Origin: an uncultured Alphaproteobacteria bacterium
GTDB taxonomy: Bacteria; Pseudomonadota; Alphaproteobacteria; UBA828
DNA length: 54,707 nucleotides
Reading direction: 5' to 3'
Assembly: GCA_913053235.1 (NCBI GenBank)
Contig: CAJXFT010000003.1
Coordinates: 1-54,707 of the forward strand
Below the pieces are notes generated by a model. The model was given only the letters and a program-made list of their open reading frames with translations. It made no database searches and had not been told where the DNA came from. Positions 1-54,707 of this stretch are shown in pieces (positions within the stretch are counted from its first letter, which is position 1; each line of letters begins with the position of its first letter). The translations under genes were made by a program, and so were the position numbers.

Positions 1-1435
1 GCACCAGTTTGGCGTCCGGCGCCAGGCGCAGGATCCGGGCCACGATATCGTCGAACTCGGGATGAAACTTGAACAGGCTTTGCGGGCACATATAGAGAAT
101 ATCGGCGTCCGGCAGGCCGAGCGCCTCGCGCGTCTTGACCAGGCGCTGTAAATGCGGCCGCCGGTAGTTGTTGGAAACCCCCTTCATGCGCAGCAATTTT
201 TCGCTGTAATGCGCGTCGGCGCCTTCAGGCTCACCTAAATCAAGCCCCAGCCAATAGTCCAGCGTGGCGATTCCGCTGGTTACCGGATGGCCGCCGGCAA
301 CGCATTGCACATGCGCCAATCTGGCGAAGGCGAGGAAATAGCTGGTCGGCTCCATGCCGATATCGGTGTATATCAGGACATCGAGCTTATCGGCGGCGAT
401 CGCTTTTTGGCAGGCGGCCAAATTGATTTCGGGCAACACCACGGCCTTGTCGGCGCGCGCGCTCATTTCCGCCCAGACATCGTCGAGATCGTCTTCGAAG
501 GTGTAAATGAAGGTACGGAAGCGGTCCTTCGGATAGGCCGCCAATGCCCGGCCGAAGGTCCAGCCGATGGCATGATCGCGAAAATAGCGTGAGATGATCC
601 CCAGACGAATGGGCCGCTCGATATTCTCCGGCTTGGCGGAGCGGCAATGCGGTGCAACGAAATTCAATGACGGGCAGGCGCGCCGGAAAAACCGCGCCAC
701 GGTTTCCTGGAGCGGCCTGTCGTCCATGCCGTGATATGCGAGATAGAAATTGGTCCGCTCGATGACCCAGGCCGGATTCTCGATCACGATATCCTGCTTG
801 GCCAAATTCGATACTTCTCTGGCGAAATGCTCGCGATATTCGAGAATCTGTTGCGACGATTTGGCGATCACCGGCAACAAAGTCGCCAATTTGAGCCTGA
901 GCAGGACGTTGGACGGATCGATATCGAGCGCCCGTTGCAAATGGGCGCGCGCCTTTCCCACCGCACCCCATTCGCGGAAAACGGCCGCCAGTTCTTCGTG
1001 CGCCACGGCGCGGTCCGGGTCGATTTCGATGGCTCTTGTCAGCAGTTCATAGGCTTCGACATATTGACCGATGATTCTGAGCGCGATGCCCAAATGGGTC
1101 AGGGCGTCGGCCGAATCCGGATCGAGGTCAAGCGCCGTCCGGTAGCAGGATATCGCCTTGTATTTCTTGCCGAGGCGCGCATAAAGGCCGCCCAGATTGG
1201 CATGCCCGTCGGCATGTTCGGGTGCCAATGACACCGCCTGGGTAAACAGCTCGAACGCCTTTGTTAATTCATCCCGCTCCTTCAGGAGGATGCCGAAATT
1301 GATCAGCGTCGCGACATTGTTCGGCGCGTGGCGAAGTATCTTGCGGTAGCCTTTTTCGGCGCCGCGTAAATCGCCCTGTTGATGCTTGGCGACGGTCTTG
1401 TAGAAGAACGCTTCCGTCGTTCGCGCTTGGCCCAT
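1..1435 (-). CDS. TPR-repeat O-GlcNAc transferase-like glycosyltransferase (GT41/SPINDLY family), 3' end beyond window
   Basis: Manually translated from ATG at 1435 (MGQARTTEAFFYKTVAKHQQGDLRGAEKGY...). Several TPR repeats (HANLGGLYARLG...AISCYRTALDLDP), then GT41-type motifs LDVLIYTDIGM, RLAHVQC, GHPVTSGI..LDY, HYSEKL, CPQSLFKFHPEFD. No stop before base 1, so it is absent from the ORF track. Confidence 0.85.
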   Translation of the reverse strand, partial: MGQARTTEAFFYKTVAKHQQGDLRGAEKGYRKILRHAPNNVATLINFGILLKERDELTKAFELFTQAVSLAPEHADGHANLGGLYARLGKKYKAISCYRTALDLDPDSADALTHLGIALRIIGQYVEAYELLTRAIEIDPDRAVAHEELAAVFREWGAVGKARAHLQRALDIDPSNVLLRLKLATLLPVIAKSSQQILEYREHFAREVSNLAKQDIVIENPAWVIERTNFYLAYHGMDDRPLQETVARFFRRACPSLNFVAPHCRSAKPENIERPIRLGIISRYFRDHAIGWTFGRALAAYPKDRFRTFIYTFEDDLDDVWAEMSARADKAVVLPEINLAACQKAIAADKLDVLIYTDIGMEPTSYFLAFARLAHVQCVAGGHPVTSGIATLDYWLGLDLGEPEGADAHYSEKLLRMKGVSNNYRRPHLQRLVKTREALGLPDADILYMCPQSLFKFHPEFDDIVARILRLAPDAKLV

Positions 1436-1494
1436 TGAAATCCCCGCCGGATTCACCGGTTTCCGCTATCTACCGGGAATTTAAGGATTCCGAT

Positions 1495-1510
1495 TTAAGG
1501 TTTCGTAAAC
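1495..1510. promoter_or_regulatory. possible CtrA box upstream of the TPR-glycosyltransferase
   Basis: TTAA-ggtttcg-TAAAC, one mismatch from the TTAA-N7-TTAAC consensus, 60 bp upstream of the start codon. Confidence 0.3.
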
Positions 1511-1528
1511 GATGCCGCAGAGGGCCGT

Positions 1529-3286
1529 CTAGCCGCGCATTTCATCCCGCCGCGCGGCGGTCGCGGCGCCGTCGATCTCCAATTCGGAGTTCAGCACCAC
1601 GCCATAAGCCTCGCGCGCATGTTCGACGCTGCAGAAATCATCCAGCACATCCTCGCGCACCTGCTCAGGCGTGCGCGCCAGCGGATCGCCATAGCCGCCG
1701 CCGCAGGCGCTCAGGACGCCGATGCAATCGCCCTTCTTGTTGCGCAGGCCGTGAACCTTGGCGGGCAATTCCTCGACTTGGTCGGGCGCCGCGATATTGA
1801 ATTTTTGCACCTGCGCGGCAACGCCATCGCCGCCGCCGAGGAAGCCCCACGGCGGGTCCTCGTGGCGGTCCGATTCATGGGTCAGATAGCCATCGGTCAA
1901 ATAGCGCTGCACCTTGACCATGCCGATGCCGCCGCGATACTCGCCGGCGCCCGGCATGACATCGTCACGCAGTTCATAGCGGTCGCAAATGAGCGGCAGA
2001 TGCATGCCCAGATCCTCGATCGGATTGTTGCGCGTGTTGCGCATCAACTCCTCGATGCCGTCGGGTCCGTCGGATTCGGGCCGCCCGCCATAGGCGCCTT
2101 CATTGACCTCGATAAAGACCCAGTAATTGCCCTCCGGGCGGACGCCGGAATAGGCGATGGCCGAAACATCGGCCGAGCAGCCGGCCGTGACTTTTTCCGG
2201 AATGACCGGCGCCAATGCCTTGATGATGCAATCCACCACGCGCTGAATTTGATTGAAACGCGCTTCCGCGGCGGCCGGATATTCCGGATTGAAGATCGAG
2301 CCCTTGGGCGCGGTCACCTTGATGGGCCGGAATGAACCTTCATTTTGCGGCACATGCTCCGAGATCGTGGCGCTGTCGAGCAGCATGGCACGGAAGGCAA
2401 AATAGCAGGCGACCTTGGTCGAACCCTCGAAAGGCACGTTGAAAGCGGTCGGCACCTGCGGCGAGGAACCGCTGAGATCGACCTCGGCGGAATCTCCCTC
2501 GATTCGCACGCACACTTTTACCGGCAGGGTTTTGCCGCGATTGCGCCCGTCATCGTCCAAAAAACCTTCGGCGCGGTATTCGCCGTCCGGGATCGCCGCG
2601 ATGCGCTTGCGCAGCATGGCCTCGGAATAATCCATCAATTGCCGGGTGGCGGCGAACACGGTGTCCTTGCCGTACATGTCGAGCAGTTCGACGAAGCGCT
2701 TGACGCCGGGCTCGACGGAAGCCACCTGGGCCTCGATAGCGCCCAGCACCTGGTCCGGCACCCGGGTGTTGGTGGCGATAAAATGCCACAGCGCCCGGTT
2801 GCGCACGCCGCCTTCATAGAGCTTCACGCCCTTGAACAGCATGCCCTCGGCGAAGACGTCGGGGACATCGATGATCAGGCCCGGCGTGGCGGCGCCGATA
2901 TCGACATGATGCGCGGTGTTGGCCGAGAAACCGACCAGTTCGCCCTCGTAATAGACCGGCGCCACGGCGGCGATGTCGGGCGAGTGGCTGGAGCCGTAAT
3001 AGGGGTGATTGTGGATCACCACGTCGCCCGGCTGCCAGGGGTCGTGCAGCGTCTCGTTGATGCCGCGCAAATAGGCCGGAATCGAGCCGATATGCATCGG
3101 TGTGGAATCGGATTCGCACAAGGTATTACAGTCGGCGTCGAACAGGCCGGCGCCGAGATCCTCGGATTCGCGAATGATCGAGGAATAGGACATGCGGTAA
3201 AGCACATGGCCCATTTCCTTGGCGATGGTATGCAACGCGCCGCCGATAACTTGCAAGGTGATCGGATCGACTTCTATTTTGCTCAT
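1529..3286 (-). CDS. hyuB: hydantoinase B/oxoprolinase family subunit (pair 1; N-methylhydantoinase-like)
   Basis: 585 aa. DPITLQVI N-terminus, SYSSIIRESEDL, NHPYYGSSHSPD, HHVDIG, GAGEYRGG, GGGYGDPLAR. Confidence 0.9.
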   Translation of the reverse strand: MSKIEVDPITLQVIGGALHTIAKEMGHVLYRMSYSSIIRESEDLGAGLFDADCNTLCESDSTPMHIGSIPAYLRGINETLHDPWQPGDVVIHNHPYYGSSHSPDIAAVAPVYYEGELVGFSANTAHHVDIGAATPGLIIDVPDVFAEGMLFKGVKLYEGGVRNRALWHFIATNTRVPDQVLGAIEAQVASVEPGVKRFVELLDMYGKDTVFAATRQLMDYSEAMLRKRIAAIPDGEYRAEGFLDDDGRNRGKTLPVKVCVRIEGDSAEVDLSGSSPQVPTAFNVPFEGSTKVACYFAFRAMLLDSATISEHVPQNEGSFRPIKVTAPKGSIFNPEYPAAAEARFNQIQRVVDCIIKALAPVIPEKVTAGCSADVSAIAYSGVRPEGNYWVFIEVNEGAYGGRPESDGPDGIEELMRNTRNNPIEDLGMHLPLICDRYELRDDVMPGAGEYRGGIGMVKVQRYLTDGYLTHESDRHEDPPWGFLGGGDGVAAQVQKFNIAAPDQVEELPAKVHGLRNKKGDCIGVLSACGGGYGDPLARTPEQVREDVLDDFCSVEHAREAYGVVLNSELEIDGAATAARRDEMRG

Positions 3287-3312
3287 ATCCTTGTCCTCCC
3301 GCCGGCTCGGAA

Positions 3313-5406
3313 TCAGGCCGTTTCGCGGACGTGCAAATTACCGAATTCCGATACTTCGGCCGCATAGCCGGGTGGAATCAAAACCGTCGAATCCTGCTGA
3401 ATGACGATGGCCGGGCCCGCTACCGACTGCCCGGCGGCGAGCTTGGCGCGGTCATAGCGCGGCGTTTCCAGGGTTTCGCCGCCATCGAAAGTGGTGGCGC
3501 GCGCATACATCACCGCATCTTTCGGATTTTTCCCTTTGCCGGGCGCCAATTTGGGCCAGTTCAGCCGCTCCGTCGCCGCCACCGCGATCACCCGCAAGGT
3601 GATGATTTCGATATTCTGATCTTCGAAGGCATGGCCGTAATCGCGGCGGTGGGATTCGTGGAAATTGTCGATCAACACCTGTTTGTTGCCGGCATCGAGG
3701 GTGGCGGTGGGAAATTCGGCGCGCAGCTCGAAGCCCTGCCCCTGATAGCGGCATTCGGCGATGCGGATGAATTTGCGCGCCGCCGCCGCCACGCCATCGG
3801 CGGCCAGCGCCGCGCTGGCCTGTGCCACAAGCTCGTCAAGCTGGTCGTTGAGGGTGTCGAGCTCGCCCGCATCGGCGGCGCTGATGGCGATCAACACAGA
3901 GCGGGTAAATTCATACTGCGTGTCGGTGGCCAACAGCCCGGTGGCGGCGTTGATGCCCGGCGCCGGCGGAATCAGCACTTCGCGCGCCGCCACGGTTTTG
4001 GCCAGGGCGACGCCATGCAGCGGCCCGGCGCCGCCGAAGGCGACCAGCGAATAGTCGCGCGGGTCGATGCCCTTGGCCACCGAGTTGGCGCGAATTTCGA
4101 GCGCCATGTTGGAATTGATCACCCGGATGACGCCGAGCGCCGCCTCCTCGAGGCTCATGTTGAGCTTGGCTGAGAGGTTGCTTTCGATGGCTTGGGCCGA
4201 AAGCCTGGGGTCGATCGCCACGCCGCCGCCGAGAAACTGCTCGGCGTCGAGGCGGCCGAGCACCACTTGCGCGTCCGTCACGGTGGGCTCGACGCCGCCT
4301 TTGCCATAGCATGCCGGCCCCGGATCTGCGCCGGCCGAGCGCGGACCGACGCGAAACGCGCCGCCCTCGTCGACATAGGCGATCGAGCCGCCGCCGGCGC
4401 CGATAGTCGCCAAATCGATCATCGGCGTCAGGATCGGATAGCCGCCGACATTGGTATCGCGCGGATTCATGATGCGCACTTCGCCGCCCGGAACGACGCT
4501 GATATCGGCCGAGGTGCCGCCGATATCGACGGTGATCAAATTCTCGACGCCGGACAGGTCGCCCGCCCATTTGCCGCCGATGACGCCGCCCGCCGGCCCC
4601 GACATGAGGATCGTCACCGGCCGCTCGCTGCCGCCGTCGATGGTGGTGATGCCGCCGTTCGACTGCATGATGCGGATTTCCGCCCGCACACCTTCGGCGC
4701 TGAGCGCGTTCCGCAAATTGCCCAGATAAAACGACGTGCGCGGCCCGATAAAGGCGTTCATCGCGGCGGTCGAAAAGCGCTCATATTCGCGGATCACATC
4801 GGCCACTTCGCTGGAACAGCTGACATAGGTATTGGGCAGGATTTCCTTGACGATCTGCTTGGCGCGCAATTCATGCGCGTCGTTGAGAAAAGCAAACATG
4901 AAACAGATGATGACGGCATCGACGCCGCGCCTTTTCAGGAGTTCGGCCGCGGCGCGCACTTCACCCTCGTCCAATGCCACTTCGACGCGGCCGTCCGGCG
5001 GCAGGATGCGCTCCGAAATGGCAATGCGGTTGCGCCGCTTGACCAGCGGCTTTGACTGCCACGGCACGTCGAACTGCATGGAGAAATTATGCGGCCGCTT
5101 GCCGCGCGCCAAAAGCAGGATGTCGCGGAACCCACGCGTCGTCAGCATACCCACTTCGGCGCCGTCATATTCGATCACCGAATTGGTGGCGATGGTCGTG
5201 CCATGCACTATTTTTTCGATATCGCCGAGCGCCACGCCGGCCATTTCGCAAATCTCATTGATACCGCGGATGACGCCGATCGACTGATCCTCGGGCGTGC
5301 TCGGCACCTTGTGCACCATCACGCCGCCCGAATTGCCGCCAATCGCTTCGGATTCGAGAATGAGGTCGGTGAACGTGCCGCCGACATCGACGCCGATATT
5401 AGCCAT
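3313..5406 (-). CDS. hyuA: hydantoinase A/oxoprolinase family ATP-binding subunit (pair 1)
   Basis: 697 aa. DVGGTFTD, HGTTIATN, REYER, SGPAGG, DIGGTSAD, GAGGGS, GPACYG, FGGAGPLH. Confidence 0.92.
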   Translation of the reverse strand: MANIGVDVGGTFTDLILESEAIGGNSGGVMVHKVPSTPEDQSIGVIRGINEICEMAGVALGDIEKIVHGTTIATNSVIEYDGAEVGMLTTRGFRDILLLARGKRPHNFSMQFDVPWQSKPLVKRRNRIAISERILPPDGRVEVALDEGEVRAAAELLKRRGVDAVIICFMFAFLNDAHELRAKQIVKEILPNTYVSCSSEVADVIREYERFSTAAMNAFIGPRTSFYLGNLRNALSAEGVRAEIRIMQSNGGITTIDGGSERPVTILMSGPAGGVIGGKWAGDLSGVENLITVDIGGTSADISVVPGGEVRIMNPRDTNVGGYPILTPMIDLATIGAGGGSIAYVDEGGAFRVGPRSAGADPGPACYGKGGVEPTVTDAQVVLGRLDAEQFLGGGVAIDPRLSAQAIESNLSAKLNMSLEEAALGVIRVINSNMALEIRANSVAKGIDPRDYSLVAFGGAGPLHGVALAKTVAAREVLIPPAPGINAATGLLATDTQYEFTRSVLIAISAADAGELDTLNDQLDELVAQASAALAADGVAAAARKFIRIAECRYQGQGFELRAEFPTATLDAGNKQVLIDNFHESHRRDYGHAFEDQNIEIITLRVIAVAATERLNWPKLAPGKGKNPKDAVMYARATTFDGGETLETPRYDRAKLAAGQSVAGPAIVIQQDSTVLIPPGYAAEVSEFGNLHVRETA

Positions 5407-5458
5407 GGCTCCGCCTGTTCCGTTACGTTGATTTTCTCCCGCGCCGGCGCATCATAAT

Positions 5459-5474
5459 ATCTGTCCGGACAAAT
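5459..5474. promoter_or_regulatory. palindromic operator candidate upstream of hyuA pair 1
   Basis: AT-c-TGTCCGGACA-a-AT (10-bp perfect palindromic core) next to a minus-strand TATGAT hexamer at 5451-5456. Confidence 0.3.
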
Positions 5475-5507
5475 TGGGAGCGCGATCGCGGAAATTCTTT
5501 TGCCGCC

Positions 5508-6494
5508 TCAGCCCGCCTCCGGCACCAGCGCCAGCGCCTGCTCGATGACCTCCGGCCCGGCGCCCGGGAGCGGCACATGTTCGCTTAAATAACGCCGCCA
5601 GGCGCGCGCGCCGGGGCGCGCGTGAAACAGGCCGAGCATGTGCCGGGTGATGTGGTTGAGCCGCGCGCCGCCGCTTAAGGCACGTTCGGCATAGGGCAGC
5701 ATGGCGCGGGCGATATCGTGGCGGCTCGGGGCTGCGTGGGCATCGGAAAAAATGCGCGCATCTGCCGCGGCCAATATGTAGGGGTCTTCGAAGGCGGCGC
5801 GGCCGATCATCACGCCATCGACGCGATGCAAATGGCGCGCCGCTTCGTCGAGGCCGCGCACGCCGCCATTGAGAATGATCTCGATCCCCGGCAATTCTTC
5901 TTTCAGGCGGTAGACGCGGCCATAATCGAGCGGCGGGATCTCGCGGTTCTGCTTCGGGCTGAGGCCCGCCAGGACGGCGATGCGGGCATGCACGGCGAGG
6001 CTTGCCATGCCGGCGCCGGCCAGTATTTCCGCGAAGCCGCGCAAATGCTCGAAACTGTCATGCCCGTCGATTCCGATGCGGCATTTGACGGTGACCGGGA
6101 TATCGACGGCGTCCGCCATGGCACTGACGCAGCGCGCGACGAACTCGGGCTCGGCCATCATGGCGGCGCCGAAGCGGCCGCTTTTCACGCGATCGCTCGG
6201 GCAGCCGACATTGAGATTGATCTCGCCGTAGCCGGCGGCCTGGCCGAATTTGGCGGCCCTACCCAGCGCCGCCGGATCGCCGCCGCCGAGTTGCAGCGCC
6301 ACGGGGTGCTCCGCCGCGTCGAAGGCCAACAGCATTTCGCGCTTGCCATGGAGGATGGCGGCGGCGGTGATCATTTCGCTGTACAGCAGCACATGGCGGC
6401 TGAACCGGCGCAGGAAATAGCGCCCGTGCCGGTCCGTGCATTCCATCATCGGCGCCACGCTCAAACGCCTGTCGGTGACCGATTTTTTGGCCAT
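5508..6494 (-). CDS. dusA: tRNA-dihydrouridine(20/20a) synthase DusA
   Basis: SVAPMM.CTDRH, EHPVALQLGG, EINLNVGCPSDRV, VTVKCRIG, GLSPKQNREIPPLDY, GVMIGRAA. ATG at 6494 preferred over TTG at 6500. Confidence 0.93.
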   Translation of the reverse strand: MAKKSVTDRRLSVAPMMECTDRHGRYFLRRFSRHVLLYSEMITAAAILHGKREMLLAFDAAEHPVALQLGGGDPAALGRAAKFGQAAGYGEINLNVGCPSDRVKSGRFGAAMMAEPEFVARCVSAMADAVDIPVTVKCRIGIDGHDSFEHLRGFAEILAGAGMASLAVHARIAVLAGLSPKQNREIPPLDYGRVYRLKEELPGIEIILNGGVRGLDEAARHLHRVDGVMIGRAAFEDPYILAAADARIFSDAHAAPSRHDIARAMLPYAERALSGGARLNHITRHMLGLFHARPGARAWRRYLSEHVPLPGAGPEVIEQALALVPEAG

Positions 6495-6524
6495 ATCCAA
6501 TCATTACCGGAACCCGTCCCACCA

Positions 6525-6552
6525 TTGACAGGCGCCGAATTGTCTCTATATG
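6525..6552 (+). promoter_or_regulatory. sigma70-type promoter of the metF-metH operon
   Basis: TTGACA (6525-6530), 16-nt spacer, (C)TATATG (6547-6552), immediately before the riboswitch. Confidence 0.65.
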
Positions 6553-6561
6553 TCAAGAGAT

Positions 6562-6622
6562 TGGAAGCGCCGATTTGAGCGACAGCTTGCGGGCGCTATA
6601 GAAATCCGGCTAAAGCGAGGGG
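6562..6622 (+). ncRNA. SAM-II (SAM-alpha) riboswitch
   Basis: P1 AGCGCC (6566-6571)/GGCGCT (6592-6597) enclosing GATTTG...TTGC, an A-rich linker, then GCTAAAG and a purine-rich GAGGGG. This matches the SAM-II pseudoknot pattern and precedes methionine genes. Confidence 0.85.
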
Positions 6623-6653
6623 TACCGCCCGGTGATAGCTGGAGCTGTTATTT

Positions 6654-7622
6654 TTGGATGGGCCCCGTATGAACGACACATCGTCCATATTCGACAATCC
6701 GCGCGCACTTCCGGGCGACAGGCTGGGCGCCGCGGTATGCGCGCCGGCGAAGACGGAAATATCCGTCTCCTTCGAATTTTTTCCGCCGACGAGCGACAAA
6801 ATCGCGGCCCAGCTATGGAACGCGATCCTCCGCCTGGCGCCGCTAAGCCCGAATTTCGTTTCCGTCACTTACGGCGCCGGCGGCAGCACCCGCGAGCGCA
6901 CCTTCGATACCGTGCGGCGCATCATGCTCGATACCGATCTCACGCCGGCGGCGCATTTGACCTGCGTCGGCGTTTCGCGTGGCGAGGTCGACGATGTCGC
7001 GCGGCGTTATTGGGATGCCGGGGTGCGCCATGTGGTGGCGCTGAGGGGCGACCCGCCCGAAGGCGCGGCGAAATTCGAGGCGGCGAAAGACGGCTACCAA
7101 TACGCCTCTGACCTGGTGGCCGGCCTGCGCCGCGTCGCCGATTTCGAAATCAGCGTCGCCGCCTATCCCGAGGGCCATCCCGAGGCCGAGAGCGCCGCCA
7201 GCGACCTCGACAATCTCAAGCGCAAGATCGACGCCGGCGCCACCCGCGCCATGACCCAGTTCTTTTTCGATGTCGATCTGTTCCTGCGCTTTCGCGACCG
7301 CGCCACCGCCGCCGGCGTCATCGTTCCGATCGTGCCCGGCATCCTGCCGGTGACCAATTATGGCCGCCTCGTCGATTTCAGCGCGCGCTGCGGCGCCTCG
7401 CTGCCGGGCTGGCTGGCGCGCCTGTTCGATGGGCTCGACGACGACCCCGATACGCGCCGCCTGATCGCCGGCTGGATCGCCATCGAACAATGCCGCAGAC
7501 TGCAATCCAACGGCGTGCACAACTTCCATTTTTACACGCTCAACCGGGCCGAGCTGACGCGCGCGATCTGCCATGCCCTCGGCGTTCGAGGCTCGCTGCC
7601 CGTGGCCGGAATCGTGCCATGA
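6654..7622 (+). CDS. metF: 5,10-methylenetetrahydrofolate reductase
   Basis: [53 protein letters not shown]. Start is TTG 6654 (GGAG 9 nt upstream) or ATG 6669. Confidence 0.95.
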
Positions 7623-8676
7623 CGGAACGCCGGGAACGGGCGCAAAGGCTGGAAGAGATGGCGCGCGGGCGCATTCTCATTTTCGATGGCGCCATGGGCA
7701 CCATGATCCAGCGGCTCGGCCTGACGGAAGCCGATTTTCGCGGCGACCTCTTGGCCGAACATAATCGCGACCTCAAGGGCAACAACGACCTGCTGTCGCT
7801 TACCCGCCCGGATGCCATTCGGAATATTCACGCCGAGTTTCTCGCGGCCGGCGCCGATATCGTGACCACCAACAGTTTCAACGCGACGGCAATGTCGCAG
7901 GCCGATTACGGCACCGAGAATTTGGTGCGCGATATGAATATCGCGGCGGCCCGCCTGGCCTCGGAAGCGGCGCGCGCCGCCGCGACGCCGGCATGGCCGC
8001 GTTTCGCCGCCGGCGCCATCGGCCCGACCAGCAAAACCGCCTCGATCTCGCCCGATGTCGCCGATCCGGGTTACCGCGCCGTCACCTTCGACGATTTGCG
8101 CGACGCTTATTTGCAGGCCGCCACCGGCCTGGTCGAAGGCGGGGTCGATCTTCTTATCATGGAGACGGTGTTCGACACCCTGAACGCCAAGGCCGCCATA
8201 TTCGCCCTCGAGGAACTGTTCGACGAGCTCGGCTTTCGCCTGCCGCTCATCCTCTCGGGCACGATCACCGACCTGTCCGGGCGCACCCTGACCGGGCAGA
8301 CCACCGAAGCGTTCTGGAATTCGGTGCGTCACGCGGCGCCCTTCGCCATCGGCCTCAACTGTTCGCTCGGCGCCGAGAACATGCGCCCCTATGTGGCCGA
8401 GCTGTCGCGCGTCGCGGATACGCGCGTCTCGGCCTATCCCAATGCCGGCCTGCCCAACGAGTTCGGCGAATATGACGAAACGCCGGCGCAAACGGCGGCT
8501 TTCCTAAGCGAATGGGCCGAGACCGGGCTGGTAAATCTGGTCGGCGGCTGTTGCGGCACGACGCCCGAACATATCCGCGCCATCGCCGAGGCGGTGGCCG
8601 GCACCCGGCCGCGCGAGATACCGGCGGCGTCCCCGCATCTCCGCCTTTCCGGCCTTGAGCCGCTCGAGATCCGCGC

Positions 8677-8680
<4 letters not shown>
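7619..8680 (+). CDS. metH: methionine synthase, N-terminal homocysteine S-methyltransferase half (split MetH)
   Basis: ATGA overlap with the metF stop. [52 protein letters not shown]. Confidence 0.93.
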
Positions 8681-11340
<2,660 letters not shown>

Positions 11341-11376
11341 GCGCCGACAATAAGAAACAGGAGAGGACCACGAGCG

Positions 11377-12129
11377 ATGGATTGGAGCACGGATTTTTCC
11401 GGCAAGAGCGCATTCGTCACCGGTGCCGGCAGCGGCATGGGCCGCGCCGTCGCCAGCGGCCTGTTGCAGGCCGGCGCCGACGTCACCCTCTTCGACCTCA
11501 AGGAGGCGCCCGGCGATTTGCCGGAGGGCGGGCGCTATGTTCAAGGCGATGTCAGCGACGATGGTGCCGTGGCTGCTGCCATCGGCGGCCAGGCGGAGGC
11601 GTCCGGGCGGCTCGATTACCTCGTCAACGCCGCCGGTGTGCTGTGGTTCGAGCGCGACAAATCGGCGGTCGATATCGATCTCGAACTGTGGGACCGCGTG
11701 TTTGCGATAAATCTCAAATCCGTCGTCCATACGGTGCGCCACGCCGTACCGTTTATGAAACAATCGGGCGGCGGCGCCATGGTGCATTTTTCCACCATCC
11801 AATGCCTGCGCGGCGACGCCCAGCCGCAGGACGCCTATCAGGCTTCCAAGGCCGGCATGGTGGCGCTGTCGAAATCCGTCGCCATCCAATTCGCCGCCGA
11901 CAATATCCGCTCCAACGTGATCTATCCCGGCCCGACGCTGACGCCGATGCAGCAACGCTGGCATGACGACCCCGCCACCGGCCAGGCGATCGCCGATTAT
12001 GTGCCGCTGAAGCGCCTCGGCACGCCGCAGGACATGGCCAATGCCTGCCTGTTCCTGCTTTCGGGAGCGGCGGGTTTCGTCACCGGTACCGAACTGATCG
12101 TCGACGGCGGCATCACCGCCCTGCCCTAG
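11377..12129 (+). CDS. SDR family oxidoreductase (probably NAD-preferring)
   Basis: TGAGSGMG, Asp at the end of beta-2, NAAG, YQASK. Strong SD (GGAGAGG) upstream. Confidence 0.88.
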   Translation: MDWSTDFSGKSAFVTGAGSGMGRAVASGLLQAGADVTLFDLKEAPGDLPEGGRYVQGDVSDDGAVAAAIGGQAEASGRLDYLVNAAGVLWFERDKSAVDIDLELWDRVFAINLKSVVHTVRHAVPFMKQSGGGAMVHFSTIQCLRGDAQPQDAYQASKAGMVALSKSVAIQFAADNIRSNVIYPGPTLTPMQQRWHDDPATGQAIADYVPLKRLGTPQDMANACLFLLSGAAGFVTGTELIVDGGITALP

Positions 12130-13843
12130 TTTTCTTCGTCGCGTCGGCGTCCACACCGAGCGGCTCTCCGCTCAACACCACGGCAAACAGGCGTTCCGCC
12201 TCTTCACGCGAATAATAGCCGCGCTTTACGTCCCGCAGCACCAATGCCGGATCGCGCTTGTGCGCATCGCCGTAACCGCCGCCGCCGGGCGTCGAAATAT
12301 GCACGCACTCGCCGGCGGCCAGCGCGATGCCCTGATCCTTGGAGAGGTGCGGCGGCAGGTAGACGCCGTCCTGGCGCGCGACGCTGACCCGGTTGACGCC
12401 GCCCGGTGCGCCGCCGGCCATGCCGTTCGGCCCGAAACGGCCATGATCCATCACCATCGAGGCGCGCGCCGTGCCGCTTCTCAGGCGCACCGTGTAGTTG
12501 ATGCCGAAGCCGCCGCGATATTGGCCGGCGCCGCCCGAGCCCTCATGCAGGGAATATTCGTCGAACAGCACCGGATAGCGCTGCTCGAGCACTTCGACGG
12601 GCTGCGATTTCGAGATGCCGATGGTCGAACAGCCATTGGTCAGGCCGTCGCCTTGCGCTGAGCCGCCATAGCCTCCCCCTGAGAAAAAATAGAGCACATA
12701 GGCGCGCCCGCGCTCGGGGTCGTAACCGCCGAGGGCGAAATTGCCCGAGGTGCCGGCGGGCGCGGCGAAGAGGCGCTCGGGAATCGCCTTGGCGAGGGCA
12801 TCGAACACCGCTTCGGCGATGCGCTGGCTCACCTCCGCCGCGCAGCCCGACACGGGCCGGGGATATTTCGCATAGAGGAAGGTGCCCTCGGGATCAATGA
12901 TGCGGAGCGGCTCGAAGGTGCCGGCATTGATCGGCACTTCGGGGAAGATGTGCTTCATGGCCAGATAAATCGAAGATTTGGTGGTCGCCAACACGCTGTT
13001 CATCGGCCCCTGGCAGGGCGGGCTCGAGCCGGAGAGATCAAAGTGGAGCTCGCCATCCCGTTTGGTGATTTTCATGTCGATCTTGAGCGGCTCGTTCACC
13101 ACGCCGTCCGAATCGACATGCGCCACGCCCTGATAGACGCCGTCCGGAATGGTGTTGATGCGGGCGCGCATTTGACGCGCCGCGCGGGCGCGCATCTCAG
13201 CGATGACCGCGTTCACCAGATCGACACCGTATTTATCCAAGAGCGCCGTCAGGCGACGTTCGCCGACGAAGAGCGCCGCCGATTGCGCCTTGATATCGCC
13301 GATGCGCTGGTCGGCGATGCGCATGTTGGAGAGGAAGATCGAGAGAATCTCCTGGTCGAGCTCGCCTTGCTTGTAGAGCTTCACCGGCGGAAAGCGCAGC
13401 CCCTCCTGCTCGACCTCCGTCGCATGGGCGGAGAAGCCGCCCGGCACCATGCCGCCGGTATCCGGCCAATGCCCGGTGTTGGAAAGCCAGGCAAAAAGCT
13501 CGCCCTGGTAATAGAACGGCATGTGAAAGCGCACATCCATGAGATGGGTGCCGCCGAGATAGGGATCGTTGACGGCGAAAATATCGCCGGGCGATATCTC
13601 GGGCGCACGCTCGATGACGGTGCGGGTGGAAAACTGCATGGTGCCGACGAAGACCGGCAGGCCGAGCTCGCCCTGGGCGATCAGCGCGCCGTCCTCTTTG
13701 GAATAGATGCCGTCCGAGCGGTCGAGCGCTTCCGATATCACCGGGCTGAAGGCGGCGCGCACGAAGGCCAGATCCATCTCGTTGCAAACCTGCTGCAAGC
13801 CGCTCTGCACCACCGAAAGCGTGACCGGATCGATATCGCTCAT
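12113..13843 (-). CDS. hyuB: hydantoinase B/oxoprolinase family subunit (pair 2)
   Basis: 576 aa. DPVTLSVV, AFSPVISE, NDPYLGGTHLMD, HWPDTGG, GAGQYRGG, TPGGGGYG. ATGA-coupled to upstream hyuA. Confidence 0.9.
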   Translation of the reverse strand: MSDIDPVTLSVVQSGLQQVCNEMDLAFVRAAFSPVISEALDRSDGIYSKEDGALIAQGELGLPVFVGTMQFSTRTVIERAPEISPGDIFAVNDPYLGGTHLMDVRFHMPFYYQGELFAWLSNTGHWPDTGGMVPGGFSAHATEVEQEGLRFPPVKLYKQGELDQEILSIFLSNMRIADQRIGDIKAQSAALFVGERRLTALLDKYGVDLVNAVIAEMRARAARQMRARINTIPDGVYQGVAHVDSDGVVNEPLKIDMKITKRDGELHFDLSGSSPPCQGPMNSVLATTKSSIYLAMKHIFPEVPINAGTFEPLRIIDPEGTFLYAKYPRPVSGCAAEVSQRIAEAVFDALAKAIPERLFAAPAGTSGNFALGGYDPERGRAYVLYFFSGGGYGGSAQGDGLTNGCSTIGISKSQPVEVLEQRYPVLFDEYSLHEGSGGAGQYRGGFGINYTVRLRSGTARASMVMDHGRFGPNGMAGGAPGGVNRVSVARQDGVYLPPHLSKDQGIALAAGECVHISTPGGGGYGDAHKRDPALVLRDVKRGYYSREEAERLFAVVLSGEPLGVDADATKKTRAGR

Positions 13844-15879
13844 GCCGTCACCTCGATAACCAGATTGCCGAGACCATCGAGCGAAACGCCGTTGTCGGGC
13901 TCAATGACGGTGGTGCAATCGAGCTGTTCGATGATCGCCGGGCCGATGAGCGCGGCATCGGCGGGCAGAAGGTGGCGCCGGTAAACCGGCGTCTCATGCG
14001 CCCGGCCGGCGAACCAGACGGGGCGTTGGTCGCGCCGAGCATCCGTCACACTCACTTGGTTGCCGGCCGCCGCCAGAGCCTCCAGCGGAGCGCCCGGCCG
14101 GCGCCCGATCACGGCCGTATGGAGGCTCACCAGAACGGCGCGGATTTCCGGCAGCTCGACATGAAAGCGCTCGAGATAGGCGGCTTCGAAGGCGGCTTGG
14201 AGTTCCGCCACTTGCACCCCGGTGCCACTGATCGCAACGGTGAGCAGATGGGTCTGGCCCTCGAACTGCATATCGGCGAAATGCAGGCAATCGATGCCGG
14301 TCACGGCGACCCCTTCGCGCTCGATGGTGGCCCGGCCTTCGGCGATCTGCGCTTCCAGGATGGCGCGCGCCGCGTTGATATCGAGAGCCGAAAGCGGCGC
14401 GTTCAGCGTGTTTACATAATCATGCCGCAAATCGGCGGTGATGCAGCCGATGGCGTTGGTGATGCCGGGGCACGCCGGCACCAGCAGGCGCGGGATGCTC
14501 AATTCGCGCGCCAATGCGGCGGCGTGCATCGGCCCGGCGCCGCCGAAGGCGAACAGGGTGAAATCGCGCGGGTCATGGCCGCGCGCCAGCGTCACCATGC
14601 GGATGGCGCCGGCCATGCGGTCATTGCCGATATCGATGATCGCCGCCGCCGCCGCCTCCAGCCCGAGCCCGAGCGGCGCGCCGATTTCACGCATCACCGC
14701 ATCGCGCACGGCTTTGAGCGGCGCTTCACCGGCGACGCCCAGGAGGTGCGCCGGATCGAGGCGCCCGAGCAGCAGGTTGGCGTCGGTAATCGTCGGCCGC
14801 GCACCGCCCCGGCCATAGCAGATCGGCCCCGGCTCGGCGCCGGCGCTCTCCGGCCCGACCTGCAACATGCCGGCCTCGTTGACGAAGGCGATCGAGCCGC
14901 CGCCGGCGCCGATGGTATGCACGTCGACCATCGGCACGTGAATCGGCATGGCGTATTCGAGCTCCATCTCGGCGGTCACGTCGGGCACGCCGCCCTGCAC
15001 CAGGCCGACATCGCAACTGGTGCCGCCGGTATCGAAGGTGATGAGATTGTCGATGCCGGCGGCGCGCGCCGTCGCCGCCGCCGCCATGACGCCCGAGGCG
15101 GGGCCGGACATCACCGTCTTGACCGCCGCCTCGGCGGCGATGGCGGAGGAGATGCTGCCGCCATTGCCTTGCATGACCAGGAGATCGTGGCGAAAGCCGC
15201 CATCGGCCAATTCGCGCCGCAGGTTCTCGAGATAGCGTTGCAGGACGGGCTGCACGGAGGCGTTTACCGTGGCCGTCACGCCGCGCTCATATTCGCGGTA
15301 TTCGGAAAGGATGGCATGGCCGGCCGTGATGTATGCGTTGGGCCAAATCTCGCGCGCGATTTCCACGGCGCGGCGCTCATGCGCCGGATTGCGGTAGCTG
15401 TGCAGGAAATGCACGACCAGCGATTCGCAGCCCGCCGCGATCAACCGGCGCACCGCCTGGCGCAGCGCTTCCTCGTCCAAGGGCGTCAGAACATTGCCTT
15501 CGGCATCCATGCGCTCGGCCACCTCATAGCGCAGTTCGCGCGGCACCAGGGGCGTGAAACTTCCGAGCAGGCCATAGGGCCGCGGTCGGGTGCGCCGGCC
15601 GAGCTCGAGTACGTCGCGAAAGCCCTTGGTGGTGATCAGCCCGCAACGGCTGAGCTTGCGTTCCAACAGGGCATTTGTGGTGGTGGTGGTGCCGTGGCTG
15701 ATATTGGCGGCGGAGGCCAATTCAACCCCGGCTTCGGCCAGCGCCGCCATGAAGCCCTCGGCCTGATTGGCCGGCGTGGTCGGCACCTTGGCGATGCGCA
15801 CATCGCCGCCGCCGGGCTCCATATAGACGAGATCGGTGAAGGTGCCGCCCACATCGACGCCGACAATGGCTTCGTTCAT
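13840..15879 (-). CDS. hyuA: hydantoinase A/oxoprolinase family ATP-binding subunit (pair 2)
   Basis: 679 aa. DVGGTFTD, HGTTTTTN, REYER, SGPASG, DTGGTS, GAGGGS. ATGA-coupled to the UPF0280 gene. Confidence 0.92.
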   Translation of the reverse strand: MNEAIVGVDVGGTFTDLVYMEPGGGDVRIAKVPTTPANQAEGFMAALAEAGVELASAANISHGTTTTTNALLERKLSRCGLITTKGFRDVLELGRRTRPRPYGLLGSFTPLVPRELRYEVAERMDAEGNVLTPLDEEALRQAVRRLIAAGCESLVVHFLHSYRNPAHERRAVEIAREIWPNAYITAGHAILSEYREYERGVTATVNASVQPVLQRYLENLRRELADGGFRHDLLVMQGNGGSISSAIAAEAAVKTVMSGPASGVMAAAATARAAGIDNLITFDTGGTSCDVGLVQGGVPDVTAEMELEYAMPIHVPMVDVHTIGAGGGSIAFVNEAGMLQVGPESAGAEPGPICYGRGGARPTITDANLLLGRLDPAHLLGVAGEAPLKAVRDAVMREIGAPLGLGLEAAAAAIIDIGNDRMAGAIRMVTLARGHDPRDFTLFAFGGAGPMHAAALARELSIPRLLVPACPGITNAIGCITADLRHDYVNTLNAPLSALDINAARAILEAQIAEGRATIEREGVAVTGIDCLHFADMQFEGQTHLLTVAISGTGVQVAELQAAFEAAYLERFHVELPEIRAVLVSLHTAVIGRRPGAPLEALAAAGNQVSVTDARRDQRPVWFAGRAHETPVYRRHLLPADAALIGPAIIEQLDCTTVIEPDNGVSLDGLGNLVIEVTA

Positions 15880-16718
15880 ACCGCACCCGCGGCCGTCTTA
15901 ACCCGGCCCTGAAGCGAGAGATAGGCGCTGAATATGAGCCCCGCCTTTCGCATGTCGGCGGCGCGGGCGAGGCCGGCATCGAGCGCAAGTTCAACCGCCT
16001 CAGCCGGCAAGTCGCCCACCGCCACCGTCACCGGCATGTCGCCGAGGTCGCTATCGTCGGAGAGAGAACTCGCCGGCGCGCGCTCGACCGCCGCATGGTC
16101 GACAGTGACGGCATTGGCGATCAGCGTCGCCGCGACATCGGCCTCGGCGGCGCAAGCGGCGAGCACGGTCACCGCATCGGCGATGCCGAGTGAATGCGAG
16201 CGCCCGCGCCAGCCCGAGGTCGCCAAGCCGCGCACCGGCATGTCATGCGCCAGGCTGACACGCGCGCCCATGGCCGGCGCGTCGGCATCATCGACGATAC
16301 CGGCGGCGAACGATTGGCCGGGCGCCAGGTGAAAGGCGATATCGCCGCCATTGTTGCAATAAACCCGCCTCAGATCGCGCCCCGCCGTCAGCGCGGCCAA
16401 TACTTCATCGGCGACGGCGCCGGCCACCGCAACCATCGGCGTCACGAAAGCATCGCGGTGCGGCCACACCGCGTCGGCCATGCGCCGCGCCACGGCGCCG
16501 TTGAGAAGCGGCCGCTTCGCGCCGACGGGTGCGCGCAGGCGCGGCAATTCGGCCACCAGTTCGTCGAGGATCGAGGCGAAGCGTTTTCCGGCCTGCTTGT
16601 AGGCGGTCTTGACTTCCGTTTCTTCTCCTTCGGCCAAGGCGATGATATCGATGGGGCCGTGATTGAGATGCAGCCGCCGGCCATCGCCGAGCAATGCTAT
16701 TTGCGCCGCTTCCGTCAT
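15876..16718 (-). CDS. UPF0280 / ApbE-like family protein
   Basis: C-terminal 280 aa of the 741-aa ORF, starting at ATG 16718 (ATGA overlap with hnr stop). RLHLNHGPID, TPMVAVAGAVADE, NNGGDIA, ATSGWRGRSHSLGIADAVTV, ADVAATLIANAV. Confidence 0.85.
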   Translation of the reverse strand: MTEAAQIALLGDGRRLHLNHGPIDIIALAEGEETEVKTAYKQAGKRFASILDELVAELPRLRAPVGAKRPLLNGAVARRMADAVWPHRDAFVTPMVAVAGAVADEVLAALTAGRDLRRVYCNNGGDIAFHLAPGQSFAAGIVDDADAPAMGARVSLAHDMPVRGLATSGWRGRSHSLGIADAVTVLAACAAEADVAATLIANAVTVDHAAVERAPASSLSDDSDLGDMPVTVAVGDLPAEAVELALDAGLARAADMRKAGLIFSAYLSLQGRVKTAAGAV

Positions 16719-18154
16719 AGCGGCCAAGGGTTGGCGTCGTTCCAGGCGTCGACGCGCAGCTTGCCGTCCCGCCCCGGCACCTGATCGAGCCCGATGATGG
16801 CCCCGACATGGCCGCCAAGCGCCGCATAATCGCTGCGCGTCAGGGTGAACTCGATCGGTGCGACAAGCGCCGGGGTCGGCACATAGCCGAATGAATTCTC
16901 CGGCATGCGCGTGACATCGACCATCAGGGTGATGCCGCCGCCGGGCCACACATAGACCGGCGCGCCGCCGCAGGTCACCCGGGTCAGCGCCGCTTTCACC
17001 GATCTGGTGAGGCGCACCGGATTCTCGGTCACCCCGGAACGCAGACTGCCGCCGGCGCCGGCCATGAACAGCACCGTCGACAGCGCCGGCTCGCAATTTT
17101 CGGCGATGCGCGCTACCACCGTTTCGATCTCCGCCGGCATGTCGCCGGGCACCGGCACCAGATCGTCGTCGAGCACGTACCAGGCGGCATCCTCGCCGGT
17201 GGTCGAAACCATATGCAGGCGCAGGCCCGGCCAGGCCTTCTCGGGATCGATGCGCTCGATGATTTGCAAGGGGTCGTCGATGTCGGTGCCGCCCCAGCCC
17301 GAGCCGTGTCCGGCGACCTGAAAATAGCGCCCCGGCGTCGAGCGCCGCCCGCGCACGCGGATACCGGCCGGCGGCACATCGAGAAAGCGCCCCGCCTGAT
17401 GCTCGCTCATCACGCCGGTAATATGATCGTCGACGACGATCACCTCGTCGGCATGGCCGAACCATTGCTGGGCGAACATGCCCATGGCGGCGGAGCCGCA
17501 GCCGACGCGCATGCGCTGTTCCTGCTCGCCGTCGACGATCGGCGGCGCCCCCGCCTGCACCACGACGGCCGAGCCGCCATCGACTTGCAGTTCCACCGCT
17601 TCGCCGTTGCACATGGCGAGGAGCGCGTCGCAGGTGACCGTGCCCTCGCGCTTGGAGCCGCCGGTGAAATGGCGCACACCGCCGAGCGAGAGCATCTGCG
17701 AGCCATACTCCGCCGTCGTCACATGGCCGACCGGCTCGCCCTGGCAGCGCACTTGTGCCTGCTCGGGCCCGAGATAGCGGTCGGTATCGATCTTCACCTT
17801 GACGCCGCAATAGCTGAATATGCCTTCCGAGACGACGGTCACCATATCGACGCCATCGATCTCGGCGGAAACGATGAACGGCGCCGGCTTGTAATCCGGA
17901 TAGGTGGTGCCGGCGCCGAGCCCGGTGACGAAGCTCTCGCTCGGCTTCAGCATCTCGCCCGACCAGTCCTTGGCGCCTTCCATGAGCGGCACCAGTCTGT
18001 CCGAGCGGCTCGCCACCAGCAGCGCATCGAGGCGCGCGAGCCTGCCGCCCAAATTGGCGTAGCGGTCGCAGGCGCCGGCCTTGCCGTCGCGAATGCGGCA
18101 CAGCACCGGGCAGGCATCGCAGCGGAGGATGCCGTCGTCGCTTTCAGCCATCAT
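16715..18154 (-). CDS. hnr: 6-hydroxynicotinate reductase
   Basis: 479 aa. N-terminal CDACPVLC...GACDRY Fe-S motif, GAGTTYPDYKPAPFIV, EGIFSYC, RMRVGCGSA, GRRSTPGRYF, GAGGSLR.GVTENPV, WPGGGIT. Follows the Mo-hydroxylase genes. Confidence 0.85.
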   Translation of the reverse strand: MMAESDDGILRCDACPVLCRIRDGKAGACDRYANLGGRLARLDALLVASRSDRLVPLMEGAKDWSGEMLKPSESFVTGLGAGTTYPDYKPAPFIVSAEIDGVDMVTVVSEGIFSYCGVKVKIDTDRYLGPEQAQVRCQGEPVGHVTTAEYGSQMLSLGGVRHFTGGSKREGTVTCDALLAMCNGEAVELQVDGGSAVVVQAGAPPIVDGEQEQRMRVGCGSAAMGMFAQQWFGHADEVIVVDDHITGVMSEHQAGRFLDVPPAGIRVRGRRSTPGRYFQVAGHGSGWGGTDIDDPLQIIERIDPEKAWPGLRLHMVSTTGEDAAWYVLDDDLVPVPGDMPAEIETVVARIAENCEPALSTVLFMAGAGGSLRSGVTENPVRLTRSVKAALTRVTCGGAPVYVWPGGGITLMVDVTRMPENSFGYVPTPALVAPIEFTLTRSDYAALGGHVGAIIGLDQVPGRDGKLRVDAWNDANPWPL

Positions 18155-20882
18155 TTTGCTCCTCAGCCAGAATCGCCGCCCGCAGCCGGTGCGGCAGCGC
18201 CGGCGCGCGCGTCAGGCGAACTCCCGTGGCGTCGCGGATGGCGCCGAATATCGCCGGCGCCGTCGGGATCAATCCCGGCTCGCCGACCCCCTTGGCGCCG
18301 TAGGGGCCGAGCGGTTCCTCCTCCTCGACGACCAGCACTTCGATTTCGGGCATGTCGCCAATGGTGGGAATCAGGTAATCGTGCAGATTGTCGCTCCGCC
18401 CGGGCACATATTCCTCCATCAGGGCGAGGCCGAGGCCCTGGGCGATGCCGCCCTGCACCTGGCCTTCGACCTGGATCGGATTGATGGCGCGCCCGACATC
18501 GTGCGCGGCGGTGATTTTCAGCACGCTCGTGGTTCCCAGTTCCATATCCACTTCCACCGTGGCGATCTGGGCGGCGAAGCTGTAGGTGGCGTAGGGCGAG
18601 CCCTGGCCGTTCTCATCCAGCCCAATTGTCGGCGGGTCGAAAGTTCCGCGCCCCTGCATAACCGCGCCATCCTGGTCCATCGGCAATTTGGAAAGATCGA
18701 TCTCATGTTGCCCGCCGCCGTCGCGCACCGTCACGATATTGCCGGCCAGCTCGATTTCGGACTCAGGCCCGGCATTGGCGTGGCGCAGGATATGCCGCCG
18801 CAGATCCTCGCCGGCGAGCTGCGCCGCCCTGCCCGAGACGAAGGTCTGGCGCGAGGCCGAGGTCTTGCCGGCATCCGCCGTCAGATCCGTATCGCCGACG
18901 GTTTGTTCGATATGCGCCACCGGCAGGCCCAGCCCGTCGGCACAAATTTGCGCTATAACGGTGGTCGAGCCCTGGCCGATATCGACGGCGCCGTTGTAAA
19001 GCTTCAGTTTGCCGCCGCTGTCGAGAGCGATGCGCATGGTCGAGGGGTTGCTGAGCCCGGTATTGCCGATGCCGTACCACATGCAGCCGATGCCGACGCC
19101 GCGGCGGCGCTCTCCGGCGCTGGCGTTAAACGCGCTCACCTGGTCGAGCGCGGCGCGCCAATGGGGCGCCAATAATTCGAGACATGGCGCGAGGCCGGCG
19201 CTGGCTTCCAGCACCTGCCCGGTGCCTGTGGCCTGGCCGGCGCGCAGCGCGTTGACGAGGCGAATTTGCAGGCGGTCGATGGCGAGTTTCTCGGCGAGAT
19301 CGTCGAGCATCGTCTCATGGGCGATCGCCGCCTGCGGCACGCCGAAGCCGCGAAAGGCGCCGCAGGACGGGCCGTTGGTCAACACCGCGCGGCCGCTGGT
19401 CTCGACATTGGGCACATGATAGGGGCCCATGGCGTGCACCGGCACGCGCCCGGCCACGGTCGGCCCCCAGGAGGCGTAGCCACCGGTATTGACGTCGGCA
19501 TGGAATTTGACCGCCTGCAAGCGGCCCTCACCGTCGCAGCCGAAGCGCGCCGTCATGAAGGCGGGATGGCGCTTGGTGGTGCTGATCATGCTTTCTGGGC
19601 GGCTGTAGATGCAGGCCACCGGGCGCCCGGTGAGCCAGGCGGCGAGCGCGACCAGGGGCTGCACCGAAAGATCGAGCTTGCCGCCGAAGCCGCCGCCGCA
19701 GGCGGTCGGGATGACGCGCACGTCTTCAGGCGCCAGCCCGAGCACGCCGGCCACCTCGTCGCGGTCCATTATCGGCGTTTGCGTCGAGACGTGGATTTCC
19801 ACCCGCTGCCCGACGCGCCGCGCCCAGCCCGCCTCGGGCTCGATATAGGCATGCTCGACATAGCTGGTTTCAAACTCGCCCTCGGCAATGGCGGCGCAGC
19901 TTTCGAAGGCGGCGCCGGCATGGCCTTTTTTCACCCGGCCCTCGGCGAGGATATTGCCGGGCCGGTCGGCATGCAGTTGAAAGGCGCCGGACGCCGTCGC
20001 CGAGGCGATATCATGCATGGCGTCGAGCGGCTGATAGGTGATCGGCAGGTCGCCATCGCGTATCGCCTCCACCGCAGCGCGCTCGCCGACCAGTGCCACC
20101 ACGCCCTCGCCGCGAACCCGCACCAAGCCCTCGGCCAGGACCGGCTGGTCCTTGCGGCCGGGCAGGATGGCGTAGAGATTTTGTGGCGCGTCGGCTGCCG
20201 TCAGCACGCGCGCGATGCCGGGATGGGCGGCCATAAAGGCGTCCATATCTCCCAAGGTAAAGCGCGCGAACGCGCGCGGCGAGCGCACCACGCGCAGCCA
20301 CAGCGCGTCTTCGGGGATAGCGTCGGCGCCATATGTCTCGGCGCCGCTCAGCATGGCCAGGCCGTCGGTCTTGGCCAGGCGGGCGCCGACCGCCGCCCCC
20401 GCCGGCGGCGCCTCGCCGCTTCCTTCTCCGTCAATATCGAGCACCGCTTCGACGATCTTGATATAACCGGTGCAGCGGCACAGCACGCCGCCCAGCGCAT
20501 CTTTCACTTGGCTCCCGTTCGGCCGCGCCACCCGCGCCAGCAAATCGCTCGCCGCCATCAGCATACCGGGGGTGCAGATGCCGCATTGCGCCGCGCCATG
20601 GCGCTGGAAGGCGGCTTGCAGCTTGTGCAGGGAGGCGCCGTCGGCGAGGCCCTCGACCGTCGCCACCCGGCGCCCCTCGGCCTGACCCAGCGGCACCATG
20701 CAGGCGCATACCTGTTCGCCGTCGAGAAGCACGGTACAGGCGCCGCAATCGCCGGCATTGCAGCCGATCTTGGTGCCCTTCAGGCCGAGATCGTCACGCA
20801 ACACGTCCGAAAGGCGCTTGACGCCGGGGGCGCTCACTGCGACGTCACGGCCATTGACGTTAATATGCACCGCCGCGCTCAT
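18144..20882 (-). CDS. xanthine-oxidase-family Mo-hydroxylase, fused [2Fe-2S] + molybdopterin subunit (nicotinate dehydrogenase-like)
   Basis: 912 aa. GCNAGDCGACTV and QCGICTPG...CRCTGY Fe-S motifs; GGGFGGK, AFRGFG, SASRQT and GAKGVGE Mo-site motifs. Confidence 0.9.
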   Translation of the reverse strand: MSAAVHINVNGRDVAVSAPGVKRLSDVLRDDLGLKGTKIGCNAGDCGACTVLLDGEQVCACMVPLGQAEGRRVATVEGLADGASLHKLQAAFQRHGAAQCGICTPGMLMAASDLLARVARPNGSQVKDALGGVLCRCTGYIKIVEAVLDIDGEGSGEAPPAGAAVGARLAKTDGLAMLSGAETYGADAIPEDALWLRVVRSPRAFARFTLGDMDAFMAAHPGIARVLTAADAPQNLYAILPGRKDQPVLAEGLVRVRGEGVVALVGERAAVEAIRDGDLPITYQPLDAMHDIASATASGAFQLHADRPGNILAEGRVKKGHAGAAFESCAAIAEGEFETSYVEHAYIEPEAGWARRVGQRVEIHVSTQTPIMDRDEVAGVLGLAPEDVRVIPTACGGGFGGKLDLSVQPLVALAAWLTGRPVACIYSRPESMISTTKRHPAFMTARFGCDGEGRLQAVKFHADVNTGGYASWGPTVAGRVPVHAMGPYHVPNVETSGRAVLTNGPSCGAFRGFGVPQAAIAHETMLDDLAEKLAIDRLQIRLVNALRAGQATGTGQVLEASAGLAPCLELLAPHWRAALDQVSAFNASAGERRRGVGIGCMWYGIGNTGLSNPSTMRIALDSGGKLKLYNGAVDIGQGSTTVIAQICADGLGLPVAHIEQTVGDTDLTADAGKTSASRQTFVSGRAAQLAGEDLRRHILRHANAGPESEIELAGNIVTVRDGGGQHEIDLSKLPMDQDGAVMQGRGTFDPPTIGLDENGQGSPYATYSFAAQIATVEVDMELGTTSVLKITAAHDVGRAINPIQVEGQVQGGIAQGLGLALMEEYVPGRSDNLHDYLIPTIGDMPEIEVLVVEEEEPLGPYGAKGVGEPGLIPTAPAIFGAIRDATGVRLTRAPALPHRLRAAILAEEQNDG

Positions 20883-21724
20883 GCCCGGGCGCCCAATTCA
20901 TTCAAGGTCCGGCGCACCAGGGTCAGGGCGGCGTCACGGCGATACGCGGCCGAGCCGCGAAGATCGTCGAGCGGCGCCAGATGCGCCAGATGCGCAGGTG
21001 CCACAAACTCTCCCAGCGCGGCGCCGCAAGGCCGCCCGACCAGCGCCTCTTCGAGAGCCGGCAGGCGGCAGGCGATCTCCGAACAGGCGCCCACCGCGAG
21101 GCGCGCCGCGCTGACGTTGCCGCCCTCGTCGATTTCCACGTTCGCCGCCACCATGACGATGGAGATCACCAGATATTTGCGCGCCCCGAGCTTGAGGAAA
21201 TGCCCGGCGGCGCGCGCCTGGCGCGGCTTGGGCAGGATCACGGCGGTCAGGAGTTGGTCGGCACCGAGCGCCGTCCTGCGCGACCCCAGAATGAAATCTT
21301 CGAACGCCAGGTTTTGTGTGCCTTGCGCCGACGATAATTCGACCGAGGCGCCGAGGCTGAGGAGCGGCGGCACCCCGTCGGCCGCCGCACTTGCGTTGCA
21401 CAGATTGCCGCCCAGCGTGCCCCTGTTCTGGACCTGCACGCCGCCCACTTGGCGCGCCACCAGCTTGAGGCCGTCGAATAGCGGCGGCAGATCGGCGGTG
21501 ATGATATCGCTCCACGTGGTGAGCGCGCCGAGGCGCCAATGATCGGCGCGCTCCTCGATGGCCCGCAAATCCTCGATGGCGCTGATGTCGAGCACGTCAT
21601 CGTCAGGCACCTGATCGACCCGCGCGGGATAAAAATCGGTGCCGCCCGCGAGCACGCTCCAGGGCGCGGCGCCGAGCGCCTCCAATGCCGGTTTCAGCGT
21701 CTCGGGGCGTAAATATTCAGCCAT
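20879..21724 (-). CDS. Mo-hydroxylase FAD-binding subunit (CoxM/NdhF-like)
   Basis: 281 aa. LAGGTD, QVQNRGTLGGNLCNAS..AD, FLKLGAR. ATGA-coupled to the large subunit. Confidence 0.9.
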   Translation of the reverse strand: MAEYLRPETLKPALEALGAAPWSVLAGGTDFYPARVDQVPDDDVLDISAIEDLRAIEERADHWRLGALTTWSDIITADLPPLFDGLKLVARQVGGVQVQNRGTLGGNLCNASAAADGVPPLLSLGASVELSSAQGTQNLAFEDFILGSRRTALGADQLLTAVILPKPRQARAAGHFLKLGARKYLVISIVMVAANVEIDEGGNVSAARLAVGACSEIACRLPALEEALVGRPCGAALGEFVAPAHLAHLAPLDDLRGSAAYRRDAALTLVRRTLNELGARA

Positions 21725-21729
21725 GAGAA

Positions 21730-21758
21730 ATCATATGTATACATATGAATAGCGTCAA
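21730..21758 (-). promoter_or_regulatory. sigma70 promoter with embedded 18-bp perfect palindrome (MarR operator candidate); leaderless transcript predicted
   Basis: Minus strand reads TTGACG-N17-TATGAT-ttctc-ATG. The palindrome TCATATGTATACATATGA (21731-21748) covers the spacer and the -10 element. Confidence 0.8.
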
Positions 21759-21768
21759 CCGGCGGCGC

Positions 21769-22215
21769 TCAGGTGAGCCGTTTCAGAAGGCGCAGAAATT
21801 GTTTCCGCTCGGCCCCGGACAAGGGTTCCAGAATTCCTTCGCTCACTTCGAAGCCATTCGGTATCACGCGTTCCGCCAGGCGAACGCCTGTGGCGCTGAG
21901 GCGCAGCAGGGTGCGCCTGCCGTCCTTCGGATCGGCGCGCCCGGCGATCAACCCGCGCGCCTTGAGGCGGCGCGTGACGCCCTGGATGGTCGCCGGGTCC
22001 ATGGCGGTCAAGCGCCCGAGATGGTTCTGGCTCAACTCGCCTTCATCGGCGAGCTTGGCCAGGGCGGCGAATTGCGTCGGCGTGACATCCGCATCGTTGA
22101 GGCGCTCGAGGAAAATCGCCGTCGCCCGCTGATGCGCACGGCGCAACAAATGCCCCACCTGATCCTCCAGGCGGTAGCTGTTTTCCTCAATCTTCCCGGT
22201 CTTTTTAGCACTCAT
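21769..22215 (-). CDS. MarR family regulator, NicR-like
   Basis: YRLEDQVGHLLRRAHQRATAIF, TPTQFAAL, SQNHLGRLTAMDPATIQGV, DPKDGRR. ATG at 22215; lies next to the nicotinate-type genes. Confidence 0.85.
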   Translation of the reverse strand: MSAKKTGKIEENSYRLEDQVGHLLRRAHQRATAIFLERLNDADVTPTQFAALAKLADEGELSQNHLGRLTAMDPATIQGVTRRLKARGLIAGRADPKDGRRTLLRLSATGVRLAERVIPNGFEVSEGILEPLSGAERKQFLRLLKRLT

Positions 22216-22317
22216 GCTGTTCTGTTTATCATCCTCGATGAGGGGCGGGAATCGCGAATATCTTGTGCCGGCGGGCGGAGCGCGCATAATCCTTGGCGTT
22301 CGGTGATGGAGAAAGCC

Positions 22318-23373
22318 ATGGCGAGTTACGAAATCGCGCTCATTCCGGGGGACGGCATCGGCAAGGAGGTGCTGCCCGAGGCGGTGAGCGTGTTGGAAAA
22401 GGTCGGCGCCAAGTTCGGCATTTCATTCAAGTGGCGCCAATTCGATTGGTCGTGCGAGACCTACGCCAAAACCGGCCGCATGATGCCGGAGGACGGCATC
22501 GAGCAGCTTCGCCCCTTCGATGCCATCTTCCTCGGCGCCGTCGGCTATCCCGGCGTCGCCGATCACGTCTCGCTATGGGGATTGTTGATCCCGATCCGCC
22601 GCGCCTTCCGGCAATATGTCAATCTGCGCCCGATCAAGCTGATGCGGGGCGTCACCACGCCGCTCGCCGGGCGCCAAGCCGGCGATATCGATTTCACCAT
22701 CGTGCGCGAAAACAATGAGGGCGAATATTCCGAGATGGGCGGGCGCATCTATGCCGGCACGGCGCGCGAGATGGTGATCCAGGAGAGCGTCTTCACCCGC
22801 GAGGGCGTCGACAAGGTGATGCGCTTCGCCTTCGAGCAGGCGGCCAAGCGCCGCCGCCACGTCACCTCGGCGACCAAATCGAACGGCATCATCCACACCA
22901 TGCCCTATTGGGACGAGCGCTTCGAGGCCATGAAACCGAACTATCCCGATATCGAAACCGACCAGTTTCATATCGATATTCTCTCCGCCCAATTCGTCCA
23001 GCACCCCGACTGGTTCGATGTCGTGGTCGGCAGCAACCTGTTCGGCGATATTCTCTCCGACCTCGGCGCCGCGGTGGTCGGCGGCATGGGCCTGGCGCCG
23101 GCCGCCAATATCAATCCGGAAAAGGAACATCCCTCCATGTTCGAGCCGGTGCACGGCTCGGCGCCCGATATCGCCGGGCAGAACATCGCCAACCCGATCG
23201 CGCAGATCTGGACCGGCGCCATGATGCTCGACCATCTCGGTCATGAAGACGCCGGCAAGGCCGTCACCGGCGCTATCGAAGCGGTGCTCGCCGATGGCGC
23301 CGTTCTGACCCGCGATTTGGGCGGCACCGCCAGCACGCAGCAGCTCGGCGAGACCATCGCAGCGGCGCTCTGA
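22318..23373 (+). CDS. tartrate dehydrogenase / D-malate dehydrogenase (decarboxylating)
   Basis: IPGDGIG, DHVSLWGLL, VRENNEGEYS, SATKSNGI...MPYWD, NLFGDILSD, FEPVHGSAPDIAG. Start follows a GGAGA SD. Confidence 0.9.
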   Translation: MASYEIALIPGDGIGKEVLPEAVSVLEKVGAKFGISFKWRQFDWSCETYAKTGRMMPEDGIEQLRPFDAIFLGAVGYPGVADHVSLWGLLIPIRRAFRQYVNLRPIKLMRGVTTPLAGRQAGDIDFTIVRENNEGEYSEMGGRIYAGTAREMVIQESVFTREGVDKVMRFAFEQAAKRRRHVTSATKSNGIIHTMPYWDERFEAMKPNYPDIETDQFHIDILSAQFVQHPDWFDVVVGSNLFGDILSDLGAAVVGGMGLAPAANINPEKEHPSMFEPVHGSAPDIAGQNIANPIAQIWTGAMMLDHLGHEDAGKAVTGAIEAVLADGAVLTRDLGGTASTQQLGETIAAAL

Positions 23374-23380
23374 GCCGGCC

Positions 23381-24793
23381 ATGGACGCGCGGCGCAACAG
23401 TCATTGGCTGAGCGAGGCGATCGCTCCGGACGAGGAGAATAGCCCGTCATTGCACGGCGATATCAGCGCCGATGTCTGTATCGTCGGCGGCGGATTTACC
23501 GGCCTGTGGACTGCCCTCGCCCTTAAGCAGCAAGAACCGACGCTGGATGTTGTGATCCTGGAAAAGGACGTCTGCGGCGCCGGCGCGAGCGGGCGCAATG
23601 CCGGCTACGTCCTCAGTTGGTGGGCCAAATTCGCCTCGCTCGAAAAGATTTGCGGCGGCGAGGAGGCGGTGCGCCTCGCCGTCGCTTCGGCCGAAGCCGT
23701 GAACGCCATTGGTGATTTCTGCCGCCAGGAAGGCATCGACGCCCACTACCGCCGCGACGGCTGGCTGTGGGCGGCCACCAGTGACCAACAGGTGGGCAGC
23801 TGGAACGGCACCGTCGAAGCGGCGGAGCGCTACCAGCAACATCCTTTCGAGAGGTGGAGCCCAGAGGAAGTCGTCGCGCGCTCAGGCACAACACGCTATC
23901 AGGCGGGGATTTTCGAGCCTGGTGCTGCCAGCGTACAACCGGCGGCGCTGGCGCGTGGGCTTCGCCGATCCGCCTTGGCGCGCGGCGTGCGAATTTTCGA
24001 AAACACGCCGCTGACAAAGCTGAAGGGTGCGGCAAAGCCCGAAGTCATAACCCCGAAAGGCCGCGTCAAAGCCGCCAAACTGGTGCTGGCGATGAATGCC
24101 TGGGGCATCCGTTTCGCCGCCATCCGGCGCGCCATCGTCGTCGTCTCGTGCGATATGATCATGACCGAAGCCATGCCCGAGCGCATTAAGGAGATCGGCT
24201 GGCCGGGCGACCTGTTGATCACGGACAGCCGCATGCTGATCAATGCCCAATGCACCACGCGCGACGGCCGCATCGGCTTCTGCAAGGGCGGCATGAACGG
24301 CCGCCTGCCTTATGGCAGCCATGTCGGCACCAAATTGGATGGCCCCTCGCCGCTCAGGGAGGACGTCATCTCGTGGCTCGCCTGGACCTATCCCAAACTC
24401 GGCAGGGTGCGCCCGGCCAGCAGTTGGATGGGGCCGATCGACCGCTCCAAGGACGGACTGCCCCATTTCGGCGCGCTCGAAGGCCGGCCCAACGTCTTCC
24501 ATGCCGTCGGCTATTCAGGCAACGGCGTCGGCCCGTCCTATCTCGGTGGCAAGATTCTCGCCTCGCTGGCCCTGGAAAAGCAGGACGAATGGTCGGGATG
24601 CAGCCTGGTGCGCCCGCTCGGGCGCGACTTTCCGCCCGAGCCGATCCGCTATTTCGGCGGCAAACTGGTGCGCAGCGCCATCGCCCGCACCGACGCGGCG
24701 GCGGATAAGGGCAAGAGCCCCGGCCCCCTCACCCGCTATCTCGCCGGCTTCGCCCCCGCCGGCCTGTCGCCGTTCAAGGGACAAAAGACCTGA
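23381..24793 (+). CDS. FAD-dependent amine/amino-acid oxidoreductase (DAO/PuuB-like)
   Basis: 470 aa. IVGGGFTGL, GASGRNAG, VQPAALARGL, W.GPID, GYSGNGVG, FPPEP. Confidence 0.85.
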   Translation: MDARRNSHWLSEAIAPDEENSPSLHGDISADVCIVGGGFTGLWTALALKQQEPTLDVVILEKDVCGAGASGRNAGYVLSWWAKFASLEKICGGEEAVRLAVASAEAVNAIGDFCRQEGIDAHYRRDGWLWAATSDQQVGSWNGTVEAAERYQQHPFERWSPEEVVARSGTTRYQAGIFEPGAASVQPAALARGLRRSALARGVRIFENTPLTKLKGAAKPEVITPKGRVKAAKLVLAMNAWGIRFAAIRRAIVVVSCDMIMTEAMPERIKEIGWPGDLLITDSRMLINAQCTTRDGRIGFCKGGMNGRLPYGSHVGTKLDGPSPLREDVISWLAWTYPKLGRVRPASSWMGPIDRSKDGLPHFGALEGRPNVFHAVGYSGNGVGPSYLGGKILASLALEKQDEWSGCSLVRPLGRDFPPEPIRYFGGKLVRSAIARTDAAADKGKSPGPLTRYLAGFAPAGLSPFKGQKT

Positions 24794-24850
24794 TATTTCC
24801 CGGCGGATGCCGGGTTGCTGCGGATAGCAGCAAGATAAGGAGAGACGATT

Positions 24851-25675
24851 ATGGATTTTACAGGCAAGCGGATATTGGTTACCGGCAGCACCATGGGCAT
24901 CGGCCTCGGCGCCGCCGAAATGTTCCATGCGGCGGGCGCTTCCGTCGCCATCAACGGGCGAAATGCCGCGACCGTCGGCGAGACCGTCGAGGAACTCGGC
25001 GGCGAAAGACTGGTCGCGGCGCCCGGCGATATCGGCTCGATAGAGGGCTGCCGCAACGTCGTCGAGACGGCGATTGCCGGGCTCGGCGGCCTCGACTGCC
25101 TGGTCAATAACGCCGGCATCTGCGATCTCGCCCGGGTGATGGAGGTAAGCGAGGAACATTGGGACAAGATGATGGCCGTAAATTTGCGCTCGGCGATGTT
25201 CTGCTCCAAGTTCGCGCTCAAGGAGCTGCGCAAATCGAAGGGCAATATCGTTCATATCGCCTCGATCTCCGGGCTCGTCGGCGGCCCCAGCGACAGCCAT
25301 GTCTACGCCATTACCAAAGGCGGGATGATCAACATGACCCGCACCATGGCGCTCGAGCTGGCGGGTGACGGGGTGCGGGTGAATTGCCTGTGCCCGGGCT
25401 ATATAGATACGCCGCTGATACAGGCCGAGAACGAAGCGACCGGCGGGCAGGTTTACGATTTTGTCAAGAAATCGGCGCCGCTGGGGCGGATCGGCGAAGT
25501 GCGCGAATGCGCCTCGTCGATCCTCTATTTCGCCTCCGACGGTGCCGGCTACGTCACCGGCGCGATCCTCTCCAACGATGGCGGCTGCGCGGCGAAGGCG
25601 AGCTGGGGCGGCGCCAACCACGAAGACGGCGAGCTGATCAGCAACGCCTACACCACGATACCGCGGACCGACTGA
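24851..25675 (+). CDS. SDR family oxidoreductase (tandem paralog 1)
   Basis: TGSTMGIG, INGR, NNAG, YAITK, VRVNCLCPG. Confidence 0.9.
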   Translation: MDFTGKRILVTGSTMGIGLGAAEMFHAAGASVAINGRNAATVGETVEELGGERLVAAPGDIGSIEGCRNVVETAIAGLGGLDCLVNNAGICDLARVMEVSEEHWDKMMAVNLRSAMFCSKFALKELRKSKGNIVHIASISGLVGGPSDSHVYAITKGGMINMTRTMALELAGDGVRVNCLCPGYIDTPLIQAENEATGGQVYDFVKKSAPLGRIGEVRECASSILYFASDGAGYVTGAILSNDGGCAAKASWGGANHEDGELISNAYTTIPRTD

Positions 25676-25692
25676 GGCGAAAGGAGAAAGCG

Positions 25693-26463
25693 ATGAGCAT
25701 GCAGCTTGATTTTTCAGGAAAGCGGGTTCTGGTGACCGGCAGCACCAAGGGAATTGGCCGCGGCGCCGCCGAAGGCTTCCACGAGCTCGGCGCCATGGTG
25801 GCGATCAACGGACGGACGCCGGAAAGCGTTGCCCGGGCCATCGATGAAATGGGCGGTGGCGAGCGGCTGATCGCCGCCCCGGGCGACCTGTCGCGGGTCT
25901 CGGTGATCCACGATGTCGTTCCCAAGGCGATCGACGCGCTCGGCGGGCTCGACATCCTGGTCAACAATGCCGGGCGCGGCGATGAGCGGCTGATCGATGA
26001 CATCGATGCGGAACATTGGGAAGCGGTGCTGGCGCTCAACCTCAAGGGCGCATTTTTCACCATTCAGACCGCTTTGCCGGCGCTTAAACAATCCAAAGGC
26101 AGCGTCGTCAACGTCGCCTCGATGCTGGGCGTCATGGGCGCCCCCGCGGGGCTGATCGTCTACTCGGCGACCAAGGGGGCGATGGTGCAGATGACCCGGA
26201 TGATGGCGCTCGAACTGGCGCGCGACGGCGTGCGGGTGAACAATCTCTGCCCGGGCTGGATCGACACGCCGATGATCGAGCATGACAACGAACTCGCGGG
26301 CGGCGACGCGCTCTATAAATATATCGACGAGGACTGCCCGCTCGGCCGCATCGGCAAGGTCGACGAGACCACCGGCGCCATCCTCTATCTGTCATCCGCC
26401 AACGCCGGCTACACGACGGGATCGACGCTGGTCGCCGACGGCGGTATATCCTCGGGCCGTTAG
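25693..26463 (+). CDS. SDR family oxidoreductase (tandem paralog 2)
   Basis: ATG 25693 after AAGGAG. TGSTKGIG, INGR, NNAG, YSATK, VRVNNLCPG. Confidence 0.9.
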   Translation: MSMQLDFSGKRVLVTGSTKGIGRGAAEGFHELGAMVAINGRTPESVARAIDEMGGGERLIAAPGDLSRVSVIHDVVPKAIDALGGLDILVNNAGRGDERLIDDIDAEHWEAVLALNLKGAFFTIQTALPALKQSKGSVVNVASMLGVMGAPAGLIVYSATKGAMVQMTRMMALELARDGVRVNNLCPGWIDTPMIEHDNELAGGDALYKYIDEDCPLGRIGKVDETTGAILYLSSANAGYTTGSTLVADGGISSGR

Positions 26464-26531
26464 GCGGGCTGGCGCCATTCGCCTCTGTTGAAAACAGACA
26501 CAAAAACCCGGTTTTCGGAGGAAGCAGTCAG

Positions 26532-27350
26532 TTGGCACAGTATGAAACGCTAAAGGCGAGCCGGGCCGATGGCCTGATGTGGATCAGCTTCAATCGGCCC
26601 AATGTGGTGAACGCGTTCAACCTCCTGCAGTGGCGCGAGCTTCAGGCGGCGCTCGATGAAGCCGCCGGCGACGATGCGGTTCGCGTCATAGCGCTGCGCG
26701 GCGAGGGCGGCAATTTCTCGGCCGGATACGATCTGACCGCGGCGCTCGGCGGCGATCTCGCCGAGCCCCTGCCCAATGCATTCCGCGACTATGTCGATAT
26801 CGGCAACGCCGCTTGCTGGGCGGTGTGGAACCTGAAGAAACCGGTGATTTCGGCGATCCAGGGTTATTGCCTGGGCGGCGCTTTCGAGCTCGCCATGGCC
26901 TGCGACTTTGCCTACGCCGACAGCAGCGCGCAATTGGGCGAGCCGGAAATCCTACTCTCCGACGCACCGCCCTTTTTGATCAGCCCGTGGGTGCTGGGCA
27001 TGCGCCAGGCCAAGCACATTCTCCTGTCGGGCGAGCTGGTTTCGGCTGAGACCGCGATGCGCTACGGCATCCTCAACCAGATCTCGGCGCCGGATGAGTT
27101 GGAGGCGAGCGTGACGCGCATGGCCAGGCGGCTGATGGGCTTTGCGCCGGAGACCTGGCATCAGAACAAGTCGGCGGTAAACCGGTCCTACGAGATCATG
27201 GGCTTCCAGTCCTGTGTCGAAATGGGCAAGGAGGCCTTCGTCACCGCCAATGTCACCCCCAACGCGGTCAAGACGGAGTTCCTCGAACGCTTTAACCGCG
27301 ACGGCTTCTCGGCCGCTATCAAATGGATACAGAGCCGCTACGCGGGTTAG
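26532..27350 (+). CDS. enoyl-CoA hydratase/isomerase (crotonase) family protein
   Basis: TTG start after GGAGG. NRP...NAF, FSAGYDL, KPVISAIQGYCLGGAFEL, GEPE (both catalytic Glu positions present). Confidence 0.88.
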   Translation: MAQYETLKASRADGLMWISFNRPNVVNAFNLLQWRELQAALDEAAGDDAVRVIALRGEGGNFSAGYDLTAALGGDLAEPLPNAFRDYVDIGNAACWAVWNLKKPVISAIQGYCLGGAFELAMACDFAYADSSAQLGEPEILLSDAPPFLISPWVLGMRQAKHILLSGELVSAETAMRYGILNQISAPDELEASVTRMARRLMGFAPETWHQNKSAVNRSYEIMGFQSCVEMGKEAFVTANVTPNAVKTEFLERFNRDGFSAAIKWIQSRYAG

Positions 27351-27371
27351 CGGCAAACCCGGCAAGCGGCA

Positions 27372-28913
27372 ATGGATAATCTCGCGGCCACCACCATAGC
27401 GGCGCTTGTCGAGGCGGCGGCCAACGGGTATGGCGACAAGGTCTGCGCCATCGCGCCCGAGCGCAGCGTGACGTTCAGGCAGTTTGCCGCCGATGTGGCG
27501 GCGATAGCGGATCACCTCAAAGGGCTGGGTATCGCGCCCGGCGAGCGCGTCGCCATCCTCGACGTCAACAGCCTCAATTTTCTCGAATCGCTTTGTGCGC
27601 TGGGTGTTTTGGGTGCCGTTGCCGTGCCCCTGAATTACCGCCAGCGGGTGCCCGAATACCGCTTCCAGATCGCGGATTCCGGCGCCCGGTTGCTACTCGC
27701 CAACTCTCGTTACGCGGCGGCGGGTGATGAGTTGGCGGCGTCGCTGGCGCTCGGCTGGCGGCGCATCGACGATGGCGCGCAAATCGGCCTGCCGGGCCGG
27801 GCAAAGGACGGCCCGGTCCGCCTGAGCGCCCCGCAGCCGTCATCGGCGCTCGCCATCTGCTACACCAGCGGCACCACCGGGCGGCCCAAGGGCGCCGTGA
27901 TCGATCAGTACACGGCCAATCTTCGCGCACTCAAGATGATGTATGAACTGCGCCTCGGGATGGACGACGTCATGCATATGACGACGCCGATGTTCCATAT
28001 CTCGTGCATGATCCTCAGCCTGGCGGCGCTGCAGCGCGGCGCGACCCAGGTGATCCTGCCGCAGTTCGATTACGAAATCACATTTACCGCCGTACGCCGG
28101 CACAAGGTGACTTTCATCAACACCGTGCCGACGATCCTCGGCATGGCGCTGGCGCGCGACGATTTCACGCCCGAGATCTTCGCCGGGCTGCGGCTGATCA
28201 TGTACACCGCGGCGCCCATGAGCCTGGCCCTGCTGCGTAAGCTAATGACCGTCTATCGGGGCGGCCTGATACAGTTTCTCGGCCAGACCGAAGACCTGCC
28301 CCAGACCGTGCTGACGCCGGAGGATCACCGGGGCGCGCTTGCCGGGATTGCGCCCGGGCGGCTCGAATCGGTCGGCCGGGCGAGCGCCGGCGTCGACCTG
28401 ATGATCCGCGACAATGCCGGCGATGCGCTGGCCCAGGGCCAAATCGGCGAGATCGTGACCCGCGCCGGCACCGCGATGTCGGGATACTGGAATCTCCCTG
28501 AGGAAACCGCCGCCACTCTCAAGAACGGCTGGGTCCATAGCGGCGACCTCGGCTACCAGGACGGTGACGGCTATGTCTATTTGGCCGGACGCAAGAAACA
28601 TATGATCATCCGCGGCGGCGAAAACGTCTATCCGTCCGAGGTCGAGCCGATACTCCTGGCGGCGCCCGGCGTGCGCGACGCGGTGATTTTGGGCCTGCCC
28701 GACGAGACCTGGGGCGAGATCGTCGTCGCGGCGGTGGTGCCGGAGGGGCGCGACGCCGATGCCGATGCCGCGGCGATCATCGCCCATTGCAAGAGCCAAC
28801 TGGCCAGCTACCGATGCCCGGAGCGCATCTTTTTTGTCGAGGAAATGCCGCTCAACGCCGCCGGCAAGATTCTTCGCCACGAGCTCGCCAAGCAAATGAT
28901 CGCGCGATCCTGA
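27372..28913 (+). CDS. AMP-dependent acyl-CoA synthetase
   Basis: YTSGTTGRPKG, GQTE, SGDLG, GRKKHMIIRGGENVYP, PLNAAGK. Confidence 0.92.
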   Translation: MDNLAATTIAALVEAAANGYGDKVCAIAPERSVTFRQFAADVAAIADHLKGLGIAPGERVAILDVNSLNFLESLCALGVLGAVAVPLNYRQRVPEYRFQIADSGARLLLANSRYAAAGDELAASLALGWRRIDDGAQIGLPGRAKDGPVRLSAPQPSSALAICYTSGTTGRPKGAVIDQYTANLRALKMMYELRLGMDDVMHMTTPMFHISCMILSLAALQRGATQVILPQFDYEITFTAVRRHKVTFINTVPTILGMALARDDFTPEIFAGLRLIMYTAAPMSLALLRKLMTVYRGGLIQFLGQTEDLPQTVLTPEDHRGALAGIAPGRLESVGRASAGVDLMIRDNAGDALAQGQIGEIVTRAGTAMSGYWNLPEETAATLKNGWVHSGDLGYQDGDGYVYLAGRKKHMIIRGGENVYPSEVEPILLAAPGVRDAVILGLPDETWGEIVVAAVVPEGRDADADAAAIIAHCKSQLASYRCPERIFFVEEMPLNAAGKILRHELAKQMIARS

Positions 28914-29040
28914 ACAATCGCCGAGAACGGCGCACAATTCTTATCAACAGCGCAACAAGGCAATTGTAATGGCGGGCCGGCTTGGCCACAATCGGGCCAA
29001 CCGCGGGCCCGCGGGCCCAACCATGCCAAACGAGGGAAAC

Positions 29041-29256
29041 ATGCGCTTTTCGGACAATGGCTATTACATCGAGCGCTACATCAAATGCGACAATTGCGGC
29101 GTCCTCCTCTATGAGGACGGGCTCAAGGGCGAAGTGGCGGGCGAAGCCAAGCTGTTCTGTTCGGACTGGTGCCAGCAATGGGCCTCGGCGCGCGCCGCCG
29201 GCGTCGACGAGCCGCGCATTCCGCTGCCGCGCGAAGGCATCCACAAGGCCGGCTGA
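29041..29256 (+). CDS. small Cys4 metal-binding protein (TRASH/YHS-like), 71 aa
   Basis: ATG after GAGGG. CDNC...LFCSDWC pattern, GC3-rich codons, 28 bp upstream of hyuA pair 3. Confidence 0.75.
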   Translation: MRFSDNGYYIERYIKCDNCGVLLYEDGLKGEVAGEAKLFCSDWCQQWASARAAGVDEPRIPLPREGIHKAG

Positions 29257-29284
29257 CGCCTGAATATCACGAGAGGTACGCCCC

Positions 29285-31333
29285 GTGGGCAAGGATGTCA
29301 GCATTGACGTCGGCGGCACGTTTACGGATTTCGTCGCCTACGATAGGGATTCGCGCAACCTCACCGTTTGGAAGACTCTATCGACGCCGGACGATCCCGC
29401 CGAGGGCATCGTCGGCGGGCTCGAGCAGGCCGGCCCGGCCGGCGAGATCGAGCATCTCCGTTTCGGCACCACCATCGCCACCAACGCCGTCTTGGAGCGC
29501 AAAGGTGCCGTGGTCGCCTATGTCGCGACCGAGGGCTTCCGCGACGTGCCCTTCATCCAGCGCGGCAAGCGGCAAAGCCATTACGACATCACCTGGATCA
29601 AATCGAAGCCGCTGATGAAGCGCCGCCACGCCTTCGAAGTGGCGGGGCGCATCACTTCGCGCGGCGAGGAATATATTCCGCTCGACGAAGCCGGCGTGCG
29701 CGAGGTGGCGACGCGCATCAGTGAGGACGGGCGCATCCAGGCGGTCGCCGTGTGCCTGCTGTTTTCCTATGTCACGCCGGTGCATGAGCGCCGGGTCAAG
29801 GAAATTTTCGCCGAGATCTGCCCCGACGTGCCGGTTTCCATCTCCTACGACGTGCTGCCCAAATGGAAGGAGCATGAACGCTCCTCGACCACCCTGGCGG
29901 ATGCCTATATCAAGCCGCTGGTGAGCCGCCATCTGGCCAGCCTGAACACGCGCTTCGCCGACCAGGGCGTCAACAAGCGCGTCGCCGTGATCAAATCGAA
30001 CGGCGGCGAGATGTCGCTCGCGGCGGCCGCCAGGGCGCCGATCCAGCTTACCCTCTCCGGCCCCACCGGTGGCGTCGTCGGGGCCAAGCAGATCGCCCGC
30101 CTGGCCGGCGCCGATCACCTCGTCACCCTCGACATGGGCGGCACTTCCACGGATGTCTCGACCGTGGTCAACGGGCGCGAGAGTTTTACCACCAGTTTCG
30201 AGATCGAGTTCGGCGTGCCGATCCAGATTCCGATGATCGATATCCGCACCATGGGCGCCGGCGGCGGCTCGCTGGCCTGGATCGACAAGGGCGGCATGCT
30301 GCGCGTCGGACCCGAAAGCGCCGGCGCCACGCCCGGCCCGGCCTGTTACGGCCAGGGCGGCACCAAGGCGACGGTCACCGACGCCAATCTGGTGCTCGGG
30401 CGCATCAATCCCGAGAATTTCCTCGGCGGCCAAATGGCGCTCGATATGGCGGCGGCGGAAAGCGCGATAGCCAGGGTTGCCGGCGAGATCGACAAGTCGG
30501 CGCAGGAAACCGCGCTCGGCATCGTGCAGATCGCCAACAACAACATGATCGGCGCGCTGCGCTCGGTGCTCACCGAACGCGGCCTCGACCCGCGCGATTT
30601 CACCCTGCTCGCCTTCGGCGGCGCCGGGCCGGTGCATATCTCCGATTTGATGCCGCTCGCCAACATCCCGTCCGGCATCGTGCCCAACCATCCCGGCCAG
30701 TTCTCCGCCTTCGGCTTCACCATGACCGATGCCCGCATCGATGTGGAGCGCACCGCGCCGATGACCTCGAAGGCGTTCCGGCGTGACCATGCCAACGATG
30801 TGATGGCGGATCTGGTGCGCGAATCGACGCAAGGGATCGCCGACCAGGGCTATAGTTCGTCGATCGAAATCTACCGCTCGCTGGAGATGCGCTATTTCGG
30901 CCAGAATCACGAGCTTGAAGTGGCGATCGATTTCGAGCGCTTCGACGATGCCAGCATCGCCTCGATTTGGCGGAGCTTCCACGCCGCCCACAAGGCGCGC
31001 TACAATTTCGATATTCCGGGCGAAACCATCGAGCTGATCAGCATCAAGGTGACGGCGATATCCGTCGCCGAGCGCCTGGCGCTGCCCGAGCTGGCCGAGG
31101 CCGCCGGCGCAGCCGAGCCAATTGCAACGCGCCCGGTGATCTTCGACGACGGCGCCCATGACGCAAAGGTCTATGACCGCGCCAAACTTCTCGGCGGCCA
31201 CCGCCTGCAGGGGCCCGCTTTGATCGAAGAGCCGGCTTCGATCACCGTCGTCCGGCCCGGGCTGAACGCGCGGGTCGATAAATACGGCAATCTGCTGCTC
31301 GGAGAAATCGCCGACGCGCCGGCGTCGCAGTAA
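29285..31333 (+). CDS. hyuA: hydantoinase A/oxoprolinase (or acetophenone-carboxylase-like) ATP-binding subunit (pair 3)
   Basis: 682 aa, GTG start after GAGG. DVGGTFTD, GTTIATN, SGPTGG, DMGGTSTD, GAGGGS, FGGAGP. Confidence 0.92.
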   Translation: MGKDVSIDVGGTFTDFVAYDRDSRNLTVWKTLSTPDDPAEGIVGGLEQAGPAGEIEHLRFGTTIATNAVLERKGAVVAYVATEGFRDVPFIQRGKRQSHYDITWIKSKPLMKRRHAFEVAGRITSRGEEYIPLDEAGVREVATRISEDGRIQAVAVCLLFSYVTPVHERRVKEIFAEICPDVPVSISYDVLPKWKEHERSSTTLADAYIKPLVSRHLASLNTRFADQGVNKRVAVIKSNGGEMSLAAAARAPIQLTLSGPTGGVVGAKQIARLAGADHLVTLDMGGTSTDVSTVVNGRESFTTSFEIEFGVPIQIPMIDIRTMGAGGGSLAWIDKGGMLRVGPESAGATPGPACYGQGGTKATVTDANLVLGRINPENFLGGQMALDMAAAESAIARVAGEIDKSAQETALGIVQIANNNMIGALRSVLTERGLDPRDFTLLAFGGAGPVHISDLMPLANIPSGIVPNHPGQFSAFGFTMTDARIDVERTAPMTSKAFRRDHANDVMADLVRESTQGIADQGYSSSIEIYRSLEMRYFGQNHELEVAIDFERFDDASIASIWRSFHAAHKARYNFDIPGETIELISIKVTAISVAERLALPELAEAAGAAEPIATRPVIFDDGAHDAKVYDRAKLLGGHRLQGPALIEEPASITVVRPGLNARVDKYGNLLLGEIADAPASQ

Positions 31334-31350
31334 AAAGGGAGAGACGCAGC

Positions 31351-33081
31351 ATGGATATGGTGACGATGAACATCATCGATTCCGCCATGGTGGCGATTTG
31401 CCGCGAGATGGGCGTGAACGTCCAGAAAACCGCCTACTCCACCATCTTCAGCGAGGCCGAGGATTTCACCTGCGCGCTGGCCAGCCCGGAGGGCGAAATG
31501 ATCGCGGTGGCCGAGTTCTGCCCGGCCCAGATCGGCGGCGTGCCGCTGTTGGTGCGCTCGATGGTGAAGGAGATACCCGATATCGATCCCGGCGACGTGA
31601 TCATCCACAACGACCCCTATCGGGGCGGCCTGCACACGCCCGAGCACACCATGTTCAAGCCGATCTTCGTGGCCGGCGAAATGATGGGCTTCGCCGTCTC
31701 GATCGGCCATTTCGTCGAGACCGGCGGCATGGTGCCGGGCGGCTTCCCCGGCGAGGCGACGGAGATATTCCACGAGGGCCTGAGGGTGCCGCCGGTCAAG
31801 CTGATCAAGCGCGGCGAGGACGTGGCGGAGGTGTGGAAGCTGCTGCTCGCCAATGTGCGCACGCCGCGCGGCAATTACGGCGATCTCAGGGCCCTGATCA
31901 GCGCCGTCGATATGGGCGAGAAGCGCATGGTCGAGCTGATCGAGAAATACGGCAAGGAGGAATTTCGCCAGACCGTCTCCGATCTGATGGATTATTCCGA
32001 ATCGCGCATGCGCGCCGAGATCGCCGCCTTCGCGGACGGCCGTTATACCTTCGAGGATTGCCTGGAGGATGACGGCATCGAGGCCAAGGAATATTGGATC
32101 CGCGTCGCCGTCAATGTGCAGGGCGACGAGGTGGTGATCGACTATACCGGCTCGTCGCCGCAGGCCAAGGGGCCGATCAACGCCACCCTCGGCGTCGCCT
32201 GGTCGGCCTCCTACAACGCCATGCTGCACCTGACCGACCAGACGATCCCCAAGAATTCCGGCTGCTTCCGCCCGATCCGCGTGATTTCGCCGGCCGGCAC
32301 TGTGATGAATGTCGACTATCCCGGCTCCGAGGTCGGCGGCAATACCGAGACCCATCCCCTCATCGTCGCCTGCATCTTCGGCGCCATGTCGGAATGCGCG
32401 CCGCACCGCGTCATGGCCTCGGAAGGCACCACCCATGGCTGCTTCGTCTTCGGCGGCCATGACGAGGAGAATGACGAGCCCTTCGGCGCCTTCGATTTCA
32501 CCTATGTCGGCTATGGCGGGCGGCAGTTCGCCGACGGCAACGACGCCACCGATTCGATCAACGGCAACTGCGCCAACACGCCGACCGAAGTGTTCGAAAC
32601 GCGCTATCCGTGGATCGTCGAGGAATATGCGCTGCGCCAGGATTCGGGCGGCGCCGGCGAGCATCGCGGCGGCCTCAGCATTTCCAAGACCATGCTGTGC
32701 ACCGGCGACGTGATGATCAGCCAGATGACCAACAAACACATTCGCACCTCGTGGGGCCTGAAGGGCGGCAAGCGCTCGGTTCCCGGCGCGACGCTCTACC
32801 AGACCAAGGGCGCCAACGACTGGCAGACCATCAAGCAGGCCTTCGGCAAGGTCTCCTCAAGCAAATATTCCAACGTGCCGATCGGCCCGGATGAGCGCAT
32901 CTCGGTCAAGGCGCCGGGCGGCGGCGGCTTCGGCGACCCGGCCAAGCGCGATCGCGCGGCGATCGTCGAGGATGTGCTGGAAGGCTATATCAGCCGCGAA
33001 AAAGCCGCCGAGGATTACGGCTTCGAAGAAAGCTGGATCGCGAAGTACGCGCCGGATGAGGCCGCGCAAGCGGCGGAATGA
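31351..33081 (+). CDS. hyuB: hydantoinase B/oxoprolinase family subunit (pair 3)
   Basis: 576 aa. TAYSTIFSEAEDF, NDPYRGGLHTPE, GHFVETGG, SGGAGEHRGG, PGGGGFGDP. Confidence 0.9.
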   Translation: MDMVTMNIIDSAMVAICREMGVNVQKTAYSTIFSEAEDFTCALASPEGEMIAVAEFCPAQIGGVPLLVRSMVKEIPDIDPGDVIIHNDPYRGGLHTPEHTMFKPIFVAGEMMGFAVSIGHFVETGGMVPGGFPGEATEIFHEGLRVPPVKLIKRGEDVAEVWKLLLANVRTPRGNYGDLRALISAVDMGEKRMVELIEKYGKEEFRQTVSDLMDYSESRMRAEIAAFADGRYTFEDCLEDDGIEAKEYWIRVAVNVQGDEVVIDYTGSSPQAKGPINATLGVAWSASYNAMLHLTDQTIPKNSGCFRPIRVISPAGTVMNVDYPGSEVGGNTETHPLIVACIFGAMSECAPHRVMASEGTTHGCFVFGGHDEENDEPFGAFDFTYVGYGGRQFADGNDATDSINGNCANTPTEVFETRYPWIVEEYALRQDSGGAGEHRGGLSISKTMLCTGDVMISQMTNKHIRTSWGLKGGKRSVPGATLYQTKGANDWQTIKQAFGKVSSSKYSNVPIGPDERISVKAPGGGGFGDPAKRDRAAIVEDVLEGYISREKAAEDYGFEESWIAKYAPDEAAQAAE

Positions 33082-34030
33082 GGGCGGCTGCTACCCGCAC
33101 CCAGAGACCCAAATTGTAGTGGCTAGAATCGACTGTGGGAATTGTAGTCGTATTTGTCTGACCATTCGCAGCGTGAACGGGAGGGGCTTTCGAGTTCATT
33201 CATTTTATATCCGCATCATGAAATGGAAAGCTTTAATCGTCAAAACTCCATATATGAGCCTCTTCTTCAAATTTGTCTGGAACAGCATCTAAATATTCAA
33301 CACGCACATTAATAGTATTGTCCATTATTTTCCTTAAAATAACGTCAATATCAAGCTTGGAAGTGAATTCAATTTTCATATCAACATTACCAGATCTCGG
33401 ATTCAATAAGGGCGGCCCAAGTAACGTTCCTTTGTTTGCCAATTCAAGTTGCGCAGCGGTATTTTCAAGATTTTTTCGCAGCTGTGCCCAGTATGGGTCG
33501 TCCCGTGGTATGAATTTTTTCTTGGAGTGTAGGTTGTCGCCTAGTTTTTCCGCCGTTTTACGCAAACTCTTTGATACAGGAATATAATAAAAACAGATGG
33601 TGAGAATATCTGGATCTGTATCGTAAACTGCCCATCGAATGATCTTTTCGCCGGACTTGAAGGCTTGCTCGAGGCTTTTTTCTAATTTCGCAACATGCCA
33701 GCCTTTCTTTTTTTTCCTGGAAACATGTTTTTGCACCTCAAGATATTCTCTCATCCTTGCTTCAATTCCGCACCGTAATTCTAGCGCAGCGTATATCAAC
33801 GAAGTTTGTTCGTTTTCGCCAAGTCGTTCTCGCGCACGTTTGAGATAGGCTCTAGATGATATTTGATATTCCATGTAATCAAATTCTCCCCCTTCATGGC
33901 GATCAGGTAATTCAAACAAAACCGGTCAGACTCTTTTGATTTTTTTAAAATTCTTCGTCCGTACGCCGTGCTAGACCGCAGAGTGGCATATAATGAAATT
34001 TTGGCACAAGGTTGCGTCAATTCGAATGTC
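33082..34030. other. AT-rich islet (about 40% GC by eye) carrying a single gene
   Basis: Abrupt compositional shift between two GC-rich operons; no transposase or integrase recognised. Confidence 0.75.
33233..33874 (-). CDS. hypothetical protein, HEPN-like (Lys-rich, AT-rich codons)
   Basis: Long ORF in AT-rich DNA. ATG 33874 after GGGGAG (TTG 33919 is an alternative). YLKRARERL...YAALELRCGIE and KLGDNLH segments resemble HEPN helices. Confidence 0.65.
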   Translation of the reverse strand: MEYQISSRAYLKRARERLGENEQTSLIYAALELRCGIEARMREYLEVQKHVSRKKKKGWHVAKLEKSLEQAFKSGEKIIRWAVYDTDPDILTICFYYIPVSKSLRKTAEKLGDNLHSKKKFIPRDDPYWAQLRKNLENTAAQLELANKGTLLGPPLLNPRSGNVDMKIEFTSKLDIDVILRKIMDNTINVRVEYLDAVPDKFEEEAHIWSFDD

Positions 34031-34036
34031 AAATGC

Positions 34037-34070
34037 TTGTCATTTATTTACTTTAAACCTAAAATAAAAT
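34037..34070 (+). promoter_or_regulatory. sigma70 promoter of the anthraniloyl-CoA operon with overlapping AT-rich imperfect palindrome (MarR operator candidate)
   Basis: TTGTCA (34037-34042)-N17-TAAAAT (34060-34065); a TTTA-aacc-TAAA dyad overlaps the -10 element. Confidence 0.65.
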
Positions 34071-34101
34071 CGTCCGGGCGGGGGAAATCTTCGGAAAGGC
34101 C

Positions 34102-36387
34102 ATGGCCATGAAAATTGCCTGTATCGGTGGCGGGGCGGCCGGGCTCTATTTCGCCATTTCGATGAAGCTGCGCGATCCCGGCCATGACATCACCGTCATT
34201 GAGCGCAATCCGCCGGGCAATACGTTCGGCTGGGGCGTGGTGTTCTCCGATGCCACCATTCAGAATTTGCGCGATAATGACGCCAAGACGGCGGAGGAGA
34301 TCCTCGCCAGTTTTGCCCATTGGGACGATATCGACGTCCATTTCAAGGGCACCACGATCACCTCGGGCGGGCACGGGTTTTGCGGTATCGCGCGCAGCCG
34401 CTTGCTGAACATTCTGCAACGGCGCGCCGCCGAACTCGGCGTCGAAGTCATCTTCGAGCACGAGGTAGAGAGCCTCGAACCCTATCTCGGCCATGACCTC
34501 GTGGTCGCCGCCGACGGCATCAACAGTCGCGTGCGCGACACCTACGCAAAAGAGTTTCAGCCCAGCGTCGATATACGCAAGAACCGCTTTATCTGGCTCG
34601 GCACCAAGCATAAATTCGACGCCTTCACCTTCATCTTCATCGAAACCGAACATGGCTGGGTGTGGGCGCACGCCTACCGCTTCGACGAGGATACCTGCAC
34701 TTTTATCGTCGAGATGCCGGAGGCGGTGTGGCAGGCGGCGGGGCTCGGGGAGATGCCGCTTCAGGACGGCATCGAGTGGTGCGAAGGCCTGTTTGCCGAC
34801 TGGCTACAAGGCGACCGCCTTCTCAACGACGCGCCGCATCCGCGCGACGAGGCGTGGCGCAAGTTTCCCGCCATCTCCTGCGCCCATTGGTCGTTCGACA
34901 ATGTGGTGCTGATGGGCGACGCGGCGCACACGGCGCATTATTCGATCGGCTCGGGCACCAAGCTCGCCTTCGAGGACGCCATCAGCCTGGCCGATCTGAT
35001 CACCGAGAAAGGCGACCTCCAGGCCGCCTTCGAAACCTATGAGGATGAGCGCCGCCTCGAAGTGATCAAACTGCAAAGTGCGGCGCGCAACTCGACGCAA
35101 TGGTTCGAGGACGTGCCGCGTTACGCGGAGTTGGAGCCGATCCAGTTCGCCTATTCGCTGCTCACCAGGAGCCAGCGCGTCAGCCACGAAAATCTGCGTC
35201 TGCGCGACAAGCAATGGCTCGAAGGGGTGGAATCCTGGTTCGCCGGGCGCGCCACCGGCAAAGAGCGGCCCGAACCCGTGCCGCCGATGTTCACGCCCTT
35301 CTCTTTGCGCGGCATGGAGCTCGCCAACCGCATCATCGTCTCGCCGATGGCGACCTATAGCGCCCAAGACGGCGAGCCCAATGATTTTCACCTGGTGCAT
35401 CTCGGTGCGCGCGCCCTGGGCGGCGCCGGCCTCGTCTTTACCGAGATGACCTGTGTCAGCGCCGAGGGGCGCATCACGCCGGGCTGCACCGGCATGTATC
35501 GCGACAGCCACGCCGCCGCCTGGAAGCGCATCGTCGATTTCTGCCACGCCGCGGGCGCCGCCAAGGTCTGCCTGCAACTCGGCCATGCCGGCCCCAAGGG
35601 CGCCACCAAACTCGCCTGGGAGGGCATGGACGAGGCGCTCGACGAAGGCGGCTGGGAACTGATCGCGCCTTCGCCCATCGCCTGGTCGCCGGCCAACGCC
35701 ACGCCGCGCGAAATGACCCGCGACGATATGGAAATGGTGAAAGAGCAGTTCCTGGGCGCGCTTGAACGCGGCGCGACCGCGCCCTTCGACATGGTGGAGC
35801 TGCATTTCGGCCATGGCTATCTGCTCTCCGCCTTCATCACGCCGCTCAGCAACCGCCGCGAGGACGAATATGGCGGCTCGCTGGAAAACCGCATGCGCTA
35901 TCCTTTAGAAATTCTCAGCGCCGTCCGCGGCCACTGGGACAAGCCGCTCTCGGTGCGCATCTCGGCCAGCGATTGGGTCGAGGGCGGCATCGAGGGGAGG
36001 GAAGCCGTCGCCATCGCCGCCATGCTGAAACAGGCCGGGGTCGATATCGTCAACGTCTCTGCCGGCCAGACCAGCATCGAAGCCAAGCCCGTCTATGGCC
36101 GCATGTTTCAAACCCCGTTCGCCGAACGCATTCGTCTGGAAGCCGGCATTCCGACCATCGCCGCCGGCAATATCTTCGAGGCCGATCACGTCAACAGCAT
36201 CCTCGCCGCCGGGCGTGCCGACCTCTGCGCCCTGGCCCGGCCCCATCTCGCCAACCCGAATTGGACGCTGCACGCGGCGGCCGAATTGCGCTATGACGGC
36301 GTTCAATGGCCGAACCCCTATTTGACCGGCAAGGAACAGCTCGAACGTTTAACCGAAAGGGCACAACAGATGGCACAACTGATATGA
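34102..36387 (+). CDS. abmA: 2-aminobenzoyl-CoA monooxygenase/reductase (bifunctional salicylyl-CoA 5-hydroxylase/oxidoreductase family)
   Basis: 761 aa. N-terminal flavin monooxygenase ([33 protein letters not shown]) fused to an Old-Yellow-Enzyme domain ([34 protein letters not shown]). Confidence 0.9.
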
Positions 36388-37157
36388 GCAGCGCTATGGA
36401 ACTTAACGGCAAGCACGCCCTGATCACCGGCGGCGGCCACGGCATCGGCGGCGCCAGCGCCGAAGCCCTGGCGGCGAGCGGCGCGAAATTGACGCTCACC
36501 GGGCGCAATATGGAAAAGCTCGAAGCCATGGCGGCGAAGCTGCCGGGCGCACAAGCGCGCCGGCTCGACGTCACCGACGAGGAAGCGGTCAAGCGCGTGT
36601 TCACCGAATCGGCCGCCTCGCTCGGCGCCATCGATATCCTGATCAACAATTCGGGCATCGCCGAGACGGCGCCTTACTTACGCACCTCGTCCGATATGAT
36701 GCGCCGGCTGATGGAAGTGAATTTGATCGGCGCCCATGTCTGCACCCAGCAGGCGCTGCCCGCCATGGTCGACGCGGGCTGGGGCCGCGTCGTCAATATT
36801 TCGAGCCTGGCGGGGATATCGGGCCAGCCCTATATCGCCGCCTACAGCGCCTCCAAACATGCCATGATCGGCCTCACCCGCACCCTGGCGCTGGAGATGG
36901 TCAAGAAAGGCATAACCGTGAACGCCGTCTGCCCCGCCTATGTCGAGACCGGCATGGTCGAGGCCGGCGTCGCCAATATTCAGAAAATCACCGGCATGAG
37001 CGAAGCCGATGCGCGCGGCGAGTTGGCCAAGAAAAATCCGCAGGGCCGCATCATCGCGGCCAGCGAAGTCGCCGTCACGGTGGCCTGGCTGTGCCTTCCG
37101 GGCTCGGAATCGATCACCGGACAATCCATCGCCATGGCCGGCGGAGGGTGGATGTAG
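36384..37157 (+). CDS. SDR 3-hydroxyacyl-CoA dehydrogenase-like protein (abm operon)
   Basis: ATGA overlap with abm[30 protein letters not shown]. Confidence 0.88.
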
Positions 37158-37687
37158 TGGCTCGCGAAGCGAGAAATAGCCGCCTCGCGCAGCGAGGAAT
37201 CACCGGCTCGCGAAGCGAAAAAAAAGAGGCTAGTGGCAAGAGTTCGCTCCACCTCTGGCTCGGGCTGTTGACTTGCTCCGCCATGGTCGAGCGCGAAGTG
37301 CGAGCGCGTCTTCGCCGCGAATTCTCCGCGACTTTGCCGCGCTTCGACATGATGGCGGCGCTCGAGCGCGCGCCGGACGGCCTCTCCATGGGCGAGCTGT
37401 CGCGCCGCCTGATGGTCTCCAACGGCAATGTCACCGGCATCGCCGACCGTTTGGTGCGCGAGGGCCTGGCCAGGCGCTGGTCGCCGCCGGCCGACAGGCG
37501 CTCATCGCGCATTGCCCTCACCGCGCGCGGGCGCGAGGATTTCACCGCCATGGCGAAAGCCCATCGGGGCTGGATCGAGGAAATGATGGCGGGCCTCGAC
37601 GCGGAGGAGCGCGAGGCGCTGATGGCGCTCTTGGCCAAGGTCAAACTGTCGATCGGCGCGGAAGGCGAAGGGAGGGACGCGGCATGA
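37157..37687 (+). CDS. MarR family regulator of the abm operon
   Basis: [42 protein letters not shown]. Probable GTG start overlapping the upstream TAG; start uncertain. Confidence 0.85.
37159..37219. repeat. 23-bp tandem repeat (~2.7 copies), each with a GNA-triloop mini-hairpin
   Basis: ggctcgcgaagcgagaaatagcc / gcctcgcgcagcgaggaatcacc / ggctcgcgaagcgaa; units 1 and 2 match at 18/23 positions. Confidence 0.75.
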
Positions 37688-38493
37688 AGATGGCGGGCTA
37701 TGAAGCGGCGCATTTCCTGTGGTCGGCCGAAGGCGGGGTGGCGACGATTACCCTCAACCGGCCGGAGAAGAAAAACCCGCTGACCTTCGAATCATATGCC
37801 GAGTTGCGCGACACGTTCCGCCGCCTGAACGATGCCGAAGATGTCGATGCCGTCATTGTCACCGGCGCCGGCGGCAATTTTTGTTCCGGCGGCGACGTGC
37901 ACGAGATCATCGGCCCGCTGACAAAGATGAACATGGGCGGGCTGCTCGATTTCACCCGCATGACCGGCGATCTGGTCAAGGCCATGCGCGCCTGCCGCCA
38001 GCCGGTGATCGCCGCCATAGACGGCGTCTGCGCCGGCGCCGGCGCCGCCATCGCCATGGCGGCCGATATGCGCCTCGGCACCGAGGCCAGCAAGACCGCT
38101 TTCCTCTTTACCCGCGTCGGCCTGGCCGGCTGCGACATGGGCGCTTGCGCCATCCTGCCGCGCCTGATCGGCCAGGGGCGCGCCTCGGAACTGCTGTTCA
38201 CGGGCCGCTCCATGTCCGGCGCGGAAGGCGAGCGCTGGGGCTTCTTCAATCGCCTGTGCGCGCCGGAGGAACTGCAAGTCGAGGCCGAAAAACTCGCACG
38301 ACAGCTCGCCGCCGGCCCCAATTTCGCCCACGGCATGACCAAGGCCATGCTCAACCGGGAATGGGATATGGGCCTCGACGCCGCCATCGACGCCGAAGCG
38401 CAGGCCCAGGCCATCTGCATGCAGACGCAGGATTTCCGGCGCGCCTTCGAGGCCTTCGCGGCCAGGTGCAAACCCGTCTTCGAGGGCAATTGA
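37684..38493 (+). CDS. enoyl-CoA hydratase family protein (abm operon)
   Basis: ATGA overlap. [49 protein letters not shown]. Confidence 0.9.
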
Positions 38494-40133
38494 TGGCGGC
38501 TAAAAGCGCCCATATCGACACTTTCGCGGCGGCAAATTTACCGCCGCCCGAAGCGCTACCCGAATTTATTTTCAGCCGCCCCGAACTGCAATATCCCGCC
38601 CGTCTCAATTGCGTCACCGAGCTGCTCGACCGCGCGGTCGCCGAGGGCGATGGCGAAAGGACCGCGATTCTGGCGCCGGGCCTGAGCTGGAGCTATGCCG
38701 AGCTGCAACATAAAGTCAATTGCGTGGCCGAGCTGCTGCGCGAGGATTTGGGAATCGTGCCGGGCAACCGGGTGTTGTTGCGCGCCGCCAATTCGCCGAT
38801 GCTGGCGGCGTGCTGGCTCGGCGTGGTCAAGGCCGGCGCCATCGCCGTCGCCACCATGCCGCTCCTTCGCGCGCGCGAGCTGTCCTCGGTCATCGAGAAG
38901 GCCGAGGTCGGGCTGGCGCTGTGCGACGAAAGGCTGGGCGAGGAGTTGGCCTGGGCGCAAACGCTCTCGCCCCGCCTTGAGCGTATCATTCACTTCGGCG
39001 GCGGCGGCGGCCACGGCGGTGGCGGCCTTGGCGAAAGGATGGCCGCCAAGACCGGCGATTTCACCGCTATCGATACCGCAGCCGAGGATACCTGCCTCAT
39101 CGCCTTTACCTCCGGCACCACCGGCGGCGCCAAGGGCGTCATGCATTTCCACCGCGATATCTTGGCCGCCTGCGATTGCTTCCCGCCGGCCTGCGTCAAG
39201 GCGACCCCGGACGATATCTTTTGCGGCAGCCCGCCGCTCGCCTTCACCTTCGGACTCGGCGGCTTGCTGCTGTTTCCGCTGCGCGCCCGCGCGGCAACAT
39301 TGCTGATCGAACAGCCCAGCCCCGAGGGCCTGCTCGGCGCCATCGCCGCGCACAAAGCGAGCGTGCTGTTCACCGCGCCGACCGGCTTCCGCGCCATGCT
39401 GGAAAAGCTCGGGCAATACGACATATCCAGCCTCAGGCGCTGCATCTCGGCCGGCGAGACGCTGCCCAAAGCCACTTTCGAGGCGTGGCGCGCCGCCACC
39501 GGCCTGGCCATCATCGACGGCATCGGCGCCACCGAAATGCTGCATATCTTCATCTCCTCGGCCGATGACGAGATTCGCCCCGGCGCCACCGGCAAGGCGG
39601 TGCCCGGATACGAAGCGCGCGTGATCGGCGAGGATGGAAGGGAATTGCCGCCCGGCGAGATCGGCCGCCTCGCCGTGCGCGGGCCGACCGGCTGCCGCTA
39701 TCTCATGGGCGAGAAACAGGCAAACTATGTCGAGGGTGGCTGGAATCTCACCGGCGACGCCTACCGCATGGACAGGGACGGCTATTTCTGGTTCGAGGCG
39801 CGCCTCGACGACATGATCATCTCGGCCGGCTACAACATCTCCGGCCCGGAAGTCGAAGCAGCGCTCATTGCGCATGACGCGGTGGGTGAGTGCGCCTGCG
39901 TCGCTTCGCCCGACGAGGCGCGCGGCAATATCGTCAAGGCGTTCATCGTCCTCAGCTCCGGCACCGCCAGCGACGGCGCGCTCATCGAGGAATTGCAAAA
40001 TTTCGTCAAAAGCCGCATCGCGCCCTATAAATATCCGCGCGCCATCGAATTTGTCGAGGCGCTGCCCAAAACCGATACCGGCAAGGTGAAGCGCTTTCGC
40101 CTGCGCGAGATCGAGCGGGCGGCGCAAAGCTGA
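38493..40133 (+). CDS. abmG: 2-aminobenzoate-CoA ligase
   Basis: TGATG coupling. [67 protein letters not shown]. Confidence 0.88.
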
Positions 40134-40549
40134 TGGCCACCTTCTCGCGCGACATCGCGGTGCATTTCAGCGATACCGACCCGGCCGGAATCCTGTTCTA
40201 TCCGCGCTATTTCGAGATGGCCAGCGCCCTTGTCGAGGATTGGTTCGCCGAGGAATTGGACCATCCCTACCATCTGTTGCATCGCGGCATGGCCTATGGC
40301 GTGCCCACCGTCAGCCTCGATATTTCCTTCTCCGCCGCCAGCCGAATCGCCGATGTGCTGCGCCTGACGCTGGGCGTCGCACAGCTCGGCAAATCCTCCT
40401 TCACGCTCGACATAGGCGCGGTCTGCGGCGAAGAGGAGCGCTTCAAGATGCGCCAGGTGCTGGTCTATGCCGCCCTCGGCGACGAACCGAAACCGACGCC
40501 GATCCCGGCCGAATTGCGGGCCAATATGGAGCGCTTCCTGATCGCCTAA
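40133..40549 (+). CDS. acyl-CoA thioesterase (4HBT/YbgC hot-dog fold)
   Basis: VHFSDTDPAGILFYPRYF, GVPTV, LGKSS. TGATG-coupled to the ligase. Confidence 0.88.
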   Translation: MATFSRDIAVHFSDTDPAGILFYPRYFEMASALVEDWFAEELDHPYHLLHRGMAYGVPTVSLDISFSAASRIADVLRLTLGVAQLGKSSFTLDIGAVCGEEERFKMRQVLVYAALGDEPKPTPIPAELRANMERFLIA

Positions 40550-41781
40550 GTTACCGCGCCTTTTTCGCCGTAAGCGTGGCGGCGCCATTCCTCGCCGTCG
40601 AGCACCTCGCCGAGCGCCTCGGCGGCGTCCCAGACATCGACATGGCGTAAGTAAAGCGGCGCCAAGCCGAAGCGCATGACGTCGGGCTGGCGAAAATCGC
40701 CGATCACGCCGCGCGCGATCAATGCCTGGACGGCGCCGTAACCGTTCTCATAAGCATAGGAAACCTGGCTGCCGCGCTGTGCGGAATCGCGCGGCGACAG
40801 GAGTTCCAGGCCATGGCCGGCGCAGCGCGCCTCGATGCGTGCCATGAACAGCTCGCCAAGCGCCACGGATTTGGCTCTGAGCGCCGCCATGCCGGCCTCG
40901 GAGAGAATATCCAGGCCGCATTCCAGGAGCGCCAGGGCAATCACCGGCGGCGTGCCCGAGAGCATGCGCTGGATGCCCGGCGCCGGGCGGAAGCGGGGCG
41001 AAAAATCGAACGGCGCGGCATGGCCCATCCAACCGCTGAGCGGCTGGCGAATGGCCGCGTGATGGCGCTCGGCGACGAACAGATAGGCCGGCGCGCCGGG
41101 CCCGCCATTGAGATATTTATAGCCGCAGCCGACGGCGAGGTCGGCGCCCGAGCCGTTCAGATCGAGCGCAAGCGCGCCGGCGCTATGGCTCAGATCCCAC
41201 AAGCTGAGCGCGCCGCGCGCCGCCGCCGCGGCGCTGATCGCCGCCATGTCATGGATGCGCCCGGTGCGGTAATCGACATGGGTGAGCGAAACCACGGCGG
41301 TATCGCCGTCGATGGCGTCGATAATTTCATCGGCCGATGCCAGGCGGCGCTCGACGCGCGGGCCGAGGAATTCGCCGATACCCTCGGCGATATAGTTGTC
41401 GGTCGGGAAATTGTCGCTGTCGGTGACCACGACATGCCTCTTGGGGCGCAGCGCCAAGGCCGCCGCCAGCAGTTTGAACAGATTGACCGAGGTCGAATCG
41501 CAGGCCACCACCTCGCCCGCCTCGGCGCCGATCAGCACCGCGATCCTGGCCCCCACCTTGAACGGCAAATCCATCCAACCGGCCTCGTTCCAACTGCGGA
41601 TGAGGCCATCGCCCCATTCCTCGCCGATGACGTCGCGGGCGCGTTCGGCCGCCGCCAGGGGCAAGGCGCCGAGCGAATTGCCGTCCAGGTAGATCACCCC
41701 TTCGGGGAGCGCGAAGCGGGCACGGAAGTTTGCCAGGGGATCGCGCGCGTCGAGCGCGGCGCAGTCTTCTCTCGTTGTCAT
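40546..41781 (-). CDS. kynU: kynureninase
   Basis: LDARDPL..FR.RF, YLDGNSLG, DSTSVNL, WDLSHSAGA, GCGYKYLNGGPG, RGSQVS, GVIGDFR. Confidence 0.95.
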   Translation of the reverse strand: MTTREDCAALDARDPLANFRARFALPEGVIYLDGNSLGALPLAAAERARDVIGEEWGDGLIRSWNEAGWMDLPFKVGARIAVLIGAEAGEVVACDSTSVNLFKLLAAALALRPKRHVVVTDSDNFPTDNYIAEGIGEFLGPRVERRLASADEIIDAIDGDTAVVSLTHVDYRTGRIHDMAAISAAAAARGALSLWDLSHSAGALALDLNGSGADLAVGCGYKYLNGGPGAPAYLFVAERHHAAIRQPLSGWMGHAAPFDFSPRFRPAPGIQRMLSGTPPVIALALLECGLDILSEAGMAALRAKSVALGELFMARIEARCAGHGLELLSPRDSAQRGSQVSYAYENGYGAVQALIARGVIGDFRQPDVMRFGLAPLYLRHVDVWDAAEALGEVLDGEEWRRHAYGEKGAVT

Positions 41782-41865
41782 GGCGCGATATTGCCCCGAG
41801 CGGCCTTCGAATGCACGGATTGCGGCGACGGGGCGGAGCGATCACAATCCTCGGCGGAGGTGTGC

Positions 41866-41997
41866 ATGGCTGAGCACGACAAAGAAAACGGGTTGCCCGA
41901 AGGGGTGGCGACGGCGGACAAGGTCAAGGACAAGACCAAACCCTCAAACACATTGATGGCGCGCTGGGCCGAAAGCGCCGCCAAAACCGGAGACTGA
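41866..41997 (+). CDS. 43-aa small hypothetical protein
   Basis: GGAGGT SD (41856-41861) 4 nt before ATG. MAEHDKENGLPEGVATADKVKDKTKPSNTLMARWAESAAKTGD; stop lies 1 nt before the next ATG. Confidence 0.55.
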   Translation: MAEHDKENGLPEGVATADKVKDKTKPSNTLMARWAESAAKTGD

Positions 41998-41998
41998 T

Positions 41999-42946
41999 AT
42001 GAAAAAAAAGAAAATAGCCTGTATCGGCGTCGGCAATCTCGGCCGCGCCTGGGCGGCGATCTTCGCCCGCGCCGGCCATGACGTGGCGCTCTATGACAAC
42101 GCTGCCGGCGCCGTCGATGCGGCGCTTCCGGCCATCGAGAGCAGCCTCGCGGCGATGGCCGAAGCCGGCCTCGTCGACAATGTCGAAGCCGCCATGGGGC
42201 GCATCCGCGCCTCGGCAACGCTGGCCGACGCGCTTCAGGGCGTCGATCATGTCCAGGAGAGCGTCATCGAGGATGTCGAGGTCAAGCACGCGCTGTTCCG
42301 CACCCTCGACCGCGAAGCGCCGCCGGGCGCGATTATCGCCAGCTCGGTATCCTCGATACCGCCTTCCGAATTCATGGCCAATCTCGAGGGCGGCGGGCGC
42401 TGCATCGTCGCCCATCCGGTCAACCCGCCGCATCTCATCCCGGTGATCGAGGTGATGCTCGGGCCGTCGACCAGCGAGGAGACTTTCGAAGCCTGCTGCG
42501 CATTTCTGCGCGGCATCGGCCAGGTGCCGGTGCGCCTCAACAAGGAAATATTCGGCTATGTGCTGAACCGCCTGCAATTCGCCCTCATCCACGAAGCGCT
42601 GCATCTGGTCGATGGCGGCTATATCTCGGCCGAGGACATCGACAACGTCGTCAAATACGGCCTCGGCCGGCGCTGGGCCTTCATGGGGCCGTTCGAGACC
42701 AACCATCTCAACGCCACCGGCGGCATCACCGAATATTACGACAAGTTCCAGAGCGCCATCGGCGGCATCATCGCCGAACTCCACCGCGAGCCCCATCCCC
42801 TCAACCCGGAGCTGATTTCGCGCCTGGCGGAAGAGATGGAAAGCGCCACGCCGGTGGCCGAGGTGCCGGCCCGCCAGGAGTGGCGCGATCGGCAATTGAT
42901 GGCGTTGACCCGGCATTTCGGCGATATGCGCCCACGGCAGGAGTAG
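41999..42946 (+). CDS. 3-hydroxyacyl-CoA dehydrogenase family, lambda-crystallin/L-gulonate 3-dehydrogenase-like
   Basis: GVGNLG, VQESV.E...VK, ASSVSS, AHPVNPPHL, GYVLNRLQ, GLGRRWAFMGPFET.HLN. Confidence 0.85.
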   Translation: MKKKKIACIGVGNLGRAWAAIFARAGHDVALYDNAAGAVDAALPAIESSLAAMAEAGLVDNVEAAMGRIRASATLADALQGVDHVQESVIEDVEVKHALFRTLDREAPPGAIIASSVSSIPPSEFMANLEGGGRCIVAHPVNPPHLIPVIEVMLGPSTSEETFEACCAFLRGIGQVPVRLNKEIFGYVLNRLQFALIHEALHLVDGGYISAEDIDNVVKYGLGRRWAFMGPFETNHLNATGGITEYYDKFQSAIGGIIAELHREPHPLNPELISRLAEEMESATPVAEVPARQEWRDRQLMALTRHFGDMRPRQE

Positions 42947-43000
42947 TGGAAATAGCGGATGAGGAGTTGTTCGCACTTTCCAAGCGCCTTAATTTGAGCC

Positions 43001-44182
43001 ATGCTCCGGCGTATTCACCTTGACGCGGTCGGCGGTGTGGCCGGCGATATGTTCGTCGCCGCCATGCTCGACGCCCATCCCGGCGAGACCGACGGCGCGC
43101 TGGCCGCGGTTCGCGCCGCCGGCCTGCCGCAATCGGTCGATCTCCGCGTGGTCGCGCACCAGGATCACACCCTGACGGGAACGCGCTTCGAAGTCGCGCT
43201 GCCGGCGGAAAATGGCGGCGAGGATGTTACGCCTTTCAGTGACTTGCGCGCCCGACTCGCCGACGCCGAATTAACGGCCGGTACGCAGGCGCGTACGCAG
43301 GATATTTTCGCCCGCCTCGCCGCCGCCGAGGGCGCGGTGCATGGCGTCGGTGCCGAAGAGGTGACATTTCACGAAGTCGGCGCCTGGGATTCGATCGCCG
43401 ACATCGTCGCCGCCGCCCACCTCATCGAACAAAGCGGCGCGGCGCGCTGGTCGGTCTCGTCGCTGCCCATGGGTGCGGGAACGGTGAAAACCGCGCATGG
43501 CGATTTACCGCTGCCGGCGCCGGCCGTGGTCGAGCTGCTCAAGGGTTTTTCGCTGCATGACGACGGCCGCAAGGGCGAGCGCGTGACGCCGACCGGCGCC
43601 GCCATTCTGGCTCATTTGAGCCCCGAACAGGGCGCCGTGTACGGGCCTGAGCGCCTGAGCGAATGCGGCATCGGCTTCGGCACCAAGGTCTTTGCCGGCA
43701 TCAGCAACGTCCTCAGGGTGTTGGAATTCGAAAGCGCCGGCGCCGCTATCGCCGAGGATCAGGTGGCGGTGCTGCGCTTCGAAGTGGACGACCAGAGCCC
43801 GGAAGACCTCGCCGTCGGGCTGGATAATCTGCGCGCGCTGGATGGCGTGCTCGATGTCGTGCAATCGCCCGCCTTCGGCAAAAAGGGCCGCATCACGGCG
43901 CAGGTTCAAATCCTCACCCGCATGCACGCGCGCGAGGCGGCGATCGCCGCCTGCTTCACCGAGACCACCACCCTCGGCCTGCGCTGGGAAATAAGCCGGC
44001 GCGCCATATTGGAGCGCCAACACGCCGACGGCGTGAAGCTGGTGACGCGGCCCTCCGGGGTGACGACCGCGAAGGCGGAAATCGACCGGGCGGCGGCGGG
44101 CGGCGGCGGCCATGCCGGGCGCATGGCGCGCAGGCGCGCCTCGGAAGACGCCGCGCTCGACGGGAAAGATGACGATGACTGA
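43001..44182 (+). CDS. larC: nickel insertase of nickel-pincer (NPN) cofactor biosynthesis
   Basis: GVAGDM, FHEVGAWDSIAD, AHG.LP.PAPA, ERVTPTGAAIL, KKGR, ETTTLGLR. Confidence 0.9.
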   Translation: MLRRIHLDAVGGVAGDMFVAAMLDAHPGETDGALAAVRAAGLPQSVDLRVVAHQDHTLTGTRFEVALPAENGGEDVTPFSDLRARLADAELTAGTQARTQDIFARLAAAEGAVHGVGAEEVTFHEVGAWDSIADIVAAAHLIEQSGAARWSVSSLPMGAGTVKTAHGDLPLPAPAVVELLKGFSLHDDGRKGERVTPTGAAILAHLSPEQGAVYGPERLSECGIGFGTKVFAGISNVLRVLEFESAGAAIAEDQVAVLRFEVDDQSPEDLAVGLDNLRALDGVLDVVQSPAFGKKGRITAQVQILTRMHAREAAIAACFTETTTLGLRWEISRRAILERQHADGVKLVTRPSGVTTAKAEIDRAAAGGGGHAGRMARRRASEDAALDGKDDDD

Positions 44183-44981
44183 GTTGGCTGCCCTTGAGCA
44201 TGTGCTGGGCGGCATCGGCAGGGCCGCGATCGCCGTCAGCGGCGGCATCGACAGCATGACGCTGGCCACCGTCGCCGGGCGCCTGGCCGGCCATGACCAC
44301 ACCGTCTTCCATGCCCTCTCGCCCGCCGTCCCTCTCGATGCGTCGGAGCGTGTGCGCCGCCATGCCGCGCGCGAAGGGTGGAAATTGCGCGAAATAGATG
44401 CCGGCGAATTCGACGACCCGAACTACCGCGCCAACCCGGTGGACCGCTGCTTCTATTGCAAGACCAATCTCTATGACAGCATCGCCGCGGTGACCGATGA
44501 CAGCGTGCTTTCCGGCACCAATCTCGACGATCTCGGCGATTACCGACCCGGGCTGGAAGCGGCGCGCCGCCATGGCGTGCGCCACCCCTTCGTCGAGGCC
44601 GGCATCGACAAGGCCGCCGTGCGCGCCATCGCGCGCCATTTGGCGCTCGGCGACCTGGCCGAGCTGCCGGCGGCGCCCTGTCTCTCCAGCCGGGTCGAGA
44701 CCGGATTGCGCATCGAGGGCGATCAGTTGGCGCTGATCGACGCGGTCGAGAAATACGTCGCGCGGCGCCTCGACGCCCATACGGTACGTTGCCGCATCCG
44801 GCGCGAAAAGGTGGTGATCGAGCTCGACGCGTCCAGCCTCGCCGCGCTCGGCGATTTGGACGCGGTGGGTATCAGCCACGTTATTGCCGTCATGCTGCAA
44901 GCGGAAGGCATCGACAAGCCGCTGAATTTTCGCCCCTACCGCATGGGCTCGGCCTTTCTCCGGCCGGAGGCGCATGGCTGA
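44169..44981 (+). CDS. larE: ATP-dependent sulfur insertase of NPN biosynthesis (CxxC...C type)
   Basis: PP-loop SGGIDS, NPVDRCFYCK, GTNLDDLGDYRPG, APCLSSR. Start at ATG 44169 or 44175. Confidence 0.88.
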   Translation: MTMTELAALEHVLGGIGRAAIAVSGGIDSMTLATVAGRLAGHDHTVFHALSPAVPLDASERVRRHAAREGWKLREIDAGEFDDPNYRANPVDRCFYCKTNLYDSIAAVTDDSVLSGTNLDDLGDYRPGLEAARRHGVRHPFVEAGIDKAAVRAIARHLALGDLAELPAAPCLSSRVETGLRIEGDQLALIDAVEKYVARRLDAHTVRCRIRREKVVIELDASSLAALGDLDAVGISHVIAVMLQAEGIDKPLNFRPYRMGSAFLRPEAHG

Positions 44982-45624
44982 GCGCGATATCAAGCTCGAC
45001 CTCGAGCGCCGCCAACGCCTCGGCTTCGACGAGGCGATCCTGTGCGCCGGAAAATCGGGCGCGCATCTGGTCGCCATTCTCGAACAGGCGGGAGAGGGCA
45101 GCCTGCTGTTGACGCGCCTGGATGCGGATGCCGTGGCCGCCCTGCCGCCGGCGCTGGCCGAACAAATAGACTACGAGCCGCTGTCGCGCACAGGCTTTTT
45201 CGGCAGCGTGGCGGTGCCCACCGGCACCGCCGATATCGCCATCGTCACCGCCGGCACCTCGGATGTGCGGGTCAGCCGCGAGACGGCGCGCACGCTCGCC
45301 TATTACGGCGCGCCGAGCCTGGAGATCAGCGATGTCGGCGTCGCCGGGCTGTGGCGCCTGATGGAGCGCATCGACGAAATCAAGCGCCACCGGATTATCA
45401 TCGCCGTCGCCGGGCTCGACGCGGCGCTGCCCAGCGTCATCGGCGGGTTGGTGCCGGGCCTGGTGATCGCGGTGCCGACCTCGACCGGCTACGGCGCCGC
45501 ACGCGGCGGCGAGACCGCCCTGTTCTCCTCCCTGGTAAGCTGCGCGCCGGGCGTGGTGGTGGTCAATATCGACAACGGCTACGGCGCCGCCTGCGCCGCG
45601 CTGAGAGCCCTGCGCGGTAGATAA
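44974..45624 (+). CDS. larB: NaAD carboxylase/hydrolase of NPN biosynthesis (PurE-like)
   Basis: R.RLGFDE.I..AGK, AGTSD, DVGVAGLWRL, AGLDAALPSV, AVPTSTGYG, SCAPGV.VVNIDNGYGAA. Confidence 0.92.
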   Translation: MAERDIKLDLERRQRLGFDEAILCAGKSGAHLVAILEQAGEGSLLLTRLDADAVAALPPALAEQIDYEPLSRTGFFGSVAVPTGTADIAIVTAGTSDVRVSRETARTLAYYGAPSLEISDVGVAGLWRLMERIDEIKRHRIIIAVAGLDAALPSVIGGLVPGLVIAVPTSTGYGAARGGETALFSSLVSCAPGVVVVNIDNGYGAACAALRALRGR

Positions 45625-45627
45625 TGA

Positions 45628-45663
45628 ATAAGCCCTTCTTCCCCGGGGGGAAGAAGGGCTTAT
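45628..45663. terminator. bidirectional intrinsic terminator candidate between convergent larB and ilvD-family gene
   Basis: 17-bp perfect inverted repeat ATAAGCCCTTCTTCCCC-gg-GGGGAAGAAGGGCTTAT. Confidence 0.75.
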
Positions 45664-47417
45664 CACAATGGCGCGGTTGCGCCGCTCGGCTCGCCGGCCA
45701 GGATATCCAAATCGCAGCCCTTGTCGGCCTGCTGCACATGGGCGAGATGCATGGCGAGCCAGCCGCGCTCGGCGCCGGTGTGCGGCGGCGGCGGGGTCCA
45801 GGCGGCGCGGCGCGCTTCCAGTTCTTGGTCCGAGACAAGCACATCGACGCGCCGCGCCGGCACGTCGAGGCGGACCCTATCGCCGTTCTTGACCAGCGCC
45901 AACGGGCCGCCGACCGCGGCCTCGGGACAGAGGTGCAAAACAATGGCGCCGAACGCGGTGCCGCTCATGCGGGCGTCGGAAATGCGCAGCATGTCCTTGA
46001 CCCCGGCCTCGGCGAGCTTTTTGGGAATCGGGATGTAACCGGCCTCGGGCATGCCTGGCGCTCCCTTCGGCCCGGCGTTGCGCAGCACCAGCACGTCGTC
46101 AGGCGTCACGTCGAGGGCCGGATCGTCGATGCGCTCGGCGAGATCGTCGAGCGAATCGAAAACCACGGCGCGGCCCTCATGGCTGAGGAGCGCCGGCGTC
46201 GCCGCCGAATGTTTGATGATCGCGCCGTCCGGCGCCAGATTGCCGTTGAGAACGGCGATACCACCCTCCGCATGGAGCGGATTGTCCTTCGCGCGCACCA
46301 CCTCTTGCGGCCAGGCCGGCGCCGCAGCGGCCAACTCCTCGCCCAAGCTGCGCCCGGTCACGGTCAGGCAATCGAGATTGAGGAGCGGCGCCAGTTCGCG
46401 CAGGATCGGCGCCATGCCGCCGGCCTTGTTGAGATCCTCCATGTAATGCGCGCCGGACGGTTTGAGATCGAGCAGCACCGGCGTCTCGCGCCCCAAACGG
46501 TCGAATGCGCCGTAATCGATTTCGATGCCGAGGCGGCCGGCCAGGGCGGCGAGATGGATGACGCCGTTGGTCGAGCCGCCGATCGCCAGCAGCACCCTGA
46601 AGGCGTTGGTGAGCGCGGCGGGGGTGATGATCTGGCGCGGCTTCGGCCCGCCATTTTCGATCATGCGGACGGCCTGGGCGCCGCTTTCGCTGGCGTTGCG
46701 CAAACGGTCGGAATGGACCGCCGGGATGGCGGCGCCGCCCGGCAGCATCATGCCGAGCGCCTCGGTGATGCAGGCCATGGTGCTCGCCGTGCCCATCACC
46801 ATGCAGGTGCCCGACGTCGGCATCAGGCGGCCCGAGATTTCGTCGATCTCCGCCGCGTTGAGGCGCCCGCCGCGATGCTCGCCCCACAGACGCCGGCAGT
46901 CGGTGCAGGCGCCGAGCCGCTCGCCCCGGTGGCTGCCGGTCATCATCGGGCCGGTGACGAGCAGGATGGCCGGCACATTTGCGCTCGCCGCCGCCATCAA
47001 CTGGGCCGGCACCGTCTTGTCGCAGCCGCCGATAAGCACCACCGAATCGACCGGATGGGCGCGGATCATCTCCTCGGTGTCGATCGCCATCAGATTGCGG
47101 AACAGCATGCTGGTCGGGTTGAGGAAGGGCTCGCCCAACGAGATGGTGGGGAATTCGAGCGCCAGGCCGCCGGCGGCGGTGACGCCGCGCTTCACCGCCT
47201 CGACGAGCTGCGGCACGGTGCCGTGGCAACTGACCATGCCGCTCGCCGTATTGGCGATGCCGACGACCGGGCGCTCCAGCTCCTCGTCGCCGTAGCCCAA
47301 GGATTTGGCGAAGGATTTGCGCAAAAAATAGGAGAAGCCGGCATCGCCATAGCTGGTCAGCGAGCCTCTGAGGCCGTCGGATTTCTTTTTCACTTTTCCC
47401 CCGTCGGAATTTGCCAT
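45663..47417 (-). CDS. IlvD/Edd family dehydratase (probably a sugar-acid dehydratase)
   Basis: 584 aa. CH, FPTISLGE, MLFRNL, GGCDKT, GTCMVMGTASTM, GGSTN, GPKGAPGMPE, SDARMSGT. Confidence 0.9.
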   Translation of the reverse strand: MANSDGGKVKKKSDGLRGSLTSYGDAGFSYFLRKSFAKSLGYGDEELERPVVGIANTASGMVSCHGTVPQLVEAVKRGVTAAGGLALEFPTISLGEPFLNPTSMLFRNLMAIDTEEMIRAHPVDSVVLIGGCDKTVPAQLMAAASANVPAILLVTGPMMTGSHRGERLGACTDCRRLWGEHRGGRLNAAEIDEISGRLMPTSGTCMVMGTASTMACITEALGMMLPGGAAIPAVHSDRLRNASESGAQAVRMIENGGPKPRQIITPAALTNAFRVLLAIGGSTNGVIHLAALAGRLGIEIDYGAFDRLGRETPVLLDLKPSGAHYMEDLNKAGGMAPILRELAPLLNLDCLTVTGRSLGEELAAAAPAWPQEVVRAKDNPLHAEGGIAVLNGNLAPDGAIIKHSAATPALLSHEGRAVVFDSLDDLAERIDDPALDVTPDDVLVLRNAGPKGAPGMPEAGYIPIPKKLAEAGVKDMLRISDARMSGTAFGAIVLHLCPEAAVGGPLALVKNGDRVRLDVPARRVDVLVSDQELEARRAAWTPPPPHTGAERGWLAMHLAHVQQADKGCDLDILAGEPSGATAPL

Positions 47418-47455
47418 AAAACAGAGCTGAAAAAACAGTAATGCGGGGGGCCATA

Positions 47456-48331
47456 ATGGTCGAGATCGAATGCGTGGTGGATTGCAGGAATGTGCTCGGC
47501 GAGGGCCCGGTCTGGTGCCCCGACGAGAAGGCGCTCTACTGGGTCGATATCAAGGGCAAATCGATCAACCGCTTGACGCCGGCTTCAGGCGAGGTCGAAA
47601 CCTGGCCGGTGGAAGAAGAGCCGGGTTCGCTGGCGCTGCGCCGGGGTGGCGGGCTGATGGTGGCGTTTTACGGCGGCTTCCGCACCTACGATCTCGACAG
47701 CGGCGCCATCGAGACGGTCCACGAGATCGAGGCGGATATGCCCGGAACCCGCCTCAATGACGGGCGCTGCGACCGCCAGGGCCGGTTTTGGGCCGGCAGC
47801 ATGGACAATCTGATGGTGGAACCGCTCGGCGGTCTTTACCGGCTCGACACCGATCTCAGCGTGCACAAGACGGAGAGCAACATCATCTGCTCCAACTCCC
47901 TCGCCTTCAGCCCCGACGGCGCCATTCTCTACTATGCCGATCTCGGCATCGACACCATCTGGGCCTATGACCTGGACATCGCCAACGGTGAGATCACGAA
48001 TCGCCGCGTGTTCGCCACGACGGAGGACATGCGGGGCAGCCCGGACGGCTCGGCCGTCGATGCGGAGGGCTATCTGTGGAACGCCATGTGGGACGGCTGG
48101 TGCCTGGCGCGCTGGGCGCCGGACGGGACGCTGGAGCGCACCATCGAGCTCCCCGTTCAGCGCCCGACCTGCCCGATGTTCGGCGGCGAGGGGCTCGACA
48201 TTATCTATCTCACCTGCGCCAGCATCTTTTTGAGCGACGAGGATTTGGCCAAGCAGCCGCAAGCGGGCGGCGTCTTCGCCATCACCGGCACCGGCGCCAC
48301 CGGCCTGCCCGAGCCGCGTTTTGCCGGTTAA
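47456..48331 (+). CDS. SMP-30/gluconolactonase/LRE family lactonase
   Basis: LGEGPVW, LYWVDI, RLNDGRCD..GRFWAGSM, SNSLAFSPDG, PDGSAVDAEG, PTCPMFGG. Confidence 0.92.
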   Translation: MVEIECVVDCRNVLGEGPVWCPDEKALYWVDIKGKSINRLTPASGEVETWPVEEEPGSLALRRGGGLMVAFYGGFRTYDLDSGAIETVHEIEADMPGTRLNDGRCDRQGRFWAGSMDNLMVEPLGGLYRLDTDLSVHKTESNIICSNSLAFSPDGAILYYADLGIDTIWAYDLDIANGEITNRRVFATTEDMRGSPDGSAVDAEGYLWNAMWDGWCLARWAPDGTLERTIELPVQRPTCPMFGGEGLDIIYLTCASIFLSDEDLAKQPQAGGVFAITGTGATGLPEPRFAG

Positions 48332-48334
48332 TTC

Positions 48335-48365
48335 TGTAATTAAGGTGCCAGCATACTTAATTACA
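48335..48365. other. AT-rich inverted repeat (terminator or operator candidate)
   Basis: TGTAATTAAG-N11-CTTAATTACA, 10-bp perfect arms, just after the lactonase stop. Confidence 0.5.
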
Positions 48366-48430
48366 ATCGCGGGGAGAGCCGCGCGGTGGGGATTTGTCGT
48401 GCGGCATTAAAGGGGCGGCGGCGATGATCT

Positions 48431-48530
48431 GGGTGCACGGGCGCCACACTTGAACGCACATTTTTGTATGGCCGTGCGGCGGGCCTTCCAGTTCAAAGCC
48501 CGCTCTTTACCTCGTGGCCGCCCGTGCACC
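48431..48530 (-). ncRNA. candidate structured non-coding RNA (three-way junction)
   Basis: A 12+4-bp closing stem encloses two hairpins. G-U extensions favour the minus strand. Upstream lie a TGnTAGCAT extended -10 and a TTGACA. Confidence 0.45.
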
Positions 48531-48806
48531 GCCATGCTACCAAGATCGAGAAAAAAAGCTTGTCAATTTTATCTGCCGCCCGCGAGAGCATCCATTGCCG
48601 AGGCGAAAAGCTCTGGAAAATGAATTGCCGCTGCCCCGTGCTATATTGCGGACGGGGGCGATTGTGCAAACCCTATTTGCCAACGAGACGAATTTTTTTG
48701 TGTTTTATTACAATAGCATAAATTATTTTCTTCTGCTCACCGTCGGAATTCGGTCGGCGCGCGCGGACTGCCGGAGCCGCGCTTTGCGGGCTGAGAATAT
48801 GCGCCT

Positions 48807-50288
48807 ATGAACGGCGGAGAGGCACTGGTCGCGACGCTGGTGGAACATGGCGTGGAGGTCGGATTCTGCGTTCCCGGTGAGAGCTATCTCACCGTGCTGG
48901 AGGCGCTCCGCCGGGCCCGCGGCCGCATCCGCCTGGTCCTCAACCGCCATGAATCCGGCGCCACCTTCGCGGCGGAAGCCTATGCCAAGGCGACCGCCAG
49001 GCCCGGCATCGCCTTCGTCACGCGCGGCCCCGGCGCCACCAATGCCTCGATCGGCCTGCATACGGCGAAGCAGGATTCGACGCCGCTGGTTCTCTTCATC
49101 GGCCATGTGCCGACGGCTGAGATGGGGAGGGAGGCGTTCCAGGAAATCGACTATCCGGCCGCTTTCGGCCCGATGACCAAGCGCGTGATCGAAGTCATGC
49201 GCCCGCAGGATGTCGCGGCGGCGACGGCGGAAGCGCTTGGCGAATCAATCGCCGGGCGGCCCGGGCCGGTCGCCGTCGTGCTGCCGGAGGATGTCACGGA
49301 AGGCGAGGCCGGCGCGCCTCACATTCCCGGCGCCGAACCGCGCGTTGCCCTCAAGCCCGATCCGCAAAGCGTCGCGACGGCGGCGCCGTTGATCGGTGCG
49401 GCGCGTCACCCCGTCATCATCGGCGGCGAACAGGTCAATTTCGAGGCCGCGCATGGCGCCCTGGCGCGCTTCGCCGAGGCGGCCGGCGCCGGTGTGGTCA
49501 GCGCCTTTCGCCGCCAGGATATCCTGGCTCACGAAGATGCCGCCAATCTCGGCCATTTCGGCCTTCGCCTGGCGCCCTATCAGGAGAAATTCTGGGCCGA
49601 TGTCGATCTCGTCATATTGGCCGGCGCGCGGCCCGACGGCGCGACGTTGCAGGGGTTTTCGCTGCTGCGCGCCGACCAGAACGTGATCCACATCTATCCG
49701 GAGGGCGCGGCCTTCGCCCAATCTTCTCCGCGCGTCGCGCTCGAAGCCGATGTTGGCGCCAGCCTGGAGGCGCTCGGCGAACATCTGCAAGGCGCGCCCG
49801 CAAAAGGCCGCCTGGCCTGGCGCGCGGCGCGCCACGACGAGCATATCGCCTACACCACGCCCGGCCTCGGCGCCATGGGATACGCGGTGCCGGGCGCCAT
49901 CGGCGCGCAGCTGGCGCGCCCCGATTCCGAGACCGTCGCCCTGGTCGGCGATGGCGGCTTCCTCATGACCGGGCAGGAGATCGTCACCGGCGTGCAGCAA
50001 AAGCTGCCGTTTACGGTGCTGCTGTTCGACAACGGCATGTACGGCTCCATCGCCACCCATCAATATCGCCGCGGCGGGCGCGAGGCGCTCTACGGCACGG
50101 TGATGAACAGCCCGGATTTCGCTGGCCTGGCCCGGGCTTACGGCGCCGCCGCCTGGTGTGTGGAACGGACCGCGGATTTCCCCGCCGCCCTGGACGCGGC
50201 GTTGGCCGAGGGCGGCCGCCCTTCGCTGATCCACATCAAGACCGACATGCGCGATCTCAGCGCCAGCGGGCCGCAGATGGATGAGTGA
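48807..50288 (+). CDS. thiamine-diphosphate-binding enzyme (acetolactate synthase-like) with an apparent in-frame internal deletion
   Basis: VPGESYL, RHESGA, TRGPGATNA, EAFQEIDY, GAMGY, GDGGFLM...DNGMYG. Only 493 aa; the segment normally preceding the GxMG motif is missing near 49860. Confidence 0.8.
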   Translation: MNGGEALVATLVEHGVEVGFCVPGESYLTVLEALRRARGRIRLVLNRHESGATFAAEAYAKATARPGIAFVTRGPGATNASIGLHTAKQDSTPLVLFIGHVPTAEMGREAFQEIDYPAAFGPMTKRVIEVMRPQDVAAATAEALGESIAGRPGPVAVVLPEDVTEGEAGAPHIPGAEPRVALKPDPQSVATAAPLIGAARHPVIIGGEQVNFEAAHGALARFAEAAGAGVVSAFRRQDILAHEDAANLGHFGLRLAPYQEKFWADVDLVILAGARPDGATLQGFSLLRADQNVIHIYPEGAAFAQSSPRVALEADVGASLEALGEHLQGAPAKGRLAWRAARHDEHIAYTTPGLGAMGYAVPGAIGAQLARPDSETVALVGDGGFLMTGQEIVTGVQQKLPFTVLLFDNGMYGSIATHQYRRGGREALYGTVMNSPDFAGLARAYGAAAWCVERTADFPAALDAALAEGGRPSLIHIKTDMRDLSASGPQMDE

Positions 50289-50312
50289 AGGGACCGGGCG
50301 GGCGGGCCGGCG

Positions 50313-52073
50313 TTAAGCCGCGCCGGAAAGGACGTTACGGCCGCGCACGGCTTCCACGAAAGTCTCCAGCGGCATCGGCTTGGCGAGGAAATAACCTTGT
50401 ACCGAAGAGCATTTTTTTGAGTTCAGGAATTTGAGCTGTCCCGCGTTCTCGACGCCTTCCGCGGTGACGTCGATGCCCAATCCGTTGCCGAGGCGAATCA
50501 CGGCGCGGGTGATCGCACGGTCGCCGAATTGGTTTTCGACGCCGGCGATAAAAGATTGATCTATTTTCAGCCGGTCCACCGGCAGATGTTTCAAATAGGC
50601 CAGGGAAGAGTAACCGGTGCCGAAATCATCGATGGCGATTCGCACGCCCTCGTCGCGCAAGCGCTGCAGCGCCTCGGCCGCTTCCTCGAAATCCCGCATA
50701 ACCGTGTTTTCGGTCAATTCCAGTTCGAGCAGAGTGGGATCCAGGCGGCTGTCTTGAAGTGTCCTGAGGACTATTTCGACAATACCGGAGCGCTTGAACT
50801 GCGACGGTGAAACATTGACCGCCACGCCGACATCTTTCAGGCCCTGGCCTTGCCAGGCCATGCAGTCCTTACAGGCGGTGAGCAGCATGCGCTCGCCAAG
50901 CCGGTCGATGAGTCCGTCGGATTCGGCGATGGGAATAAACTCTGACGGGGAGATGTAACCCTCACCGTCCGGGCGCCACCGTGCCAGTGCCTCGGCGCCG
51001 ATAACCTGCCCGCCCGTTACGTCGAAAACCGGCTGGTAGTGCGCGGTGAAATCGCCGTGATCGAGGGCCTGGCGCATGGCGCGGCCCATGCTGCGTTTGC
51101 GCTTGATTTCTTCGCTCAGATTGGCATCAAAGTAACGGTAGGTATTGCCGCCCTCGGCCTTGGCGCGGTACATCGCCATATCCGCATTGGCCAGCAGCCT
51201 TTCGATATTGTCTTCATCCGATGGGTAGAGCGAGATTCCAATACTTGAGCTGGTGTGGACGTTGTGGCCGACAATCATGAAAGGCTCCGACAAGGCCGCC
51301 AGAATCTTGTTCGCCACCACTTCGGCGCCGCCGCCATCCTCGATATGGGTGGCAACGATGGCGAATTCATCGCCGCCGAGGCGGGCGACCGTGTCGGTCT
51401 CGCGGCAACAATCGCGCAGGCAGTCGGCCACTTTTCTGAGCAGGTGATCGCCCATCATGTGGCCCATATCGTCGTTGACCCGCTTGAAGCGATCCAAATC
51501 GAGAAAGAAGATCGCCAATTGCCGGCCGGTGCGGTTGGCCACCGCAATCTCATGGCGCAACATGCGGTGAAAATGCGTGCGATTGGCCAGACCGGTCAGT
51601 TCGTCGAAATCGGCGAGGGCAGCCAGGCGCGATTCGGTGCGCTTGCGTTCGATGCCGTAGCGGATGGCGCGCCTCAGGAGCGGCGCCGTCACCTGATCCT
51701 TGACGAAATAATCCACCACACCGGACGCCATGGCTTCCGCGTCGATGCGGTGATCGTCGCGATCGGTCAGTAGGATAAACGGCAAGCCGTGTTTTGCCTC
51801 GGCGGCGTCGCGAACCAAGTCCAATCCGGTTTTGCCGGCCAAGTCGAAATTCACCAGGCAGGCGTCAAACTGCTTGGATTCGATCACCCGCATGGCCTCT
51901 TCATGGCCAGTGGCTATGCTCACGCTGTAATTGATATTCTTGGATTTACCGCAAGACGCAGTGGTCAGCAGACGGTCAATTTCGTGACAGCCAACCAGCA
52001 GGAGGTTTAGTTCGGCCCGCTTCTGTTCCGACGGCAATTGCAACGCGCGATTCCTCGAGTTCCAATTCTGCAT
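50313..52073 (-). CDS. receiver-like + GGDEF + EAL c-di-GMP signalling protein
   Basis: DELTGLANR, DLDRFK.VND..GH..GD, RETD...RLGGDEF, EALARW, ELTE, DDFGTGYSSL, KID, AEGVE, QGY. Confidence 0.92.
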   Translation of the reverse strand: MQNWNSRNRALQLPSEQKRAELNLLLVGCHEIDRLLTTASCGKSKNINYSVSIATGHEEAMRVIESKQFDACLVNFDLAGKTGLDLVRDAAEAKHGLPFILLTDRDDHRIDAEAMASGVVDYFVKDQVTAPLLRRAIRYGIERKRTESRLAALADFDELTGLANRTHFHRMLRHEIAVANRTGRQLAIFFLDLDRFKRVNDDMGHMMGDHLLRKVADCLRDCCRETDTVARLGGDEFAIVATHIEDGGGAEVVANKILAALSEPFMIVGHNVHTSSSIGISLYPSDEDNIERLLANADMAMYRAKAEGGNTYRYFDANLSEEIKRKRSMGRAMRQALDHGDFTAHYQPVFDVTGGQVIGAEALARWRPDGEGYISPSEFIPIAESDGLIDRLGERMLLTACKDCMAWQGQGLKDVGVAVNVSPSQFKRSGIVEIVLRTLQDSRLDPTLLELELTENTVMRDFEEAAEALQRLRDEGVRIAIDDFGTGYSSLAYLKHLPVDRLKIDQSFIAGVENQFGDRAITRAVIRLGNGLGIDVTAEGVENAGQLKFLNSKKCSSVQGYFLAKPMPLETFVEAVRGRNVLSGAA

Positions 52074-52166
52074 CCAGCCCTGAGCGCCACAATGAGTGCC
52101 GTCTTGCGGCTGTTCTCCAATGGTCTACGCCAACCGATGTAAGCGCTGTAACCATATATTTGCAAA

Positions 52167-52182
52167 GTTAGTATTCCGTTAA
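52167..52182. promoter_or_regulatory. possible CtrA box upstream of the GGDEF-EAL gene
   Basis: Minus strand TTAA-cggaata-CTAAC, one mismatch from TTAA-N7-TTAAC. Confidence 0.4.
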
Positions 52183-52238
52183 ATCTAGCCGGTCATGGGA
52201 GGAAATTGAGGTTTCACCTGAAACCAGATACGCGCGCC

Positions 52239-52853
52239 TCAAGCGACATCGCCGACGGCGATGCCGTATTCCGCCGCCGCGTCCTCCAGCCACACCCACA
52301 GATAGGCGGCGAAACTCCAGGCGACGTGAATGTCGTAGGCGGGGGCGTCGTCTGTCTGGTGCAGCAATATGGCGGCGCGGGCGAGGCGGGTCTGGGCGCA
52401 ATGGCCGGTTTGGAAGGCGCGCGGATGGAGGTCGAGGCCGCAGCCCTTCTCCAGAACCTGGCGCGCGCGCGGCCCGGACAACGTCAACACGGTGCGCGCA
52501 TCGCTGACATCGCTGAGCGCCGCATGATGGCCGGCGGCGGCCTGGAACAAAGCTTCGAAGAGCGCGATTTCCTGCCCCGTCGGAACCGTGACCAGCCATT
52601 CGTCGGGGCCCAGCCACAGGGCGCCCCGGCCGCCGGCGCCGTTTGTCCGGTTGGGCTCGCGCGGCAGACCGTAACCGAGAACATTTTCGATCGCCCCCAT
52701 CAACGCCACATCGGCGGAATCGGCGCGCAGATTGATCTTGCCGAGAGAGCGCTTTTCCGCCAAATGCACCAGGGCGTCCGGGCCGGATTGCGCGTCGCGG
52801 TCGCCGAGATGAAGCGTCGCCAGGGGGCTCAGGCGCTGGGATGGATCAGACAT
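52239..52853 (-). CDS. soxG: sarcosine oxidase gamma subunit
   Basis: INLR, LWLGPDEWL, DVSDART...L.G..AR.VL.KGC.LDLHPRAF, SFA.YL..WL.DAA. Overlaps the soxA stop. Confidence 0.92.
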   Translation of the reverse strand: MSDPSQRLSPLATLHLGDRDAQSGPDALVHLAEKRSLGKINLRADSADVALMGAIENVLGYGLPREPNRTNGAGGRGALWLGPDEWLVTVPTGQEIALFEALFQAAAGHHAALSDVSDARTVLTLSGPRARQVLEKGCGLDLHPRAFQTGHCAQTRLARAAILLHQTDDAPAYDIHVAWSFAAYLWVWLEDAAAEYGIAVGDVA

Positions 52854-54707
52854 TCAGGCGCTCTCCCTGGGCGTCGTAAAATACCGGGCTGACGATTTCC
52901 GCCTTTACCACGCGCCCCTCCAAGGTCAGCGGGATGGTGACCGTCTCGCCGATGCGCTCGCGCCCGCCCATGATCAGCGCCAGGGCGATGGGCCGCTCGA
53001 GCGCGGCGCTGTCGTAGCATGAGGTGACATGGCCGATCATCTTCATCGGCGGCCGGCGGCGATGTTCGGCGACGATCTGCGCCCCCTCGGGAACGCGCGC
53101 CTCGGGCAAGAGGCCGACCAATTGCTTGCGGTCGGGGCGAACGGTATCGGAGCGCGCCAGCGAGCGGCGGCCGAGAAAATCCTTCTTGGTGCTGACGATC
53201 CAAGCCATGCCGAGATCGCCCGGCGTCACCGATCCGTCGGTATCGTGGCCGACCGCGATATAGCCCTTCTCGGCGCGCAGCACATGCAGCGCCTCGGTGC
53301 CGAGCGGCGTCAGGTCGTAATTCTCGCCGACCCTCAGAAAAGCCTGCCACAGCGCCAATCCGTAACTGGTGGCAACGCTGACCTCATAGCCGAGCTCGCC
53401 GGTAAAACTGACCCGGAAGATGCGCGCATCGATGCCCGCCACCCGGCCTTCGCGCACCGCCATATGGGGAAAGGCTTCAGGCGCCAGATCGACGCCCTCG
53501 GCGAGCTCGCTCAGCAGCCGCCTGGCGTTGGGTCCGGAAACCGAGAGCGTCGCCCATTGCTCGCTCACCGATGTCAGATAGACCTTGAGGTCCGGCCACT
53601 CGCATTGCAGCCAGTCTTCCATCCACGCCATCACCCGCGCGGCGCCGCCGGTGGTGGTGGTCATGAAATAATGCGCCTCGCCGAGGCGCGAGGTGACGCC
53701 ATCGTCCATCACCATGCCGTCCTCGCCCAACATCAGCCCGTAGCGGCAGCGCCCGACGGCGAGTGTGTTCCAGCCATTGGTATAGACGCGGTTGAGGAAT
53801 TCGGCGGCGTCGGGCCCGTGGATTTCGATCTTGCCGAGGGTGGAGGCGTCGAGAATCGCCACCCCGTTCCGCGCGGCGATGCATTCGCGGCGCACCGCGG
53901 CGGCCATGTTCTCGCCGGGGCGGGGATAGTACCAGGGCCGCTTCCACTGGCCGACATCGTCGAAGACGGCGCCCGAGCGTTCATGCCAGCCATGCATCGC
54001 GGTCATGCGCACCGGATCCGCCAGCACGCCGACATCGCGCCCGGCCATGGCGCCGTAGGGCACCGGCGCATAGGGCGGGCGGAACGTGGTGGTGCCGATT
54101 TCGGCGATCGAGGCGCCGCGAATATCGGCCAGGATGGCCAGCGCGTGCACGTTTCCCGTCCGCCCCTGGTCGGGGCCCATGCCGGCGCTGGTGTAGCGTT
54201 TCATATGTCCGACCGCGCCGTAGCCCTCGCGCGCCGCCAGTTCGATATCGGACACCGTGACGTCGTTATGGAGGTCGACAAAGCGCCTCTCGCCCTTGGC
54301 GACCGGCGGCAAATGCCAAACCGGCGTGATGGGGGATTGTTCCGGCGCGCTCACGGGCAGGGCTTCAGGCGCCCCAGGCTCCTCGAACCCGGCCTTCGCC
54401 GCCGCCGCGCGGCCCGCCGCCGCGCCGCCGGCGAGACAGCCCTGGAGGGCAAAGACGCCGTTTGCCGCGCCCGCCATTGAGACCGCCTGGCGCGCTTCGC
54501 CGGGCACGAAACAGGCCTGATTTTCGTCGAATTCGAGCTTGCCGCCGGCTTGCGAAAACAGGTGGAGGGTGGGATTCCATCCCCCCGAGAGGCACAGCAG
54601 ATCGCAGCGCAGGCGCCGGATATCGCCGGCGTAGCCGTCGCCCTTGTCGTTGAGGGCCAGCACTTCGACAGCGCTCAGGTGCTTCGAGCCGAGCGCGCCG
54701 CCGACGG
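52846..54707 (-). CDS. soxA: sarcosine oxidase alpha subunit, 5' part beyond window
   Basis: SGGWNP, FVDLHNDVT, HMKRYT..GMG.DQG, TTFRPPY, DASTLGKI, DDGV, RVSFTGELGYE, LRAEKG, GHVTS. The frame stays open to the window edge. Confidence 0.93.
   Translation of the reverse strand, partial: VGGALGSKHLSAVEVLALNDKGDGYAGDIRRLRCDLLCLSGGWNPTLHLFSQAGGKLEFDENQACFVPGEARQAVSMAGAANGVFALQGCLAGGAAAGRAAAAKAGFEEPGAPEALPVSAPEQSPITPVWHLPPVAKGERRFVDLHNDVTVSDIELAAREGYGAVGHMKRYTSAGMGPDQGRTGNVHALAILADIRGASIAEIGTTTFRPPYAPVPYGAMAGRDVGVLADPVRMTAMHGWHERSGAVFDDVGQWKRPWYYPRPGENMAAAVRRECIAARNGVAILDASTLGKIEIHGPDAAEFLNRVYTNGWNTLAVGRCRYGLMLGEDGMVMDDGVTSRLGEAHYFMTTTTGGAARVMAWMEDWLQCEWPDLKVYLTSVSEQWATLSVSGPNARRLLSELAEGVDLAPEAFPHMAVREGRVAGIDARIFRVSFTGELGYEVSVATSYGLALWQAFLRVGENYDLTPLGTEALHVLRAEKGYIAVGHDTDGSVTPGDLGMAWIVSTKKDFLGRRSLARSDTVRPDRKQLVGLLPEARVPEGAQIVAEHRRRPPMKMIGHVTSCYDSAALERPIALALIMGGRERIGETVTIPLTLEGRVVKAEIVSPVFYDAQGERLNV

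Follow-up and report, generated by a model that had tools for sequence, protein, structure and literature searches.

Which enzyme opens the ring in an operon for reductive nicotinate breakdown that contains no enamidase? The question is raised by a stretch of 54,707 nucleotides (hereafter the window) from an uncultured marine alphaproteobacterium. The reductive route through the cyclic enamide 1,4,5,6-tetrahydro-6-oxonicotinate (THON) is already known with one ring opener, enamidase. What would be new, judged from sequence, is the presence of the HyuAB pair in the place of enamidase, as a second, unrelated, and energy-consuming candidate for the same step. We consider it rather likely that the locus is a nicotinate-type reductive catabolic operon in which HyuAB replaces enamidase and opens THON with ATP. 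Searches of the literature on an enamidase/HyuAB swap returned no description of one.

The operon occupies positions 12113-21724 of the minus strand (Table 1). Its six genes are joined in a chain by four ATGA overlaps (20879-20882, 16715-16718, 13840-13843, and 15876-15879, the last coupling hyuA to the UPF0280 gene) and by one 11-nt overlap between the fused FeS/Mo gene and the Hnr gene (18144-18154), all junctions being read directly. The gene of the MarR-family regulator precedes the FAD gene on the same strand, with a gap of 44 nt. The six-gene, translationally coupled chain downstream of a MarR gene that the initial annotation described is thus borne out.

Table 1. Features of the operon and its upstream region; the first seven rows follow the gene order, 5′ to 3′
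Feature	Positions	Strand	Evidence and remarks
MarR-family regulator	21769-22287	−	PF12802 + PF01047; upstream of operon; alternative ATG start at 22215 (end coordinate in the initial annotation)
FAD subunit, XDH-family Mo-hydroxylase, putative nicotinate dehydrogenase	20879-21724	−	PF00941, 126.7 bits; PF03450, 66.1 bits
Fused 2Fe-2S + molybdopterin subunit, 912 aa	18144-20882	−	PF00111, PF01799, PF01315, PF02738, PF20256
Hnr homologue (6-hydroxynicotinate reductase), 479 aa	16715-18154	−	Names of homologues in source records
UPF0280 protein, ApbE-like fold	15876-16718	−	NF003322, 357.7 bits (cutoff 290)
HyuA, putative ATP-binding subunit of hydantoinase/oxoprolinase-family lactamase	13840-15879	−	PF05378, PF01968, PF19278
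HyuB, putative metal-site hydrolytic subunit, last gene of chain	12113-13843	−	PF02538, 543.7 bits
Promoter-like site TTGACG-17-TATGAT	21730-21758	−	10/12 matches

In the Mo-hydroxylase, all Pfam domains score above cutoff, namely those of the FAD subunit, the two 2Fe-2S domains, the a/b hammerhead, and the two domains that bind the Mo cofactor. Against the PDB, the fused FeS/Mo subunit has its highest summed score with three chains of the Eubacterium barkeri nicotinate dehydrogenase (3HRD), at 625 bits (255.5 + 244.7 + 125.1), versus 378 bits for the best single chain, which belongs to an aldehyde oxidoreductase. In NCBIfam, the Mo-hydroxylase reaches no equivalog cutoff, and the matches below cutoff are to xanthine, aldehyde, and 4-hydroxybenzoyl-CoA enzymes. 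The Hnr homologue has no anchoring sequence match in Pfam, NCBIfam, or the PDB, and no fold match. It is 67% identical to the Hnr of locus L060, whose best 79 relatives (74%-91% identity) include those of Azorhizobium, Xanthobacter, Afipia, and Bradyrhizobium. An N-terminal cluster of cysteines is conserved, with C12, C15, C19, and C29 invariant in 47 of 47 sequences, and these may be Fe-S ligands.

The missing anchors of Hnr and the subthreshold NCBIfam matches are what one would expect if the operon, like its enamidase-bearing relatives (see following), degraded another N-heterocyclic carboxylate, with HyuAB opening the corresponding reduced lactam. We regard this as quite improbable. The summed score for 3HRD speaks against it, as do the enamidases found in Hnr clusters, which match the E. 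barkeri enamidase structure (2VUN) at 317-390 bits. In addition, the accessible text of PMC3511419 ties the cluster type of Bradyrhizobiaceae SG-6C and Azorhizobium to growth on nicotinate via 6-hydroxynicotinate and the THON pathway. Nicotinate remains the favored candidate substrate of the operon.

The UPF0280 gene directly follows Hnr in nearly all surveyed loci. Its AF2 model (pLDDT 95) retrieves 2O34 (DUF375) in Foldseek with E = 1.3e-10, and the flavin transferases ApbE, Ftp, and FmnB with E of ∼2e-4 to 7e-3 and TM of ∼0.4-0.55. The modeled fold suggests that UPF0280 is probably a maturation or flavin-handling helper of Hnr.

The last two genes of the chain code for a complete pair of the hydantoinase/oxoprolinase family, since the N-terminal, central, and C-terminal domains of HyuA and the HyuB domain are all found. 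HyuA matches N-methylhydantoinase (7HK5) with 434.6 bits and the alpha subunit of caprolactamase (6YRA_A) with 386.2 bits. In the alignment it carries the caprolactamase ATP motifs GVDVGGTFTD, DTGGTS, and GAEPGP, corresponding to the phosphate-1 (DxGGTxxD), phosphate-2 (DxGGT), and adenosine (GxxPGP) motifs of the A subunit (PMC8453981). HyuB matches 6YRA_B with 291.6 bits, and its residues D41, H100, D103, and H125 align with the Zn ligands D41, H99, D102, and H124 of CapB. The numbering of the third CapB ligand differs within PMC8453981, being D102 in Table 4 and D101 in the abstract. The scores against the NCBIfam caprolactamase equivalogs NF050156 and NF050157 (504.2 bits for HyuA, 343.3 for HyuB) do not reach the cutoff of 1000. 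By these alignments and profiles, HyuAB is a relative of caprolactamase and not caprolactamase itself.

The initial annotation had noted that the window lacks any gene of the amidohydrolase superfamily, and indeed none of the 18 PF01979 and 23 PF07969 matches of the source genome lies on the window contig. A tblastn search of the whole genome with two enamidases validated against 2VUN gave no orthologue (best match E = 0.003, 26% identity over 160 aa); the genome is 94.66% complete, so this absence is not proof. Queries for AA_synth and Rieske proteins gave no matches in this genome. There is no cluster-linked transporter in the window, and the matches in the genome are weak for binding-protein queries (24%-27% identity) and generic for ABC ATPases.

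The distribution of the two ring openers among other genomes is complementary. Among 80 species genomes with Hnr (set 1), 29 have an orthologue of the window HyuB (HyuB1), 46 have enamidase, five have neither, and none has both. In 74 further genomes with a HyuB1 orthologue, the enamidase orthologue is again missing, so that it is absent from all 103 genomes of the HyuAB type. A distant enamidase-like paralogue (35%-44% identity) is present in 19 of these 103 genomes, and also in six of the enamidase type. One such paralogue, with 343 bits against 2VUN, belongs to a separate cluster that also encodes a TRAP transporter, a Mo large subunit, AA_synth, and an HpaB-like protein. Of the 80 Hnr loci, 21 have HyuA1/B1 orthologues at a distance of at most 10 kb from Hnr. 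Conversely, among the best 80 HyuB1 loci (71%-92% identity), 46 have Hnr inside the locus and 29 of the other 34 have it elsewhere in the genome, which makes 75 of 80 genomes with Hnr; the remaining five loci come from genomes without a detected Hnr, possibly incomplete metagenome-assembled genomes. Both the mutual exclusivity of enamidase and HyuAB and the linkage of HyuAB with Hnr, on which the initial annotation had made its proposal depend, are thus found. None of the refuting conditions named there that can be examined computationally speaks against the proposal.

HyuA/HyuB paralogues form ∼30 pairs in the source genome (3.9 Mb), and three of these pairs lie within the window. With so many copies, the pair could be a passenger, a chance neighbor of the Hnr genes serving an unrelated lactam such as 5-oxoproline. 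In line with this, the pair lies outside the examined Hnr locus in eight of the 29 HyuAB-type genomes of set 1, and locus L085 retains it without any Mo/Hnr/UPF0280 block (TartDH, a gap of 460 bp, HyuA1 with 80% identity, HyuB1 with 87%, and SDR) in a genome without a detected Hnr. Nevertheless, we hold a passenger to be very improbable. Chance adjacency is argued against by the conserved synteny of one specific orthologue: HyuB1 orthologues are 65%-92% identical and paralogues at most 46%, with one fused-looking intermediate match of 59% (in genome G068). The ATGA overlap between hyuA and the UPF0280 gene, the presence of Hnr in nearly all genomes with the best HyuB1 loci, and the lack of enamidase in every HyuB1 genome also stand against it, as does the history of the switch.

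On an Hnr tree of 167 rows there are at least 11 changes between states, at least six of them forced by well-supported branches. Restricted to set 1, the strict phylogenetic pair test has five pairs and is underpowered (p ∼0.125). The larger test gives p = 0.031, on the assumption that the enamidase rows of set 3 lack HyuB1, for which the evidence is at the level of the locus, and with the "neither" rows excluded, which makes the two traits complementary by coding. As read from this tree, switching between HyuAB and enamidase is repeated and independent. That Hnr-linked HyuAB is a dedicated ATP-dependent THON lactamase, repeatedly displacing enamidase together with AA_synth (PF06684) in SAR324 as well as in Proteobacteria from marine and freshwater habitats, has in our view an even chance of being correct.

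In otherwise matching clusters, HyuA-HyuB occupies the position of AA_synth and enamidase. For example, UPF0280, Rieske, and ABC transporter genes are followed by HyuA and HyuB in loci L011, L014, and L061, and by AA_synth and enamidase in L021 and its kin. The reverse survey has 20 loci in which the UPF0280 and hyuA genes adjoin, with 24-86 nt between matches. MarR orthologues (44%-78% identity) flank Hnr clusters of both types, and between marR and the FAD gene both types have related motifs centered on GTATAC or GTACGTAC. In the window, this interval has a perfect 16-bp palindrome, CATATGTATACATATG, at 21732-21747, which overlaps the promoter-like site; the promoter scan is weak alone, with three sites in the whole region versus 2.0 expected. 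The palindrome is probably the MarR operator, and the operon would be controlled by the MarR regulator acting at it, before the FAD gene. Because the clusters that differ in the ring opener keep the Mo-hydroxylase, Hnr, UPF0280, MarR, the operator-like motif, and the transporter, the intermediate is argued to be the same, THON.

HyuAB might instead act in the pathway on another lactam, either 6-oxopiperidine-3-carboxylate, the product of further reduction, or an N-methylated analogue, in a chemically distinct branch. The family is known to act on the saturated lactams caprolactam (PMC8453981) and, as far as the accessible text of PMC11033972 goes, delta-valerolactam, a six-membered lactam opened by OplAB. 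Moreover, the AA_synth protein X205 is present in 38 of 46 loci of the enamidase type versus one of 29 of the HyuAB type; its loss together with enamidase means that the swap involves two genes as a module, possibly a sign of altered chemistry. A VanA-like Rieske oxygenase, conceivably a demethylase, is also encoded in some clusters, but the Rieske gene is common to both cluster types. HyuAB is not accompanied by any co-varying gene for an additional reductase or for methyl handling, HyuA directly follows UPF0280 in the clade of the window, downstream of hyuB the loci have no conserved gene, and both cluster types have orthologous Hnr, Mo-hydroxylase, MarR, and operator-like motif. We consider another lactam unlikely. 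Hence, of what had been proposed at first, an ATP-dependent opener acting on THON or on an N-methyl or fully saturated relative, the comparative tests favor THON as the presumed substrate, and the other lactams are less favored.

The pathway would then proceed as follows. The Mo-hydroxylase, made of the FAD and the fused FeS/Mo subunits, would convert nicotinate to 6-hydroxynicotinate, and Hnr, probably assisted by UPF0280, would reduce this to THON. HyuA would use ATP to activate the lactam, the most likely activated form being a phosphorylated lactim, and hydrolysis would take place at the metal site of HyuB, in place of the metal hydrolase enamidase. The product would be an open-chain enamine that decays to 2-formylglutarate and ammonia. 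Which compound each enzyme acts on, and that HyuAB depends on ATP, are our inferences. Enamidase needs no ATP, which speaks against such a swap; its selective reason may be that ring opening becomes irreversible where the substrate is scarce.

If the proposal is right, a freely reversible hydrolytic ring opening would become ATP-driven and irreversible, allowing nicotinate to be scavenged at trace concentrations. The HyuAB type is found in over a hundred species-level genomes and is frequent among seawater lineages, and pathway predictions that miss nicotinate catabolism in such genomes would be corrected. Cultured strains exist for both types, one of the HyuAB type being Salipiger pallidus (L073). 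The HyuAB family, which is large and for the most part unassigned, would gain a defined physiological substrate, the first unsaturated, carboxylated delta-lactam for hydantoinases/oxoprolinases; the literature searched contains no report of a THON-like substrate of this kind for the family. X205 would be an enamidase-specific helper, a pointer to the role of PF06684, and biocatalysis would have a natural ATP-dependent delta-lactamase.

The upper pathway of E. barkeri consists of nicotinate dehydrogenase NdhFSLM (3HRD), Hnr, and enamidase (2VUN), as given in the accessible parts of PMC3511419 and PMC9304392. The order of the proposed chemistry is alike, i.e., hydroxylation at C6, reduction of the ring to THON, and hydrolytic C-N opening, and the window has both an Hnr homologue and a Mo-hydroxylase with its best summed match to the E. 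barkeri enzyme. In contrast, the operon of the window has no enamidase, ring opening being assigned to the putative ATP-dependent HyuAB, and its FeS and Mo subunits are fused, whereas those of E. barkeri are split into NdhS, NdhL, and NdhM. The host is an aerobic-type marine proteobacterium, and the later genes of the fermentation are not in the window.

The accessible text of PMC3511419 places Hnr-type nicotinate clusters in Azorhizobium caulinodans ORS571, Bradyrhizobium japonicum, Rhodopseudomonas palustris, and Bradyrhizobiaceae SG-6C, the Hnr homologue of the last being 42% identical to that of E. barkeri. This Azorhizobium/Bradyrhizobiaceae cluster is of the enamidase type (enamidase in 50 of 79 loci, a HyuB1 orthologue in none). 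It shares with the window the same Hnr family, adjoining UPF0280, and a MarR-type regulator, but it has enamidase, two AA_synth proteins, and a Liv-type ABC transporter, whereas the operon of the window has HyuAB.

CapAB (6YRA), which acts on caprolactam (PMC8453981), N-methylhydantoinase (7HK5), and OplAB have the same two-subunit HyuA/HyuB architecture as the window pair. The latter retains the phosphate-1, phosphate-2, and adenosine motifs and the Asp-His-Asp-His metal site of CapAB, though it scores far below the equivalog cutoffs. Unlike the known HyuAB lactamases, it belongs to an orthologous clade of its own that is tied to Hnr clusters.

HyuA and HyuB have many paralogs in the window's genome (3.9 Mb over 363 contigs, completeness 94.66%), where about 30 pairs are found, three of them within the window. 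This expansion of the ATP-dependent lactamase/carboxylase family is striking in itself. Given such numbers, the adjacency of HyuAB to P0001, the window's homolog of 6-hydroxynicotinate reductase (Hnr), says little alone, and so the test must ask whether the ortholog of this very pair (HyuA1/HyuB1) travels with Hnr. The other pairs have 25–53% identity with the operon's pair. The window's HyuB has at most 44% identity with the paralogs of its own genome, and its matches in other genomes fall into two groups, of 65–92% and of at most 46% identity, with a single fused-looking intermediate (59%, genome G068). HyuB1 matches of the Reyranella group and of G072 are flagged for one internal TGA; inspection of one such Reyranella locus, L243, showed this TGA to be the gene's natural stop, beyond which the alignment continues.

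Hnr genomes provide a case of complementary distribution. The 80 closest Hnr loci (the best 80 of at least 297 relatives, from species-representative genomes) have a conserved core in tblastn maps, (MarR)-FAD-FeS/Mo-Hnr-UPF0280. Enamidase, the known ring opener, was searched with queries from two loci, identified by their match to PDB 2VUN (390 and 317 bits). It is found at most 10 kb from Hnr in 29 of the 80 loci, with one more short partial match at a locus end, and HyuA1/HyuB1 orthologs are this close in 21; the two occur together in none. In whole-genome searches, enamidase orthologs (at least 49% identity) are present in 46 of the 80 genomes (one in three pieces, two with an internal stop) and HyuB1 orthologs in 29, whereas none has both and five have neither. 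HyuAB-type strains of this set include Salipiger pallidus CGMCC 1.15762 (L073), Rhizobium sp. L1K21 (L079), and Alphaproteobacteria bacterium 46_93_T64 (L039); Roseovarius litoreus (L046) and Dongia soli (L016) have enamidase together with AA_synth (PF06684). The mutual exclusivity that the initial annotation suggested looking for is borne out, with a naive Fisher p = 5e-17 computed on 80 genomes that are not independent. We propose that HyuAB takes the place of enamidase in the opening of the ring of 1,4,5,6-tetrahydro-6-oxonicotinate (THON).

The 80 closest HyuB1 loci (the best 80 of at least 521 relatives, 71–92% identity) include SAR324, β-, γ-, and δ-proteobacterial MAGs, and Ferrovibrio. 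Hnr is inside the locus in 46 of them, none of the loci contains enamidase or X205 (a PF06684 protein, see following), and UPF0280 and hyuA are directly adjacent in 20 (24–86 nt between matches). Of the genomes behind the other 34 loci, 29 have Hnr elsewhere and in five none was found, so that the expected hnr-hyuAB linkage is conserved. A co-regulated enamidase elsewhere in the genome had been named as evidence against the proposal. No enamidase ortholog was found in the 74 HyuB1 genomes beyond the first set, 13 of which have only an enamidase-like paralog (35–41% identity), nor overall in the 103 genomes with a HyuB1 ortholog, nor in the incomplete assembly of the window's genome. At one locus, L085, in a close relative, the order is TartDH, a 460-bp gap, HyuA1 (80% identity), HyuB1 (87%), and SDR, i.e., the window's neighborhood minus the Mo/Hnr/UPF0280 block. 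Hnr was not found in this genome, a MAG, which has either lost the block or has a use for HyuAB that does not involve Hnr.

The enamidase-like paralog bears on this absence, as it could also hydrolyze THON. It is found (35–44% identity) in 19 of the 103 HyuAB-type genomes, though not in the window's, and one copy matches 2VUN with 343 bits. In L162, it clusters with a TRAP transporter, the large subunit of a Mo-hydroxylase, AA_synth, and an HpaB-like flavin monooxygenase, and in L163 it adjoins an HpaB-like gene. Six enamidase-type genomes have it in addition to the true enamidase. We read the paralog as belonging to another heterocycle pathway; its separate cluster, present in several genomes, may be dedicated to an N-heterocycle of a different kind.

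The replacement of enamidase by HyuAB can be followed in place. In L011, L014, and L061, the genes after UPF0280 encode a VanA-like Rieske oxygenase, then the periplasmic binding protein, the permease, and the two ATPases of an ABC transporter, and finally HyuA and HyuB. Locus L021 and six close relatives have the same block, followed by X205 and then enamidase, and the L021-type binding protein has 80% identity with that of L014/L061 and 73% with that of L011. Because the block is shared and the ends differ (HyuA-HyuB versus X205-enamidase), the swapped unit is two genes for two. Two PF06684 proteins, X205 and X195, accompany Hnr clusters. Of the 46 enamidase-type genomes, 38 have X205 in the locus, against one of 29 HyuAB-type genomes, and it also adjoins the distant enamidase-like paralog, which suggests a role linked to enamidase. 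X195 follows UPF0280 in both cluster types. The Rieske gene (PF00355, PF19112), also present in L137, separates UPF0280 from a Liv-type ABC transporter in part of the clusters, whether of the enamidase or the HyuAB type; one may speculate that it encodes a demethylase supplying an N- or O-methylated precursor to the pathway. Queries with X195, X205, and the Rieske protein gave no match in the window's genome.

Switches between the two systems were counted on trees of Hnr. The 81-row tree requires at least 10 state changes, at least four of them forced by well-supported branches. It gives five supported independent pairs, in which enamidase changes in the opposite direction in about 3.7 and in the same direction never (p ~0.125, an underpowered test). 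A 167-row tree, to which the HyuB-side Hnr and 50 enamidase-bearing Hyphomicrobiales-type loci were added, requires at least 11 changes, at least six of them forced. There, six of six pairs are opposite (p = 0.031), but HyuB1 was scored only at the locus level in the enamidase rows that were added, and the five rows with neither system were omitted, the two traits then being complementary by coding, so this figure mainly shows at least six independent switches.

In the window, seven minus-strand genes span 12113–22287 (see table). The six-gene coupled chain stands as first described when the junctions are read in the sequence, with ATGA stop/start overlaps at 20879–20882, 16715–16718, 15876–15879, and 13840–13843 and an 11-nt overlap of the Mo subunit and P0001 genes (18144–18154). 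The absence of amidohydrolase-superfamily genes also holds, as a profile search found no match to Amidohydro_1 or Amidohydro_3 on the contig. Four seawater DNA runs (four studies) cover all 30 bins at ≥95% identity, but their contigs are short, and among the pieces listed none bridges the UPF0280/hyuA junction; the evidence for this adjacency comes from the window and the independent assemblies of relatives.

Features of the window and of selected loci in genomes of relatives (L numbers)
Feature	Coordinates	Strand	Remarks
HyuA/HyuB paralogous pair	1529-5406	minus	
MTHFR gene	6654-7622		upstream of apparently split methionine synthase
Homocysteine S-methyltransferase domain gene	7490-8680	plus	overlaps start of next gene
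Gene with pterin-binding, B12-binding, and activation domains	8677-11340	plus	
SDR	11377-12129	plus	convergent with hyuB, ends overlap 12113-12129
HyuB	12113-13843	minus	
HyuA	13840-15879	minus	
UPF0280 protein	15876-16718	minus	NF003322, 357.7 bits (cutoff 290)
P0001, 479 aa	16715-18154	minus	without any Pfam match
912-aa fusion, 2Fe-2S + molybdopterin subunits	18144-20882	minus	
FAD subunit, xanthine-dehydrogenase-family Mo-hydroxylase	20879-21724	minus	
Promoter-like site	21758-21730		
Palindrome, 16 bp	21732-21747		
MarR regulator	21769-22287	minus	
Tartrate-dehydrogenase-like gene	~22318-23373	plus	divergent from marR; TIGR02089, 549.5 bits, above cutoff
DAO-family oxidoreductase gene	23381-24793	plus	divergent from marR
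HyuA/HyuB paralogous pair	29285-33081	plus	
VanA-like Rieske oxygenase	L021:12476-13522		
PF06684 protein (AA_synth, formerly DUF1185)	L021:18315-18932		
PF06684 protein	L010:12342-12929		
PF06684 protein	L162:8967-9566		
TartDH-HyuA1-HyuB1-SDR locus	L085:4988-11016		
Enamidase-like paralog cluster	L162:952-11880		
Enamidase-like paralog and HpaB-like gene	L163:5909-8624		

The end of marR and the FAD gene are separated by 44 nt. This gap contains the top promoter-like site of the region (TTGACG-17-TATGAT, 10/12 matches), which counts only by its location and by the recurrence of the motif in relatives, since sites in the region overall are at chance level (3 versus 2.0 expected). A perfect palindrome, CATATGTATACATATG, overlaps this site, and a related palindromic motif, with GTATAC or GTACGTAC at its center, is found in the marR-FAD gap of both cluster types. 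MarR orthologs are also present in both. The common regulator and motif fit a shared effector and a shared pathway.

Among the flanking genes, the SDR, tartrate-dehydrogenase-like, and DAO-like genes are kept only in the window's nearest relatives. No gene for onward use of 2-formylglutarate is conserved 3′ of hyuB across loci, where only lineage-specific sets were found. Farther away, the methionine synthase of the window seems to be split into two overlapping genes (7490–11340).

P0001 has at least 8000 homologs, and the named ones among the matches listed are 6-hydroxynicotinate reductases (NCBI, UniRef, JGI). It has no anchor among Pfam, NCBIfam, or PDB sequences; its AF2 model (pLDDT 73) has no Foldseek match in the PDB at E ≤ 0.001, and a wide VIA-align comparison gave a best Z of only 4.8, with no fold relative. 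Four cysteines of the Hnr N-terminus (C12, C15, C19, and C29) are invariant across 47 sequences. The homolog of Bradyrhizobiaceae strain SG-6C is described as 42% identical to the Hnr of Eubacterium barkeri, in a cluster kept in Azorhizobium caulinodans, Bradyrhizobium, and Rhodopseudomonas (PMC3511419). P0001 has 67% identity with the Xanthobacteraceae protein of L060, whose top 79 relatives (74–91% identity) include Azorhizobium, Xanthobacter, Afipia, Bradyrhizobium, and Bosea. Through the SG-6C-type cluster and these relatives, P0001, a putative Hnr, can be indirectly linked to the E. barkeri enzyme. The Mo-hydroxylase matches the three chains of E. barkeri nicotinate dehydrogenase (3HRD) with 625 bits summed; its best single PDB chain gives 378 bits.

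For UPF0280, the AF2 model (pLDDT 95) has 2O34 (DUF375) as best structural match (E = 1.3e-10), followed by the ApbE/Ftp/FmnB flavin transferases (E ~2e-4 to 7e-3, TM ~0.4–0.55), and the protein is a putative maturation factor for Hnr, which in E. barkeri contains flavin and Fe-S. Two database proteins that appear as Hnr-UPF0280 fusions (P0064 and P0106, 751–782 aa) were set aside as evidence. Residues 492–726 of P0064 align with UPF0280, but its tail is odd, and a frameshift that reads through the ATGA overlap may have produced what only looks like a fusion.

Concerning catalysis, HyuA matches N-methylhydantoinase 7HK5 (434.6 bits) and the caprolactamase α subunit 6YRA_A (386.2 bits), and HyuB matches 6YRA_B (291.6 bits). 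Caprolactamase is reported to have the ATP motifs DxGGTxxD, DxGGT, and GxxPGP and to require CapA D11 and D295 and CapB D41, H99, D102, and H124 (PMC8453981). In the window pair, HyuA contains GVDVGGTFTD, DTGGTS, and GAEPGP, and D41, H100, D103, and H125 of HyuB align with the CapB residues. As a caprolactamase equivalog, the pair is rejected, being far under the cutoffs (504 and 343 versus 1000 bits). A six-membered lactam, δ-valerolactam, is hydrolyzed by OplA/OplB using ATP (PMC11033972). THON is a new candidate substrate class for the large HyuAB family. One suggestion, and no more than that, for the gain of an ATP-using enzyme over an ATP-free hydrolase is that making the step irreversible might pay off where substrate is scarce.

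In the full-text literature, subscription journals and supplements being outside its scope, no link of HyuAB with nicotinate or THON was found, which agrees with the earlier claim of an undescribed variant. The pathway itself is known, and what we rate as new is a nonorthologous displacement at one step. In the account of PMC9304392, nicotinate is converted to 6-hydroxynicotinate, THON, and then 2-formylglutarate, the last step by a bifunctional enamidase, and the logic proposed for the window is the same as in E. barkeri and A. caulinodans. Among the 79 loci of L060 Hnr relatives, none has a HyuB1 ortholog (locus level) and 50 have enamidase, reproducing the published cluster type. The proteobacterial cluster as presented in PMC3511419 is of the enamidase type, whereas that of the window is of the HyuAB type.
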